In this document: positions 1 to 64,000 of the stretch, one piece after another
Position numbering within the stretch: position 1 is the stretch's first letter
Layout of the letters: the number at the start of each line of letters is the position of its first letter
Origin: Guillardia theta CCMP2712
Lineage: Eukaryota > Protista > Cryptophyta
Assembly: GCF_000315625.1 (NCBI RefSeq)
Contig: NW_005434606.1
Coordinates: 1 to 64,000, forward strand
Length of the DNA stretch: 64,000 bases
Reading direction: 5' to 3'
The notes under the pieces: model-generated
What the model was told of the DNA's origin: nothing
What the model saw: only the letters and a program-made list of their open reading frames with translations
The model's database searches: none
Program-made: the position numbers and the translations under genes

Positions 1-4
1 ACGG

Positions 5-326
5 CCCTAAACCCTAAACCCTAAACCCTAAACCCTAAACCCTAAACCCTAAACCCTAAACCCTAAACCCTAAACCCTAAACCCTAAACCCTAAACCCTA
101 AACCCTAAACCCTAAACCCTAAACCCTAAACCCTAAACCCTAAACCCTAAACCCTAAACCCTAAACCCTAAACCCTAAACCCTAAACCCTAAACCCTAAA
201 CCCTTCAACTCTAAACCCTAAACCCTAAACCCTAAATTCTAAACCCTAAACCCTAAACCCTAAATCCCTAAACCCTAAATCCCTAAACCCTAAATCCCTA
301 AACCCTAAATCCCTAAACCATAAACC
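5..326. repeat. Telomere, plant-type (CCCTAAA)n = (TTTAGGG)n; perfect to ~200, degenerate 201-326
   Basis: Direct tandem CCCTAAA from the window start. Proximal variants include CCCTTCAA, CTCTAAA, CCCTAAAT and CCATAAA. The C-rich strand at the 5' end indicates a left chromosome end. Confidence 0.98.
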
Positions 327-930
327 AGTGTGCCTTGAGCTCAACTTTCGATCGATTTCACAGGCTTCCCGGAGTCCGACGAGCCCGGCAAGAACCCGCT
401 ACTCCATTGGAGCCTGTGACAGCATCAGTCGGAGCCTGGGCGCATGATAGCGTAGGCTTGTACTGAGGCATCTAACTGACCTCGATCTGACTCTACACAG
501 CCTCCGATGGCATCAAGCATTGCCTCAGCCTACGGAGTAGTCGCTCCCGCGATGATCCTCGTCTCTCCTCCGCTCCCTTACCGCGAGCAGTCTGAGGCTC
601 AGGCATCGACAGCCACTGAGTGCATCCCCCCTCAGCTCTCGCGGCAAGCATAAGCTGTCCGACTATTCGGATAACGCTTGGTGAAGCTCTTCACCTTCTC
701 GACGAGGTCGGCCTCCTATTGGCATGATCTCCGATACAGCAGGTTCTATCCCAAACCTCTTGCTCGCAGCTTCCACCGGTCCCCTTGCGCTCTCCCTACG
801 CGGCGCCGCAGGTAGTAGTGTGCATGCGTCGGGAAAAGGCCGCCGCTGCAGCCTGAGCGGCCCGGGAAAGGGCCCGGTTCAACGGTTGCCGATCCTAAAC
901 CCAAACCGGCCCTAACCCCGGCTCCGGAAG
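327..930. other. Subtelomeric GC/CpG-rich segment ending in degenerate telomere-like units (~894-919)
   Basis: Abuts the telomere and ends in CCTAAACCCAAACCGGCCCTAACCCC. Contains GGTTCAACGGTTG (876-888), also found at 44183-44195. Confidence 0.5.
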
Positions 931-1858
931 GTCTTGCCTGTAGGTAATTTTGATGGGGGTCAGGCTGAGCTCGGGGGCCATGAAGGAACGTGTCAGCGGC
1001 AGAGGTTCGAAAAGCCATATTTTGGTGTCCCTCGGGGTTTTAAAAACTTTATAGTGTGCAAAAATTGCCCTCGCCTGAATAAAACATATATTTGATTTGT
1101 AAAATGACTTATATAAAAAGTTGTGTCAAAGGAAGTCGTTTCGCGTCCCTCCGAAGGGTGGGTACATTTTTTTTTCCTATACGATACGATGAAAAGCATG
1201 GACTGATGCGATGCTGAGAGATATGAGGGAAGCGGAGTGTGAGACATCAGAGAAGAAGAACGAGGAGACGGGACATGCACTGCAGGAAAAGCGAAAGAAA
1301 AGTGACCATAACGATGGTGTTGATGATGAGGGAAAGCAAGAAGCAAACGACCACTTCATGTTACAGACATTAATAATCATGCTCAGCCAGGTTAGAACGT
1401 GTATAAGGATCAATAAGTGATGAAGCAAGTTTACGACGTATACAAAGATTGATATGACTGAATGTTTGCTTAATACATCAAGGAGCTGAAATGTGGGGAA
1501 TTGCGTGGAAATGATAAAAAGATGATAGATGATAAAAATGACGATGGGGGAGAGAAGGAGATGATGATTAACATCTAAAGATTTCTTTACAAATGATAGC
1601 GCTGATGGAGTAGTTATGATTGTATAATGTGAGGAGGAGAATGTAGATTATTGGTAATTTTGATAGTAGTGCAAGAGATGGAAACTGCAAGAGATGGAAG
1701 CTGGGCACAGAAATGAAAATGAAAGAGCTGATGCTTTCTATTATATGCAGTAGGAATGATTCACAGCTTGGACACCACAGACAAAGCTGCGTGATAAAGA
1801 AAAACAAGAAAAACATACAAAAATCAGAGGAAGGATCTCGAAGCTGTGAGACTGGGAG

Positions 1859-2347
1859 ATGGAGAAGAAGAACAAGTCAAAAGCATCCAACTGCAACCTG
1901 GTAGATCGCTACCTCCGCAGACGCATTCTCCGATTCGAAAGTCTCATTCCAGAGTCAATCCATCGGTCGTATGTTAGCGTCGGATCTCACGAAACGAGGA
2001 CCGCAAGCGATTCCAGTGCAGAGGAAAGAAAAGTCAGCTCCTCGACCTCATCTCCCGTGCATGCGAATGTGACGGATGCCTCCCTTGCAGCTCCAGCTCT
2101 TCCTGAGGCATGGCAAGAATTGTTGGTCCTCCCTGTTGTGCCGGCTGCTTACCAACAAGTGTTTTTGGATGATGTGGCAGATTCAAGGGCTCGATCACTC
2201 GATGCAAGAGGTATAAGAATGGAAGGGCAAGAAGAGGGGAGTAATACTGCCGAAGACATCAACAATGTTCATGCGATGAATAGAACACTGTTCGAGGAAG
2301 CGCTTGACCATATTGAAAGAAGCGTAAAAGGGAGAAGGAGGCGATAG
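1859..2347 (+). CDS. Hypothetical protein (possibly a last exon or truncated subtelomeric gene)
   Basis: 162-aa ORF with protein-like composition; no recognisable domain. Confidence 0.3.
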   Translation: MEKKNKSKASNCNLVDRYLRRRILRFESLIPESIHRSYVSVGSHETRTASDSSAEERKVSSSTSSPVHANVTDASLAAPALPEAWQELLVLPVVPAAYQQVFLDDVADSRARSLDARGIRMEGQEEGSNTAEDINNVHAMNRTLFEEALDHIERSVKGRRRR

Positions 2348-3166
2348 CCAAAGGAACATTCCAGACACAGTGTTTAGGGTTTGGCCCTCACTAAATTAAC
2401 TTGATGGAACTCCATGATATACCTGATGATTTACATAGTAACATACATTCAGAACAGAGACATCGATATTTCGTACAACATCAATAACTTGAAACTAGTC
2501 ACTTCTCTGCACATTCCTTGCATTGCACTCATAGCTTCCTCAATGCTACCATACTGGCTTGAGGTCTTGCCTGAAAGAAAGGTTAGTGAGAAGTGTAAAA
2601 TGGTCGAAAAAAAAAAAATCAACAGGACATGAGAATTTGAGCGAAAACATTGAAGTGAGGTAAGATATTGCGAGGTATCGCATGAACAGCTTACCTATCT
2701 TCTTTTCCTTTTGGCGGTTGATTGACAGTAGCTGATAAAGTTCTATCTGCCATGAATGTGAGCGAAAGCGGAAACATCTATGGTCTTATACCAGGAAATG
2801 AAGAGTCCTTGGTCCCAATGGAGTTCTTCAGTTTCCTGCAACGAAAATCAGATTCATGTATGTATGAACACATGCAGCGACAAATGGCAAAAAGTTTGAA
2901 ACACGATATGACATGCAATTCCAAGAAATAGTGAATTAGACTGAGATGATTTTGGAATCCAAGAAAAGAAGATATTTAGGAAAGAAGGCTGGAGAGATTC
3001 AGAAGAAAACTGCAAGAATGAGCAAAGAGAACGAAGGCACAACAAAAAGGAGGAGGAGGAAATGTTCAGATTCATAAGGCCTGCATACGCACCTGGTAAC
3101 CATCACCTCAAGATCCTCAGATGATCGCCAGAGCTCCCAGATGTTGGTGGATCCTAATCTTGAAGT

Positions 3167-6100
3167 TCAGCCTTGTTGTGATATTCTTCTACCTATCCCT
3201 CCGATCCTCCCTCTCCTCAAGCACTTTCTTCGACTGTCATCCCTTCCCCCGCCCCCCCCCCCCGCTCACTCCCCATGTCTCATAACATGTGCACTGTCAA
3301 CAACTGAATCATAACTCTTATTACCCACCTGGCGATAGCTTGTTTGCACTTTTCGACACTTGAACGTCCAGCTCGACCTACACACCGTCACTCGTCTGCA
3401 AATCTCAAAGCTAACTTTCACCTGCTGCTGCAACTTGGCGAGGCCATCACGCGTAGTGCGCGCACTATACACAGGAGGGTCGGGCCTTGAGGCAGAGGAA
3501 GCGGTAGCAATGGAGGAGGAGGGAACAACAATAGTAGAAGAGGCCATGGACAAGAAACTGTGTCGGACTGAGTCAGCGATTTCCTCCTGATTGTCCTCGC
3601 CGCGGGAGGAGTTAGATGAAGCTGACGCAATGCGAAGGACAGAGGAACGGAACTTCCTGAGAGATTTCTCAGCCTCCTCTCTCATTAGCTTTGCATGAGA
3701 CGTAGCATTCTCCGCCATGCTCACTAGCATGCTATTGGTCGCTTCGTCTTCAACCTTGCGAAGCTCCTTAGACCGCATCATCAGCTCAGTCGTTTGCTCT
3801 GCCGCATTCACTTCCTTCTTGAGACTCGCCAAAGAGCTTCGCATGACCTTCACCTCCTCGTTCCCCTTCTTCCTGAGGCCCTCCAGTCGCTTCATCCTCT
3901 CTTCCGCTGCTTCTCGCTCCTTCTCCGCTTGACGTACTCGAGATCGTAGGATTCTCATCTCTGACCTGATTTGGCAAAGGTGGGCGATAATGGGCTTCAA
4001 GCCGGATTCCTGCTTGGAAGCTTGGTGCTGCTGCGGGAGAGGTAGAATCTGCTCCAACAAAGGAAGCAATTCATCTTGAACAAGAATATCCTCTTGCAGG
4101 TCCGGAGAGCATGAGGTCAAACCATTGGGAACGGGGAGAAGCGGAGGCGAACGAGAAGCTGATCTTGCCCCCCAGTCCTGCTGCAAGGAAATACTGCGAC
4201 TGATGATGTGATGAGCAGCAGAGCAGAGATCGATGAAGCTTCGCAACATCTCGCTGGTTATCAATTCTTTCCTCCTCCTTCTCCTTCCCTCTCCTTCTCC
4301 TGTTGAACAAGAGGAAACTGGTGAAGGAGAACGAGCTTGTATTGAAGACAAACGGAGCGAGGTTTGGGGAGGGCAGTCTCGCGATTCATACGCCTCGCGA
4401 TTCCTCTGAAGCTGATCCTCAAAATTCTGGAGCAATACCATCATGGCTTGTGAGTCATGATATGAGAAAAAAGATGACAAGGAGGAAAGGACGAGCTGTT
4501 TCCTTCTCTCTTCGATCGCTACACTGATCTCCACAGGATGAGGGAGGTGACAGCGAGACGATGAAGACGTGGAGAGAGAACAGGTCTCTTCCTCAAGCAA
4601 TTGAAACATAATACGCAAGCGGTTAAGAAAGAACTCCAGGAGACGGTGACTCGGTATTTGATCAGAGGCGTCATCCTGCTGGACCAAAAATCAGAGCTGA
4701 TAAAAGCCCCCGGTAATCCGGTTCAACAAACACAACATCATGCCAAAACAATCAAACGTGCATATCGTTCAAGGTAAATTGTCGTCAACTTCAAAGCATA
4801 CCTTCATCTCGTCTAGCATGGTGTCTGCTGCATGCGAGATTTGATCGCACAAAGTTTTCATCTCCGGCATACACCTCCTAACTGCATCATAACAACTTTT
4901 TGCCATTGCAGTGTCAGTTGCACTCTCATCTTTCCCAATCGTTTCATGGATGCTTCGTTTTCGATCCGTATTCTTATTGTCAGAGCCGTCCCTTTCTTGC
5001 TTTAGATTCAAATTTGTCTCATCGCCTCTGTATTCTTGCTCCAATGCAGAAGCCATGGTCCTAATGTCTTCGAGATCAAGCAAAAGCTCCTCCTTGAGCT
5101 TGCGGCACGTCAAGTTCATTTGCTTCTTTACCTCTCGCAGCTCATCCTGCAGGAAGACGCTCCTTTCTCCCGCACACAAGCCTCTCCTTTCCTCCTCCTG
5201 CAGCCTCGCCGCTAGCCTCTCAATCTCATCAGCTGCTTCCTCCAAGAGCTTCGAGTCCCCTTTCGCCTGCTCTCGAAGCTTTTCTGCTTCTGCTAATGAA
5301 GAAGACGCTGCCTCCTCCCACATCCTCATTCTCTCCGCTGCCTCCTCAGATCTCCAGGTGGCGTCGAGCACCAGCTGCTCGCTGTCTCTCCTCACTTGAG
5401 TAAGATCCCCGTCCGCCTTCTTTAGCTCCTCAAGGAGAAGGAAGATCGGCATCCTCATATCAGGCAACCGCCTGTTGCATCTTTCTGCAAGTCGAGTCGC
5501 CTCCTCAACTTTGCGCGCATACAGCTGAGCATCTTCCCTCTGTTCAATCGCCTGCTCATCTTTGCTTTGTTTCTGTCTTTGTATCTCTTCCTGCAGCTCT
5601 TCTAGTCTCTCCTGCATCTCTTTCAGTCTTCCTTGCAGAAGCCTCTTGTCCTCTTCGGCTTGGCGATACAATTGGAGGGCATCCTGCTCGACCAACGTCA
5701 ACACCAGTCAAGGTCAGGGATATCCGATGACCTCTTTTCGAGCATGCAAGAGCTCCGCGTTCCCAGCAGCATTGTTGAGCTCTGAGGACAGAGACTTGAC
5801 GACCTCTGCTACCTCTGCAAGCTCCTTAGCGTGCTCGTCCTCCCTCCTCCTGGCAGCTCTCTGCAACGCTTCCTTCTCTCCTCGCAACAGTTGGACCTCG
5901 TATCTGAGCTGTTCCACCTACTTCAAGCTCAACTTGTTGTGTGCTCTGAGAATCACAAGAACCTCAGCCTTCCTCCTTCGCTTTGCTACAAGAACATGGT
6001 CCCTCGGACTGTAGAAAACCGTGAGGAAAGCAAAGCAAGAAGAAAACGTCGAGAGAACTGCGGAACGACCGACACAAAATAAGAAGCAGGGTGAACACTA

Positions 6101-9100
6101 ACCTGAGAAGGAAGCCATCGATTGTTTTCACCGCAGCTCGAGGTTGAATCACATCGGAGAAGGAGAACTGGCTGCCTCCTCGACCACCCACATCTTCTCC
6201 GCCTCGGCCCTTTTCAAGCTCTCCTTCCTCGTTTCCATGAGCGTCCACCTGAAAGTTTGTGTGATCGGGTGATGAGGCAACCCTGTCGCTACCTCTGAGA
6301 TTGACGGAGTAAAGCCTTCATACCCTCCTCCTTCTCGCCATGGAAGGCCTCCCCTGCTGCGGATTGGAGTCTCAAAGAGTGTGGCCTCCACGTCTTCTCC
6401 CCTGTGCCCTCGTTAGATCTCCTGCTTCATCCCTTCTCCCTCTCACCACTGGACGTCTCCGCAGAAAGAAAAACTTTCAACTTTCCATTCGGAGCACTTA
6501 GATTCTGCCTGAAATTCCGCATCGGAGAGCTGCGAACTTTCCTCCTCTCTGCCTCTACTTTCTTTGGATTGAGCCACCCAGCCCAACCATACTCGACGTA
6601 GAAATAAAGTGCGTCCAGACGTGAATCGTTGCAAGAAGCAGTTGAGAATATTGACTGCCAGCGCTAGTTAGAGCTGGAAGGATATAAGGTCCGAGGGGAG
6701 GCATGAGAAGAGAGAGGTTCAGTAGTTGGAGGTACAAAACAATACCCGCTGAGACTTGTGTAATGAATATCTTTCTTCTAGCGCTCATTCGAATTGCTGC
6801 CTGCAATTTGCAAAGACGAAACAATTTGACATCTTCCATAAACCTGTAGGAAGGAAACTAAACTTAGAACAATTAAGCAATCTTGAAACGAGTGAAAATT
6901 TGGCAAGACCGAAGACAAAGTTCGAATTACCTTCTTCTTGTCAAGAGAGCGATCAGGCGATCTTGCAGTTTACAAGTTGAACGCTTAAGAGACAAGAAAC
7001 GAACACGACAAGACGACGACATGATGCTTGATGTAATGTATCTAGTTGCTGTCTGCTCTATGTGAAGTTTTATCTGCCAAGATCTAAGCCTCTATCACTG
7101 AAAAAATTCAAAGACCTCATGCAGTTGTCTAGACGCTTCTCTTTGAAGAAATATCTTTGTTTTCCCAATCGCATATTCAGTTTGACACAGGCCAACAGCC
7201 TTCACTAGCGATTCGATATCTTCTTTCAAGGAGACTTGTTTCAGCTTCAGATCTCTGATGGAAAAAATTCCTGTCAATCATAAGAATTAGATTTTGTCAT
7301 GATAGCAAGGTTGTAAATTTCTTCAGTTCTCTATCATGGTCCAATCCTTCACTGCTTGTTTTGATTTCGCATTGTTTGATTACCTGCCCAACGTCCGCCA
7401 AAAAAGATTGCAACGAATAGTCGACGAAAGTCTTCGAAGCTATCAAAAGGAGCAACAAGAATTCAGAGAGTAACATGAAACAGAAACCAGATGAAAATGC
7501 GTTGGATGATAACGACGACGAGAATGATACAAGGTAGAGCAATCACGTGAGGAAGAAAAAGTGTGATGACGAGCAAGAAAGACTACGAGGAGGTCAAGCG
7601 GTGAAATAATTCATGCACACCTGAAACGAATGGGAAAGGACACACGAATGAGCCTCGTAGCTTCGATCAATCCGCTGCATCGAAGTTGCTCTCTTACATG
7701 TCTCTCCTCAAACTTGCTTGGCTTCTTTTCTTCTGTCGGGTTGATGCAGCGGATGAAGTGAGTCCTGCTCTTGCTGATCAAGCCGACAAGATTTCCTAGC
7801 TGACGCCTGAAATGAGAAGCCACTGTCTCTATCGCGACAACTCCTCCCCTTCTCCGGTTTCCCTCGGCAACAATGGCACCACTCCGTTCGTTTCCAGCTC
7901 GAAGCTCGGTGTCAAACAGCTCGAGGATGATGGAAGATGAGGAGGCACGAAGAAGCTCGCGAATGTCCGGGAGAAGAACGTCCCTATTCTTCTCAAGAAA
8001 GCCGCAGCTTTCGTAGCTCACTTCGCCTGCATAGTGTTGGATGATAAAGACATCATCGCGAGTGATGGGAAGGCGAAGGTGAGGCGACGATATCTCCCGC
8101 ACTTTCCGCATGAACCCTTCATCGCTTCCTCGCGGGACTCGACCCTCCTCGTCGAGGATGGCAATGATACCAGACGAGCGGGACTCTATGAGAGAGACGC
8201 AAAGCAGGTTGTCATTAAAGTCGATGTGAGTCCAGGGAATCTCCTCCTTCTCGTACTCTTCTTGCTCCACCTTGATCATCGTGGAGTTGAAGTAGCTTTG
8301 TAAGCGTTCATTCGCATAGTTGATGCAAAGTTGCTCAAAACTGTTTCTCTCAAAGTATTCAAACCCAAAGATGTCAAGAATGTTGATCTGCAAGTTTTGT
8401 TCCTTCCCCTCTTTCCTCTCCCTCTTTTCCTTTAGCAGCGTCTCGTTGACACGGTCCACCAGCCATAAAAACAGCTTCCCATAGATCCATTTGCACAACG
8501 AGTCTCGCGAGCGCAGCGCCTGTTCCTGCGTATTTGGAACTTTGACTGTTTCCTCTCGCGCTCGAACCATTCTTGAGCAGAGTGCCTGCCGCAGAGAATC
8601 CTCGTCGCACTGAAGTAATCGTGCAGCATGCGAGAGCGACGCGTCTTCGCCTTGCAGACGAGCAACGTCTTCCCCGCTGTAGTTTGCGGCTCCTGATCTA
8701 GAAGATGCCGGCGATTCGTTGGGTTTCCACGCGTGCAGCTGGATGTTACTAACGTGCAGTAGACCAGCTACCGTTTGGAGAAGCCCTAGCTGGTCTCCAG
8801 CTGATATTCCTATGAAGGACATAGCACGCATTGTCCGGTAGAAGCCCTCAACATCGTCCATGCCTTCAAGCTGCAGGCAGCCTCCCATTGCGGTCAGATT
8901 GAAATCTCCTGCTCCACCTCCCAAGCACAGAGAAGCGCGTACAGAAGGGTCCGTCAGAAACTCTGCAGCTGAGCCTCTGCCTCCCCTTTGTCCCTGTTTC
9001 CCTTCTTCAAGTTGCTGTGCCGCAGCGCAAAGCTGGTAAAGAAAGTGATAGTTCCGCTCGCTATGGCTGACCTTCACAAAACGTGGTACCTCCAGCAAAT

Positions 9101-10035
9101 ATGTAAAGATCGCTCCACCTCCAAGGTAGCAGCGGGACGCAAGCGTTGTCTCGCTCGAACTATTTCCTTGGATGTCCTGAGGGCTGGTCTCGAAGTAGAG
9201 TTCAATAAACTTGCCGAATCTGGAAGAATTATCGTTCCTCAGTGTCTTAGCATTACCAAAGGCCTCAAGGATGGGATTTGACTCGAGCACCTGCCGCTCG
9301 ATCGCATGCACCGAATTAGGAGAGACCTGGTCGTGATGAGAGGAGGAGAGAACGGCAAACTGCTGCATAAGATACTTGCAGGTCTCAGTCTTGCCTGAGC
9401 CACTCTCACCACTCACAAGGATGCTCTGAGGAGAGAGATTTCCAACCATGTCGCGGAAGGCAACTTCGGCCAAGGAGAACACGTGTGGAGGCAGTTTTCT
9501 TGCTTCCTCGGCATCGTTGTAGCGGAAGGAGTGTTGATGATCGTAGATAGAAAGCTCATGCCATGGATTGACCGCCACAAGTATGGGACCTGCATATGTG
9601 TACACTTGATCCTTGAAGAAGCTGCAGCAATGCATAAGAGGTAGACGACCACGGTGACAGCTATCAGAGCTGTAACGTACCGGAGAGCCAGCCCACGGAG
9701 AATGTTTGCTTCATTCAAGTGATAGAGGCGCATGAGATCATCTCTGCTGCACACGTCGTCACTGTCTCGTGGAACTGCCTTGTTCACGGGCACGGTGACC
9801 TGACAGGAGCATTTCACTGTCCGAATTCTAGGCACGTTTATCCCCTCACCTCTCTGCCATCTGCCAGCGTAAGTTCGATGACATGTGAATCCTGCTGGAG
9901 AGATCGCTTGATCTGCATCAGAGTCATCAGTATCAAGGATCAAGCAAGTCTTGGTCAGCTCACTTCTCCCTCGTGCCATATGTCTGAATCGTCGGTATGC
10001 ACCCAAAAGCGCATTCCAGCAGATAATTTCTCCAT
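3167..10035 (-). CDS. Unconventional myosin heavy chain, multi-exon: N-terminal SH3-like region, motor domain, IQ motif, long coiled-coil tail
   Basis: Motor ORF 7611-9635 has YTYAGPILVAVNP, P-loop GESGSGKT, switch I NDNSSRFGKF, switch II DIFGFE and NSFEQLCINYANERLQ. Also converter GKTKIFL (~7150), IQ-like LQAAIRMSARRK (~6780-6810), coiled-coil ORFs 4769-5917 and 3266-4687, and start exon MEKLSAGMRFWVH at 10035. The 3' end is approximate. Confidence 0.93.
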
Positions 10036-11196
10036 TTGATTCGGAATTTTCAAATCGGATTTCAGTTCATCTAAAGGATTATGAGCACCAGAGCACCAAA
10101 TCAGAGAAGAATGGTCGAGGAGTGATGCTTCGCTCTCACATTCCATCTCAAGTGGGGTTGCAGGATGTTTTGCTCGAACGCAATTCAAAGTGATTTCTAA
10201 GATCGAGCTTTGAATTTCTAAAATCGAGCTTTGAATCCACTCGGCTTATTAAAGCAGCCAACTGCGCATGTTCTATAAACAAAGCCACTCCTCTGGTCAC
10301 AGTGCATGGTGGTGTGAAGCTAAGTTTTGATGTTGTATCATCCCCTTTCCTTCCTTCACCTTGCTCTCTTCTTATCAACACGTTCCAAGACCCTCCTCAT
10401 CTCATTTTTGATATTGCTTATGCGTGGTCTGTATGCTACGTCCCGATTTCTCACCATAGTTCATGAAGATATCGCTACCTGTAGCTTCCCGCCATGGCGC
10501 CCTTGGAACTTTTATGCCGGGAAAATCTCGACGTTCAGCCTTATAGTCAATAATATGAAGAATTCCAATTGGTCTTTGGGGATCAAACCGGGTCTGTAGT
10601 CATTGGTATCATGTCTATAGTGAATGTTTCTATTCCTGTCAACATCTGTACCTACCGTGACCAATCATAATGCGAGACAACTTCTATGAAGTTACAACGT
10701 TGCTGCTGTTTTTTGTCAATGAAATCTACGGCGGCACGTAATCATAACACCGCCGGGCTTCTCTTCAACTCGTCATATCCCAACACCACACTCCGCTCTT
10801 GGTGCAACCCGGTGACCCATGTGACAGCTTGAATATAACACTCCATTACGATCCAGCGTGTGGGATATTGCATCTTCTCAGAACAGCACCACATTCAGGC
10901 CCAGCGAAAGATGTGGCATATTGAGTGATAGTTGGTGCTGCCTTGAAAGTGATAGCAATTGTGAATCACGGTTCTACTTATTCCCCTTGCAGGACTGAAG
11001 ACCACTGGTCAGCGAGAAGGCCAAGCGTGCAAGCAATGGAAGAAAGTAGTTGCTACTTAAGCAAGTCATTCGATTCACTCAAGATATCAGATGTTGTCAC
11101 AACAATTCGATGACAGCATGGGCAAACAAACACTCATTAACAAAAGCCGCATCACTTCCCGGCTGCCATCCTCGCTTCTCACGGGGGCCCTCGCCT

Positions 11197-12546
11197 TCAG
11201 TTGGCTTTCGTCTTCACTTGGAGTCGTTGGATTAATGACATCCACCAACCTCCCAGCCTCCGGTACCACTCCTCATCCATGTGTACATTGTCTGCGTGTC
11301 GCCAGACCCTTGATGCCTCGAACACGTCTATGACGCTCGTCTTCTTGCGCAACTCCGTTGAATTTTGCAGCATCATCCTCACCGCCATGTCCCAATTTTG
11401 CGTTTGCTCTACTTTCTGTGAGAAGTTGTTGGAGGCAGGTGCAGTGTTGGTCAGCCACAGGATATGGTAGCACTGTTGGAGGAGGAGGAGGAGGTACCAC
11501 TTCACGTTTTCAACGTACTGTGATAGGCGCATGTGAGGGATAGCAACGTCATGGTTGCCTGCACTGACGATACAGACTGGAGGCTTCCAGGCAGAAAGGA
11601 GGGCTGGTGAATTGAAGGAACGGGCCAGGAAGGAAGCAATATTCTCTTGTGTTGTCGTCGACTCTTCGCTCTGCATTTCAACGTCCCTTGCATATTCGAT
11701 CGAGAGGTAGCCTCCGTAGCTCACCTGGGCTTCTGCTGGACTGAACCTTTCTGTGCTCTGCCTGCGCGGCCTGCAGAGGAGGAAGAGCGAATGACATCCG
11801 CTGCAGTCTTGACAGTGGGGATGCGTCAACCCAAATTTGATGGGTCCCTCTCCCAGCTCGAAACGAGGAGGTGACCACACTCGCGCAGTTGTCAGCCCGA
11901 AGATGTGCTGATTGGCACACCTCCGGCTCTCCCTTGTGTCGCAGATAAACCTATCGCCGTGAAGTAGCTGCACCCTCCTCCCGCCCTGTGAAACCAAATC
12001 ATTCGCAAGCCTGGAATAGGAGAAGAGTCGCATGACTGTCGAGTCTCCGAAGAACAACCAACGCCATGCCCGCCTGTCCATGCCCTGCAATGCCTCCTCG
12101 CTCTTCATGCCCCCAACCGCCTTCTCGGTATCCTCCCTCCAGTCGGCTCGTAGGCGCTTTAGTACCATGTCCGTGCATTGCTCCTGTGTCTGGGGGGCCC
12201 ATTGACAGGCGAAGTCGATGTTGGGGTGCGACGCCGTTAGCCTCCAAGCTGCAGAGATGTTTCGAGAGGTATGGGTTGTGGTCAGCAAGGGCGAAGAGAG
12301 ATTCTGATGCAATCCTCCTGCGCTTCTTGCTTTCAACACTTGTCTTCCAGCTTCCCTTGTCTCTTCGTACAGAGATCCTCCCCTAGCTTCTCTCGTTGCT
12401 CCCCCTCTTCCCTCTCGTTCCGAACTTCTTTCCTCAGACAACGTCTGGAGGCCAGAGAAGAGTAAAAGGGCAAGGAATAAGATGAACAGCGTCGTCACAA
12501 CAAATCGAGAAGGAGCTGACGGCAGGAAGCTGCTTTTACCGAGCAT
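11197..12546 (-). CDS. Type II membrane SGNH/GDSL-like (PC-esterase/TBL-type) protein, putative glycan O-acetyltransferase or esterase
   Basis: Intronless 449 aa. N-terminal TM segment (FVVTTLFILFLALLLF), WLFFGDS nucleophile motif, GNHD block and C-terminal DxxH (ADNVHM). Confidence 0.75.
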   Translation of the reverse strand: MLGKSSFLPSAPSRFVVTTLFILFLALLLFSGLQTLSEERSSEREGRGGATREARGGSLYEETREAGRQVLKARSAGGLHQNLSSPLLTTTHTSRNISAAWRLTASHPNIDFACQWAPQTQEQCTDMVLKRLRADWREDTEKAVGGMKSEEALQGMDRRAWRWLFFGDSTVMRLFSYSRLANDLVSQGGRRVQLLHGDRFICDTRESRRCANQHIFGLTTARVWSPPRFELGEGPIKFGLTHPHCQDCSGCHSLFLLCRPRRQSTERFSPAEAQVSYGGYLSIEYARDVEMQSEESTTTQENIASFLARSFNSPALLSAWKPPVCIVSAGNHDVAIPHMRLSQYVENVKWYLLLLLQQCYHILWLTNTAPASNNFSQKVEQTQNWDMAVRMMLQNSTELRKKTSVIDVFEASRVWRHADNVHMDEEWYRRLGGWWMSLIQRLQVKTKAN

Positions 12547-12819
12547 TCTTGTGTTTTCATCAACTCCAAGCCTTGAAGAACGGGTGGGGCCAATAGAGAC
12601 AATGGATTAGCGAAGAAAGGGCTTTGTGGGTAAAACGAGGCAACCGAAGCGGGGTAGCCTGGAGGGGTAGGCCCTGAGGGTTAGGAGGAGGACTCAGGAG
12701 GAGGACAGTACTGAAGCTGTCACGATGATCCGGTGCGCGGGAGACCAGCATGAGCATCAGAGCCATGGAAGGCGGGACATCGAGGCCCCGTCACACATGT
12801 GGCAGGCAATAATTTTGAC

Positions 12820-13575
12820 TAACCGTGACGGCAAGCAAGTCAGTGACGGTGGCGATGATTGCTGCCGCCGCCGGCCCGGCGGGGCCCGGACCGCCGGGAC
12901 TCGGATCGGATGATGGGCCGTGCCGGTTGCAGTGCCCCCGATCGGACTCAGTACGGTCTGGTCAGACGGTCGCCCATCGGCTGTTCGTCAGTCCGGATGA
13001 TCGGCCCGCCGATCATACCGGCGGAGTCGTTGAATACCGTACCGTAGTACAGTGCCATGGCTCTGAGTACCGTACAGTACAGTGGCAGGCGGGCCCGCGG
13101 CCGCAGTGGGCCGATCCGGGCAAGCCAGCCGGGCTTTAGGCCGCCTAATCCGCTTCCGGGGACGGGGGCTGGCGGGCCCCCGGCCGGGCGGCCCAAGTTC
13201 ACTCCTGGCAGTGCGGCGCGTGAGTCGGACTCGGACCGGGGGGGCCGGCCCGGGGGGGCCGCCGGCCCAACTTGACTTGGCTTCAACGGTTGCGGCGGGC
13301 CGGGCCGCCGCTGGCGCACTGTGCCAGCCTGGCACCGGGGGCCGCGTCGGACCGGGTGGCCGGCGATCCCGGCCGGGCGGCGATCCCAAACCCGGCGTGG
13401 TGGCCGGCGATCCGATCATCCTCTGCCAGGCTGGGCAGCCCCCGTGATCGGACCGTACTGACCGGACCCGGCGGCCCGGCCGGGCCCCTCATCACACGGC
13501 CCGGGCACGGTGCCATGGGTCCGGGCCCGGCGGCCCGGCCGCCACCGGCGCCGGGCGTGTACTCAGATCCGGGCT
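12820..13575. promoter_or_regulatory. GC-rich intergenic island between divergent genes
   Basis: Very GC-rich; built from recurring CCGG/GGCC, GATCGG, ACCGTAC, GACTC and TTCAACGGTTG words. A regulatory role is inferred from position only. Confidence 0.45.
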
Positions 13576-14098
13576 ACTTGTTACTGTAGTACCTTTTTAT
13601 AGAAGATTTACAACGGCTGTAATGGAAGTGAAGCGAGCAGAGAAAAGTTGAGGGAGAGAAGGAGGCAGGAGGAGGAAACACACAAGACAAGAGAAGAAAG
13701 ACAAGGAATGAATTTACAGAACTCGACAAGAAGGCGCAGACAAGATGAAGAAAACAAAGAAGGAATAGTGTATAAGAGATGCTTGAGATTGAGTTGTCAG
13801 CGAAGTAAAAGTTCATGGTGCGTCTTGTTGGCAATTCGAATTAAAGTCCGTGTTATTTTTGAGAGATATATTGAACTATGTAATCATCAACTTGAACTTG
13901 TGAAAGTGGGGGAACTGATTTAAGTCTTTCTAGACAGTGAAGCAGAATAATCAGTTATCGTCATGCGGCTTTGACGGTTCATGTCGACAGCACCATGTGC
14001 AGTGATTTGAGATAGAAGCGAACCTTCAAGATACAGGGATCAGATAGAGGCTATCTCTGCCCGCGAACTGAGGTAGAACGTCGGGGACCGTAAACTCG

Positions 14099-17000
14099 AT
14101 GAGTGGCAGGGGGACAGGACAAAAGCGAACGCGCTCTAGCGTGACTCTAGGAGGACGTTTTACAGACAACCTGCTCGGGATTGTGTGGAAGGAGTGCAGA
14201 AGATCGGTGTATCAATCGTCTCAATTTGACGATGGAAGAAGAAAATTGCTGGTCGTCGAGCGCATCCTCCCTGCCTCACCTGCCGCCTCCTCCAGCGCTC
14301 TCCGACCTGGGGACAAGTTAGTGAGCCTGACCATGGACGGGATGCACCGAGACACGATCGGGGAAGGGATCGCGTCATACAGCGAGTTTTTGCTGACACT
14401 GGAGGAGGTCAGGGAAGCGAGGATTGAGATGCTGGGTGTGTCGACCCTCTTCAACTTCAAGGCGTCAAATAGCCACAAGGGCAGCAGAAACACTTTCTCT
14501 GTCCTGCTCAGCCTTAAGCAACCAGGAAGTAAGGGCGTGAGATCCCAGCACGCGCATCATGGCAGGCAGAGCATGAGCAGGGGAGGGTCCCGGCCTTCGA
14601 CGCAGTCTTCGTCGTCATCCCTGACTCCTCGCCCACAGACCTCGAGCTGGAGGGTGTCAGAAGATGCCCGTGACCCTCGCAGTACTCGCCCGCTCAACGC
14701 GCAGAGATTCGAGCGACTCGTCTTCATGGTCAACAGACACCTCAAAGATCCGGCCGTCCTCCAGCTCCTGTACCTCTCTCCTCCTCCCTTCCCCTTCTCT
14801 TCCTCCTTCCCTTCTGCCTTGCCCTTCTCCTGCACAACCAGCTGCCCCTGCTGCAGCTCACGTTTTGTTTACCTCGACTTTGCCTTCTCCTCTTATCTGT
14901 TCTCTTTCTCTGCTCTATCTGATCTCAGCTTTCAGTTCACAATCATACGAGGTTGATCGTCCTCCTAGCTCGCTGTCCCCGTCCCAGGTTGGAAAGATCA
15001 TCAAAATGCGAAGTTTGACTAGCCTGCAGAGTCTGGCTGGACCCATCGCACTATCCTTGCGCCCCTGCTACCGACTGAACAGATGGTGGAACCAAGAGGA
15101 GGTGCGACGTTACAGTGGTTGTAGCTGCAGGAGGAGGTGATAGAAGATGAGAGGAGTACGGGGTGGAACGAGCCTAGCGTGCCTCACGGGGTTTGGCGAG
15201 TGTTGACAAGAGGAAAGAGATCTTGAAATCTCAAGAGAAAGATGGAGCTGGAAGAGTTTGAAACTAGAAAGTGGGGGGCGAAGAGGAAGAGAAATAGCAA
15301 AGGAAGCAAGGATCCAACCTGACAGAAACGGCAGGTGTTGAAGATGAAATTTTGCCTGGCCGCGATGAAGAAACATTCGGACTCGGTCAAGCTCATGGAT
15401 GTGAGTCGATGAAAGAGGAGCAAGAGGACTGAGAAGTAGGAGCAGTAGACTACTGTTGAAATCTGATAAGGGAAGAGGGAGGAGAGAAAAACCGAATTTT
15501 AGTCAGAGGGGAAGACGAGGGAAGGAGGGAGGGAGAAGAGGAGATAAGGGGGAGAGGAAAGAAGATTCAAGGGGAGGAAACGATTGACCTTTCTTGAAGG
15601 TTCTTGAAATACTTGAATCTCACATCTCGGTACATTTCTTCTCTCCTCTCCTCCTTTTCTCTACTACTTCTCCACTTCCGTCTGTTGCCGCATCCCTCTT
15701 GCTCCTCCACCTTCGACTTTCTTTCTCCTGCTTCACTTGTGTTAATTTTCTGATCGTTGTCCTAGGAGTCCGAAAACTATCAGGATGTTCTTGGCGAGTG
15801 GATGGAGGAGGTAGACGAGATAGGAGGAACAAAGGAGGAGGTGATCTGACTGTTGGTGGGCAGGCCTGCTGTCTACTCCAGGCATCGATACGAAGATTGA
15901 GGACGAGGAGGTGAGGGAGAAGGGGCGAGGTGGAGGTGAGAACTTGGAGCAGACTCGTTCAAGGCGAGGAACATGGGCGACCAAGTACAGCAGATGAAGA
16001 TGTTAGAAACACGCTGATGATGATGGAGGTAAGCATAGGGTGAAAATGAGGTCTAAGAAGGGGATGGAGTGCGAGTTGAAGGGGCGGAGGAAGGGCTCCT
16101 ACAGCTAACAAGTTGATTTAGAAATCATCCAACTTGCTGGTCGACTCAGTGCTTGAGGTGAAAATCTGAAGGAGGCAAAGAAGGAGAAAGAGGCGGATAG
16201 AGCGGGGAGCAGCGGGTGGGAGGGAGGAAAGCTCGATCACGGGAGAGAAGGAGGGGAAGGAAACGGATGGGCAACAGCAGGAAGTCACGGTGGGCGCAGG
16301 AGATTTTCATGCTCTCTCACTGTCTTCATCGCGCGTTGTCTCAACCAAATCATGGTGCTCTTTGTGTCGCCATTCTCCATACCTCTACCTCTACCTCTAC
16401 CTCTACCTCTACCTCTACCTCTACCTCTACCTCTACCTCTACCTCTACCTCTACCTCTACCTCTACCTCTACCTCTACCTCTACCTCTACCTCTACCTCT
16501 ACCTCTACCTCTACCTCTACCTCTACCTCTACCTCTACCTCTACCTCTACCTCTACCTTTACCTCTACCTCTACCTCTGCCTCTGCCCCTTCCTTCTCAC
16601 CTCCTTACTCTCTTTTACCCACATTGTCATGAGCATATCTTTTCCCCTTTCCGCCTGTCTGAGCATTCAGCTGAAGGTGACGAGGACGCGCTCTGCTTGC
16701 AAGTCAGTCGCCGTCTCCTCGAGCAGGTAACGATGTCGCCAGTTCTGCTCGTGTCATTTCGAGGGCAGGAGGCCCCGGCAGACGTGGACATGGAGAGCGT
16801 GGAGAGGATGACGAGGAGACTGGTACAGCAGGCGCTGCTCAAGGAGAAGAGAATGTCTTGCAGCTGAGTTGCTGCAAATGAATTCTGATGTTTGCTGACC
16901 AGGTCTAGTGGAGAAGGAGCGGAGGAAGGGCATGAAGAAGATGCAGGGATGCCAGGCAAGCCAATGGAAGATCTTAACGACCTGGTCAAGGTAACCGATA

Positions 17001-17470
17001 CCACCACCTTCTCCTCCTCCGTCTTTTCCTCCTTCTCCTCTTTCTTGCTTCACTTCTCTCCTTACTGCTTCTTCACCCCTTGCCTATCCACCTGTTGCAT
17101 GTGACTGCAGCACATCGCCTAAACACCTGCTCGTCTGTCTCGCCTGCGTCTTCTCTCCTCTCTCTTCTCTCTAGACTTTGCCTTCTATCCCCTCCCTCCT
17201 CACCACCCGCTCTCCTCTCGATCTTGTCATCTCTGCCGGCAGGCTCTAGCGATGGAGTGTCTCAAGCTAGGAGAGGAGGAAAGCTTCACTCTCTTCGACT
17301 TCGACGAGGACGAGGCCATCGACCTCCTCGACTTCCACCAGGGCGTCGACTGTCTCGCCACGTCCCTCCCTCTGGATCGCGTTGCTGATCTCTTCGGCAT
17401 ATTGGAGGGAGGAGGCGGGGGGAGGATGACAAGGGAGCAATGGGCTCTCGCCCTCGCGCGCTGGGGGTAG
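14099..17470 (+). CDS. Multi-exon protein with N-terminal PDZ-like domain and C-terminal EF-hand-like motifs
   Basis: LLVVERILPASPAASSSALRPGDKLVSL is PDZ-like. The last exon FTLFDFDEDEAIDLLDF...LFGILEGGGGGRMTREQW resembles an EF-hand pair. Joining the intervening exons into one gene is inferred. Confidence 0.5.
16381..16578. repeat. (ACCTCT)n microsatellite, probably intronic
   Basis: Direct hexamer tandem repeat. Confidence 0.97.
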
Positions 17471-17640
17471 AACAAGCGAGGTCATATTATTCTTTACAGT
17501 TCATATGAGACGTTGAAACAAAAAATGTGGGGAAAGGGGAGGAGGAGAAAAAGAGGAAGGGGAAGGGAAGAGGAGGACTGGAAGGAACCAACAGGAGGGG
17601 AGGGAGGAGGGAGGAGACCTGTATTGAAGGACCAGAAGCG

Positions 17641-19245
17641 TCATATTGGCTCCATGCTCATCCTTTTCTCCGTGTTGCCGTAGAGTCTCTCGTCCAAGTC
17701 CGTCAGGTTTCTCGACAGCAGCGCGTCATCATCTTCTGCTGTCCCTCTGCTCCACGTGTTCTCGTCCTCAATGTCTGTGCCTGCGTCCTGTCGGTTGCCT
17801 CCTCGCTTCACCCTCCTCTCGCTCTTCTCGGGGCACTCTCCTCCCTCGCACTCTCCTCGCACAAACTCCTTGATCCTCCTGCTCCCCTTGTGCACTTCAT
17901 GCTCCAGGTACTTCTTGTGCGCCCAGTCAACCGCGTACCTCACTGGGTCCCCCGCATCGGTCCCATGGAAACTCGCGACGACTTCTGTGTGATGTACCAC
18001 CAAAACGTCCCCCAGCTTCCGCGTCCTGCTCCTCCCGTACACCCGCGAGATCCAGTCGTCCATCCACCAGTCGCTCAGCACGGGCGGGTAGTACGTCTCG
18101 AAGATCCGCATGTGCGTCCGGTGCACGAAGTCGTGGGTAAGCATGTACCGGTGCTCCGAGGAAGAGTCGCCCCGTCCTGACGGCCCCACTACCCCGAGCA
18201 GCGACGGAGACATCCCAGCTAACGTCGAGCTCATCTTGCTCGCCCACCCCCAGCTCGCGATCTCGGTGTCGTCATTGACTCGGAACAGAAAGTCAGCCCC
18301 GTCCGACACTGCTGAGGCAGCCACAAAGTTGAAGACAGGGCCTGGCTTGCGGAGGACGTTGGTGAAGTTGAGAAAGATCAACTTGCAGTCAATCCCTTTC
18401 TCCTTGCTCGGAGCCTCGACGTTCCTCCTGAACCACTTCTTGAGAGAAGTCAACGTCCGCTCATCGTCGTAGAAAAGGTCTCCCGTGTCGTAGCCTACCA
18501 GCACCCAATACTCGAACTCCCCATCCATAGTCCTCCTCAGGGAGGGCAGCAACTTAGTGAACAGAGGGTTATCCTCCAAGGTCCGGAACTTCACGTTGAT
18601 CGACGTCGATCCCAACACAGTTGCCACAACTTGTTTCTTCCCGCTCGGCTGTAGCCTCTCCCTCCTCCTCCTTCCCTGCACGCTGGCCGCTATCCCCTTG
18701 GCTGTCATGGACGAGTGGATCGCAGGTACTCTCCTCTTCACGATCTCCCGGTGGCATTTGCGATCAAAGTAGCAGGAGCACTGCCAGCTCCTCCAAGTCC
18801 CAGCCAGCGATGGGGGCAGGGATTCCTCCATGCTCTCTTGACTAACATCCGAGGTATTCAACTGAGCTCTCAACTTCGTGCAGACCTTGCCAAACTTACT
18901 TCTTCTCAGAGGAACAGCCTCCACGTGCTGCCTTCTCAACCGCCCCTCACAGTCCAGCCCCTTCCACCGAGCCTCGTCCTCTGCCTCTCGTTTCAGTACC
19001 TCTCCCTTCCACTCCGACAGCTTCTCGAGGTTCTCGCACCGAATCACGTTCCTGTCCAGCACCGGCGCCCACTCAAAGCCAAAGCTGTCATACGTCATCC
19101 TGCTTTCTTCGCTCTCACCCCAGTCGCTCAGCACTGTATCGTCATGCGGCTCTTCGGAAGCGCCATGAAAGGCAGGGAACAGTAGAAAGTTCCATAGCAC
19201 CAACACACCCAGCGCCAACCCGATCAGCTGCCGCTGTGAAATCAT
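17641..19245 (-). CDS. Type II membrane glycosyltransferase-like protein (GT-A fold)
   Basis: Intronless. Likely start MISQRQLIGLALGVLVLWNFLLF (TM segment). Motifs VGYDTGD, GADFLFRVNDDT (DxD-like) and THDFVHRTH...WWMDDWISRVY. Confidence 0.7.
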   Translation of the reverse strand: MISQRQLIGLALGVLVLWNFLLFPAFHGASEEPHDDTVLSDWGESEESRMTYDSFGFEWAPVLDRNVIRCENLEKLSEWKGEVLKREAEDEARWKGLDCEGRLRRQHVEAVPLRRSKFGKVCTKLRAQLNTSDVSQESMEESLPPSLAGTWRSWQCSCYFDRKCHREIVKRRVPAIHSSMTAKGIAASVQGRRRRERLQPSGKKQVVATVLGSTSINVKFRTLEDNPLFTKLLPSLRRTMDGEFEYWVLVGYDTGDLFYDDERTLTSLKKWFRRNVEAPSKEKGIDCKLIFLNFTNVLRKPGPVFNFVAASAVSDGADFLFRVNDDTEIASWGWASKMSSTLAGMSPSLLGVVGPSGRGDSSSEHRYMLTHDFVHRTHMRIFETYYPPVLSDWWMDDWISRVYGRSRTRKLGDVLVVHHTEVVASFHGTDAGDPVRYAVDWAHKKYLEHEVHKGSRRIKEFVRGECEGGECPEKSERRVKRGGNRQDAGTDIEDENTWSRGTAEDDDALLSRNLTDLDERLYGNTEKRMSMEPI

Positions 19246-19599
19246 ACTGCGACTTATGCAGAAAGAGACAAACGGCAAGCAGCAGGAAAGAAGCGGAAAT
19301 GAAGAAAAGACTATAGCGAAGAAGTGTGTAGTCTTAGCAGTGAAGAACCTTTCATACCCGAGCCAAGAACTTTGAGGAAGCAACCAGAGCTCTCATGTTT
19401 GCGACCAACCCCATCCTGCTGAAGAAGGTTGTATCAGCAGTCATGCCACACACGTTCTTCGACTAGCCCTGACTTGCTCGACTCAGACAAACATCATTGA
19501 TCATGCCCACCACCACCACCGGCATCGTTCTATCATCGTAGACTCACCACGTTTACACTCCAAACCCATTTCATTCCTCAAAATTTCACCACACCACCA

Positions 19600-19960
19600 T
19601 CCATCATAATCGTCATCGTCATCGCCTAAATCATCATCATCTCGATCATCTCGATCATCTCAAGCATAATCATCTCAATCACCTCGATCATCGGCATAAG
19701 TGTCATAGTCATTGACATTGACATTGTCATTGACATTGACATTGACATTGACATTGACATCGTCATCGTCATCGTCGTTGTCAGCGTAAGTCCAAGCGAC
19801 AGCACCATCATTCTTACCACCACCATTGCCACAACAACATGCACTACCCTTACTAATATCATCCATATCATCCACATCAACGCGGTTGCCATAACTTATG
19901 AATTCCACAATTGTTATCTCAATCTTCATCATCACGATCCTCATCATCTCAATCTTCATG
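19600..19960. repeat. Low-complexity (ATC)n/(CATTGA)n tract
   Basis: Direct tandem tri- and hexamer repeats. Confidence 0.85.
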
Positions 19961-20148
19961 TCGTTTTCTTCTCCTCCCCAGGTTTCAACCTCGCACAGCG
20001 CTGACGCGTGCCATTCTTGGAGACCCACGGCCCGCATCCCCTCACTTCCCTCAGACTACCTAGCACCACCCTGAGCCTGACCCTGAGCACCACCTACAAC
20101 CAGTAGTACTACTACCCCTACTACTACAACGCGTCCGGTTTGTACAGG

Positions 20149-21841
20149 ATGGCGGGACTGCAAGTTGGGTGGTGGTGGGGGAGATGGAAAGGGCCCTCGT
20201 CTCTCTCTCTCTCCTTCCTATCCCCCCCTCCCCTCCTTCCTTCCTCGCAAGTCTACTCCTCAAGGCCCTCCTACGCAACTTATCCAGTCCCCTCGAGTAC
20301 CCCAACTCGGTTCACGTCGCCATGCTTTCCTTCCTACTGCTTGTATGATCGACCACGCTCTCTCTCGTCGAAGACGTTCTCCGACTCTCCGTATTCTACT
20401 CCAAAGCTTGACCGCAACACCGACGGGGCCGCGGACTCCAAGGAGCTGTTCTCGATGGATCCAGATGAGCTGGGGGCATTGCTGTTGAACCGTTTGGTCA
20501 GCAGCAAGGGTTTCAGTCATCATACTCCATTCTCGGTACCATACCGTGCACTCTCTTCTCACCTCCTCAGAATGTTGGCAGAGGTTTCAACAGGAGCACT
20601 ACGATAAGCTGAAGGAGGAGCGGGCACATGAGGTATATACTTGCTGCCAATGCGCTAGCCTGCCGTTTTGCGTGACATCACGATGCAGGAGATCGACTGG
20701 AAGGAAGAGTCGAGGGCGCTTGCGGTGAGACGATTCTGAACGTCTTGCTGCGGCACTTACGGGGCATGGGCTTGCAGAAGCAATGGGCGACGATGAGCAA
20801 GGAGGAGAAGGAGGTAGTTGGGAGGGGGAGAGAGAGTCAGGGTACGTGACATGGTGGAACACAAGCGATACCGGGAACAAGAAGTGCAGGAGGAGCTGTG
20901 GTTTACAGGACAGCAGAAGATCGCACAAGCGGATCACCAGGTAAAGGCCTTGTCGGTACAACTCCATGCACTCCTCCGCCGCCTCCTTACACGTTACCAG
21001 CAGACCTCTCATGAGGAGGGCAGCGACAATTCGAAGCTTGAAGCGCATGAGGTGAATGCTTACTAGAATAGGGCGAGTGTGCTGATGAGCAGTGCGTGAC
21101 ATCACGATGCAGGAGATCGACTGGAAGGAAGAGTCGAGGGCGCTTGCGGTGAGACGATTCTGAACGTCTTGCTGCGGCACTTACGGGGCATGGGCTTGCA
21201 GAAGCAATGGGCGACGATGAGCAAGGAGGAGAAGGAGGTAGTTGGGAGGGGGGAGAGAGAGTCAGGGTACGTGACATGGTGGAACACAAGCGATACCGGG
21301 AACGAAGATGGGCATGGGAGCTGCGTCCCAATAGGAAACGAGTTGGAGGCACGAGCAGGCAGACGTATAACGGCCTTCTCGGTACAACTCCATGCACTCT
21401 CCCGCCGCCTCCTTACAGGTCTGTAAGATTTTCCAGCACCTGATATATCATAGACTGAGGGATGAGCGGATGCGTAAGGTACATAATCGCTCGCTTGTTT
21501 GCTGATGAGCAGTGCATGACATCACGATGCAGGAGATCGACTGGAAGGAAGAGTCGAGGGCGCTTGCGGTGAGACGATTCTGAACGTCTTGCTGCGGCAC
21601 TTACGGGGCATGGGCTTGCAGAAGCAATGGGCGACGATGGGCAGACGGGAGAAGAAGGTGGTTGGGAGGAGGGGAGAGGGGCAGGGGACGTGACATGGTG
21701 GATCACAAGCGATACCGGGCAAGGGCGAGGGAGCTAAGAGCAAGAAAGAGGGATGATGACGACAGCGAGATGAGAAAGGCGACATACCAAAAGAGAAGTG
21801 ACGCTGATGAGAGTCTCAAGAATTTGAACGCGAGCAGCTGA
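20149..21841 (+). CDS. Triple HMG-box protein built from three ~420-bp exon-intron units
   Basis: Splicing GT-AG micro-introns gives box 1 HTPFS|RFQQEHYDKLKEERAHE|EIDWKEESRALA|KQWATMSKEEKE|RYREQ and box 3 RRITAFS|IFQHLIYHRLRDERMRK|EIDWKEESRALA|KQWATMGRREKK|RYRARARELRARK, matching the HMG-box pattern. The start codon is uncertain. Confidence 0.75.
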
Positions 21842-22149
21842 GGCAAGGGGAAGAAAATCGAGGTGAAGTTCCTGGGTCATCAGCTACTGTAAACAATGGA
21901 CGTTTCAAGAGAATTTCAACGCTAAGTAAAATGCATCATGCAGATGACAGCGAAGTAACAGGAATGCTCTGGGGATAAAGGAACATGCTGATGGAGGTCG
22001 ACGGTCTCCGTTCAAAAAAAAGGATCACTCCCTAGTCCCCTCTGACACGAACAATCCCTGTTCCGCCCTGCACCGTGCTACCTTTTTAGCCCCATAACAA
22101 CAGTGCTCTCTCTCGTGCATCAACTCACGAAGTCGAGCAACTCCCTAGG

Positions 22150-23291
22150 CTGTCACAAGCTGCGTTAGCAGAGGCTTTGCAGGATTTCAGAAACAGAAGC
22201 TTTATATCTCTTTGGTTCAACTGGTGCATTCTTTGTTCTGCTATGCTCACTCAGCAGAGTAAAGCTGAGACCCTCCCCTTCTGCCTGCATTCTTCGGTCT
22301 CTTCGCATTCTTGGCTGCTCCTCTCTTGGCTCCATTCATTGCGCCCTCTTGGTTTTCTGACCACAGCATGAGCGTGTAATGGGGATAACCACTGCACTCA
22401 CCCAGCTGAAAGTTTTGGAACTCCTTGACGAGACAGTCAATAGTGAACTGTAGCTTCGGCTGCTTGATGAAAGCCTCCACCGCCGATGGGTCAACACCTA
22501 CTCCTGGTCACGTCCCCCTCCATCTGCACAGATGACGCACCCGTTCGGTTGGCAATCACTCCAGTGAGAGCGCCAGCCATCAGGCCGCTCGTCATGGCGC
22601 CAGTCTCGACATGCCCATTCGTTGTCTACGGCGTCTTGTCAGCACAGTTGCGCATTCCTCAAGTCCCTACCACTTCTCCGCTGCTACGGAGGCGCAAGTA
22701 CGATCCGGTCTGGTCGGGGATTCGGTAGCTTTCCACCACCTAGCAGCTCCTTCAGCCCACGAGAGTCAAAAGGTCCAACCGTACATCAGAGATCGACTCG
22801 AAATATTCGCCGAGCTTCGCAAACCCCCACGACTTGTAATCCAACGGCACATCGGGATAAAATTGCTTCCAGGTCGGAATGAACCTTGCCTGCAAACAGT
22901 CCCCTCGTTCAGCTTTCATCTCCCTCCCCCTTTCCTCCGGCTCCTCACTTGCAGCAGGTCGCCAGTGGACTGCAGGATTGTCTGGACCATGAACTTGTAG
23001 TCGTCCGAGGAATACCCACAGCTGCTCAGTGCACATGTTGAGCCGAGACAAGGACGACTGCTGGGCTCACCTTTCAACCGGAGCTCCGGAAAATCCATCT
23101 ACTTCCTCCTCCCTCCTCGGGACCTCCATGTTGGTTTGCCCCCTTGCTTGCCCGAGACCTCTTCCTGCCCCCCTCCCCCCTCCCCTTCCCCTTCCCCTTC
23201 CCCTTCCCCTTCCCCTTCCCCTTCCCCTTCCGCGTGCGTTTTCCTCTTGCGCCTCATGTGGCCCATCGTAGGCAACAACTTGCTCGTCCAT
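22150..23291 (-). CDS. RG-repeat plus LOTUS/OST-HTH domain protein (putative RNA-binding)
   Basis: Exon 1 encodes (RG)n. Spliced exons give YKFMVQTILQSTGDLLQ|ARFIPTWKQFYPDVPLDYKSWGFAKLGEYFESISD|VVESYRIP, matching the LOTUS LDxxxxGFxxLxxxL pattern. The 3' end is approximate. Confidence 0.7.
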
Positions 23292-24069
23292 TCTGCATCG
23301 ACAACATTAGACAGAAACAAGCAATGACGTGGTGAGAGTGAAGGGACGCGCAAATGGGCAAATACACCAGAAAGACAGTGATTAATACCAAAGAAAATCA
23401 ATGAAATCAGTTTGGATGAGGATGAAGTTGAGGTCATTATCTGAAGCTATTAGGATACATCTTTTGCGTGAACTTAACCTTTGTACACTCCTTCTCAGAT
23501 CTCCATCACATTTGTACAAGCTCTTGCCTCCGTTCAAATTCGAATTGAGCAGTTTTCTATGTCCTCTCTCTTGCTCTACTCCCTGTCCCTCCATCTTCAC
23601 TCCTCTCTTCCCTTCCTCTTGCCCAGTGCCAACTGGTGGATCATCCCCGACCGCCGCAACAATCTTTTTAAAACTCACCATCAATAACATTATTAAATGG
23701 CATTTGGCTGATAATTGAATTGATAATAATGAACAATATTTTAAACTTGCTAAGAACTGAAATTATTCTGATTATCTTATGGTACCATGTAATTTACTCA
23801 TCGAAGGGGGGCGGCAGATCCGGTTACAGGAACATCGACACTGCTGTACTCAATAGCCGCCAACCACCAGCCGGACAGGCTCAATACGGCCCCCGGGCCC
23901 GGGCCCGGCCCGGCTCGCCCGGCTAATCGGATATTCGGAAGGGTTGCCTCCCGGCCTGGCCGTGCCGATTCCAGTCAGTCTGGTCTAGCCGGCTCTATCA
24001 GTGATAATGGCAAGCGGATGCGGTCCTATCTGTGACTCTTACCCTGGGGCCATCTGCCACTGGCCTGAG

Positions 24070-24868
24070 NNNNNNNNNNNNNNNNNNNNNNNNNNNNNNN
24101 NNNNNNNNNNNNNNNNNNNNNNNNNNNNNNNNNNNNNNNNNNNNNNNNNNNNNNNNNNNNNNNNNNNNNNNNNNNNNNNNNNNNNNNNNNNNNNNNNNNN
24201 NNNNNNNNNNNNNNNNNNNNNNNNNNNNNNNNNNNNNNNNNNNNNNNNNNNNNNNNNNNNNNNNNNNNNNNNNNNNNNNNNNNNNNNNNNNNNNNNNNNN
24301 NNNNNNNNNNNNNNNNNNNNNNNNNNNNNNNNNNNNNNNNNNNNNNNNNNNNNNNNNNNNNNNNNNNNNNNNNNNNNNNNNNNNNNNNNNNNNNNNNNNN
24401 NNNNNNNNNNNNNNNNNNNNNNNNNNNNNNNNNNNNNNNNNNNNNNNNNNNNNNNNNNNNNNNNNNNNNNNNNNNNNNNNNNNNNNNNNNNNNNNNNNNN
24501 NNNNNNNNNNNNNNNNNNNNNNNNNNNNNNNNNNNNNNNNNNNNNNNNNNNNNNNNNNNNNNNNNNNNNNNNNNNNNNNNNNNNNNAGGCACGAGGGGAT
24601 GACCAGGCGGAAGGTACGAGGAGATGACAAGGAGGAAGGCACTAGCTATGGTGATGACACAGACTCGGGCCTGGGGAGGGTACGAGGGGAAAAGGGGGTG
24701 GTGGTGATGTGGGAAGANNNNNNNNNNNNNNNNNNNNNNNNNNNNNNNNNNNNNNNNNNNNNNNNNNNNNNNNNNNNNNNNNNNNNNNNNNNNNNNNNNN
24801 NNNNNNNNNNNNNNNNNNNNNNNNNNNNNNNNNNNNNNNNNNNNNNNNNNNNNNNNNNNNNNNNNNNN
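24070..24868. other. Assembly gaps (N runs ~24070-24586 and ~24718-24868)
   Basis: N characters. Confidence 0.99.
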
Positions 24869-25056
24869 CCATCATGTGACACCGGGGTACTGGATAGTAC
24901 CGGTATTTTTGATACCAAGTCCTGGTTATGAAGGGGGTAGCCGCTGTGGGCTTCGAGGGGTGGGTCATGGGGAGGGGTCCGAACGGAGGGTTTAAAGGGG
25001 GGTGGAGGGGTGGGGTAAAGTTCCAAAATGGAGAGTTGAAAGTTTGAAAGTTGATT

Positions 25057-25244
25057 TTGATTGGAAAATGATTGCAAAAGTATACGGTTACGACCGTTTC
25101 TGATACGTGTAACGGTACGAAACGGGGAGTTTTGATTGGAAAATGATTATTGTTTCAAAAAGTTGATTGGAAAATGATTACTGCAAACTTTCGTTGATTG
25201 GAAAATGATTACTCCAAAAATTTGTTGATTGGAAATTGATGATT
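25057..25244. repeat. Five copies of TTGATTGGAAAATGATT (last copy diverged); four at exact 31-bp period
   Basis: Copies start at 25057, 25132, 25163, 25194 and 25225, with non-identical spacers. Each contains ATTGG (reverse CCAAT). Confidence 0.9.
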
Positions 25245-27149
25245 GCCCCATAAGCATAGAGAAAAGTGAAAACGTCGGAACTTGGGAACGGTCGTGGCGA
25301 CCGTGCGGCGTCTAAAACTCGACTCGACTCTGCTGCTGTATTTGTATGAACTTGCCAGTTCTTGATTGAGAGTACCGCCACCGTATATTAATGCTTTTAG
25401 ATTCTCTACTGATGTACCAGCCGCACTCAATAGATTTTATAGTTTATCTTTTTATTGAATATTTAGGATGGCTCCGACCAGCTGGTGCGGGGTGGGGTGG
25501 GTGATAGCTTATGGGTGGGGTGGGGGGGCCATACGTTCTTTTTTTCAGGGTATATAGGGGTACAAAAGAGAGGGAAATGGTGGGTGGGAAGCATGGACTC
25601 CAAAGCTGGATACTACTAGAGAAATCACACCACTACCCCTTAGCAAGCTCACCCCACCTTCGTTCTCAATTGTATGCGACCCTCGAACCAGAAGTTGGAG
25701 ATACCCCACCCATTCCTGCAGCTTCTGAGACACTACCCTCTTTCAGATGCCTCCTTTTTTCATGCACCCTTCCATTTCCCCACTTACAACCCACCTCTTT
25801 TAGGTGAAATGGACATCATGGCTCACAGGTACCCAGCAATTGAAGAGATGTATGCGAGACTACCCCTACATGGGGGCCAGACATTAGAGAAACTTTATCC
25901 GTGTGATCCACATTACTATAAAATACCACCCTACCAAGAGGCTTTTCTGTGAACACCTACCCCTTTCATCAATCCACCCACCCTCTTCAAACGAAATAAG
26001 TGTACCCCTACCCACCAGTTGTATTTCACTTTCAGCCTATGACCGCTGATGCACAAGCCTTGACTTTTCTTCAGAAATCAAGGCCGATATTATGCTGTAC
26101 CCTATGGGCTGTCCACCCCTCAACCACGGAGCCAACACGGAGCCAACATGCACCCCCATATATTCATCCTCATGCATGACCCGGTGGGTATCATCGCCAC
26201 CCCCCCCAACATTTTCACGATGAGTAGAACACCACGGGTTCTCGATCTGCGAAAAACATAGGGGGTGGGTAGGTCATTGATAGTGACCCGGTGGTGGCTC
26301 CTACCCCTCAATTTGGATGCTTCACATGAATCTATAGGGAAGGGGGTCACAATAGAGATTTTATTTATCCATACCATAGAGAGATCTTGTGCGAGTGCTA
26401 ACCCTACCCCACTGTTTCAAACTGTACCCCACCCTATTCTCTGACATATCTCTTACACCTACCCCGACCTCTGTACCCTACTATCCCAGACTTGGTCCCC
26501 CCCTCTAAAACTGGCCTCTACTACTTCCCAAACATTCCCAGTCACCCATACTACCCTACCCTGCCTCGAAAACAATGACCACCCAAAGAGGAGGAGAAAA
26601 TGTTAGCACCCATCCACAGACTCACCCCTACCACTTTCTTTCAAGACTTTTCGCGGGAAAATTATAGGGTCCAACAATAACCCCGCCATTGATTCTAATC
26701 ACCCTACCCTGGTGTCGGAACAAAAGGTTCTCTTCTACCCCCATGTTTTATCATCCTGCACCCCCTCAGAAATGTTACTCCACCCGAGTTTTCGAGGCCT
26801 TCACCACCCGTCCCAAAAACCACCCTCACGACTCAAACACCATCCTTTCATCGCCCACCCCACCACACAATTTCCCTGGTGTACCACCACTGCTACCCAC
26901 CCTCTCCATCCTTCTCCACCCCCTAGTCCTCGTCCTGGTCTCCCTGCCCCCTGCCCGCTCCCCCCACTCCTCGGTCCTCCCCCTCCTCCCTTGTCTACTC
27001 CCCGCCCACTCTTCCTCCCTCCCTCCCTCCCTCTTGTTCTTGTCTCCATCTCACCTCCCGTGATCTCCTTCTATTCAGTTGGGGTGGTTCTCGATGGGAT
27101 TCTCGATGTGTAATCAGACATAGGATTGGTGAGAAAGTGGGCTGAAAAT

Positions 27150-30100
27150 GTAATCAAACCGCGTTACTCTCTCCTGTTGGTATCGCTAGCGAGGCTGGAC
27201 GGCTATCCTTCATGCCGGACAATGTTGTGCACTTGCGACTGCCTTCTTTTGCTGATTTTCTCTTGGACCTGGCTGGAAGGATCCAATTGTAATTTGCACG
27301 CCACCCGACTCCCTTTGAACAACTTTTGTGATAATCTGACTAGAGCTAGAAAGGGTTTCGACAGTAGATAAGATCCCACGTATTTCACTTGTCTAGCCCT
27401 CTCAGGAACATTTGGCAGCCATAGACAAAGCTGCAATAGATTCATTATAGGATGTGTGTTTTTGTCTCGTGCCGCGAGGGAACACCACTGAAAGCAGGGT
27501 TCCATTGAACTGCAAACCTGACATTTCAACTTGCAGAAAATGGAGCCTTGATATGGCAGCACAATGAGTTATATCAGCTCTCACACCAAGTGAATCACCG
27601 CAGTGGATTAATTTTCACAAACACACTTGGGTTTGATTGTCGGGATGTCGACGATCCACAATACGAATCTTCGCACACCCAGTCCAAACCATGGACAACA
27701 GGTTTGTGACATCTCTTCATACCTGCTTCCTTGATTCTCCTGCAGATCGTACGCGGCCAAGAGCGCAAAGGCCCCAGTTCTTCACCAGTGGTGAGTGTGA
27801 TGGGTGATGAATAATTCTTCTAACAGATCGTGTCAGGTCAATGCAAGAGCGTCTACTGGGTCGCTGATCAAACCTCAAACGAGTCGTCTCACTCCCCGAG
27901 ATTCCGATGGTTCTCAGGTATGGCTCTTAATCGTTCTGCAGAGCAGCGTTGGTGGTGAGTTGACCTACCTGGGCAGGGATTGGCTGCCTTCAAGCCAAGT
28001 TCCAACTTGAAGGTAATTGTTGATGCTAAAGACGAAGGAGATGTTGTTGTGAAGCGATCATTCACAGTCGAACAACCGAAGCCCAGTCCCTCCATCTATG
28101 TCACACCTGAAGCGGTACTTTCAATGGAATGCATATGCTCGCACTGAATTTTATGAAGCTCTCCAAACAACTTTCAGTCTACCATGAGTGATAAGAATGT
28201 CACGATAAAGCCAAATCCAAAAAGAGCTGTTCTCGCACAGGTTTACCCTGCGAGCTTAATCACCTTCTGTAACCAGTTTTTATCTAGGGGTCTGTCACTT
28301 CCATTCGGCAAGTTGGGTTTGCATCAGGTAACTCTGATTTGAAATGAGCCTCTGTAGATTTCTGAAATCTGACTCGCAATATAAAGCTGGAATGAATGCT
28401 GCAACGGGAACACCAAGGTCACAGTTTCAATCCAGCGAAGTCTCCTGTACTCCACGAGGTTTTCCCTTGGTTGGGAAAGTATCTGTGCTTAATTCCCGAA
28501 TGTGTAGGTCAAGGAGCGTTACACAATCCCAGCGTAGTGGTGAATCGGTACTTCGATGGCTCTCAGAAGGTTTAGATTCCCATAATTCGCTGCACCTTTG
28601 ATAAGCTGCCTTGCAGGTGGCGCTTGCCCCGGGGACTCTCATGAACAAATCCAACTCTGTCGCCGCCAACTCCATGGACGAACCGCATGACCAAGCCAGT
28701 GGAAGGTGCGAATGCTCGGTGAAGATAAACTCTCGGAGCCTAAGCCCTACGTCAGGCGAGTGTTAGGATTTGCACGAGACAATCAGAGGAAATCCGTTTC
28801 TGGATCACCGGTTTACGGCGTACAGGTTGACCATTGCTCTACTTCTTTGTTCCGGGTTATGATCAAAATCTCAGAACGCTGCTGCTTCTTCGCTGGATTC
28901 GGCAAGAAGCTTTAAAGGTAAATTTTGATTGAATGTCTTCCAGATTATTTCATTTCTTATTGAAATGCTGAAAAAAACACTTGCAGGGGTTCAATGGCTG
29001 CCTGTCCAGGATCAGAAAAGCAATATACAGGTTAGGACCTTTGTATGATATGGAAAACGATCGTTTCTGACACCATTTCCCTTTTATTTTTGTTTCATTT
29101 TTAACAGAGCTCCATTCTGTTGTTGCAGCAGAGCCAGCTGTTTCAGAGTGATCCAGTACTCAGAGATCTTTTACGAATGATAGTCAGTCGTATCAATACA
29201 AGTCACCAACAGCAAAGACAGAAACAGCAAAATGAAAGGGTTATTGTTACGTCCGACAGTGCTACACAGGTTATACACGTGCTTGTTAACGTTCTCCAAG
29301 CTCACAGTCTTTCAGGTACAGACGGTTGAGGCTTTCACGCAGACGGAGGCTGCAGAATTCCAGGAACGAAGATTGAAGGCGAACAAGTTGAAGAATAGAA
29401 GATTGGATGGGCAGGGCTGTTCATTGAGTGATTCTGACGTTCCTTCGGATGCAAACGATGATGCACGGTCAGCCAGTCATAGAAGGAGGAATTCTCTCGA
29501 CGACATCTCGTTGTCAACCAACAGCCCCAGAGAGTCTTGCGATGGATACTCGAGGGACCTATCTGATGCCTCGGGACCCATTTCTGTTTCAAGCATGGTC
29601 CAAATGAGTATTGCCAGCAGTACAGACGCGTCGCAGACAAATACGCTTGCTCATGATCAAACCAGCATGACTTATTCTAAGGATTTCTATGACGAGCACG
29701 CCGATCACAGGGGGGCACACATGGACGAGTGTCTGCATGGTCATGACCATCATACATTGGACTGCATCTCAATCGATGAGACGATCAATTCTTTTGAAGC
29801 TGTGGATCTGAACAAGACCAAGTCACCAGTGGGTACGGATCTGCTTGCTGATGCGGATGGATGTGAATTCGAAATTGAAAACTCTGTTTACGGTTCGAAT
29901 GAGTCGCCGACGGAGACTGCGGCGACAGAAAAGAGAGCCAACTCCCCTCCGCCTTCTATCGAGACTCTGATGGAGTTACAAAAGATTCTGGACGATCACT
30001 ACAAGAAACTTTGGCAAAGTGGGTCTTACGCTGGCAACAGTCTCTACAGGCAAGGAACTCCGATCCGATTTGACGGAATCAACAGCCCTGCAACAGCGGA

Positions 30101-30509
30101 GATGCTCCGACTCACCATGGAATCTCAAGGACAGTCGCTCGACGAGTTGCGTCAGACTCCTGAGCGACCTCCTAACCCAGATCCAACGAAGTGGAGTCCC
30201 AATGCATGCTTCAATGCGGAAGTTCCTGGATCAATTCGAATGGGAAACAGTCCACCAAAGCACAATGTTCAGATGCCTTTGAGACAGCTTCGGCATGTCC
30301 CGGTGCCTTCTCTGAAGATCTCTGCTGCAATCTCACGCTCGGAGCAAGCTCCGGTATTCTTACAACCTTCCCTGCGAATTACTTTATCTTTCGACTTTCG
30401 TTCCCTCATCCTTCATTTGTGTACTCCTCTCGATTTGACAATGATTATCAATAGGTTGAAAGCCCTCTCTCTACCCCTCGATCCGGGTCTGCCTTTCTTG
30501 CTCATGTGA
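27150..30509 (+). CDS. Multi-exon hypothetical protein with a Ser/Asp-rich disordered C-terminal region
   Basis: 425-aa ORF 29232-30509, preceded by many short GT-AG-bounded segments on +. No domain recognised; boundaries approximate. Confidence 0.45.
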
Positions 30510-32328
30510 ACTCGGCTCGCTCCTCGACAAACTCGGCCTCCGAATGACAACTGCGGCTCAAAATGCGTCACTATGTTTTTTGAACAGGGTCGTGAATGTT
30601 TCCCCGCCCGCCTGGTGTGTCAGCTTGAGCGTGTGTGGCATATTCGTTCAACAATTTGTTCTAATTATGTGTGTCGTGGAAACGATGATTAGCTCCCCAG
30701 TTTCTATGTGATTATGGTTAAACTTGAAGCATACAAGGATGGTCTGAGTCGGTGCAGTGCTGTTACTCAGTACTTTGGATTCGGAAGTTCCGGGCCGCCG
30801 CCCTGACTGGTTCGAAGCCGTTGGGTTACTCGGTGGCAGTGTTAGTGATCTTTCGGTTCGCCGCCGGTCCGGCGGGCCAAACCGCATTCGACCGGCGGCG
30901 TGAAGCCTCAGAACGGTTACATTGATTATCGGATTAAATAACGGTGCATCGATGTTTGACCTTTCAATCGCAGGAACGGACGCATCTGTCCGACTACCCC
31001 TAGCAAGCGGCATTCGGCCATGGGACCGTAGGTGGTTCCACAAGGGTACTCGCCGTCAGTGCCTCGGGAAGGGAGTCGAGGGCAGGAGTGGGGCTGAATG
31101 CAGTAGTTTTGGGTGGGGTGGGGTGGGGTAGGACAGATTGGGGTGGGTAGGGTAGGGTAGGGTAGGGTAGGGTGGGGCGGACTGATGTGGTGTGGGGTCG
31201 GATTCTCCGAAAAAACAATTTTTGGGCCGCATGGAGAAAAGTTAACTTTCAACATATAGATACCCTGAAAGTTAATCTAGTCCTTGAAAGTGAATACGTC
31301 TTGAAACTTTTGGTAAAACGATTTTAGAGAAGTGTGCCTAACGGTCGCAACGCTTTGTAACGACCAACGGTAACGCAAACTTACAAACCATCCCTACCCC
31401 CCTTTTAAGTACAAGAGAAAAGAACCGACCCCTCAACTTAGGACTACCCTTGATTATCCTCTTTGTCTGACTGAAAGTGGCCTTTTACTACCCCTCCAAT
31501 TCCACGACTTGGCTATAGAGGGATCGGGGGATCAGGTACCCACCCCAGAGATGTGCGTTGGTATTTTTCAAAGTTCACACATACCCCACCCATCCTATAG
31601 AAAAAGTAACCCCACCACCATTATCCGGTCAAAGCACCGGTTCATTTGTACGGTGTGGGATGACCCCCACCCCCAAACACCTTCTTAAAGCAAACTCCGT
31701 TCGTTTTCTCAAAGTGGGACGTTGGAAGCACGTAGATGGTCATGAGGGAGGGAAGGGAAACAAGGAGATGGAGAGTGTTGGAAGACAAGGATAGCAAGGA
31801 TTGCGATAGCAGACAAGAAGACCGAAACAATTAACCACAGAAAGAGAAATAAACACAGACAACGTCATCAGCAGAAAGTCTCTCCTGTAGTAGTCAGACG
31901 ATCAGACCTAGGGACAACAATGCAAGAAGACATGTTGCAGAGAAGACAGTGTCCAAAGAAATCGAAAAAAATATCAGAGGAGGAAGAAGTTTGCGGTAAT
32001 GGTCAAGTAATAGAATGTATCAAAACCAGCTCGTGGCAGAGGGAAGTCAAGAAGGGATAAGCAGCGTGCACTGTCTTGGGCAAAGATGACTTAGAGGTGA
32101 CAAAAAAAAGTACAAAGCAATCGACAATGATAGAGAGTTGTGCTACTGAGAGTGATTAGCAGAGAAACTTGCTCATGTTTGAAAAAGATAAACAGTGTGA
32201 GCATTTTCTGATTGTTGTCCGCAGAGTCGCTTCGCGCATTAGCAACTTGGTGCAGGATCTGAATGAGAATGCAATTCTAAGTGGACACAAAACCTCAAGA
32301 ATCAAGAAAACTTGTTTCGTCATCGAAA

Positions 32329-33894
32329 ATGTACTCCGATGACATGTTTGCTCTTGCTCCCAAACCAGCAAGTTCTTCGAAACGAAACAGATCAGGAAAC
32401 GAAGTCGCTACCACCTTGCAGGGAGGGTCGTCGAGCATTGACATATCATGCTCAAATCACGAATCGAAGATGTTGAGTTCCTTCCATGTCATGCTCAAGG
32501 AGAATTTCCTGTGCGACATGAAGGTCACGATAGGAAGAGCCAAGGTCCCTGCGCACTCCATCGTGCTTGCTAGCTGCAGCTGCTTCTTCAAGAACAAGAT
32601 CGCCAAGGGGTCGCGAACCGTCAGCCTCGACCCCAACGACCTCAGCGTGCAGGACTTCAGAACCCTTCTTGACTGCATCTACAAGGGCAAGATGTCTCTC
32701 ATGGAGGAAGCGATCCCCAAGTTCATCCAGATCACCGAGAAGCTCGAGCTCGAGAACATCCGGGCCGCGTGCGTCATGAAGCTCGTATCCCGGATCAACG
32801 AGGGCAACATGGAGCGGATGCTTGTCACCGGCAACGACATCAAGTGTAAGGAGATCATCGACGCTGCCAAAGCTGCCATGCTCAAGGCGAAGTCAGCTCA
32901 GGTCAGCGAGCAGGCCTCGAGCGTGTCCAAGAGCATCAAGTGCCCATGGACGAAGGAGGAGGATGACCGTGTGGCCGACCTTGTCGCTCGTTTCGGCGTC
33001 AAGTCATGGTCCGCACTCGCCACCTACATGCCTGGGAGGACGGGGAAGCAGATCAGAGAGCGATGGCACAACCACCTGGACCCCAACGTGAGGAAGGAGC
33101 GCTGGACACCTCAGGAGGACGCAGCGATCATAGAGGCACATGCGCATCTGGACAACAAGTGGGCGGAGATTGCCAAGCTGTTGCCGGGAAGGACGGACAA
33201 CGCAATCAAAAACAGGTGGAACTCAACGCTGAGGAGGGTGGTGGAGCATGGCGCTGTCATCAGCTACGACTCTGAGAGCCGGCAGAGCGACGAGCTGGAC
33301 AACAGCTCAGACACTGCGAACAAGAAGCGGAAAGTTTTGACACACCAGGAGCAGTCGAAAGGCAACGAGGACAAGCCAGTTGGAGAAGGAGCGAGGACGC
33401 GGGAAGGGACGGATCGACGAGCTGAAGAGGAGCTGGGGCGTAGCTGCTTCGATGTCGACGAGATGTCGGAAGAGACGGAGGAGGATGTGAACTTCACTCA
33501 TGATCTGCACGAAGAGGAGCTCGGGAGGAACGAGGCTGACGTACTGCAGTTCGAGGAGGAGGAGGAGTCCAAGAGAGCAGCTACCTCTAAGCTGTGGACG
33601 CGAAGACCGCCCATCAGCATCCAGACAGAACGAGAGGAGCTGGCGACCTGGCCATCCAACTTTTCTCCCTCCGTTGCCCTTGAAGAACTTTTCTGCCTCT
33701 CCTCCAACGTGACATGCGTCGGTGGAGGGACAACCTCGCCTGGACTGGGGGTTTGTGACGTTTTCTCCTCCCTCGGGGCTAGCAAGGGCGACAAACCCCT
33801 GGAGAGCCTCGAGGAGGATGGGGACAGACAGGGCAGGGAAGTCTCTGCTCCCTCCTCATCGGTAGCTTCGCCCCCCAAAACCCTCAAAGTTTGA
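32329..33894 (+). CDS. BTB/POZ + R2R3-MYB transcription factor
   Basis: BTB: [27 protein letters not shown]...[14 protein letters not shown] repeats: [10 protein letters not shown]...[17 protein letters not shown] and [10 protein letters not shown]...[23 protein letters not shown]. Confidence 0.92.
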
Positions 33895-34283
33895 TTTTGA
33901 CCTCATCTTTTAGCAACCTCCCTCTTCACTTCACTGACTTGATCTCTAGTCCAAGTTTTTGCCAAGTTCTCTTCGTGTAATCCTGTTAAGTTAACTTTAA
34001 AGTGTTCTACTAGTGAAAGTTGATCAACTCTTCCCGGATATCCACCGCCCTGTGAACTTTCCGGGGCCGTACGGCCTCGGAGCCTCGGAGTACCGTACGG
34101 AAAGTTCTGAACTTTTCCCGGCCCGCCGCCGGAGGCCGCTCCCAGGTCTGAGTCTACAACCCGGCGTACTGCGGCTAACCGTACGGTACCAGCCGCTGAG
34201 CGCCGGCCGCCGTGTCGCAGGCCGTGTCGGTGGCGAAAGGGTATGAGGGAGATGCCATCACTTCGGGGAGACCTGAGGCGACT

Positions 34284-35695
34284 ATGGCGACGGGTGCACG
34301 AGTGATGCTGTTCATATGGGGAGTGGCGGAGACGTCGACCGCGTTCATGCCCTTGGCTCCTTGTCCCTTCCTGTCCGCATGCTCGACCGCAAGCAGCTCG
34401 TTGTCTGCGAGAGGATCAGACTGCAGGAGGGCCGCGAGAGCATTACTCATGGCCGAGGGAGCTGGACGAGACTGGCATATGAAGGGGGAACCAGATGACG
34501 CTGAGGCAAGGAGCGATCGAATGCTCAAGATGTCGCTGATGCTGGCGAGGATAGGTAAGGGGACAGCAAGAGTCGGCGGTGTGTGACGATGTAGCAGGGG
34601 GGGACCTTGAGGCGCTGGGAAGGGGAGGATGCGACATCGATATAGACAGGGTTGAGAGAGAGATAACGTCCTTGTATGCTATCACGAGCAGCAGGAAAGA
34701 GAAAGACGTCGCATCTCAAGTATCCAGGTTGAGCCCTTCGTTGAGGGATGAGCTCGGTCAAGGAGCTGCCAAGTTGCACCTTGGTTGTGGGAGGAACGTC
34801 ATGCCGGGATGGATCAACGTCGATCTCTACGGGTGGCGCTTGCGTGATGCACTGCAAAAGACGACAGCTGAGAACACCAACTCTGACAGCGTGATCTCCC
34901 TGAACCTCGCTACCACTCCTCTCCCTCTTGACGATGGAACCTGTCAATGCATCTACACAAGTCACATGCTCGAACATCTTTCGCACCCGGTAGAAACGAG
35001 GTCATCCCAGCAGCATTACCATGTCTTGTCCTGACTTATCTCCGCAGCATCTTCATGGAGGAGGTGTTCCGAGTGCTGGCTCCTGGAGGCGTCCTGCGAG
35101 TGGTCGTTCCCGATGCTCAAAAGTGGCTCAAGTCGTACACGAGTCGAGATGAGAACTTCCTAGTCTCCGCACGGCAGCATTGGAACCACTGGGACTGGAG
35201 GACGTTTGAAGAGCAACAGAGCTGGCTGGACCTCCTCCTTCCCTACCTCGGTGCTTCCTCCCTCAAAGGAGCTTTGACCGGGTCCCATCAGTTTGGCTTT
35301 GATGAATCCTCTCTACGAGCGCTCCTTGTAGCTTCGGCATCTCGTAGTTTGCTCGCTCCTTGACGGTGGCTGGCAGGAGCGGTCAGGCTTTCCTCGGGAC
35401 AGCATCGAGCGCTCTTCCTTCCAGAGGAGCCGGCACTCTCTGCTGAGGGTCGATGACCGGAGCCACGCAGCTGGGGCCACCTTCGATGGGGAGGAGAGGT
35501 CTGTGCCAGAGAGCAAGTGTGAAGGAGAAGTGTTGACCTTTGATGCCTGTCCTCAGCGACGATACTTACTTCAGCCTGTTCATGGAAGCTCGCAAGCCCG
35601 AGGTATCCGCCGCGAGCCCAGCAGCTTTCCAGGTGTGTGGAGTGAAGGAAGAGGAAAGGTGCACCCTCACTGACTTGGGCTTGAATGGCTCTTAG
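34284..35695 (+). CDS. Class I SAM-dependent methyltransferase with putative bipartite plastid-targeting leader
   Basis: KLHLGCGRNVMPGWINVD (motif I), SHMLEHL and EVFRVLAPGGVLRVVVPD. Exon 1 MATGARVMLFIWGVAETSTA-FMP joins in frame via intron 34555-34597. The 3' end is approximate. Confidence 0.8.
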
Positions 35696-37289
35696 CAAAG
35701 AGACAACGCGCTGCAGAAGTTTGTCAAGACGTTGCTGGGAACTCGTTGACCGTCGCTCTCGCCCTCAGTACCCGGTACGGTGCCGCCGCGTGGCAGTGTG
35801 CCGCACTACTACTGTACGCCGTGACGCCGTATCGGACGGTGATTTAACCCGGATAATGATCCGATGATCATCCCCCGCTCGCCGAGCCTGATCGAGTCAT
35901 CGGATCATCGCATGGACTCGGGACTCTCAGCTGAGCGGCCCGGCGGCCCGGCGCCGGGCGCGGCCCTCTGAGCCTGAATCACTGATCGGAATTCCGACCG
36001 AAGTTCTGCAAGTTGTAACCAGGAAACCGGTGGATCCAGAATCAAAGGATTTTAAATTGACCCGTCTTGTATCCCAATACTACCCCTCTCTTCCCCGAAG
36101 GGGTGGGTACACCCAGAGCTCCGATTTCATTTCTATTTTCGGTACCCCTACCTACCTTACCTTGATAACACCCTACCAATCCACATTGGACCCCTGTCAC
36201 ATATTGGAAATTGCAGGCTACGACGGCTGTTCAATGGACCCCCTACCCACCCATTAATTCATGTACCCCCTTTCTTCAGCCTTCCGATTCTCCATCATTC
36301 AGCTTGCTTCTCACCGCCCCTTCATCCCCATTGCATTCCATGTTTAGACCCCACCCCCCAATTTAGGACCCCAATGTAAAAGTACCCCTCAATTATTGTT
36401 TCACTACCCCTTTTCTTATGTATACGTGTACTTCAATGATCTGACCCACCCTTCACATCTACCCCCACCCCCACTGGATGAGGTCTACCCCTCTGCGGCG
36501 GGAGAGCCAAAGGACAGACGTCATGGTTTACCAGGTGATGGCAGCGAGCGGGAGGAGGAGAAAGGAGAGGATGGAGGAGCACGTGAATGATGGTTACATC
36601 GAAGAAGCATGCATGGATGGAAGTAGAAGAGTGGGGCAGCTGAGGAGGGAGAGAGACGAGGACAGGCTACAGGGAACTGGCAAACACAATCGGGTGTAAA
36701 GTCTAGGGAAAGAGAGGGGAAAGAATAGCTGAATAGGACGAGAGAAGACAGGCAGTTGACCTGGAACAGGCGACTAAAGTTGTTGATCGAGAAGATGCTA
36801 CTAAGAGACGGGGATAGAGCGTTGTGAGGTGAGGCAGCGTGCCGATTGGAAATGTAGCTGGTGGAGGGGGGCGCTGAACAGGAACAGAATGATAGGATAA
36901 GGCACGAGGAGGAGCGATGGAAACCTTGGATGAAGACAGAGAGATATGGCAGGGATATCAAGATGAGATCGTAGAAAGCTAAAAACTATCTTCACGAGCA
37001 GCACGAGATAGAGCACACGCTGTTTGTGGACTGTTTCTTTTTGTTCAACAAGTGTTAGAGAAGCTGTTTACAAGGACGACATGTGTGATGATGCGAGAGA
37101 TATGATGATTCGCAAAGATAAGGGAGGCATGATTTAGTTCACCAGCCACTATGAGAGTTGTAGCGCAAGGTTTGAGATCATGTATGGGCAGAGGATGTGC
37201 AGGGATCAGAAGTCAAGGCGATGAAGTGACGGTTAATTCTTAATTTCTTAGTTTATGCGTATCTTTCAGTCAGTTTCTACCTCCTCTTA

Positions 37290-37953
37290 CCCTCACACTA
37301 ACTCTCTCTGTTCAGCGTGATACTCGTCAGCCAACCACCAAGCTCTGGGCAGATGGCATGAGCGCGGCTCAAGCTCGCAAGGCTCTCTTCGGTCAGTACA
37401 GCTGTACAACACCACGATTATGAATGGGTGGAAACAAAGTGTTGACCTTGTCCAAACATTGTCACTGTCAGCACGCAGCTGGATGTCTTTCTTGTCTTGC
37501 TTGCCCATGTGTTTCTGTTGCTCTGTCGTCTCCTCGAGTTCTCGTTTGCCTGTCTTGTTACCTTCTCTCGTAGTTGTTCTTGCCACTGACTGCCAACAGG
37601 AAACAACTCCATGATGAGCGGCAGCTCCAGAGACAGCCTCGGTGAGTTGCGCAGGGCATGATGCTAGATGTCTCTCTCCCTTCTATCTCCTCCTCCCTGC
37701 CTCCCTCGAGCTGCCCCCTCTTGTTTCTCTTCGTTCTCCACTTTTCGCGTTCCTACATCACAATAGTATCCTTTTCTTAGGATTGTCTTGTGTGGCTGGT
37801 TCACCTTTCTCCCCTCAATGTGTTCATCCTCCTCCCTCCCTCCAGTCAACCTCCTCCTCCATCTTCGCTGTCCTCACCTTCACCGTAGGCCTCGGAGGGA
37901 AGAGCGCTATCTCCAAGTACATGAAGTTGGCCAACCCCGGAATGTTCCACTAG
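37290..37953 (+). CDS. Small spliced hypothetical protein
   Basis: Exon-like segments TKLWADGMSAAQARKALFG and GGKSAISKYMKLANPGMFH*; the model is not resolved. Confidence 0.25.
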
Positions 37954-38000
37954 GCAGCAGGATGCCAAGTCGATAAGAGAGTGCGGGGTAGATGAGTTTT

Positions 38001-38127
38001 CCTCTTATCACAGTGCGATTGAACGGGACATGTCATGTTGATCTCGTTCATTGCTTCGCTATACCTCTTATCACAGTGCGATTTGAACGGGACATGTCAT
38101 GTTGATATCGTTCATTGCTTCGCTATA
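38001..38127. repeat. Two-copy ~63-bp direct repeat downstream of ORC4
   Basis: CCTCTTATCACAGTGCGATT(T)GAACGGGACATGTCATGTTGAT(C/A)TCGTTCATTGCTTCGCTATA at 38001 and 38064. Confidence 0.9.
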
Positions 38128-38187
38128 TCACATCTTTCACCTCCCCGTGTGTTATCTGCATGTGGGTATGTCGTATCAGCATCTCCT

Positions 38188-39419
38188 TCATACCATCTCT
38201 GTCGCCCATCGCTTGAAGTGCGACGGCATGTCGAACTTGTTGAGTATCTCCGTCACCTGCCCAGCTTTCTCAGCGCAAACTTCCCTCACAGTCTCAGCTC
38301 ACCCGACGAGCTGACAGCGCCAGCTGAAACTCCCTGCATACAAAACGTGAGCTCCCAGCACGGGCTCTGCAGGCCTTGAGCTGGTCTACCTGTGCTCACG
38401 AGGTACCCCACCAGGATGGTTCGTCTTGTCACTCCACATGACAAGCTCGAGAGCCAGCAGGTTGTCAACCGCATGCAGGCACGACGTGTAAAGTGACCTG
38501 CCCGCCCTGTTAGCTCTCTGCTGTAACCCAGCTGACCTACTCGATGGTGGGGGCCTCGAGCTGGGCTAGGCTCCTTCCCTCCTCCATGATGAGCCCAGCA
38601 GACGAGGCCGCGTGCCGGTTGGCGCTGACGAACTCGGAGAGATGCGAGTAGACCGACTGAGTGAAAGTCAGCTGGAGGGCAGCTGGGGGAGGTCGGCAGA
38701 CGTAGGTAGAGAGTCGCGAGCCGATGGAAGAGAGTCTGCGGATGGCGGCGAGGACGGCAAGATCGACGAGAGAGAGCCCGGCGAGAAGTTCCGCCCTGCT
38801 GTGGAGTGAGCGAGGGAGGAAGGGAGGAGGAGGGAGGAGGAGGGAGGAGGGAGGGGAGGAGGGAGGAGGGAGGGGAGGAGGGATGAGGATCGGGAAGGAA
38901 TCTGAACCATGAGTCGAAGGAGCAGGCTCCTGCTGCTACTTCAAAGTGTGCAGGACGAGGGAGGCAGTCGTCGACAGTCAGCGCTGAAAGAGCTGAAATC
39001 TGCGAATAGAAAAATCAAAAATCCCCGTCTTGTTCTCCTGCTCTCCTGCTCTCCTGCTCTCCTGCTCTACCCAAATCTTCGATTTCATTTTCCATCTGCT
39101 CTCCTCTTTCTCCTCTTCCCCACTGTCTCTCCTCCTCCCTCTTCGTCCTCACCGCCCAGTTGAACAAGGCAAACTTGCTGGTGGTGGACAGAAACATGGT
39201 CTGCAAAGAAAGTTACCAGGATGAGGGAGGAGGAAGCGGAGGGGAGGGAGAGAAGGAGAGTGAAGACAGCAAGAGAGGGCTGGGCTGGGGAAGGAAAGGT
39301 TGAAAGCACAGGACGCACCTTGAAGGATTGATGAAAGAGAGCGTCTGTCCGCAACCGATTGACTAGAGCAACAGTCAAACACCCTTCTGACGGCCCTGCT
39401 GCTCCTGCTGCTCCTGCTG

Positions 39420-39459
<40 letters not shown>

Positions 39460-40056
39460 TGCTGCTCCTGCTCCTGCTGCTCCTGCTGCTCCTGCTGCCC
39501 CTGCTGCTCCTGCTGCTCCTGCTGCTGCTGCTCCTGCTCCTGCTGCTCCTGCTCCTGCTGCTCCTGCTGCTCCTGCTGCTCCTGCTGCTCCTGCTGCTCC
39601 TGCTGCTCCTGCTGCTCCTGCTGCTCCTGCTGCTCCTGCTGTTTTCAATTTCTACCTTCACTACCATCTTTTCCATCATCTTTCTCCTTCTCCTCTATTA
39701 CAACTTCTTCCACTGCTACACCTTCAACTCGCGGCATACCTCTGTCGTTGAACGCATGATGATACTTTCGGAACGACTCTGCTCTCAAGTCAGCCTGCCA
39801 GAACTTGCACGAGAAGGCACAGGAAGACGGCAAATCAAGAAGCAAGAAGGAAGAGGAATGAAGGAGGAGAAGGAGCAGGAGGAGATACCAGGAGATTTGC
39901 TGATAAAATGCTCCGGGAGGCTGACAGACGAGCAAAGAACCTCGAGGGTCATGTGAGGGTCAGGTGGCTGCATGAAGAAGATCTGCCGGCCTGAACAGAG
40001 AGTCAGAGAAAGAAAGAAGAGGCGCAGACAGAGAAGGAGGAGCAGGAGCAGGAGCG

Positions 40057-40100
<44 letters not shown>

Positions 40101-40861
40101 CTGAAAATCTTGATCTCACTCTCTTCTCCAGGAGGTCCATGCACTCCAGACAATTTGACAACCCCAAGACAACCTGCCGTCCTCATCAGTGCCTCATCAA
40201 AACTGGTCTTCCTCTTTCTCCTCCTCCTCCTCGTCCTCCTCCTCGTCCTCGTCCTCCTCCTCCTCCTCCTCCTCCTCCTCCTCCTCCTCCTCCTCCTGTT
40301 AGTGATGGCTTTATTCGCTCNNNNNNNNNNNNNNNNNNNNNNNNNNNNNNNNNNNNNNNNNNNNNNNNNNNNNNNNNNNNNNNNNNNNNNNNNNNNNNNN
40401 NNNNNNNNNNNNNNNNNNNNCGATGCTGACCAACGACGCCGGAGAGGTCACAAGCCATATCAACGGCCTGCTGATGCGAACGACCAAGATGCTGGAGTGC
40501 GGGATTAAGCCTCTGTACGTGTTCGACGGGAAGCCGCCCGAGCTGAAGAAGGACACGCTTGAGGAGAGGAAGGAGAGGAGGGAGGAGTCAGAGGCTGCCT
40601 TGGCCAAGGCAAAGGAGGAGGGAGATGAAGAGGTACCTTGAGTGATCCTACATCCTCTCCTCATCCTCCTCTCCTCCTCTCCTTGGCTGCTGCCTCAGCT
40701 GTCGTTGGTCGCAGCGGAGAAACTGACGAGTCATGGTCAGGCTGTGGAGAAGTTTGCTAAGAGGACTGTGAGGGTCTCAAAGGAGATGACGGAGGATGCC
40801 AAACAACTTCTACGGCTTATGGGCGTCCCAGTGAGTCTTGTCCTCCTCCTCCTTTTTCTTA

Positions 40862-40896
<35 letters not shown>

Positions 40897-43747
40897 CTCC
40901 TCCTCGTCCTCGTCCTCGTCCTCGTCCTCCTCCTCCTCCTCCTCCTCCTCCTCCTCCTCCTCCTCCTCCAGTTAGTCATGACTCTCTTCACACAGTCCTC
41001 TACGTCTTGTCTCATCCCACTCACCACTTGAGCCTTCGGCGACTGCGTCAGGTCCAGCAGGTTGTAGAGGAGACTCTGCCAGCCGAGTTAGTGCTGGAGG
41101 TCAGCTGGAAGAGGCAGGCAGACCTGGCGGGGATGGGCCGCAAACATGTGGAACTCATCGAGGATGAAGAAGATCGGCTGAGATAGTTGCCGGCAGCTCT
41201 TCACCAGCTCAAAGAGGAAGTTCATCGAGTGCTCCGCGTTCTGAATCTAGAGCGACAGTCAGGCCTGCTGCTGCCGCCGCCACCACCACCACCACCACCT
41301 CTCTTCCTCCTCTTCCTCCTCTTCCTCCTCCTTCTCTTGCTTCTCCTCCTGTCCCTACTCCCCTTGCCCTCACTGCTTGCCCCCCCTCTCTTCTAACCTG
41401 CTTGAGCTCGAACTCGAACTCGTGCTCGGCATTGAGCTCGTCTAGCAGGTAGAGCTGCCTAGCCGTCTCCCTCATCGCCTCCACGTCTGTTCGCTGCACC
41501 AGCCCGTTGAGACGGACCAGGAGGAAACCTGGGAACGGATGCTCCCGCTGCAGCTGCTTCAGCACCTCCTCCACTACCGAAGTCTTGCCCGACCCACTAG
41601 CACCAAGTCAGTGACATCTTCAACAGCAATCCTCCCTCCCATTCCCTCCCCTTTCGCTCTCTCCCGCAACCGAATCTCTTCCTCTTCTCGCACCTCGGTC
41701 CCAGCAGAAGAGCAGATCCGTTTGCTTTGCGGAGGATGCAGCCTTCGAGAATGTTTCTGACCTCAGCTGCCTGCTCCGTCAACCCGCAGAGTTTCTTGGA
41801 GGAAGAGGAAGTGGAGCAGGAAGAGGAAGAAGAGGAGGAGAACGACAAGGGAGAGGAGGACATCTGTCGTCTCAGCTGGCAGACAACACTGTCCAGCGCC
41901 TCCTGATAGACTCCAGCTGGCTTCGAGCTGCCTGATAGCTTACCCAGCAGTGAGGACATGCAGGTCCGTAGGTTAGCACCGGACTCGTCACGTTTACTGT
42001 ACTCGCCGCTCCCTCCAGCTGTTCGCACCATCGCTTTTGCCGTTGCGAAGAAGGTCGACGTTTTGTCCTCGGACGAGGAGGCGGGGGAGGAGGAGGAGAA
42101 GGGCTGAGGGCGGACGAGGGAGGAGGAGAGCGCAAGCTTTCTCTGTACCGGCTTGCGCTGGGCGACTCGGCCTTGATCCTGATCGCCATCGAAAAGAGAG
42201 GTGCGCGACACGCGGTTCCCTCCCCTTCTTCCTCCACTCTCCCCCGCCGCCACCGTCTCTGGAGTCTCCCAAGCACTTTCCGTGTGCATTGGATCTTTCC
42301 TCGATGACGCAGCAGCTTCTGCTGCTTTAGATGCGGAAGAGGAAGAGGACGAGGAGGCTGCCTCTTTCCTCCGCTTGGACTTTCTCTCCTGCTCCTGCTG
42401 CTCCTGCTGCTTTTCCTGCTCCTTATGCTCTTCCCCTTGCTCCTTTCCTCCTGCAGGAGCTGAAGGTTCCTCCTCCTGCTGGTCCCTGGCTCCAGCTTTC
42501 TCCTTGTCTCTCCTCTCAGATTTCTCCTTCTTCCCCTCTCCTGCACTGGACGTGAACGCACTGACTCCAGCACTGACTCCAGCACTGACTCCAGCACTGA
42601 CTCCAGCAGGCACTTCCTCGATCTCCACATGCATGCGCTTTGCCTGTATGACCCGTTTCACCGAAAATTGGGAGAGAAGAGTGGGAGTAAAGTCAGAGGA
42701 GCAGGAGAAGGAAGATGAAGTCAGAAGAGGAGATGCGGAAGAGTCAAGTTGGAGGAGAAGTACAACAAGGAGGAGGAGGAGGAGGAGGAGGAGGAGGAGG
42801 AGGAGGAGGAGGAGGAGGTGGTGGTGGTGGTGGTGGTGGTGGTAATGGTGGTGGTTGAGACGGAGCACATCCCTGGGGAGAACAAGGGAGGAGGAGCGGA
42901 TGAGGAGCGGAGGAGGAGCGGAGTCGCCCTACCTTGCTCTGCGTCACCTCCCCCTCCTCGGGAATGATCGTCTTCCACCTGATGAAGCAGTTTCACATCT
43001 TACAAGAAGAAGACCCGGCAGAATATCTTACATGCTGTCATGCCGGCACGCGGCCTTGCTCTTCATAACCTCCCGCTCGCATCTTTCGAACGCGGCCTCG
43101 TTGGAGCCATACGTCGCCTGCCACTCGTCGAGTTTCTCTTGTACCTGAGCAAGAAACTCACTAACAGATCGTGTGAAGTCACCGACAACGTAAAAGAGAA
43201 GCTGTGAGATTGAAGAAATAGAAAAAAAACATAAAATTTAACAGCAGATGCACTAGCGACTTACCCGCTTGCATGTGTAGAACTTGTTTGACAGGCGATC
43301 ACACAGCAGCGACACGTAGCTAGAGTCTTGGCCCGCAGGAGCTGAGCCGAGAAGAGCCGCACCGAAGGATTCTGCTCTGACAGCATCTAGGAGGGCTGTC
43401 ATCCGTACCTTGGTCCAATCCTCTGCTGTTGTGAAAGCTCCGTCGCCCTTCATCGCAGACATGTCCTTGCAATGGACTTCTTGTTCTTTTCCTTTGGCCT
43501 TATCCCCTTCGTCCTCGTCTTTGTGCGATACAGCTTTCTTAGTCCCTACATTTCTTGCCTTGTTCGTTGTTTTCGGCTGCGCCGAGCCCCCGTCCATTTT
43601 GGCGTCAACCGAGCTCTTCTTGTTTTCCACTATCTTTCTTCTTGTCATTGCAACTTTCTTCATTTCGTTTTCTTCGTCTTTCTTCTCTCTCTTCTTCTCC
43701 TTCTCCACACCCTCGTCTTCCTTCAGCTCTCTTCCTCTCGTCCGCAT
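38188..43747 (-). CDS. ORC4: Origin recognition complex subunit 4, multi-exon, with long N-terminal extension
   Basis: Spliced exons: [10 protein letters not shown]|..[45 protein letters not shown]|[17 protein letters not shown]|[24 protein letters not shown]|[17 protein letters not shown], ending [19 protein letters not shown] (stop 38188). Inclusion of 42950-43747 is less certain. Confidence 0.88.
39393..39640. repeat. (CCTGCTGCT)n microsatellite in an ORC4 intron
   Basis: Direct tandem repeat. Confidence 0.95.
40321..40420. other. 100-N scaffold gap
   Basis: N characters. Confidence 0.99.
40421..40830 (+). pseudogene. FEN1: Flap endonuclease 1 fragment (two exons of the XPG-N domain/helical arch), antisense inside an ORC4 intron
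   Basis: [42 protein letters not shown]...|[30 protein letters not shown]. No 5' part (gap) and no I-domain exons follow; may be a misassembled piece of an intact gene. Confidence 0.85.
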
Positions 43748-43799
43748 GGCTCCTTTCCCTTTTTGGAAGGTATCACCCCCCACCCCTACTCTAGTCGCT

Positions 43800-43810
43800 C
43801 TAAACCCTAG
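43800..43810. promoter_or_regulatory. Telo-box-like motif CTAAACCCTAG upstream of ORC4
   Basis: Single telomere-like unit ~50 nt 5' of the putative ATG at 43747. Confidence 0.4.
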
Positions 43811-44084
43811 CTAGAGAGCAAAAAAGGTAATACCGTATGTCATTACTCAAAGTTAAGTTAAAAATCAGTACGAGGACAATCAGGAGAGACGACTCCGAGG
43901 AGGCTTGACCCTGACACTAGTGAGCAAAGTAAGTCGCACAGGCCAAACGGCGTGAAGAGAAAAGACAGCGAGAACCAAACCCAATCCTGTTAAATCCTGC
44001 CAACTCCTGTCCCCCAAACGTAACTGATACGGCCGTACTCCGTACAGTGGGGTAGTACCTCACCCTTCAAGCCTTTGCTTACGG

Positions 44085-45490
44085 TTCGGGCCCGCCCGAC
44101 CGTTCTGGGGTCACTGTCAAACCGCGTTGGTCTTTATTAACGCAAAAGAGCCGCCTCGGTCGGACCGGGGCGGCCGGTCCCGGGTTCAACGGTTGACTGA
44201 GTCAGTGAGCCAAGTTAGTAGCCTCAGTACCGTACCGTACGCCGAACTTAATCCGTCGGGCCCGGCCCGGCCCCCGTACGCGGCCGCCCGGAGCGCGGCG
44301 ACTACTCAGTAGTAGACTTTGATTAAAGAAGTAGCCTGTCACAGTGTAGCACTCCGTTCAGGTAGCTTACTGCAAGTCCGACTGAGTACGGTAGTGAATG
44401 ATCGGCTGAGTGCCGTTGCCGGGTGATCGCCCGGCCGACTCCGGCGAGGCTTGGACCGTACGGGTCACCGGCCCCGGCGGTGCCGCGGTGCCGCGGCCAT
44501 TGGCGGCACACCGTACAATCATCGGATCACTAAGTCTTATCATGAGTCTCGGCGCCGTGACCGGCCGGCCGCCCGGTCGGAGACCGCGGGCCGGGCCCCG
44601 GGCCCGGGTCTATGGCACTCGGAGGCTGCAGCCCGGGCTACTATGCCCTGAGGGCCGCCGGCCGGCCCCGGCGGCCCGGGCCCGGGCCCGTGCCGCAGGG
44701 CGGCGGCGGGCGCGCCGCGCCGCCGCCGGCCCGGGGCAGTGAGCCGCGGCGACCGTCGGGTAGGACGACAGTTCCGGTGACGGACCCGGCGACCCATCAC
44801 TGTAGTTTCAACTGAGGGCAACCGTGAACGAGAATGGTGCCATGATTGATATTAGCGGCTCCCGGCTCGCATCGCGCTTGACCTCACCGGGCCGTGACCC
44901 CGTGGCGGCCGGGCCGGTGCGGCCGGGCCGGGCGATCCGATCATGGTGACCGTACCGTCACGCCGTACTACGGTACTATAGTACAGCGATCGGACCGACG
45001 TGTTTTCCGGCACTGGGAAGCCTGGTTCGGTTGAATCGGATCGGATGGTCACCGCCGTCAGTCTTCGGAACTGAGGCTCAGAGTACCGTACGCCGCCGGG
45101 TCACCGGGTCCGGTCAGGCCAGTGACTCAGGCCCCGGCCCAGGACCCAGCCAGGATCAGATCGGCCGGCCGTAAGATACTCATCAGATCGGATCGGACCG
45201 TCCGACGGTCAGATGAGTGGATCACGAGCGTCTCAGTGGTGCTGCACGGCACTGCACACGCGCCGCCACCGCGCGGCGGCTCCGAGCAGCGGCTGAGTCA
45301 CCGATTCAACGGGACTCCGGGACTCCGAGGCTCCGGAGGCTCCCGGACCCCGCCGCGCTGGAAGCCTAAACTTTGAAACTCAACTCCGTGACAGGCAGAC
45401 TCCTCAAGTCCGTGACCGCCGATGATTGCGACGGTTCAACGAATTCCTCCGATCTCTTGATTCATATGCCCCATGCGGCGCCTGGCGGGT
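44085..45490. promoter_or_regulatory. GC-rich intergenic island 5' of ORC4
   Basis: Same word vocabulary as 12820-13575 (GATCGG, ACCGTAC, TGACTC, GGTTCAAC, CCCGGGCCC). Confidence 0.45.
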
Positions 45491-47037
45491 CAACCGTGGG
45501 TGAGGACCCGAATCGTTGAGGTTTGAGTGAGTGTAGCTTCAAAATGGTCACGCCTGAGGGCGCAAGCAAGCGCAAGCGCCTGAGGGGGTGAGCATGCGCG
45601 TTCAAGTTTGAGGGAGTATATCCTCTTACATGCTTTTACAGAGGGTCCATAGGCTGTAACTTGCATTGCTCTCCTTGCTTTGCTTGCATTGCTGTTTGAG
45701 ATTTCTCTGAGAGCCTTCAGACTCATGGCTCTGCCCTCAGTGTTGACACTTTTCAGCTCCTCGAACTTTTGGACGTCAACCAGCCAAGGCCTCCTCCCCT
45801 TGTCACTGGCTCGTTAGAGGTGTACTGTATGAGCGCTTGTGCTGCCAACAGCTGGAAAGGAGGATAAGGGTAGGAGGACACAGGCGATGGAAGAGTCCCA
45901 CCTGTTCTTTGACCTTTGCTGTGAATGAGTCCATTACACATCTTTCAAAGAATGAGATCATTTGTCGAAGAATGAGTTCATTGGGTTTGCTTTCATCAAC
46001 AGTTCATCTAAGGCTCATGGAATACTATTTTTACTAGGGCGAACGATGACGAGCATGCTGGGTTAAATGAATAAAGTGGTTGCCGTGTAGATGCTAGACA
46101 CGCGTGACACACAGCAAAGACAACAACTCCAAGACAAGGAAAGAGCTAGCTAAAACATAGCAAGCTCGTCCCTCCTTTGCTCCAGACACTTATAATGAAT
46201 TTTGGGCATTAGCACTTGGAATGATTGTATGGGCTAAAAGATGAAATATACGTCAGATTAGACAAGGAGCAAATCGATGAGGCGGATTAAACCAACAAAA
46301 TGGCAGCGTGGTCTTGAGTGTACCAACACCTGGCTGAACGTTGTATTAAGAGTAAAATCCCCTAAATGTTGAAAACACATTCTAGCTCGCTTTAGCAAGA
46401 GACTTGCAAGCTCGTTTGATAATGCAGCTCAATCCGATGCTTCATACTGAAGCTGATCCAACAACATCGATGCTGATCAGTAGCTTACAATGTTTGCCTT
46501 TCCCTCGCTCTTAGATCCCAAAAAAATAACGAATTTCAACGACGTGCTTATTGTAACCCGACATGGCGTGTCGTCAAGTGACAGTTATCATACATTGCCA
46601 TTCCGTGCCTCCCTCACATCTTATATCTTAACTTGTACTAGTCTATCTCCTCCATCTGAGCTTTCATCACAGCAACTCAGATACTTCCCGTCTACGCTCC
46701 CGCCCTCGTTGTCTTGTGCCTCTGAGATGCGCTTGACCGATCTGGCGATGCAGCCAAGCGCTTTTCGCTTCCAGTCTGACAGCTGATCGAATCGATCCTT
46801 GTCGATGCCAAGAGCCCCGACATGCTCGTCCCAGGAATATCGCTCAGACAAGTTGTTGAGGGACACTGATCGTTGCATAGCTGAGCGAACAGGTGCAGCT
46901 GGAACAGAGCTGGAAGGAGATTTCCCACAATCAGGAAAGAAGTGACTGGCAGAGGATGGGGGGGGAGAGGAGGAGGAGGAGGAGGAGGAGGATAGGAAGG
47001 TGGAAGAGATGCAGATGTCGTCCTGGCTGACGGGCAT
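45490..47037 (-). CDS. Multi-exon hypothetical protein with villin-headpiece-like motif
   Basis: Exon 1 (46633-47037) contains LGIDKDRFDQLSDWKRKAL; downstream exon-like segments run to ~45490. Confidence 0.4.
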
Positions 47038-47329
47038 GTCTGGCTTTTCTTGTTCGCTCTTGTTGAGACTTTTATGGAGAAAAGGGAAAAAAAGTTTACA
47101 AGAATACTTTTAGCCGGTTCAGGTGTCAAACTCGAAATGTATTGTTTTCGAATCTTCCTTAGTTTAAGAGCCGGTACTTTGCGCCGGTACGTACCTGGTA
47201 CGAGCCTGAGGGGTCACATGAGTCCGCGTCCGAGAGCTTCGAGTTCGGAGTTCAGTCCGATTACTGTCAGCGTGTCACACTACTGGCACTCCAACATTTA
47301 CTCAAAGTTAAGGTAAAAATCAGTACCAG

Positions 47330-48060
47330 TCTGAGGGTGCTCGGATGGTACCGTGACTCCGACACCCGTCGCGGCGCGGCGGGCGGCGCCACGCCGCGGG
47401 TTCAACCCCCGGCCGCGGCCCGGGTCACCGGGGGCCGGCGGCCCGGCCGCGGTTCACCGTCACTGTGACCCCCGGGCGGCGAGGCCGGGGGCCCGGATCA
47501 CCGGTTGAAGAGGCCACTGACGGACCGCGCCCGGCCTCTTTTGTCTCACGCCACTTAGCCTGGCATGCCCGCCCAGCCCCCGGCGCGCGGCTCACCGTGA
47601 GTACGGTCGGTCAGTCCGAGACGGTCGTCGCAGGCCGCGCTCCCGGAGCCTGGTCCCCGCCCCGGTCTGAGGCAAGTTGCCACCGCGCCCTGGCGGTCCC
47701 CCGGTCCGCCGATGATCAGCGCCTCTTGAAGGCCAGTGACTCGAATTCAGGCCGGAAGAGGGCGCGCGGTCCGTCGCGGCCCCGCGGCCCGGCCGGGCGG
47801 CCGGGATGGCATCGGATCAGTCAGTGACAACCGTGAACTTGAAACTGACGTGAACTTCAGGCTTGCCAACCGACAGCATCGGGGCGGAGCCTCCGCCGAG
47901 CCGCCGGCCTAAAAGACTCTCGAACGATAGGCTCGGTTGAACGGACTCGGGACGGTCATACTGGAGTCCGAAGGCCCGTGACCTGAGTGATCCGGCGGTC
48001 TACACTACGGTAGAGCCTAGCCTAGTAGCCTGGGCGACTCGAGCTACAACTAGGCTATCG
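47330..48060. promoter_or_regulatory. GC-rich intergenic island
   Basis: Same vocabulary as the other islands; lies 5' of the minus-strand gene starting at 47037. Confidence 0.45.
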
Positions 48061-48247
48061 ACAAGCAGCCTGCCACCGAAACTCCGAGGCTCAGTTTACT
48101 TTCAGCGATCTCCAAACGATCAGACATCAAGAGCCTGAGAGGGTTCACTGGCCAGAGGCTGACAGTGAGCATGAAGGAGGAGGGAGGAGGGAGGAGGGAG
48201 GAGGGAGGAGGGAGCCTGCGGAGGAACTTAAGGAGGCACCACCGTAG

Positions 48248-51200
48248 CTAGTTCTGTAGGTTCTGCAAGGCCTCCATGACGAGGGAGCGGAACTTGCCGT
48301 CCTTGACGTTCACCTTGCTCACGTCGTCCTTGCTGATAGTCTCCAGTGCTGCTCCCAGCAGCCTCATGGCGTTGTTGTAGTTCCTGTCAGTCACCCCCAC
48401 GAACTCCATGTCGACGTCTCCTCCTCGGGTGAGGATCGCCATCTGCAGCTGCAGGTCGATCTCTCCGTCTGTGCACAGGATGCCGCCCGCAAGCCTGGGA
48501 TGCAGCATGGAGCTGCTGCTCTCGGGGAGGATCCTCCACACCCCCAGCTCGGCGTCGTTGTTGCCGAAGAGCAGCTGCCTGTGCTTGCTCCACAAGTCCG
48601 TGATCTGCGACGCTGTCCCCTTCCCCTTGGCGACAGCCCAGAGGGCGGGGAGAGGTTCTTCCCAGAGGTCGTAGCAGTCCTCCGAGTAGAGAGCGACGTG
48701 CAGTAGCACGTCGTTGAACGACAGCCTCGGGTCCTCCTCGTCCGAGCAGCTGAGCAACTGGGCAAACATTCCCCCCCAGAGCCGGGAGATCCGCTCGATG
48801 GGCTCATCCGCTAGGATCATCTTCCTGCTGAGAGACACGAGCGTCTGGATGAGAAACACAGTCTTCTCCTCTGCGTTGTCGCTCATCTTGCACGAGATCA
48901 TGTCCTGCATGTGCGTCGACGCCCAGATCAGACAGTCGACCAGCGTGCTCTCAGTCTCTGTCGGCCTGTCGCTGCTGCCGCCGTCGGGTTGACCCATCGC
49001 CCTCAACAGCGCTTGCGGAGAGTCGAGCGAGTTGTCGTAGAGTATCGTCATCCACAGAGCTGTGCGGTAGGGGCTCAGGTACTTGTCCTCCTCGGCGTTC
49101 TCCATGCCGATCTGATACTTGAGAATGTCCTTGGCAATGGCGAGGCTGTCGGAGGGAGAAGACTTCTTGAGCAGCGAGCACAGGTTGTCGTTCTTGAGTG
49201 CCGAAAGCACCTTGGCAGGGGAGGTGCAGACGGAGAGCAGCTCCACCAGCAGCGAGCTGTCTTGCACGGGCTCCGTGTTCCAGCACTTGTTCTGCACGTC
49301 GTTCCAGTCCACCGAGTGTCCGTGCTTGACGGCATCGATGATGTCTTCGAGCCTGGAGTAGTCGCCCCCCCAGGAGAAGGCGATGCCCTCGGCAAGCTCG
49401 TTGTTGCACTCCACCTCCAGCTGCAGCGGGAACCCGCACTGATCCACGAGCTTGTTCTCGAACATGACCTGCGGATCGTCCATCTTGCTGCATCGCTCGA
49501 CCCCGCCTGATGCGGGGTCCTTCCTCGCCTGCGCACGCATGTGGCAGCACCAAGCCGCGATTCTCAGAGCAGGAGGAGCGTCGTAGGCGCGATCGAGGCC
49601 GAAGGAGACGAAGTCAGGGAAGTCCATCCCGAGGTTGTCGGCGTTCTCAGTGAGGAGAGCCGCTTGAAACATGGAGGCCACCATCCCCTTGAGGCTCCGA
49701 GTGATGGAGAGGATCGGGTCCTCCCCCCTCTTCGCTCCCTCCATGGCCGCCAGGAACGCCTCGGCGAACTGCTGTGCGGTAATGGTGGACACTGTGGGAA
49801 CCTTGTTCAGCAGGAACCCAGCAAGCTTCTCAGCTGAGATGGACGAGGTCTGCGACAAGATGTCCTCGAGCTCGGCGATCCCTCGAAGGGACACGGCCTC
49901 GCCCCCAAAGATGCACCGGGCGCAGTGCATCCACTTGCGGATCCCTGAGCCGTTGCGGGTCTTCTTGGCGTCCATCACCTCGCTCAGCAGGGTGTTTCCG
50001 AGACGCGTCACGATGTCGACCACGCGCTCGGGCTCGATGCCGATCTTGGTTCCATCCTCCTTGAGCTGTTTCAGGTGCTCCAGGTCTCGGGAGTCCTTCC
50101 GGTTGGCAATCAGCAGCACGTGGAGCCTTCGCACGTTGAGCCGCAGCCACTGGAAGAGCTGAACCTTGTGGACGTCCTTGAGCATGTGGAACTCGTCGAC
50201 TATGAGAAAGAGGTGAGCCGAGGAGTCCGCGATCTCGCACTCGAGGATCTCCGTCAGGGCCATGTCGACAAGCCGATCGTCACTACCATCTATGAAGGCC
50301 TTGGACATCTGATGCCTTCCCTTGAGCTCCTCTGCGATCTGGTTGGAGAAGAAACTCTTTCCTGCTCCAGGGGGAGAGCAGAGGAGGACGAGGCAGGGCT
50401 TGGCTTCCAGCATGATGTCTTTCAGCGACGTCCTGTAGTCGGCAAAGTCTTTCTCGCTCTTACTGCCCCCTTCCCCTCCGAAGAACTCCGACACAAACCT
50501 CTCGGTCTTCTCCCAGCTGCTGTAGAAAGGCTTGCCATTGACAGCCTCGAACTTGGCGATGGACTCTTTCATCCTCGGGTAGGGCTGAATGTGTGTGGGG
50601 CGCAGTCGGACAACGTGCTCTGACTGCAAGTCTGCCTCATTCCGGATGCTCCTCTCAATAGGAGCAGGAGCAAACTCATACACGCACCGATCTCTGTTCT
50701 CCGAGAAGTTCCAGCTTGTCTGCGTGTTCTCTAGGTACACGAACCGCCACGGGTGTATCCGAGTGTACTCCGCCAACCATTTCAGCAGCGCGTCCTCGAT
50801 GCTGTCAAGCCCGGTCACGTACACCAGCCAAGTGTAGGCCGAGAAGTGACCGATGATGGTCAGGTACATGCTCGCGTTGTCCTTCGATCGAGTCAGCGCG
50901 TCATATCCCAGATCGCAAACTTCAACGATGGCCCCGTGCTTCTTCAGCTCTCCCAACGTGCCCCCACGAACGATGTGCACGCCGTACAGGTCGTTCTTGC
51001 GCTTGCAGAACGGCAGGAAGTGAGGAGGAACATGGAAGGACCTCTGGAAGAGCGAGAGGCAGTGGTTGGGGGAGGGCAGCGAGATCGCCACACAGTGGGC
51101 GATGACGAGCAGGTTCAAGTCTCCTCCTATGCTGCCGGAAGAGCTGTCTTCGATGCACAGCGACGGGACCCTCGCGGTCGTTGGGCCCTTTTCGAGCTGG

Positions 51201-54200
51201 TTAAGGAACCAAGACTTGGCGTCTTCTGGCAGGGGTGACCGGACAAGATTGCAGAGCCAGCTGAGCAGGTCACTGCGGTGAGAGAGCAGGTCGTAGATGT
51301 GCTCTGATATGTCCGTGTCTCCCGAGATGTTCGACTTCTTGGTCTTGACCTTGAGATAATGTTCCAACGACTTGACTAGGAGGCTCTTGTGGAACACGTA
51401 GACTATCGGCAGCCCGTCGCGCTCGTTGTACTTGATTTTGAGCCTCTTGACGTCGATCTGAACTTGATACAAGGGAACCTTCTCCCCTGAGAGAGACATG
51501 ACGGCAAACTTGGAGCAAACTCTGTTCCCGTAGCCCCAGGTGGCTGGGAACAAGGAGTTCTGAGCTGTTCCGGAGTTGCTCTCAGGGTTATCTGTCGGCA
51601 GGTCATGCACATCGTCTATGTAAGTGACTTTCTCCTCTTGTCCTTGGCCGAGGTTTCTCTCCTTCTTCGCCGAGTCGATGAGACGCTTGGTGTTGTCATC
51701 GGTCTTCTTCGTGTAGACCTTCTCCTGCTGCTTCTCCTCCCCTTCCGAGTCAGAGTCTTCGAAGTGCTGAGTCCAGACCGACTGCGCGTTCAGCCGCTTC
51801 CGTCTGGTGATGGAGGTCAGAAACTCCACCGACTGCTCCATGAACTTCTGCTGGGTGATGTGCTCGTGCGCCGTGATCAGGTTGTTCAGCACCGCGTTGG
51901 CATTCCGCGTCCCATCGTTATCGAACCGAACAAGGTACGGCTCGTCGTTGTTGGCTTCGAAGCTGATTCTCAGCTCTCCATCCACCTCTTCGTTGATTTC
52001 CAACTCGTCTCCTCCATTCGCATCGTCCAACCTTGCCAGGAAGCTGCTCTGATTATGCTCCGCCAACTTCAAGGTGAACACCATCTGTGACCTTGGCACC
52101 CAGTCTCTGATCCCGACGATGAGCGACAGGTTGTTGGACATGGCCTCTCCCAGGTGAGTCAGGCACTGGCTCTCGACATTCAGATCCTGCTCCAAACTCG
52201 GCAGATCCAGGTACTCCAGCACCGTGTTCAGCCCGTTGTCATCCTCCTTGATCTCATCCATGATCCTCAGGATGGCTTCGCAGACGATGTTCTCGGACCG
52301 GATGTAATCGCAAAACAAGTTCTCTTCCTCCCCCTGCTCGTCGCTAATACGCCTGAGCTCATTCAGCACCTGATCGATCTCCTTCAATTCATCTGCATCC
52401 CAGCCACGAGCTTTCTGCGCAGCAAAGTACGACATCTGGACGATTGATTTGATCGTTTCAAGAACAGCAGCGTCGAAGTCGAGCACTGCTAGCTTGCAGA
52501 CGTCTAGCAAGGTGTAGAGGAAGACAGGAGGGTTCTTTGCGCTATCCAGAGATGCTGCTCCCAACAAGACCATCCAGTCTCCTTCCAAGTTCTTGCGCAG
52601 GTAGAACCCCTTGGCTGTGATAGTCGACAACCTCGGGAGGTTGTTGAGATGCTCCCAGGCTCCCCCGTTGTGGGAGAAGATGGCTTCTATCTCAGCGAGC
52701 TGCCCCAGCTCTGCCTCGTCGAAGCTCTTCTGCTGTCGTCGCCGCAAGTTGGTCTGCTGCGACAGAGGAATCTTTCGTGAGTCTCCGGGGCTTCGCAAGA
52801 CCGGGTTCAGTCCTGGCACGATATGGACGATGCCGTAGCCGTCCTTGATGTTGAGGCTCACCAGCTTGCGGGCTGAGATCGTTCGCTCCGCCTGATTCAT
52901 GTCCCTTCGCAGCTTGCCGGTCACTCGCGAGCTCTTGGACTGCTGGGGACGGAGACGATCGGAGGAGAAGGCGGTCTTGAAGAGCGTCAACGTCTTTCGC
53001 TCGACAAGAACTTGAGGGCTCTGCCTGTCATGATCGCGAACATGATCGAAGTTGGCGAACCTCTTGTTCTCCACGTTCTTTGCCCTCCTTCGCGCCATGC
53101 TGCCTCGATCTGCAGTCTCAACCGCAGGCGCAGAGGAGGTGTGGAACTCGAAGCCCTCCTTGAAGATAATATCCTCATAGATCTTCAACTCTCTGCCAGC
53201 ATTTAAGATATCCTCTATCTTTTGCGGCAGCAAGGTTTGAGCCGGGCATCTCACGTAATGCTTGTGTTTGTGATTCCTTCTCTTCTTGCTGCCCACAAGA
53301 TCCAACAGTCTTTGAGACAGCTGCTTGTAGTCATACTTCGCATACAGGTTCGTTGCGATGTACTCAATCTCGTTCAGAACTGACGAGCTGTAGACAATGT
53401 TTTGTCTTTGCCACTCACGAAGCATACACACAACCTCAAACCCCTCGTTCACTGGGGTGATCCCAATCAGCGTGTACAGCGTGTCTGCTACAGTGACCTG
53501 CAGCTTGTCGGAACATCTTTTCAGACCCGAGCACAAGCCTTGGACGCAACTTTGAATGATTGCCTCGCCGTCACATGATCGCAGCTGTGAGAAGAAATCT
53601 GCGATGGTCACCATGTCTTCGACGACTCTGCTTTGCATCTGAGCCTCATTCGTAGTGAAGTCCCTCTGAGCAATCGCAGGATTCCTACTGGTCTCCTTGA
53701 GGTTGGTTGCCACGTCAGCAAACTTTGCTTCCAAGGCTGATCCATCAATCTGCCATGTACTAGTCAAGTCACATTGAGCTGCGAGCACATACACACCGCT
53801 TCCAGGAAGGTCCCATGCCCACATTCCGCCAGCCTCTTGAGCTTGTCCACCTGCAACGAGGTCCCGAAGGCAAGCGTGTTGACTTGAAGGCCGTACTGCG
53901 AGTATTTAGAGTAGAGAAGCTGCAAACCTTGTTAGAGGTCAACGCGTAGAGAACACAAAATTTGACCTGCATCTCCCGCTCTCCGTTCTCATGCGAGTCG
54001 CCATCGGACATGAACAAAATGACTGGAGGAAGCTGAGAGTTGTCCGTCTGCGACAAAATGCGGTCGACCTCGCTCAGAGCAGGTCCGAATGAAGTGCCCC
54101 CTCCTTTGAGAACAAGGTAAGCGTCCAACTTCGCTAGCGCATCGTCTAGAGTGATATTCTTGCACAGAGTCCTGGCAGATGAGTTGAAGGCAACCATAGA

Positions 54201-57200
54201 GATCATGTCTTTTGCGCTTGCAGTCTTACGAATATTGAAGAAAGTTCGAACTGCAGCTACGAGACTTGCCCAACCTGACCCTGCCATGGAGCCAGAGTCG
54301 TCCAGCACGAAGATGACGTGGAAGTTTGCGGGGTCGTCTTTGTACTCAGCGGAGAAATCCACTTGTGAATACTTCTGCTCAAGCTTATGAGCTATGCTCT
54401 CCATGACCTCCTCCATCAACTTGAGCGGAAAGTTCTGGTCGTATGTCTCCCCGTCTCTGATCTTCTTCGTGTGCTGCAGGTATCGGGTGATGGGGCCCAT
54501 GTCTCTCACATCGAACTGCAGCAGAAGGGTCAACAGCCACTGGATCGTCAAGCTCTCGCTGTCGGAGTTGCCTTGGAACAGCGGAATGTTGTCTTTGCCG
54601 CTCCGGAAGCGAACATCCATGTACACTGGAAGAGGACAGTAGACCATCTCGGTAGTGAACTTGGGCTGGCTCCATATCTTTCGCATCTTGAGGAGGTTGT
54701 TGTTGAGAGTTTGCTTCAGCCTACTCCCACTCATCTTCCCGAGGTCTTCAAGAGACATGCCTGCAGCATAGAACCAAGCCAAGCCCGTCAGGAAGATCTG
54801 CGCTCTCTGCTCCTGAATCTTGGTCTCGTCGATGGAGTTGAGGGTGTCGTCGATATGCAAGAGGATGTTGAGGTTGTGCAGCACAAGCTCTGGGGTGACG
54901 CCCTTGTCTGTGATAGGAAACATACGCCTGAACTTCTCCTTCTCCTGGAATTGAAGTCCAGGGAACTGAGAGTTCTCCATAGACTTGATGAGGAAGTCTA
55001 CACAGCTCCTCGGAAGGTGGCGGGAGTGACACCTAAAACTGTACACGGGCCATCCTGCTTTCTGAGCCTGACCGACCACGTAGTTCTCGTTCTCGATGAG
55101 GTTCTTCGTGCCAATCACGTTGCGCTTGATCGCGTTGAACATGCTGGCTGGCAGCGTGTGAGGAGCAAGAGTGAACCTGGCAAGATTGCTCAGCCCCTGC
55201 AGCGACGAGAAGGAAGGGTCAGCTGCTCGAGCGACTTTCTTGAAGAGCATCCAGCTTCCTGGCTGCGGGCTGTGACGCAGCTGCAGGGACCGGGCAGGAC
55301 AGGCCCACCAGCAGAACCAAAGGAGGGCAAGGAAGGACTCGTTGCTCTCCTCTGGTGTAGCGTTCATGACGGTAAACATAGTGCTCCTGGAGAGCTCGTT
55401 GTGCAGCAGCTCGACGTGTTTCAGCAGGTCAGCCTCCTCGAACGTCTTGTTCTTGAAATGCATGATGTAAACCGTGCAGAGCTTCTTGGAGCTTTCAAAC
55501 GGCAGGTCGAACTTGTGGGACAGTGCCATCTGCATCAGGTCCCTGGCACACTCGTTATCGGCAAAGGTCTTGTAGATGAGGGACCAAGGCTCAGGAATCA
55601 GGTCAGAAGGGAAAAGCACTGGCGGTTCGAATCCATGTTCGGACAAAACTTCAATCATCTCTACAGCAAGAGCTCGAGTCTGCTGCGTGCACAACCCGTT
55701 CAAGAACTCTGCATAGAAATCGAAGGCCTTCTCCTCTCCATGCGCTGCCTTGATGGCTTCGAGACTTGGCACGAGGATCCCATCCCTGAAGAGGGTGAGC
55801 TTGTACGGAGGATTAGCCGACTTGACAAGGTGAAGGAGAGCCTTGGGCCTCACCCGAGCTGCGATCGACGTGGAAGTATTGACCATGTCCACCATTGCAA
55901 CTGAGTCTGCGTCCTTAGCCCATTCCAGCCACCCGCCAAGAATATTCTTCATCACCGACCCATATGTCTCTTGGAGTATCTTGGTCAAGTTTTCTTTGGA
56001 CAGGCAAACGCTCATCAGAGCTCTACCGATCCTGAGGCTCGGGTCCGACAGCATCTTGCTGATCTCAACTTTGTTCTTCTCAGACATGATGAAGTCTCTG
56101 ATCGCATGCTGCTCGCTCAATGTCTCCACCTTATCCAGCGCGATCATCGCCCTTGCGACCGAGAGGTACAATTGAAGCTTCTCACCGCTCGTTACTTGAT
56201 CATCGGAGCCCTTGGTCTCAAAGAAGATGCCGTTCTTCAGCAGCAGAATCTGGTCCTCCTCGAAGTAGTCGTTGGTCAACACGGCAGTGGACCCAGAAAC
56301 CAGTAGCAGCCACCAGATAGCTGCCGTTCGAGATCTCAGCACGTAGAACTTGTCAGTCGGCAAGCTGTGGAGCAGTCCCTGGCAAGCAGAGTAATCCCTC
56401 TCGATCTCCTGGATCCCATCCTTGCCCAGCGTCAGGTTCACGATCTGGGAAGGGCTCAAACTCAGCAGCAGCATGATTCGGCTGGGCGAGTGCGTGCAGA
56501 TATGCTTGAAGACTTCGCTGGTGAGCTCAGGGCCTGTCTGCCACTTGACAAACATCTCCTCCCAGTTCAGCTCCGCTCCCACGATGGACTGATGCTCCAT
56601 AATCTCCTGGTGTCGGATGATGGCGTCGCCCTTCCCGGGGTCGAGGTACATGGGGTACTTGGAGCGGTTATCATGGAGGTGTGACTGATGGTAAGACAAT
56701 TCAGCGCACAAGAGCCTGCCGGGGTTGTTGGCACAGTGAACATTGGCGTCCCCCAGGTTGGCCGTTTGAATCAGGGGGAGGCCGAAAGGGAGGTTCTTCT
56801 CCCTGTGAACTAGAGAGCTGCCTTCGTCTGTGTTCTGACAAAGAAAATGGATGTACGCCTCAATGCGATGCAGCTGGCTCAAGAACCGAACGCAAGGTTG
56901 ACGACAGAAGTCCGCAAAGCAGATCAATGGCATCTCATCAGTCCAACTTTCAGATGTGCATCGGATGTAATGGTTGACATGCCGTGCAAGGAGGCCAGCA
57001 AGAGTTTTGCATTCCTCTTCCAGCACTTTGCAAGGTACCATGATGGGCTGATCTGCCTTGGACAGATTGCTGAAGATCTCCTCCAGGACATGCTTGTTCT
57101 CAACTCTCAGCAAGTCGTCATTCTGGTCAAGAAAGTTCAGTAGATTGAGATTCTGCATCCCTCCTCTCATGAACTCTTCAATAAATCCTTTCTGGGTATC

Positions 57201-60200
57201 AGTAATGATGTGATCTAAGGAGAACATCAACTTGAGACCTCTGCAGATCAACCCGTACTTGTCAATATTCTTCTCCGGGTAGATATTATTCCTTTGAGTC
57301 AGTATGGGAGCATGAATCCATGTAGGTGGCGAACGACTGTCCTGATAGATTCTGAATCTGCAGAGGCTGACAAGCGGGCATGTAACCAGCAGAACGATCT
57401 TGACGTTCGACTTGAAGCACCGAGATATCAAGACTTCGAGCTTTCTCTGTGGGAGGAACGAAGCTCTTGAAAGGATAATCGTTGGGCACTTGATCGAGCT
57501 GTTCACATTCTTCTGGCGATTCTTCTCCTCGGCCCGAGCGCCTGTGATACGAAGCTCTGAGTTCTCAGACAAGAACTCCTTCAGGTTGTCAAAGTTAGAT
57601 CTGTCTCCGGCATCGATCAGTCGTATTTTGACAGCCTCATACGCCGATTCATAAATAGTATTAGCAGTCCAGCTGTGATCCGAGCACACTAGAATGCGAA
57701 TGAAACTTTCCATCTTGTCCGCCTGAGAGACAGGCTGGTCCATCCACTCCCTCACAGTCTGTAGCCACCTCCCGCACTCCATGGCGTACTTGAGAGGAGT
57801 CTCTTTGCACCAATACGAACGGCAGAGCTCTTGAGGAGTTTTACAGAGTCGATCGTAGGTTTCATTCAGTACGGAGCCGACAGCAGATTGCCTTGAGAAT
57901 GAAATGGGCAGGAATTTCTGGTCAATAGATTCTCTGATGCTATCGGGACGATAGATGAGGTCTTTAAATGACGGACTGAATTCCAACAGCTTGAGTATGC
58001 TGTTCGAGTGCCGGAAGATCATCTTGAAGGCAGGAGCTGGTAACGTAATGAGCTGATTCATCTGGTCTGCCGTGATCTTCCCAGTGATGTTCACATACAG
58101 GAACGTGATGGAAGTTGGGTTCGCTTGCTTGAGCTTCAAGAAGAGAGACTCGAAATTGCTTTCCTCCACAAAGACTTCTTCTTGTGCAAAGTGAGTTTCC
58201 TTAGAAATGATTGTGGGCAAGTAGGTCAGGTGATCTTCAGAGACGATTGCGATCCTCTTGTTGAGATTTGCCCTCATGCCAACGAAATGCACGGATCTGT
58301 CTGCATCGGAAGCCTCAGGGCTCACGACATTGAAGTTGTCATTTTCAAAGCTGTTGGAAGACCCCGCGGTGATCAGATTCAACACAATCCTTCTGCTCTC
58401 TTGCTCAGTCACACTCAGTCTGTTCAGATTCTCGAAGGCCCCCTTCATCTTCGATTCCCAAAACTTAGTAACCAAGTTTGCAAGATCCGGGTGGACAGCG
58501 TGTAGCAGCTGGACACTGGCATAGTACAAAACCAGCGCGTTGTTCTCAATCTCCTTCATGATCAAGTTTGAATAATCATCTTGAGTCATGTTTTGTCGAT
58601 CGATGGCATTCAATCCAAGCACCTCTGAAGCACAACAGTCAGAAAATCGACATCATTCACAAACAAACTTCAATCACAACATGAACATCAGGACGTTTTG
58701 ATTCAACAACTTCGAGCTAGAATATCAATACCTGCGATTACTTCTGCACTCTCCATGAACCCTTGACCTCGCGGTGCTGTCGCGGTCAATCGGCCAGTTC
58801 CAGTCTGGTACACGGCACTCGGGGGCATCAGCACAGCTAGACGGTAGAAGGGGAGGACTTCGGTTGATTCACCAACCTGACAAACTGAGGCGATCGGCTC
58901 CACGGCCAAGGCACTGTACCCAACACCCTCAGTCTTGACGTTGCCAACCTCGCGCAGGTCTATCAGAAATCGGCTTCCTGCATCTGAGATGTCTTGAAAA
59001 TGGGACCCGCCTTCCGATCTCTTGTCGTTGAGGACAAGCAGGATGTGAGTGAACTTTGGAGTCGACGGATTTGTCTGCGACAAGATCTCTTCGACCGTCT
59101 TGGCGTTGGGAGAGTGCTTGTCACGGTTGACGAACTGATAGAAACTGATTGAGTCCGATGTTTCTATCCCTAGACCGCAAGTCTTCAAGACATCCACCGT
59201 ATCGTCATGTTCAACACTGAGGTCAAAGTTCAGATAGTTCCCAGACAGGCTCAAGCCTATCTCAAACAAACGAGAGTCCAGCTCTTGCCGAGAGTCATTA
59301 GAGTCTGTCTTCCTGTACAAAGAGACCATCCTGACAACTACCGACTTTTCTTCGGACTCGGGGACTCCCTTTTTCTCATTGTGTGCCATCTTGTACCCAA
59401 ACACAGCAATGCGCCTTCCTTCGCCGTGCATGGTCTTGGCATCCTGCACTTGTTTCTGGGACTCCAAGATTGCTTCCCGCACACACGCCAGACGTCCGGC
59501 TCTCCGAGCATTCTCCCGCAGGTTCACCTTTCGTTCCATGTAAACCTTGATGTAGCTCGTGAGATTCGTCATCATCGACGGTGCACTGAGGTCGTCAAGG
59601 AACTTGAAGATCTGTGGTTCAGGCACTCCTTCAAAGTCCAGCACCGACTTCCACTTATCCCACACTCGCTTCTCCTCATTCACATATCCCTCGATCTGCT
59701 CTAGAGTAGCAGTCTCTTGTCCGCCAGGATGGTCATGGTAAAACCTGTCAAGCTCGGTGTTTTCAAAGTCATAGCGATCAACACTGTCCAGCTTACAAAA
59801 CGGAATCACTCCGACGTCTGCGGCCCGTCGCATGGCACTCTCGAGAGATTGTTGAGCTCGGTAATAGTGTTCCATGCACCGGATGATGAACATCTGAACC
59901 TCGGTGTAAACGTTGTTCAGCTCATCATTCTGAAGGTCCTCCAGTTTCTCAGCACGTTTCAACCATTCCTCGGTCAAGTTTGCATCAAGATCTCCAGGCA
60001 TCTTGTCACGAGTCGTTCCAACGAGACCTCGGAGTATGGCTGCCATTTCAACAGGATGGTAACGCTTTGACCTCACGTGCACTATGGAGAAACCAAACTT
60101 CTCTTCTGTGTGCTTCTCAGTCGACGTGGAGACTCCAGTCAGCTTTTCCAGATGATAGCTCAAAAAATCTCTGTCCCAACGATCTTCTGCACCGTAGAAC

Positions 60201-60688
60201 CTCCTGTACCAATTGCTATCGGAATGAAGAGGCCTCATCGCCTCTAGAAGACTATCCATGTTGCTCTCTTCATTCTCAAGGATTCGAGGTCCCAGGCGTC
60301 GAAACGTCTCGTAGTAGATCGGCTGATTCAGACCAGTCAGCCGCGCTGCCACCAGGACCTTCCGCGCAACGCTGATCTTCACCCTCTCATAGGGAGCGTT
60401 CTGGATCCTAGAGTGCCAGAACTTGAGAGCCTCCCTCCACAGGCACGCTTCCTTGCCTCGTTGCCTCACATTCATCAAGTAGATTGCCTGAGTGTTGGTA
60501 AACCATACTTCATTGAAGCCCGTCTCCGGAGGTCTGTTGCCTTGTGCATTCGAGCTCGGTGCCAGTGCTCTCGGAACAGCTGTGGCTTCATTGTGAAGAG
60601 CGTTTCGGCCCGATTGCGAGTTGATGTCTCCATCAATGTCCTCTGCGTCCGAAAAGGATGCGTCTGACATACCTGCTGTATTCGTCAT
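48248..60688 (-). CDS. Giant (~4,080 aa) vWA + P-loop NTPase (AAA+/STAND-like) protein; 4 exons
   Basis: Exons 60688-58732, 58624-53967, 53919-53797 and 53749-48248 join in frame through GT-AG introns of 107, 47 and 47 nt. vWA MIDAS: VLDDSGSM, GGGTSF, FMSDG. Walker A CSPPGAGKS; Walker B FLIVDEFH. Confidence 0.88.
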
Positions 60689-61059
60689 GTCAGGTCGGAT
60701 AAGACAAATTTTTCAGAAATCGAAAATGCGCTGTACAGTCTTTGGTAGTCTTTTGCTTTCACTTTCTCAGGAAGCAGTGTGCGAGAGTATGGAAATGCAT
60801 AGACGTTCGCAGAAGAGACAACACATTCTAGTTGTAAAGAGATGAAACAAGGGGTGCTTTTCAACAATCAGTCAGAACAGAATCAAACAGATCTATTGGG
60901 AAGGGATCAAAGGGTTTGGCCATCAAAGGCAGGAAAATGTGGAGGGGAGAAAGCAGAGCGTGACAGAAGAGGAGCAAAAGAGCAGAGCTAAAAGTCAGCA
61001 AAGAACGATGAAGAGAGGCAGATCCAGCACACATCAAGCAAGGACGGGGAGAAAATCAG

Positions 61060-61200
61060 CAGAGGACAGGACAGGACGGGACGGGACGGGACACGACAGG
61101 ACGGGACAGGACAGGATACGACACGACACGACACGATAGGTGGGGAGGAGAGGGGATAAGAGAAGAGGAGAGGAGAGGAGAGGAGAGGAGAGGAGAAGAT
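61060..61200. repeat. Compound pentamer microsatellite (GGACA/GGGAC/ACACG/GAGAG)
   Basis: Direct tandem repeats. Confidence 0.9.
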
Positions 61201-61791
61201 TTATAGGCGGGAGAGGACACGAAAGGGGGAGGGGGAGGGTGGCTCAGGAACGAGTGAAAGTGCAGAGGGTGGAGCGATATTTGTTGTACGACGAAAGGAG
61301 CAACAAGGGGTGTGTTTGAGGTAATTTGTACGGGTAGTCAGAAATGCAGCAAAGTGGGTTTGTGGGTGGGGGTAGAGTCCGCAAGCGTTGCATGTTGCTG
61401 GGAATCAAACTTGAACCGTTGCGAGTTGCTAGGAAGGTTTTGCTTAGGGGGTAGGGGTATCGTTTTTTTTACCTTGTCATATTTCTGGTTGAGCCTAGCA
61501 AGCAGGGGGTCAAAACCTGGTAAAGAGGAGGGGGTGGGTGGGGGTAATGTAGTTCCACAGGGGTGGGGGTGGATGGATGCGAGCTAGGTGGGTGCGGGTG
61601 GATTTCGGGATGTCGTAGAGGGGGGGAGGAGAGGAGGGAGGAGTAGCGAGTGAGAAGAGAGGAGTGAAAGTGTGGATGCTTGCTTCTGATGATGATCTGT
61701 GAACAGATGCTGGAGAAGAAGCGCAGAGGACCCAAGGAAGCAATGCACGCACACTGATAAGGCTAGTCCTTAACTCAGAGCAACTAGACCC

Positions 61792-64000
61792 ATGCCGTCG
61801 ATTCTCTTCCTGTTTTCTCAAGTAAATTCCTCGGATGACGCAAAAATCACAGTGGAAGGGGACACGATCGACGTAAAGAATAAATCTTTCGTGCTTTATA
61901 GGCTGAAGGGCAAAGGACTCTTGCAAAGTTTGGCAGAAGTATTGATGAAATACTACAATTGTTCTGTCAGTTTTCATGACGGTACTCAGAGTAGAGAATT
62001 CCAGCTTTCCCTGCCGAAAAAAGTTGATTTAAATATCTGTATTGTTCGGGGGGCATCGGAGTTTGCTTCTTCCAATGGCTTGTCTCATGCATTTTGCTCT
62101 TGGTGTTCTCAAAATCTGATGAGCAATGATATCAAGCTAGTTCGCCAAAAACTGGAATTGGTGTTTGACACAGACAGGAACTGTTCTGTAGTCGTGCTGG
62201 AGGGATCTAAAGGTAATGTGACTGGCCCAATACGTTTCTGTGACGTGCTCACGTCGGATGAATTTTCATCACAAGTCATCTGTGACATTTTCAATCGTCC
62301 GGAGATGTCTTTGTCCCGATCCATTGCACTTTTCTCGGCGAAACTGAGAAGTCTGATAGCCTGGACACCACTTCACGCAGTTTTTCATCAGCACATAGTT
62401 CATGACTTTAGCTCTTGCATGAGCAAGGCTGAGCGCAAATCAATCATCGACTCTATTTCACCTACTCAATTGGATACAGTGTTTGACACCCTCAGGCTCC
62501 CTCAATATGTGAGAATTTTCCTGGCCTTCACTTCGTCCTACTTCTCATCAGCATTTGATAGCGAACTTGAAAAACTTGTTTTGACAGACTGCCCTGATTC
62601 TTTCAATGGTGATCAAGACTTCGCCCTGCTGGCGGTGATGATAGATTCTTACATGCTGTTGGCTCAGAAAAGGACCTTCAGAGAAACAATTCGGCATGTC
62701 AAGGTCGCGGGATCATTTTCAGTCGCTGCACTCGCAACGGTACTGAATGTGAGAGATCAACCTACTGGACGACTTGAGGTGATGCTGACTCCGAGAGTAG
62801 ATTTTAACTCGGTACAACTCCAATCAGTCAATTCGTTTCTGACTTCTTTTTCTGGAACACGTTCACATTCAAGAATTCTTTCAACGTTTGTCTCAATATT
62901 GAATAGATGTTGTGCGCAAATGATCCTAACGACTGGACCCTCAGACGCATGGAGCATTTTCAATCCAATACTTTCCGTCAATCAAATCATTGAAAATACA
63001 ATCAAAGCAAGAAACAAAACAAGACTGATAGATGTCATTGGTGAGCTGCAAACCTTGAGTACCAAAGACAAGAATTTCCTCAATAACAACATTAATGGCG
63101 TCTCAAATGCTATGGTAAGGATGAGCAAGTGCGAAATCGAACGTAGATACTTGAGGTCGTTTCTTAGGAACATGCAAGTTGCAAAGCTAGAAAGGAACTT
63201 CGAAGAGTTTAATTTTGTTCACTTCTGTGACCAAGAGCACTTCTGTCAATTGATCAAGCAAAATGACTGGCTTCTGAATGCAGATGAAGCATTTATTGAT
63301 TGGCCCTTGCTGCTCTCACAACAGTCTGAAAATCAAAAATTGTTCGCTCTCCACTACATCGAGAACTGGCTGGCAAACAAGCTGCCAGAAGTCACTCGAT
63401 TCTTGCAATCACTGAGCAACTTGCGATATTCTCCATGGACTAAAACTGAAACGAAGATTGATCAATTTGCGATAAGCCCTGAATTGTACCTGACATTTCA
63501 AGAACTTTATGATTATTGTGTTTGTAATGTCAAACTATCGGATGCCAGGGGAGCATTGGGCGATTTGAATGTGATTTTTCTGCTCCGAAACCATCAGCTC
63601 TGGTCTTCAAAGTTGGTTTCAGCAATATTAAAGTCTCGTCCCCTAGAGCACCTGAGTACCGATCTCAGAAACGAGCGCATTTCTATACCGATAACTTTCA
63701 TACGATTCTTGACCACAGAAACAGAGGCCGATGCGAAATCGAACAATACAAACTTTGGCGCATGGTATGGTGAAAAGCTGCGAATGAAACAGACGGCAAA
63801 GAGTTTTGAGATTTTTCTGCCGCCGAAGGATGTTGCCGAGCAGACGAAAGCGAGCACCGCATTCCGGGATTGGTTGAAACGAACTGTCAGTCATGTGGAG
63901 ACAGAAGCAACAAAAAACCATTTCAAACTTCTTCAAGACAGACTTAGATCTGCACAGCTGATGACCTTTCCTGAATGCTACATTTCTGCCGACAATAATG
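61792..64000 (+). CDS. Large intronless hypothetical protein, runs off the window end (at least 736 codons)
   Basis: Manual translation from ATG 61792 (MPSILFLFSQVNSSDDAKITVEG...FPECYISADNN) shows no stop up to 64000. Probably missing from the ORF track because it has no stop in the window. Confidence 0.85.
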   Translation, partial: MPSILFLFSQVNSSDDAKITVEGDTIDVKNKSFVLYRLKGKGLLQSLAEVLMKYYNCSVSFHDGTQSREFQLSLPKKVDLNICIVRGASEFASSNGLSHAFCSWCSQNLMSNDIKLVRQKLELVFDTDRNCSVVVLEGSKGNVTGPIRFCDVLTSDEFSSQVICDIFNRPEMSLSRSIALFSAKLRSLIAWTPLHAVFHQHIVHDFSSCMSKAERKSIIDSISPTQLDTVFDTLRLPQYVRIFLAFTSSYFSSAFDSELEKLVLTDCPDSFNGDQDFALLAVMIDSYMLLAQKRTFRETIRHVKVAGSFSVAALATVLNVRDQPTGRLEVMLTPRVDFNSVQLQSVNSFLTSFSGTRSHSRILSTFVSILNRCCAQMILTTGPSDAWSIFNPILSVNQIIENTIKARNKTRLIDVIGELQTLSTKDKNFLNNNINGVSNAMVRMSKCEIERRYLRSFLRNMQVAKLERNFEEFNFVHFCDQEHFCQLIKQNDWLLNADEAFIDWPLLLSQQSENQKLFALHYIENWLANKLPEVTRFLQSLSNLRYSPWTKTETKIDQFAISPELYLTFQELYDYCVCNVKLSDARGALGDLNVIFLLRNHQLWSSKLVSAILKSRPLEHLSTDLRNERISIPITFIRFLTTETEADAKSNNTNFGAWYGEKLRMKQTAKSFEIFLPPKDVAEQTKASTAFRDWLKRTVSHVETEATKNHFKLLQDRLRSAQLMTFPECYISADNN

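What the first reader, a model, noticed from the sequence alone, without database searches (positions are those of the whole stretch)
48248..60688. Three separate long ORFs splice into one ~4,080-aa vWA-NTPase giant protein
Seen: three canonical GT-AG introns (58625-58731, 53920-53966, 53750-53796) join the 661-, 1617- and 1858-aa ORFs in frame and complete the vWA fold (LQVNTLAFGTSLQVDKLKRLAECGHGTFLEA|IDGSALEAKF). The gene is nearly intron-free in an otherwise intron-dense neighbourhood. Known: vWA and AAA+ domains are often functionally coupled (MoxR/ViaA, midasin), and giant NTPases such as RNF213 and STAND proteins act in innate immunity. This architecture (central vWA, one intact P-loop near the C-terminus) matches neither midasin nor dynein. 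Inference: an undescribed algal sensor/remodeller, possibly for defence.
Basis: partly seen in the sequence, partly recalled or inferred. Interest (0 to 1): 0.85.

Follow-up and report, generated by a model that had tools for sequence, protein, structure and literature searches.

The report
Giant spliced AAA+ ATPase with vWA insert
The three long reading frames are exons of one real cryptophyte gene for a roughly 4,075-residue protein with one working ATPase site and a metal-dependent vWA binding domain; it belongs to a large protist-wide protein family that no one seems to have named or studied.

Summary
Removing the three GT-AG introns (107, 47 and 47 nt) joins the minus-strand ORFs into a 12,240-nt CDS of 4,079 codons with no internal stop. 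The start is probably six codons downstream of the first ATG. Transcript-derived proteins of the cryptophyte Hanusia phi align without gaps across all three junctions. A 95%-identical environmental contig gives dN/dS 0.065.

The protein has a complete MIDAS vWA domain (residues 2081-2266) and a single Walker A/B AAA+ module (about 3351-3562). That module most resembles the clamp-loader/initiator type (RFC, Ctf18, ORC, Cdc6). An invariant, unannotated alpha/beta domain precedes it.

It is not specific to algae. The C-terminal core defines a family of 546 cluster representatives, many 3,000-4,900 aa long. Members occur in choanoflagellates, Bodo, dinoflagellates, Amoebophrya and Kipferlia, and all are "hypothetical".

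The vWA is accessory. The closest paralogs lack exactly that segment, and another clade carries a vWA at the C-terminus.

It is not midasin, dynein, VWA8, MoxR or RNF213. A defence role is untested.

The window is cryptophyte DNA, not human.

The parts
58732..60688 (-). Exon 1 (codons 1-652 plus the first base of codon 653). The first ATG is at 60688; the probable true start is the second ATG at 60670.
   Evidence: ORF; sequence. Homologues P0022, P0023 and P0024 begin MSD... at the second ATG.
58625..58731 (-). Intron 1, 107 nt, GT...AG.
   Evidence: P0024 and P0017 align across the junction. The 95%-identical contig L002 has a 1-nt indel here and none in the exons.
53967..58624 (-). Exon 2 (residues 653-2205). 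It holds the conserved block 1690-2025 and the N-terminal two thirds of the vWA.
54507..55514 (-). Conserved N-terminal block (residues 1690-2025). It has no known domain.
   Evidence: It is the only part of the N-terminal half that phmmer finds in distant full-length relatives (P0057, P0040, P0029, P0027, P0044, P0028, P0059). No Pfam or PDB match.
53920..53966 (-). Intron 2, 47 nt, GT...AG, inside the vWA domain.
   Evidence: P0002 is gap-free across it. The position is kept in L001 and absent in L004. 47 nt is the modal G. theta intron size.
53797..53919 (-). Exon 3, a 123-nt mini-exon (residues 2206-2246) encoding part of the vWA.
   Evidence: A homologous mini-exon lies in L001 at 11046-11174.
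53750..53796 (-). Intron 3, 47 nt, GT...AG.
   Evidence: P0003 starts just after this junction.
48248..53749 (-). Exon 4 (residues 2247-4079 plus the stop at 48248-48250).
   Evidence: Hanusia P0001 aligns to the very last residue.
53690..54341 (-). vWA domain with a complete MIDAS (residues 2081-2266). It is interrupted by introns 2 and 3.
   Evidence: Pfam VWA E 6.4e-11, 43.2 bits against a cut-off of 23.8. End-to-end match to the family vWA profile. Motifs DDSGS, GGGT and SDG.
50582..51292 (-). 'Domain X' (residues 3066-3302). It is the most conserved block of the family. Its alpha/beta core is at about 3170-3302. K3236, E3240, E3263 and R3267 are invariant. It has no P-loop.
   Evidence: Alignments A2, A4 and A5. 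AF2 pLDDT 90.4. Foldseek gives only weak hits, and all are AAA+ or other P-loop proteins (E 0.01-0.06).
49802..50437 (-). The only active AAA+ module plus its helical lid (residues 3351-3562). Walker A is SPPGAGKS at 3371-3378 (nt 50354-50377). Walker B is D3431/E3432. Also N3462/R3463, R3495 and R3535.
   Evidence: Profile against PDB sequences: Ctf18, RFC5, RFC3, Cdc48, ORC1 and Cdc6 at E 4e-6 to 1e-4.
48251..49801 (-). C-terminal region after the lid (residues 3563-4079). It is mostly helical with a small three-stranded sheet, and it is conserved across the family.
   Evidence: AF2 model with pLDDT mostly above 90. Profile coverage.

Best explanation
This is one nuclear gene of a cryptophyte close to Guillardia/Hanusia. 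It has four exons and three short introns and encodes a soluble intracellular protein of about 4,075 aa. The protein belongs to an unnamed, widespread eukaryotic family of giant proteins (3,000-4,900 aa).

The family's defining part is a C-terminal core. The core consists of a helical bundle, an invariant alpha/beta 'domain X' without a P-loop, one catalytically competent AAA+ module of the insert-less clamp-loader/initiator type with its lid, and a helical C-terminal domain.

In the cryptophyte subfamily a MIDAS-bearing vWA domain has been inserted about 1,100 residues upstream of the ATPase. In another subfamily a vWA sits at the C-terminus.

Proposed mechanism (inferred, not shown):
- The MIDAS metal site captures an acidic side chain of a partner protein.
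- The single AAA+ site acts as an ATP-driven switch. It changes the conformation or oligomeric state of the giant scaffold and thereby holds, releases or remodels that partner.
- This is the logic of other AAA+/vWA pairs such as midasin, MoxR-vWA and Mg-chelatase.
- Because the module lacks the inserts typical of those pairs, it more likely works as a switch or assembly ATPase than as a threading unfoldase.
For: Gene model (shown):
- The in-frame splice gives 4,079 codons.
- Sister-species transcript proteins cross all three junctions gap-free.
- Intron positions are kept in metagenome relatives.
- Intron sizes equal the G. theta mean and mode.
- dN/dS is 0.065, with an indel only in the intron.

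Domains (shown):
- Pfam VWA E 6.4e-11 and AAA at 22.7 bits against a cut-off of 21.2.
- Complete MIDAS.
- One Walker A.
- Walker A and B, N/R and a lid Arg are invariant or nearly so in 63-70 relatives.
- AF2 of the last 1,180 aa has pLDDT 88.1 and pTM 0.82.
- Sequence-profile matches to Ctf18, RFC, ORC1 and Cdc6 (E 4e-6 to 1e-4), including an RFC-box-like FDxSxD motif.
- No beta-hairpin inserts in the model's secondary structure.

Family (shown):
- 546 representatives at E<=1e-3 and 171 at E<=1e-30.
- Members in Monosiga, Salpingoeca, Barroeca, Bodo, Symbiodinium, Amoebophrya, Kipferlia and Hanusia.

vWA coupling (shown):
- The vWA is central in cryptophyte-type members and C-terminal in at least 12 others. 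The MIDAS is kept in all 11 family vWA domains aligned, four central and seven C-terminal.
- The two arrangements sit in different clades.

Location (inferred): soluble and intracellular, because there is no signal peptide, no convincing transmembrane helix and no zinc finger.
Against: - No experiment and no characterised relative exists, so the mechanism rests on analogy with other AAA+/vWA pairs.
- About 2,900 N-terminal residues have no recognisable domain and were not modelled.
- All fold matches have low TM-scores (0.10-0.17 for the core). The clade assignment therefore rests on weak sequence-profile hits.
- STAND-type matches (SAMD9, Avs3, nSTAND5, NPHP3_N) compete with the RFC/ORC-type ones.
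- The closest paralogues do without the vWA, so the core function cannot depend on it.
- Reading domain X as a degenerate AAA module rests on hits at E 0.01-0.06. hhalign gives it no support.
Confidence: 0.6

Rival explanations
1. It is a STAND/NLR-like innate-immune sensor, comparable to SAMD9 or bacterial Avs. The NTPase would be an ADP/ATP-gated oligomerisation switch. The giant N-terminal scaffold and the vWA would sense a pathogen-derived ligand, and the assembled oligomer would trigger a response.
For: - Foldseek hits to SAMD9 (9zjs, 9zjr, 9zjz; about 1,040-1,190 aligned columns, E 8e-6 to 3.5e-5) and to Avs3 (8dgc).
- Weak Pfam hits to nSTAND_NTPase5 (10 of 63 members), NPHP3_N (6 of 63) and AAA_16 (20 of 63).
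- Patchy distribution with lineage-specific expansion: at least 7 Bodo paralogues and at least 3 in Hanusia.
- Tandem pairs or triplets in Monosiga and Bodo.
- Accessory-domain shuffling of the vWA.
Against: - The TM-scores of those matches are only 0.12-0.17.
- Walker B is hhhhDE, and the best sequence-profile matches are RFC, Ctf18, ORC and Cdc6.
- No recognisable effector or death-type domain.
- No PADLOC family beyond a P-loop match.
- dN/dS of 0.065 over the first 1,663 codons shows no arms-race signal there.
- No relatives found in prokaryote genomes or viral contigs.
Confidence: 0.2
2. It is a housekeeping assembly or remodelling factor, analogous to midasin in ribosome biogenesis. It would use the MIDAS domain to pull an assembly factor off a large complex.
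For: - AAA+ plus MIDAS vWA in one giant chain.
- Strong purifying selection.
- Presence in several eukaryotic supergroups.
Against: - There is one AAA+ site, not a six-module ring, and no AAA_5-type modules.
- The vWA is dispensable in close paralogues.
- There are many paralogues and tandem copies.
- No animal, fungal or plant member appeared among the 30 clusters whose sources were looked up. That is unlike a universal single-copy factor.
Confidence: 0.12
3. The three ORFs are separate genes or a decaying pseudogene, and the apparent splice sites are coincidental.
For: - One Hanusia transcript contig (434294) carries two ORFs with intron 1 retained (P0023 and P0005).
- Prokaryote-style gene callers split the locus (P0022).
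Against: - Spliced Hanusia proteins cross every junction gap-free.
- The vWA fold is complete only after splicing.
- Single-ORF homologues of 3,600-4,000 aa cover the whole length (P0025, P0030).
- dN/dS is 0.065, with no exon indels.
Confidence: 0.03

Closest known systems
Midasin / Rea1 (MDN1)
   Same: A giant single chain (about 4,900-5,600 aa) that combines AAA+ ATPase activity with a MIDAS vWA domain that grips an acidic residue of a partner. It is intracellular.
   Different: Midasin has six tandem AAA+ modules of the dynein/MoxR type near the N-terminus, and its MIDAS follows a D/E-rich linker at the C-terminus. Here there is one Walker A in 4,079 aa, AAA_5 matched 1 of 63 members, the vWA is central, and the family is patchy and multi-copy.
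VWA8, MoxR-vWA pairs and Mg-chelatase BchI/BchD (ChlI/ChlD)
   Same: An AAA+ ATPase is functionally coupled to a MIDAS vWA. Some members of the present family have the same AAA-then-C-terminal-vWA order.
   Different: Those ATPases belong to the clade with helix-2 and pre-sensor-1 hairpin inserts (Pfam AAA_3, AAA_5, Mg_chelatase). No such Pfam match or insert was seen here. They are also 10-fold smaller or split over two proteins.
Clamp-loader and initiator AAA+ proteins (RFC, Ctf18, ORC1, Cdc6)
   Same: These are the best sequence-profile matches to the ATPase module (E 4e-6 to 1e-4). They share a PPGxGK[ST] Walker A, an FDxSxD motif resembling RFC box IV, a DE Walker B and an insert-less core with a helical lid.
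   Different: Those are 300-1,000-aa subunits of hetero-oligomeric DNA-bound rings. Here the module sits at 83% of a 4,079-aa chain with unrelated flanks. The match covers only the ATPase fold.
SAMD9/SAMD9L and bacterial Avs (STAND NTPases)
   Same: Large multidomain proteins with one central P-loop NTPase followed by helical domains. They gave the longest collinear Foldseek alignments to the C-terminal core. Their gene families are similarly patchy and expanded.
   Different: TM-scores are 0.12-0.17 only. There are no SAM, AlbA, SIR2 or OB domains. Walker B is DE rather than the STAND type. Membership is unproven.
RNF213 (mysterin)
   Same: A giant (about 5,200 aa) cytosolic AAA+ protein with few active sites, implicated in immunity.
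   Different: RNF213 has a six-module dynein-like AAA core and a RING/E3 module. Here there is a single AAA+ module, no zinc-finger pattern and a vWA instead.

Membership tests
vWA domain (Pfam PF00092) with MIDAS | Profile match above the gathering score, and the DxSxS...T...D metal-site motif. | tested here: met
   43.2 bits against a cut-off of 23.8, E 6.4e-11. D2094-x-S2096-x-S2098, T2163 and D2193 are present and conserved in relatives.
AAA+ ATPase superfamily | Walker A GxxGxGK[ST], Walker B hhhhDE, a sensor-1 polar residue, and an alpha/beta core followed by a helical lid. | tested here: met
   PF00004 at 22.7 bits against a cut-off of 21.2. PPGAGKS at 3372-3378, D3431/E3432 and N3462 are invariant or nearly so in 63-70 sequences. 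The AF2 secondary structure fits.
Midasin / dynein / RNF213 type (several AAA+ modules in one chain) | Six tandem AAA+ modules forming an intramolecular ring. | tested here: not met
   There is one GK[ST] in the whole protein. hhalign finds no further AAA-like module in residues 1006-2205 or 2900-4079. Domain X is at most one degenerate extra module. Residues 1-1005 and 2276-2899 were not tested by profile or model.
MoxR / Mg-chelatase / midasin AAA+ clade (helix-2 insert clade) | Helix-2 insert and pre-sensor-1 beta-hairpin; Pfam AAA_3, AAA_5 or Mg_chelatase. | tested here: not met
   AAA_5 matched 1 of 63 members. AAA_3 and Mg_chelatase were not among the 25 families listed. There are no extra strands between the core strands in the model.
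Midasin | C-terminal MIDAS domain after a D/E-rich linker; near-universal in eukaryotes. | tested here: not met
   The vWA is at 51-55% of the chain. Close paralogues lack it. The family is multi-copy and patchy.
STAND NTPases (NACHT, NB-ARC, SAMD9, Avs) | An NBD-helical-winged-helix module with STAND-type motifs, plus a C-terminal repeat sensor. | tested here: inconclusive
   Weak Pfam hits to nSTAND5 (10 of 63) and NPHP3_N (6 of 63). Foldseek hits to SAMD9 and Avs3 at E about 1e-5 but TM 0.12-0.17. Walker B is DE, and RFC/ORC profile hits are stronger.
Clamp-loader / initiator AAA+ clades (RFC, ORC, Cdc6) | Insert-less AAA+ core with RFC-box motifs; an arginine finger in the SRC or box VII position; assembly into DNA-bound rings. 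| tested here: inconclusive
   Profile hits at E 4e-6 to 1e-4 with an RFC box IV-like motif. R3495 ('TRL') lies at the SRC-like position and is invariant in the 10 close relatives only. Ring assembly and DNA binding cannot be tested here.
Known anti-phage / conflict systems (PADLOC) | A match to a defence-system protein model. | tested here: not met
   Only mad8 at E 1.5e-4 over the P-loop region.

The most novel reading that the evidence does not exclude
The gene would represent a previously unnamed, ancient eukaryotic family of single-site giant AAA+ proteins that act as protist innate-immune sensors or executors, functional counterparts of SAMD9, NLR and Avs. The conserved 'domain X' would be a new regulatory or catalytic module, and the independently recruited MIDAS vWA domains would serve as traps for pathogen or host proteins.
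Probability: 0.15. Interest if true: 0.8.

Novelty: new variant of a known kind. Interest (0 to 1): 0.55.

Why it matters
AAA+/vWA pairing is a recurring molecular device, seen in midasin, MoxR systems and Mg-chelatase. This is a separate lineage in which a different kind of AAA+ module (insert-less, RFC/ORC-like, one active site) acquired a MIDAS vWA at least twice, at different positions in a giant scaffold.

The family has hundreds of members across several eukaryotic supergroups. It has no name, no Pfam model for its most conserved domain and no functional data. A confidently modelled C-terminal core (pLDDT 88) and clear catalytic and MIDAS residues give direct handles for experiments in tractable hosts such as Guillardia, choanoflagellates and Bodo.

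On the practical side, the locus shows how prokaryote-style gene calling splits such genes into 'hypothetical' pieces.

Tried and rejected
- Direct sequence search of each ORF against PDB gave nothing. A profile of residues 1006-2205 against PDB also gave nothing.
- PADLOC and NCBIfam gave only P-loop or vWA-level hits.
- Foldseek of the core against viral structures (BFVD) gave only generic AAA+ and RFC hits. Giant-virus kinship is therefore not supported.
- Pattern scans of 185,579 prokaryote genomes (with A1 and with P0014) and of IMG/VR found no confirmed relative. Sensitivity is limited to the motifs used.
- Alignment A4 was too diverse for the locus scan.
- hhalign of domain X against the active AAA module was not significant. 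A tandem-duplication origin of domain X is therefore unproven.
- Exact look-ups of the window's ORF products found no record, so the organism could not be named directly. It is inferred to be a cryptophyte from 60-78% identity to Hanusia phi proteins, and near Guillardia from intron statistics matching G. theta.
- Six accession numbers and identifiers of relatives (Monosiga, Bodo, Amoebophrya), tried in one literature search, and two keyword searches returned nothing on this family.
- Pfam on neighbours of homologous loci was uninformative.
- A spliced protein has no single reference, so all database searches used the exons separately. The joined sequence was built only in scripts, for coordinate mapping and local comparisons.
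Full report

The region holds three very long minus-strand ORFs at the coordinates given: 58703-60688, 53769-58622 and 48248-53824. Each proposed intron begins with GT and ends with AG. Removing 58625-58731 (107 nt), 53920-53966 (47 nt) and 53750-53796 (47 nt) yields a CDS of 12,240 nt. That is 4,079 codons and a terminal stop, with no internal stop. ORFs of this length cannot arise by chance in DNA of about 53% G+C.

The intron sizes match the published Guillardia theta statistics. Those are a mean of 106 nt, a mode of 47 nt, and 5.3 introns per 1,863-nt average gene (PMC6260743). The gene's 0.24 introns per kb is therefore about twelve times below the genome average.

**2. Independent support for the splice model**

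All database searches used the exons separately. The nearest relatives are transcript-derived proteins of the cryptophyte Hanusia phi, at 60-78% identity.

- P0024 crosses junction 1 gap-free, and P0002 crosses junctions 2 and 3 gap-free.
- The metagenome homologue P0017 (2,295 aa) reads through junction 1 without an intron and stops at junction 2. P0003 starts just after junction 3.
- In locus L001 a homologous mini-exon sits between the same two intron positions. L004 lacks intron 2.
- An environmental contig (L002) is 95.1% identical over 5.4 kb. It differs at 201 exon positions, 161 of them third codon positions. It has no exon indel and a 1-nt indel in intron 1. dN/dS is 0.065 over 1,663 codons.

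The gene is therefore real, spliced as proposed and under strong purifying selection. Homologues begin MSD..., so the start is probably the second ATG at 60670, giving 4,073 aa. One Hanusia transcript contig retains intron 1 (P0023 and P0005 lie on contig 434294). Intron retention or pre-mRNA therefore occurs in transcript data.

**3. What the protein contains**

- **vWA.** Pfam finds a vWA domain (E 6.4e-11) and a marginal AAA domain. After splicing, the vWA spans residues 2081-2266 and matches a family vWA profile end to end. Its MIDAS is complete: D2094-x-S2096-x-S2098, T2163 and D2193.
- **P-loop.** There is exactly one P-loop, SPPGAGKS at 3371-3378. The Walker B is D3431/E3432.
- **Other features.** There is no signal peptide, no convincing transmembrane helix and no zinc-finger pattern. 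The protein is probably soluble and intracellular.

**4. The family**

A profile of the last 1,180 residues found 546 cluster representatives at E<=1e-3 among 1.84 billion proteins, and 171 at E<=1e-30. Many are 3,000-4,861 aa long with the matched core near the C-terminus.

Where sources give names, the members come from these organisms:

- Monosiga brevicollis, with two adjacent genes (MONBRDRAFT_38957 and 38958)
- Salpingoeca infusionum and Barroeca monosierra
- Bodo saltans, with at least seven paralogues, some with consecutive accession numbers on the same contig
- Symbiodinium species (labelled 'PAT23', which looks like a transferred misnomer)
- Amoebophrya, Kipferlia bialata and Hanusia

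All are 'hypothetical' or 'AAA+ ATPase domain-containing'. I found no paper under six relatives' accession numbers or identifiers or under keywords. Pattern scans found no relative in prokaryote genomes or viral contigs. The family is eukaryotic, wide but patchy, and often multi-copy. It is not an algal speciality.

**5. The vWA is accessory**

A phmmer map of the spliced protein against the large relatives shows four conserved blocks:

- residues 1690-2025
- residues 3066-3280
- the ATPase, 3365-3580
- residues 3617-4030

Hanusia paralogues P0001 and P0005 and the 3,870-aa P0025 align on both sides of the vWA but lack exactly residues 2087-2275. At least twelve other members carry a vWA at the C-terminus, among them P0014, P0015, P0045/P0176 (Barroeca), P0047, P0048, P0050 and P0051. 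The MIDAS motif is kept in both arrangements.

On a tree of the core, seven of the eight C-terminal-vWA rows fall in one clade. The window sits in a different, well-supported clade whose other full-length members lack a vWA. A MIDAS vWA was therefore recruited to this ATPase scaffold at least twice. That argues for functional coupling. It also shows that the core function does not need the vWA.

**6. Structure of the core**

AlphaFold2 with a 70-sequence alignment gave a confident model of residues 2900-4079 (pLDDT 88.1, pTM 0.82). In order along the chain it shows:

- a disordered acidic stretch
- a helical bundle
- an alpha/beta domain ('domain X', about 3170-3302)
- the AAA+ alpha/beta core (3351-3493), with no extra hairpins
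- a helical lid (to about 3562)
- a further helical domain
- a small three-stranded sheet
- a long helical C-terminus

Foldseek against PDB gave only low-TM matches (0.10-0.17) at E 2e-6 to 5e-5. The hits were dynein motors, NSF/Sec18/p97, SAMD9, Avs3, ORC/Cdc6 and RFC. A sequence profile of domain X plus the ATPase matched Ctf18, RFC5, RFC3, Cdc48, ORC1 and Cdc6 at E 4e-6 to 1e-4. The match included an FDxSxD motif resembling RFC box IV.

Member-by-member Pfam scans gave these counts out of 63:

| Pfam family | Members matched |
|---|---|
| AAA_22 | 49 |
| AAA | 41 |
| AAA_16 | 20 |
| nSTAND5 | 10 |
| ORC-CDC6-like | 4 |
| AAA_5 | 1 |

I read this as an insert-less AAA+ module closest to the clamp-loader/initiator type. 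A STAND relationship is not excluded.

**7. Domain X**

This is the most conserved segment of the family. K3236, E3240, E3263 and R3267 are invariant in 62 sequences. Modelled alone it is confident (pLDDT 90.4), but it has no significant PDB neighbour. The fifty best weak hits (E 0.01-0.06) are nearly all AAA+ proteins, while hhalign against the active module is not significant. A degenerate AAA-like module that supplies conserved Glu and Arg residues to the neighbouring active site is a plausible reading, but it is unproven. No further AAA-like module was detectable in residues 1006-2205 or elsewhere in the core.

**8. How it probably works**

Shown:
- one gene
- one competent ATP site
- one competent MIDAS
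- a conserved scaffold

Inferred:
- The MIDAS binds an acidic residue of a partner.
- The single AAA+ site works as an ATP-dependent switch of conformation or oligomeric state. The switch controls that interaction or remodels the partner.

This logic is shared with midasin, MoxR-vWA and Mg-chelatase, but the ATPase here is of a different kind.

Rivals:
- **STAND-like immune sensor.** Supported by the SAMD9 and Avs3 matches, the paralogue expansions and the tandem arrays. Weakened by low TM-scores, a DE Walker B, no effector domain, no PADLOC match and dN/dS 0.065.
- **Housekeeping midasin-like factor.** Weakened by the patchy, multi-copy distribution and the dispensable vWA.
- **Three separate genes or a pseudogene.** Essentially excluded.

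**9. Comparison with the known, and novelty**

Membership in midasin, dynein, RNF213, VWA8 or the MoxR/chelatase clade fails on tested defining features: the number and type of AAA modules, the inserts, and the position of the vWA. Membership in STAND or in the clamp-loader/initiator clades is inconclusive. I file it as a new variant of a known kind, namely an AAA+ ATPase coupled to a MIDAS vWA, within an unnamed giant-protein family.

'Algal' and 'defence' are not supported as stated.

**10. Housekeeping**

- The window is cryptophyte nuclear DNA, not human.
- Nothing here is a toxin or effector gene.

Noticed in passing
window 61063-61196 (minus-strand upstream region of the gene): There are two pentanucleotide microsatellites (about 14 and 10 copies) in a pyrimidine-rich stretch. 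On the gene's strand they read CCTGT/CGTGT-like and CTCCT. They lie 400-500 nt upstream of the start codon. A similar CTCC-rich run follows the stop codon near 48160-48220.
   Followed up: partly
window 7611-9635 (-): A 674-aa ORF encodes most of a myosin motor domain (Myosin_head E 1.5e-178, profile positions 204-624 of 679). The rest of the motor must lie in other exons.
   Followed up: no
window 32281-33894 (+): A 537-aa ORF combines a BTB/POZ domain with two Myb DNA-binding repeats.
   Followed up: no
window 24070-24586, 24718-24868, 40321-40420: These are assembly gaps (runs of N, 768 in all). They explain the apparent low-GC block at 24-26 kb and the spurious ORFs listed there.
   Followed up: yes
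window 54387-55904 (+): A 505-aa ORF runs antisense to exon 2 of the giant gene. It has no support and is most likely a by-product of the codon composition of the sense strand.
   Followed up: no
P0019 and P0021 (about 2,450 aa); P0018 and P0020: The closest relatives of the vWA domain itself (37-39% identity) are C-terminal vWA modules of other large proteins known only from environmental contigs (sources ENA and JGI; organism not determined). In those proteins the vWA is fused to an RHD3/Sey1-type GTPase or to a SecA-like DEAD motor, in one case with DnaJ. This vWA type therefore seems to be a mobile module that pairs with different NTPases.
   Followed up: partly
Hanusia phi transcript contig 434294 (P0023 + P0005): Two ORFs on one transcript contig correspond to exon 1 and exon 2 onwards of a vWA-less paralogue, with the intron-1 equivalent retained. 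This suggests intron retention or pre-mRNA in the transcriptome.
   Followed up: partly
L004 19282-20430: On the metagenome contig carrying a family member, a nearby ORF has a weak Ulp1/C48 peptidase match (E 2.5e-5). Its relevance is unknown.
   Followed up: no
Symbiodinium proteins CAE7214831.1, CAE7626221.1, CAE7528509.1 and CAE7945400.1: Family members of 3,126-3,235 aa are labelled 'PAT23' in the Symbiodinium records. This looks like a transferred name unrelated to the architecture seen here.
   Followed up: no

What the first reader, a model, noticed from the sequence alone, without database searches (positions are those of the whole stretch)
49000..57750. Internal duplication: a dead pseudo-NTPase module and a live NTPase module flank the vWA domain
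Aligned by eye, colinear blocks recur at similar spacing in both halves: IRILVCSDHSWTANTIYE (~57690) vs LVLLCSPPGAGKSFFSNQIA (~50380); IILSRASFL..KSNVKIVLLV vs FLIVDEFHML..LNVRRLHVLLI; CRGLKLMFS vs HCARCIFG; CFADFC..RIEAY vs DFPDFV..RIAAW; FGLPL vs CGFPL; GAELNWEEMFVKW vs GHSVDWNDVQNKCW; RTAAIW vs RTALW. The first copy lacks the Walker A Lys and Walker B DE. A second degenerate alpha/beta unit may precede each (ITFLYVNITGKI vs WLVYVTGLDSI). Inference: a tandem active/inactive NTPase pair, as in multi-AAA rings or paired sensor/executor NTPases.
Basis: partly seen in the sequence, partly recalled or inferred. Interest (0 to 1): 0.8.

Follow-up and report, generated by a model that had tools for sequence, protein, structure and literature searches.

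The report
Duplicated AAA+ module, one copy dead
One giant (~4,080-residue) protist gene carries two ancient copies of a ~760-residue ATPase module; the first has lost every catalytic residue and the second keeps them all, a familiar live/dead ATPase pairing found here in a protein family nobody has described.

Summary
Confirmed. The finding lies in one minus-strand eukaryotic gene at 48248-60688. It has four exons, three short GT..AG introns and a predicted 4,079 codons. The closest relatives are Hanusia phi transcripts, so the source is probably a cryptophyte.

Pairwise comparison of the two halves shows nothing (BLASTP E 0.38; Smith-Waterman z 1.3). Family profiles match at hhalign probability 96%, E 3.8e-9.

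Independent AlphaFold2 models (pLDDT 87.9 and 86.9) share the same order of secondary-structure elements over 685 aligned columns. Both retrieve the same AAA+ ATPases from the PDB.

The live copy keeps Walker A, Walker B (DExH) and sensor ANR in 26 of 26 relatives. None of about 30 dead copies has GK[ST] or an acidic Walker B pair.

Sequence signal sits mainly in the helical domains. It is weak for the P-loop domain and absent for the preceding alpha/beta unit, which is supported by predicted structure only.

The vWA domain is real with an intact MIDAS motif, but most full-length relatives lack it, so it is an accessory insertion. There are only two copies, so this is not a six-unit ring. Mechanism is inferred.

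The parts
48248..60688 (-). Whole predicted gene: four exons, three introns, 12,237 coding nt = 4,079 codons. The start at 60688 is the first ATG of the first long ORF; further upstream exons are not excluded.
   Evidence: ORFs. Splice sites read. Junctions checked against relatives. Full-length single-ORF relatives of 3,638-4,011 aa.
58732..60688 (-). Exon 1 (ORF C part, 652 codons plus 1 base). N-terminal region with no known domain.
   Evidence: Pfam, NCBIfam and PADLOC give no hit. It is conserved in P0024, P0028, P0030, P0043 and P0045.
58625..58731 (-). Intron 1 (107 nt, GT..AG, phase 1).
   Evidence: Sequence. Hanusia transcript P0026 runs across the junction with exactly one residue between the two exon matches.
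53967..58624 (-). Exon 2 (ORF B part). It holds the dead module, a helical middle region and the first two-thirds of the vWA domain.
55944..58292 (-). Dead module (ORF B aa 111-893), the N-terminal copy of the duplicated unit.
   Evidence: Long hhalign alignment: ORF B 111-893 with ORF A 936-1693. AF2 pLDDT 87.9, pTM 0.88. The fold search returns AAA+ ATPases.
57900..58253 (-). Dead module, preceding alpha/beta unit (ORF B aa 124-241; contains ITFLYVNITGKI).
   Evidence: AF2 strands at model positions 25-28, 47-53, 74-80, 100-105 and 140-142. All five map onto strands of the live copy. G181 and P226 are conserved in both families. There is no sequence-level significance.
57297..57701 (-). Dead module, P-loop-fold alpha/beta domain without catalytic residues (ORF B aa 308-442).
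   Evidence: The five strands equivalent to beta1-beta5 (of the six in this domain of the model) map onto live-copy strands beta1-beta5. The Walker A Lys position holds A/V/E/T/R. The Walker B positions hold S/F/T and R/N. The sensor positions hold A/T/P and E/C. No relative has GK[ST].
55944..57260 (-). Dead module, helical domains (ORF B aa 455-893). This is the part with the strongest sequence similarity to the live copy.
   Evidence: hhalign helical-1 E 3e-6 and helical-2 E 4e-5. Shared conserved R586, W687, W694 and A768.
53740..54317 (-). vWA domain with a MIDAS DxSxS motif (DDSGS at ORF B aa 1441). It spans the end of exon 2, the 41-codon exon 3 and the first residues of exon 4, and is interrupted by introns 2 and 3. 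The lower bound is approximate.
   Evidence: Pfam VWA E 6.4e-11, 43.2 bits against a cut-off of 23.8, aa 1436-1547. DxSxS. Reading of exon 3.
53920..53966 (-). Intron 2 (47 nt, GT..AG, phase 0).
   Evidence: The spacing in P0032 between the flanking matches fits the 41-codon exon.
53797..53919 (-). Exon 3 (123 nt, 41 codons, no stop). It encodes the C-terminal part of the vWA fold.
53750..53796 (-). Intron 3 (47 nt, GT..AG, phase 0).
   Evidence: The acceptor falls exactly at ORF A codon 26.
48248..53749 (-). Exon 4 (ORF A from codon 26 through the stop codon). It holds a long linker region, the live module and the C-terminal helices.
48746..51019 (-). Live module (ORF A aa 936-1693), the C-terminal copy of the duplicated unit.
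   Evidence: hhalign. AF2 pLDDT 86.9, pTM 0.82. Fold search returns RFC1, Avs3, NSF, p97, ORC and SAMD9. The profile matches Cdc6, CTF18 and ORC1 sequences.
50582..50980 (-). Live module, preceding alpha/beta unit (ORF A aa 949-1081; contains WLVYVTGLDSI). It has many invariant residues.
   Evidence: AF2 strands. Invariant columns.
50009..50395 (-). Live module, AAA+ alpha/beta domain (ORF A aa 1144-1272).
   Evidence: Pfam AAA PF00004, 22.7 bits against a cut-off of 21.2, aa 1146-1242. AF2 strands beta1-beta5.
50354..50377 (-). Walker A, SPPGAGKS (ORF A aa 1150-1157).
   Evidence: P1152, G1153, G1155, K1156 in 26/26 relatives and S/T at 1157 in 26/26.
50186..50209 (-). Walker B strand and DExH motif (ORF A aa 1206-1213; D1210, E1211, H1213).
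   Evidence: D, E and H each 26/26.
50099..50107 (-). Sensor-1 motif A-N-R at the end of beta4 (ORF A aa 1240-1242).
   Evidence: A, N and R each 26/26.
48746..49996 (-). Live module, helical domains with a small three-stranded sheet (ORF A aa 1277-1693).
   Evidence: AF2. hhalign helical-1 and helical-2 matches.

Best explanation
Shown. The region is one long eukaryotic gene, probably from a cryptophyte. Its roughly 4,080-residue product contains two paralogous copies of a ~760-residue super-module. Each copy has an alpha/beta unit, then a P-loop AAA+-type alpha/beta domain, then helical domains. The duplication is ancient: every full-length relative found has both copies in the same order. 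These relatives come from dinoflagellates, an unnamed transcriptome and metagenomes.

Shown. The C-terminal copy has an invariant Walker A, a DExH Walker B and an ANR sensor, so it is the nucleotide-hydrolysing unit. Its nearest sequence relatives are the Cdc6/ORC and clamp-loader type of AAA+.

Shown. The N-terminal copy keeps the strands and helices but has no glycine-rich loop, no lysine, no acidic pair and no sensor residues in any relative. It diverges faster than the live copy but is still clearly conserved.

Inferred. The dead copy is kept as a structural or regulatory partner of the live copy. It could be a pseudo-subunit that packs against the live module or offers a fixed interface, as inactive AAA+ units do next to active ones in ORC, clamp loaders, dynein or RNF213. 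In that case nucleotide turnover in one site would drive a change in a large asymmetric scaffold.

Inferred. In this gene and a few relatives, a MIDAS-bearing vWA domain inserted between the copies would add a metal-dependent site for binding a partner protein.
For: One gene: splice junctions are confirmed by relatives, and single-ORF relatives of 3,638-4,011 aa carry both modules.

Duplication:
- Shuffled, reversed and other-region controls score far lower.
- Of 8 aligned columns conserved in both families, 7 hold the same residue.
- The live-copy HMM weakly hits dead modules of P0029 and P0062 in register, i-E 6e-4 to 8e-4.

Same fold:
- Two independent high-confidence AF2 models.
- Q3 0.69-0.72 against 0.42 for shifted registers, and ten of ten equivalent strands matched.
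- Both models retrieve p97/Cdc48, NSF/Sec18, RFC1 and SAMD9 from the PDB.

Live versus dead: column shares, no GK[ST] in any dead copy, and 40 near-invariant live-copy columns that are mostly lost in the dead family.

Selection on the dead copy: 20-39% identity across distant relatives and 55 columns conserved at 85% or more.

AAA+ type: profile hits to Cdc6, CTF18 and ORC1 and Pfam AAA_22/AAA/AAA_30.
Against: - The P-loop domain taken alone gives only weak sequence evidence (E 2.5e-3, z 3.7, and one of 30 shuffles scored higher). The preceding alpha/beta unit gives none. For these parts homology rests on colinearity and on predicted, not solved, structures.
- Foldseek TM-scores are low (0.4 or below), since the queries are multi-domain.
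- No evidence was obtained that the two modules touch each other, that the protein oligomerises, or what it acts on.
- The vWA domain is absent from most relatives, so any mechanism centred on it cannot be general.
Confidence: 0.8

Rival explanations
1. The resemblance is chance or compositional. The two halves would then be unrelated helical-rich regions, and the by-eye blocks a product of selective reading.
For: Pairwise BLASTP and Smith-Waterman comparisons of the two window sequences are not significant. Identity in the final alignment is only 12-13%. There is no DNA-level repeat.
Against: - hhalign E 3.8e-9, probability 96%.
- Block-shuffled controls reach at most 31 against 42 with the shallow profiles. 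Other regions of the same protein score 13-20 against 87.8.
- Independent AF2 models are colinear element by element.
Confidence: 0.04
2. Only the helical domains (about ORF B 455-775 and ORF A 1280-1596) are duplicated. The N-terminal alpha/beta domain would then be an unrelated Rossmann-like domain that happens to sit in the same place, not a decayed NTPase.
For: Sequence significance is concentrated in helical-1 and helical-2. The P-loop domain is marginal and the preceding unit shows nothing. Alpha/beta three-layer domains are common and Foldseek readily cross-matches them.
Against: - The full-length alignment runs through the P-loop domain without a break. It puts beta1, beta3 and beta4 of the dead copy exactly on the Walker A, Walker B and sensor-1 strands.
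- The five strands of the dead domain equivalent to beta1-beta5 fall on live-copy strands.
- The fold search with the dead model returns AAA+ ATPases specifically, with probabilities up to 0.99.
- L390~L1215 after the Walker B strand is conserved in both families.
Confidence: 0.1
3. The two modules belong to two neighbouring genes, not to one polypeptide. The long ORFs would then be separate proteins that act as a pair in trans.
For: The window shows three separate long ORFs with stops between them. No transcript from this organism was available.
Against: - GT..AG introns keep the frame across every junction, giving 4,079 codons in total.
- Hanusia transcripts P0026, P0023 and P0001 span the junctions.
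- Relatives encode both modules in single ORFs of 3,638-4,011 aa.
- The vWA domain itself is split across the ORF B / ORF A boundary.
Confidence: 0.03
4. The protein is a SAMD9-like or STAND-type innate-immunity sensor. Each module would correspond to the SAMD9 core (an alpha/beta domain, a P-loop NTPase and helical repeats). The dead copy would be the sensor and the live copy the switch.
For: - SAMD9 is the top PDB match of the dead model (E 8e-5, about 970 columns) and ranks 31 for the live model.
- Avs3 is rank 3 for the live model.
- Two family members weakly match Pfam nSTAND_NTPase5.
- The sensor motif A-N-R resembles the STAND 'TTR' motif (own knowledge).
Against: - TM-scores are at most 0.17.
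- Profiles give no hit to SAMD9 or STAND sequences in the PDB.
- The best sequence hits are Cdc6/ORC and clamp loaders.
- An invariant Arg just after beta5 is unusual for STAND proteins (own knowledge).
- No effector domain was found.
Confidence: 0.12

Closest known systems
ORC/Cdc6 and clamp-loader (RFC, CTF18) AAA+ ATPases
   Same: They are the best sequence-profile matches of the live module: Cdc6 E 1e-3, then CTF18, ORC1 and phage clamp loader. RFC1 is the top fold match. Both modules have an AAA+ alpha/beta domain followed by helical domains. These complexes also combine hydrolysing and non-hydrolysing paralogous AAA+ units (own knowledge).
   Different: In ORC and RFC the live and dead units are separate subunits of about 300-900 aa assembled in a ring or spiral. 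Here there are two copies in one ~4,080-aa chain, about 825 residues apart (about 1,270-1,350 in full-length relatives). Each has an extra alpha/beta unit in front and about 400 residues of helices behind. E-values are marginal, so this shows resemblance, not membership.
Giant multi-AAA proteins with mixed active and inactive units (RNF213, midasin/Rea1, dynein, VWA8)
   Same: Each is a very large single chain with paralogous AAA+ units of which only some keep the catalytic motifs. RNF213 is among the fold matches of the dead module. Midasin and VWA8 also combine AAA+ units with a MIDAS/vWA domain (own knowledge).
   Different: Those proteins hold six adjacent AAA units forming one ring. Here only two copies exist, far apart, with no further copy elsewhere in the protein. 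No Pfam AAA_5 (dynein/midasin-type) match was found. The vWA lies between the copies rather than at the C-terminus, and is missing in most relatives.
Mg-chelatase ChlD/ChlI and MoxR-vWA pairs
   Same: The logic is a degenerate AAA+ module linked to a MIDAS vWA domain that works with a live AAA+ module (own knowledge). The vWA region weakly matches NCBIfam cobaltochelatase subunit TIGR02442, 25.7 bits against a cut-off of 779.
   Different: No match to Mg_chelatase, AAA_3 or AAA_5 models appeared at the E-value limits used (0.1 for the window's ORFs, 0.01 for 20 family members). Chelatase and MoxR structures are not among the listed top fold hits. The size, the extra domains and the optional vWA all differ.
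SAMD9/SAMD9L and bacterial Avs (STAND-like NTPases)
   Same: They give the longest fold alignments (about 970-1,070 columns) to both modules, which may reflect a shared order of alpha/beta domain, P-loop NTPase and helical array.
   Different: There is no sequence-level support, TM-scores are at most 0.17, and no SAM, AlbA, OB or nuclease effector domains were detected. This is a lead only.
Type II AAA+ (p97/Cdc48, NSF, ClpA) with tandem D1/D2 domains
   Same: Both modules align over about 520-590 columns to these tandem-AAA chains. NSF D2 and Pex1/Pex6 D1 are classic inactive partners of an active domain (own knowledge).
   Different: In the window protein the unit preceding the P-loop domain shows no sequence similarity to the P-loop domain. 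The Pfam AAA match is only just above its cut-off. No evidence for a hexamer was obtained.

Membership tests
AAA+ superfamily (live module) | Walker A GxxxxGK[ST]-type P-loop after beta1 | tested here: met
   SPPGAGKS at ORF A aa 1150-1157. P, G, G and K are 26/26 and S/T is 26/26. The first Gly of the canonical motif is Ser.
AAA+ superfamily (live module) | Walker B hhhhDE | tested here: met
   LIVDEFH, with D1210, E1211 and H1213 each 26/26.
AAA+ superfamily (live module) | Sensor-1 polar residue at the end of beta4 | tested here: met
   N1241 is 26/26, within the invariant A-N-R motif, at the end of model strand 385-391.
AAA+ superfamily (live module) | Arginine finger (box VII) and sensor-2 Arg in a C-terminal helical lid | tested here: inconclusive
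   Invariant Arg at model positions 425, 454 and 465 (ORF A 1274, 1303, 1314). They lie just after beta5 and in the helices that follow. Their roles cannot be assigned without a superposition or a complex.
AAA+ superfamily (live module) | Curated family model above its threshold, and fold match | tested here: met
   PF00004 scores 22.7 bits against a cut-off of 21.2 for ORF A, and 27.1 and 25.4 bits for P0030 and P0045. Foldseek hits to RFC1, NSF, p97 and ORC reach probability 1.00. The match is marginal and not specific to one clade.
AAA+ fold, catalytically inactive (dead module) | Same strand and helix order as an AAA+ alpha/beta domain, with fold matches to AAA+ proteins | tested here: met
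   The five strands equivalent to beta1-beta5 map onto the live copy's strands. Foldseek hits p97, NVL, RFC1, Cdc48, NSF, ATAD2 and ClpA at E 2e-4 to 1e-3. This rests on a predicted model (pLDDT 87.9).
AAA+ fold, catalytically inactive (dead module) | Absence of nucleotide-binding and hydrolysis residues | tested here: met
   No GK[ST] in about 30 relatives. K is 2/29 at the Lys column, D is 0/26 and E 2/26 at Walker B, and N is 3/27 and R 0/27 at the sensor. No Pfam or PDB sequence hit.
Six-unit AAA ring proteins (dynein/midasin/RNF213 type) | Six consecutive AAA units in one chain | tested here: not met
   There are only two copies. All other regions of the protein score 13-20 against both module profiles.
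MoxR / Mg-chelatase AAA+ with vWA partner | AAA+ domain of the MoxR/chelatase type (Pfam AAA_3, AAA_5, Mg_chelatase) | tested here: not met
   None of these models matched the window ORFs (E up to 0.1) or 20 family members (E up to 0.01).
MoxR / Mg-chelatase AAA+ with vWA partner | vWA domain with a MIDAS motif linked to the ATPase | tested here: met
   VWA E 6.4e-11 and DDSGS at ORF B 1441. However, it is present in only a minority of relatives.
STAND NTPases (NACHT / NB-ARC / SAMD9-like) | STAND-type NTPase domain recognised by family models; winged-helix and sensor repeats after it; no arginine finger | tested here: inconclusive
   nSTAND_NTPase5 matches in 2 of 20 members, below its cut-off (20.9 against 34 bits). 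SAMD9 and Avs3 are among the fold hits at low TM. A small three-stranded sheet sits among the helices. There is an invariant Arg after beta5.
von Willebrand factor A domain (PF00092) | Family model above threshold and MIDAS DxSxS | tested here: met
   43.2 bits against a cut-off of 23.8. DxSxS is present. The downstream Thr and Asp of MIDAS were seen by eye (GGGTSF, FMSDGD) but not tested further.

The most novel reading that the evidence does not exclude
The family may be an undescribed class of giant protist NTPase switches. In this reading an ancient pseudo-ATPase copy and a live Cdc6/STAND-like copy fold back on each other into an intramolecular asymmetric pair. The dead copy senses a ligand and the live copy fires, much like paired sensor/executor immune NTPases or SAMD9. 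Lineage-specific inserts such as the MIDAS vWA domain would act as exchangeable target-binding heads.
Probability: 0.12. Interest if true: 0.65.

Novelty: new member of a known kind. Interest (0 to 1): 0.42.

Why it matters
Inactive paralogous ATPase units kept beside active ones recur across AAA+ machines such as ORC, clamp loaders, dynein, RNF213 and Pex1/6. This result adds a large family with no curated family model, no informative name and no mention in the one literature search made. The family occurs in cryptophytes, dinoflagellates (Symbiodinium, Prorocentrum) and many environmental eukaryotes. The live module alone also matches Amoebophrya and, more distantly, Bodo saltans.

Three practical points follow.
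- It gives about 780 residues that have no Pfam match a fold and an origin.
- It shows that the vWA domain, the only confidently annotated feature besides the AAA match, is a late and dispensable insert.
- It defines which residues mark the working site.

It does not overturn anything known, and the function of the protein remains open.

Tried and rejected
1. Pairwise BLASTP, Smith-Waterman and global alignment of the two halves gave no significant match. Profiles were needed.
2. and one search failed because the coordinates were out of frame. I corrected them.
3. Sequence searches of the PDB with single sequences gave nothing for the dead module and only RFC at E about 0.8 for the live one.
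4. The third word search, using an alignment of ORF B relatives, returned only Hanusia fragments.
5. Alignment A3 (an 801-aa query against the whole 3,126-aa P0013) was stretched across the long protein and was discarded. The large search was therefore run with the single window sequence.
6. A third copy was looked for in the N-terminal region, the two middle regions and the C-terminal tail. None was found.
7. I tested whether the preceding alpha/beta unit is itself a decayed P-loop domain, which would make each module a D1/D2-like tandem. There is no sequence support.
8. There is no DNA-level repeat between the halves and no Rfam or tRNA feature in the window.
9. PADLOC gave only a weak mad8 match to the P-loop region.
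10. One literature search found no description of this family.
11. A direct superposition of the two models could not be done, because model coordinates are not exposed to scripts. I compared secondary-structure elements on the profile alignment instead.
12. The joined, spliced protein was not built or searched. Each exon was searched by reference on its own.

Full report
**What is at the coordinates.**
The window is eukaryotic. It encodes a myosin motor and a BTB-Myb protein, and it has no tRNA or Rfam feature. The finding lies in three long minus-strand ORFs:
- ORF C, 58703-60688
- ORF B, 53769-58622
- ORF A, 48248-53824

Read directly, they are joined by GT..AG introns that keep the frame. 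One 107-nt intron separates C from B. Two 47-nt introns flank a 41-codon exon between B and A. The predicted coding sequence is 12,237 nt, or 4,079 codons.

The C/B junction is confirmed by Hanusia phi transcript P0026, where exactly one residue separates the two exon matches. The B/A junction is confirmed by the spacing in P0032. Each exon was searched on its own by reference, and the joined step was left out.

The closest relatives are Hanusia phi (cryptophyte) transcripts at 67-78% identity. A cryptophyte origin is my inference. Nothing here looked human, viral or toxin-like.

**Known domains.**
- Pfam finds a vWA domain at ORF B aa 1436-1547 (E 6.4e-11). It has a MIDAS DxSxS motif at 1441.
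- Pfam finds a marginal AAA match at ORF A aa 1146-1242 (22.7 bits against a cut-off of 21.2).
- Nothing is found for ORF B aa 1-1430 or for ORF C.

**Checking the observation.**
All ten quoted motif pairs exist, with offsets of 820-850 residues. The two window sequences alone are not significantly similar: BLASTP E 0.38, Smith-Waterman z 1.3 and global z 0.1. I therefore built family profiles.

The live module has about 20 relatives by word search. They include Symbiodinium P0013, Amoebophrya P0014 and Bodo saltans P0018 and P0021. The dead module had only four relatives by word search. With family scans and word searches leaving it open, I used the large HMMER search on ORF B aa 100-900. It found 43 relatives. 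Four are full-length proteins (P0030, P0043, P0045, P0065; 3,638-4,011 aa) that carry both modules in the same order.

| Comparison | Score | E-value / probability |
|---|---|---|
| Shallow profiles, dead vs live | 42.0 | E 6e-4 |
| Reversed profiles (control) | 17.6 and 20.8 | - |
| 60 block shuffles (control) | mean 21.3, sd 3.5, max 31.2 | - |
| Deeper profiles (45 vs 26 sequences) | 87.8 | E 3.8e-9, probability 96.0% |
| Five other regions of the protein vs either module | 13-20 (apart from trivial end overlaps) | - |

The deeper alignment covers 448 columns, pairing ORF B 262-775 with ORF A 1103-1596. The other-region comparisons also show that there is no third copy. FGLPL/CGFPL is not reproduced.

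The signal is uneven across sub-domains:

| Sub-domain | E-value | z against shuffles |
|---|---|---|
| Helical-1 | 3e-6 | 5.0 |
| Helical-2 | 4e-5 | 5.5 |
| P-loop domain | 2.5e-3 | 3.7 (one shuffle scored higher) |
| Preceding alpha/beta unit | - | 0.1 |

Of eight aligned columns conserved at 85% or more in both families, seven hold the same residue. Two of these (G181~G1005 and P226~P1053) lie in the preceding unit.

**Predicted folds.**
AlphaFold2 gave confident models from separate alignments: the live module at pLDDT 86.9 and pTM 0.82, and the dead module at pLDDT 87.9 and pTM 0.88. I therefore compared the secondary-structure elements at hhalign-aligned columns.

Agreement is 0.69-0.72, against a mean of 0.42 and a maximum of 0.53 for shifted registers. 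The dead model's five strands in the preceding unit all fall on live-copy strands. So do the five strands of its P-loop-like domain that correspond to beta1-beta5. Two extra short strands in that domain do not. Almost every helix matches a helix.

Both models retrieve the same kinds of PDB entries:
- Live module: RFC1, Avs3, NSF/Sec18, p97, ORC and SAMD9.
- Dead module: SAMD9, p97, RNF213, NVL, RFC1, Cdc48, NSF, ATAD2 and ClpA.

TM-scores are low because the queries are multi-domain.

**Live versus dead.**
In 26 of 26 live copies the following are invariant:
- the P, G, G and K of SPPGAGK[ST]
- the D, E and H of the Walker B DExH
- the A-N-R at the end of beta4

In the dead family the Lys column holds A/V/E/T/R. 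The Asp-Glu columns hold S/F/T and R/N. The sensor columns hold A/T/P and E/C. No dead copy in about 30 relatives has GK[ST]. The hydrophobic strand patterns are kept.

The dead copy diverges faster than the live one in the same proteins: 34 vs 52% identity (P0030), 22 vs 35% (P0043) and 22 vs 36% (P0013). It still has 55 strongly conserved columns. It is maintained, not decaying.

**What kind of NTPase.**
The live-module profile matches Cdc6 (E 1e-3), CTF18, ORC1 and clamp-loader sequences in the PDB. Across 20 members, Pfam gives AAA_22 (15), AAA (9), AAA_30 (7) and AAA_16 (4), with stray nSTAND5 and ORC-CDC6-like hits. No MoxR, chelatase or dynein-type model matches. I file it as an AAA+ ATPase nearest the initiator/clamp-loader/STAND part of the superfamily, without clade membership.

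**The vWA domain is accessory.**
An HMM of the window's vWA segment finds it only in P0024, P0027 and its cluster, and P0032. In Hanusia P0023 and P0001, and in P0030, P0029, P0043, P0045, P0065 and P0013, the flanking regions are contiguous. Pfam sees no vWA in the six of these that were scanned. 'Flanking the vWA' is true for this gene but does not define the family.

**How it most likely works.**
Shown: one chain, two paralogous super-modules, one with a complete catalytic site and one with none, both under selection, and an optional MIDAS vWA between them.

Inferred: the live module is the nucleotide-driven element. The dead module serves as a fixed structural or regulatory partner, as inactive AAA+ units do in ORC, RFC, dynein and RNF213 (own knowledge). 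The vWA adds metal-dependent partner binding in some lineages. No contact between the modules, no oligomeric state and no substrate could be tested.

**Rivals.**
- Chance similarity is largely excluded.
- Duplication of the helical part only is possible but disfavoured by the unbroken register and the strand mapping.
- Two separate genes is excluded by transcripts and full-length relatives.
- A SAMD9/STAND-like immune sensor is a lead from fold hits only.

**Novelty and verdict.**
Live/dead AAA+ pairs are well known. Here the family carrying the pair has no curated family model and only uninformative database names, and its ~780-residue dead module has no family assignment. Interest is moderate.

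Noticed in passing
window 53740-54317; relatives P0023, P0001, P0030, P0029, P0043, P0045, P0065, P0013: The vWA domain varies between present and absent as a whole domain. It is present in the window and three metagenomic lineages at about 38-40% identity. It is absent from the much closer Hanusia phi transcripts and from all other full-length relatives. In the window the segment is bounded on its 3' side by two 47-nt introns, so isoform skipping versus repeated loss or gain cannot be told apart.
   Followed up: partly
window 50582-50980 (ORF A aa 949-1081): The alpha/beta unit in front of the live P-loop domain has a cluster of invariant charged and aromatic residues (G1005, K1015, W1016, E1019, W1026, E1042, D1045, R1046). 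They are as conserved as the Walker motifs, and almost all are lost in the dead copy. This suggests a second functional site of unknown nature.
   Followed up: partly
L001 1-5165 (minus strand), next to the homologue at L001 10001-15832: On the metagenomic contig that carries relative P0024, a nearby divergently oriented gene encodes a protein of 3,273 aa or more. It has an RZ-type zinc finger (the type found in RNF213 and ZNFX1) and a faint AAA_22 match. On the same contig the live module is split over three ORFs.
   Followed up: no
window 7611-9635 (minus) and 32281-33894 (plus): There is a myosin head (motor) ORF (E 1.5e-178). There is also an ORF combining a BTB/POZ domain with two Myb DNA-binding repeats. 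Both mark the window as eukaryotic nuclear DNA.
   Followed up: no
window 23998-26000: GC content drops sharply to 0.32, against about 0.5 for the neighbouring sequence. ORFs of more than 200 aa are open on both strands over 23998-24931, and small tandem repeats (periods 25 and 31) are present. A (CCCCTT)n run of 10 copies lies at 23170-23231.
   Followed up: no
P0018 (Bodo saltans, 3,091 aa) aa 163-245 and 530-572; P0019 and P0020 aa 155-318: These distant relatives, found through the live module, give weak in-order hits to the dead-module HMM near their N-termini (i-E 3e-3 at best). The two-copy architecture may therefore reach kinetoplastids, but this is not significant.
   Followed up: partly
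P0065 aa 34-78: One full-length relative has a weak SH3_3 match at its N-terminus (E 5e-4, below the cut-off). This hints that the ends of the family carry lineage-specific add-on domains.
   Followed up: no
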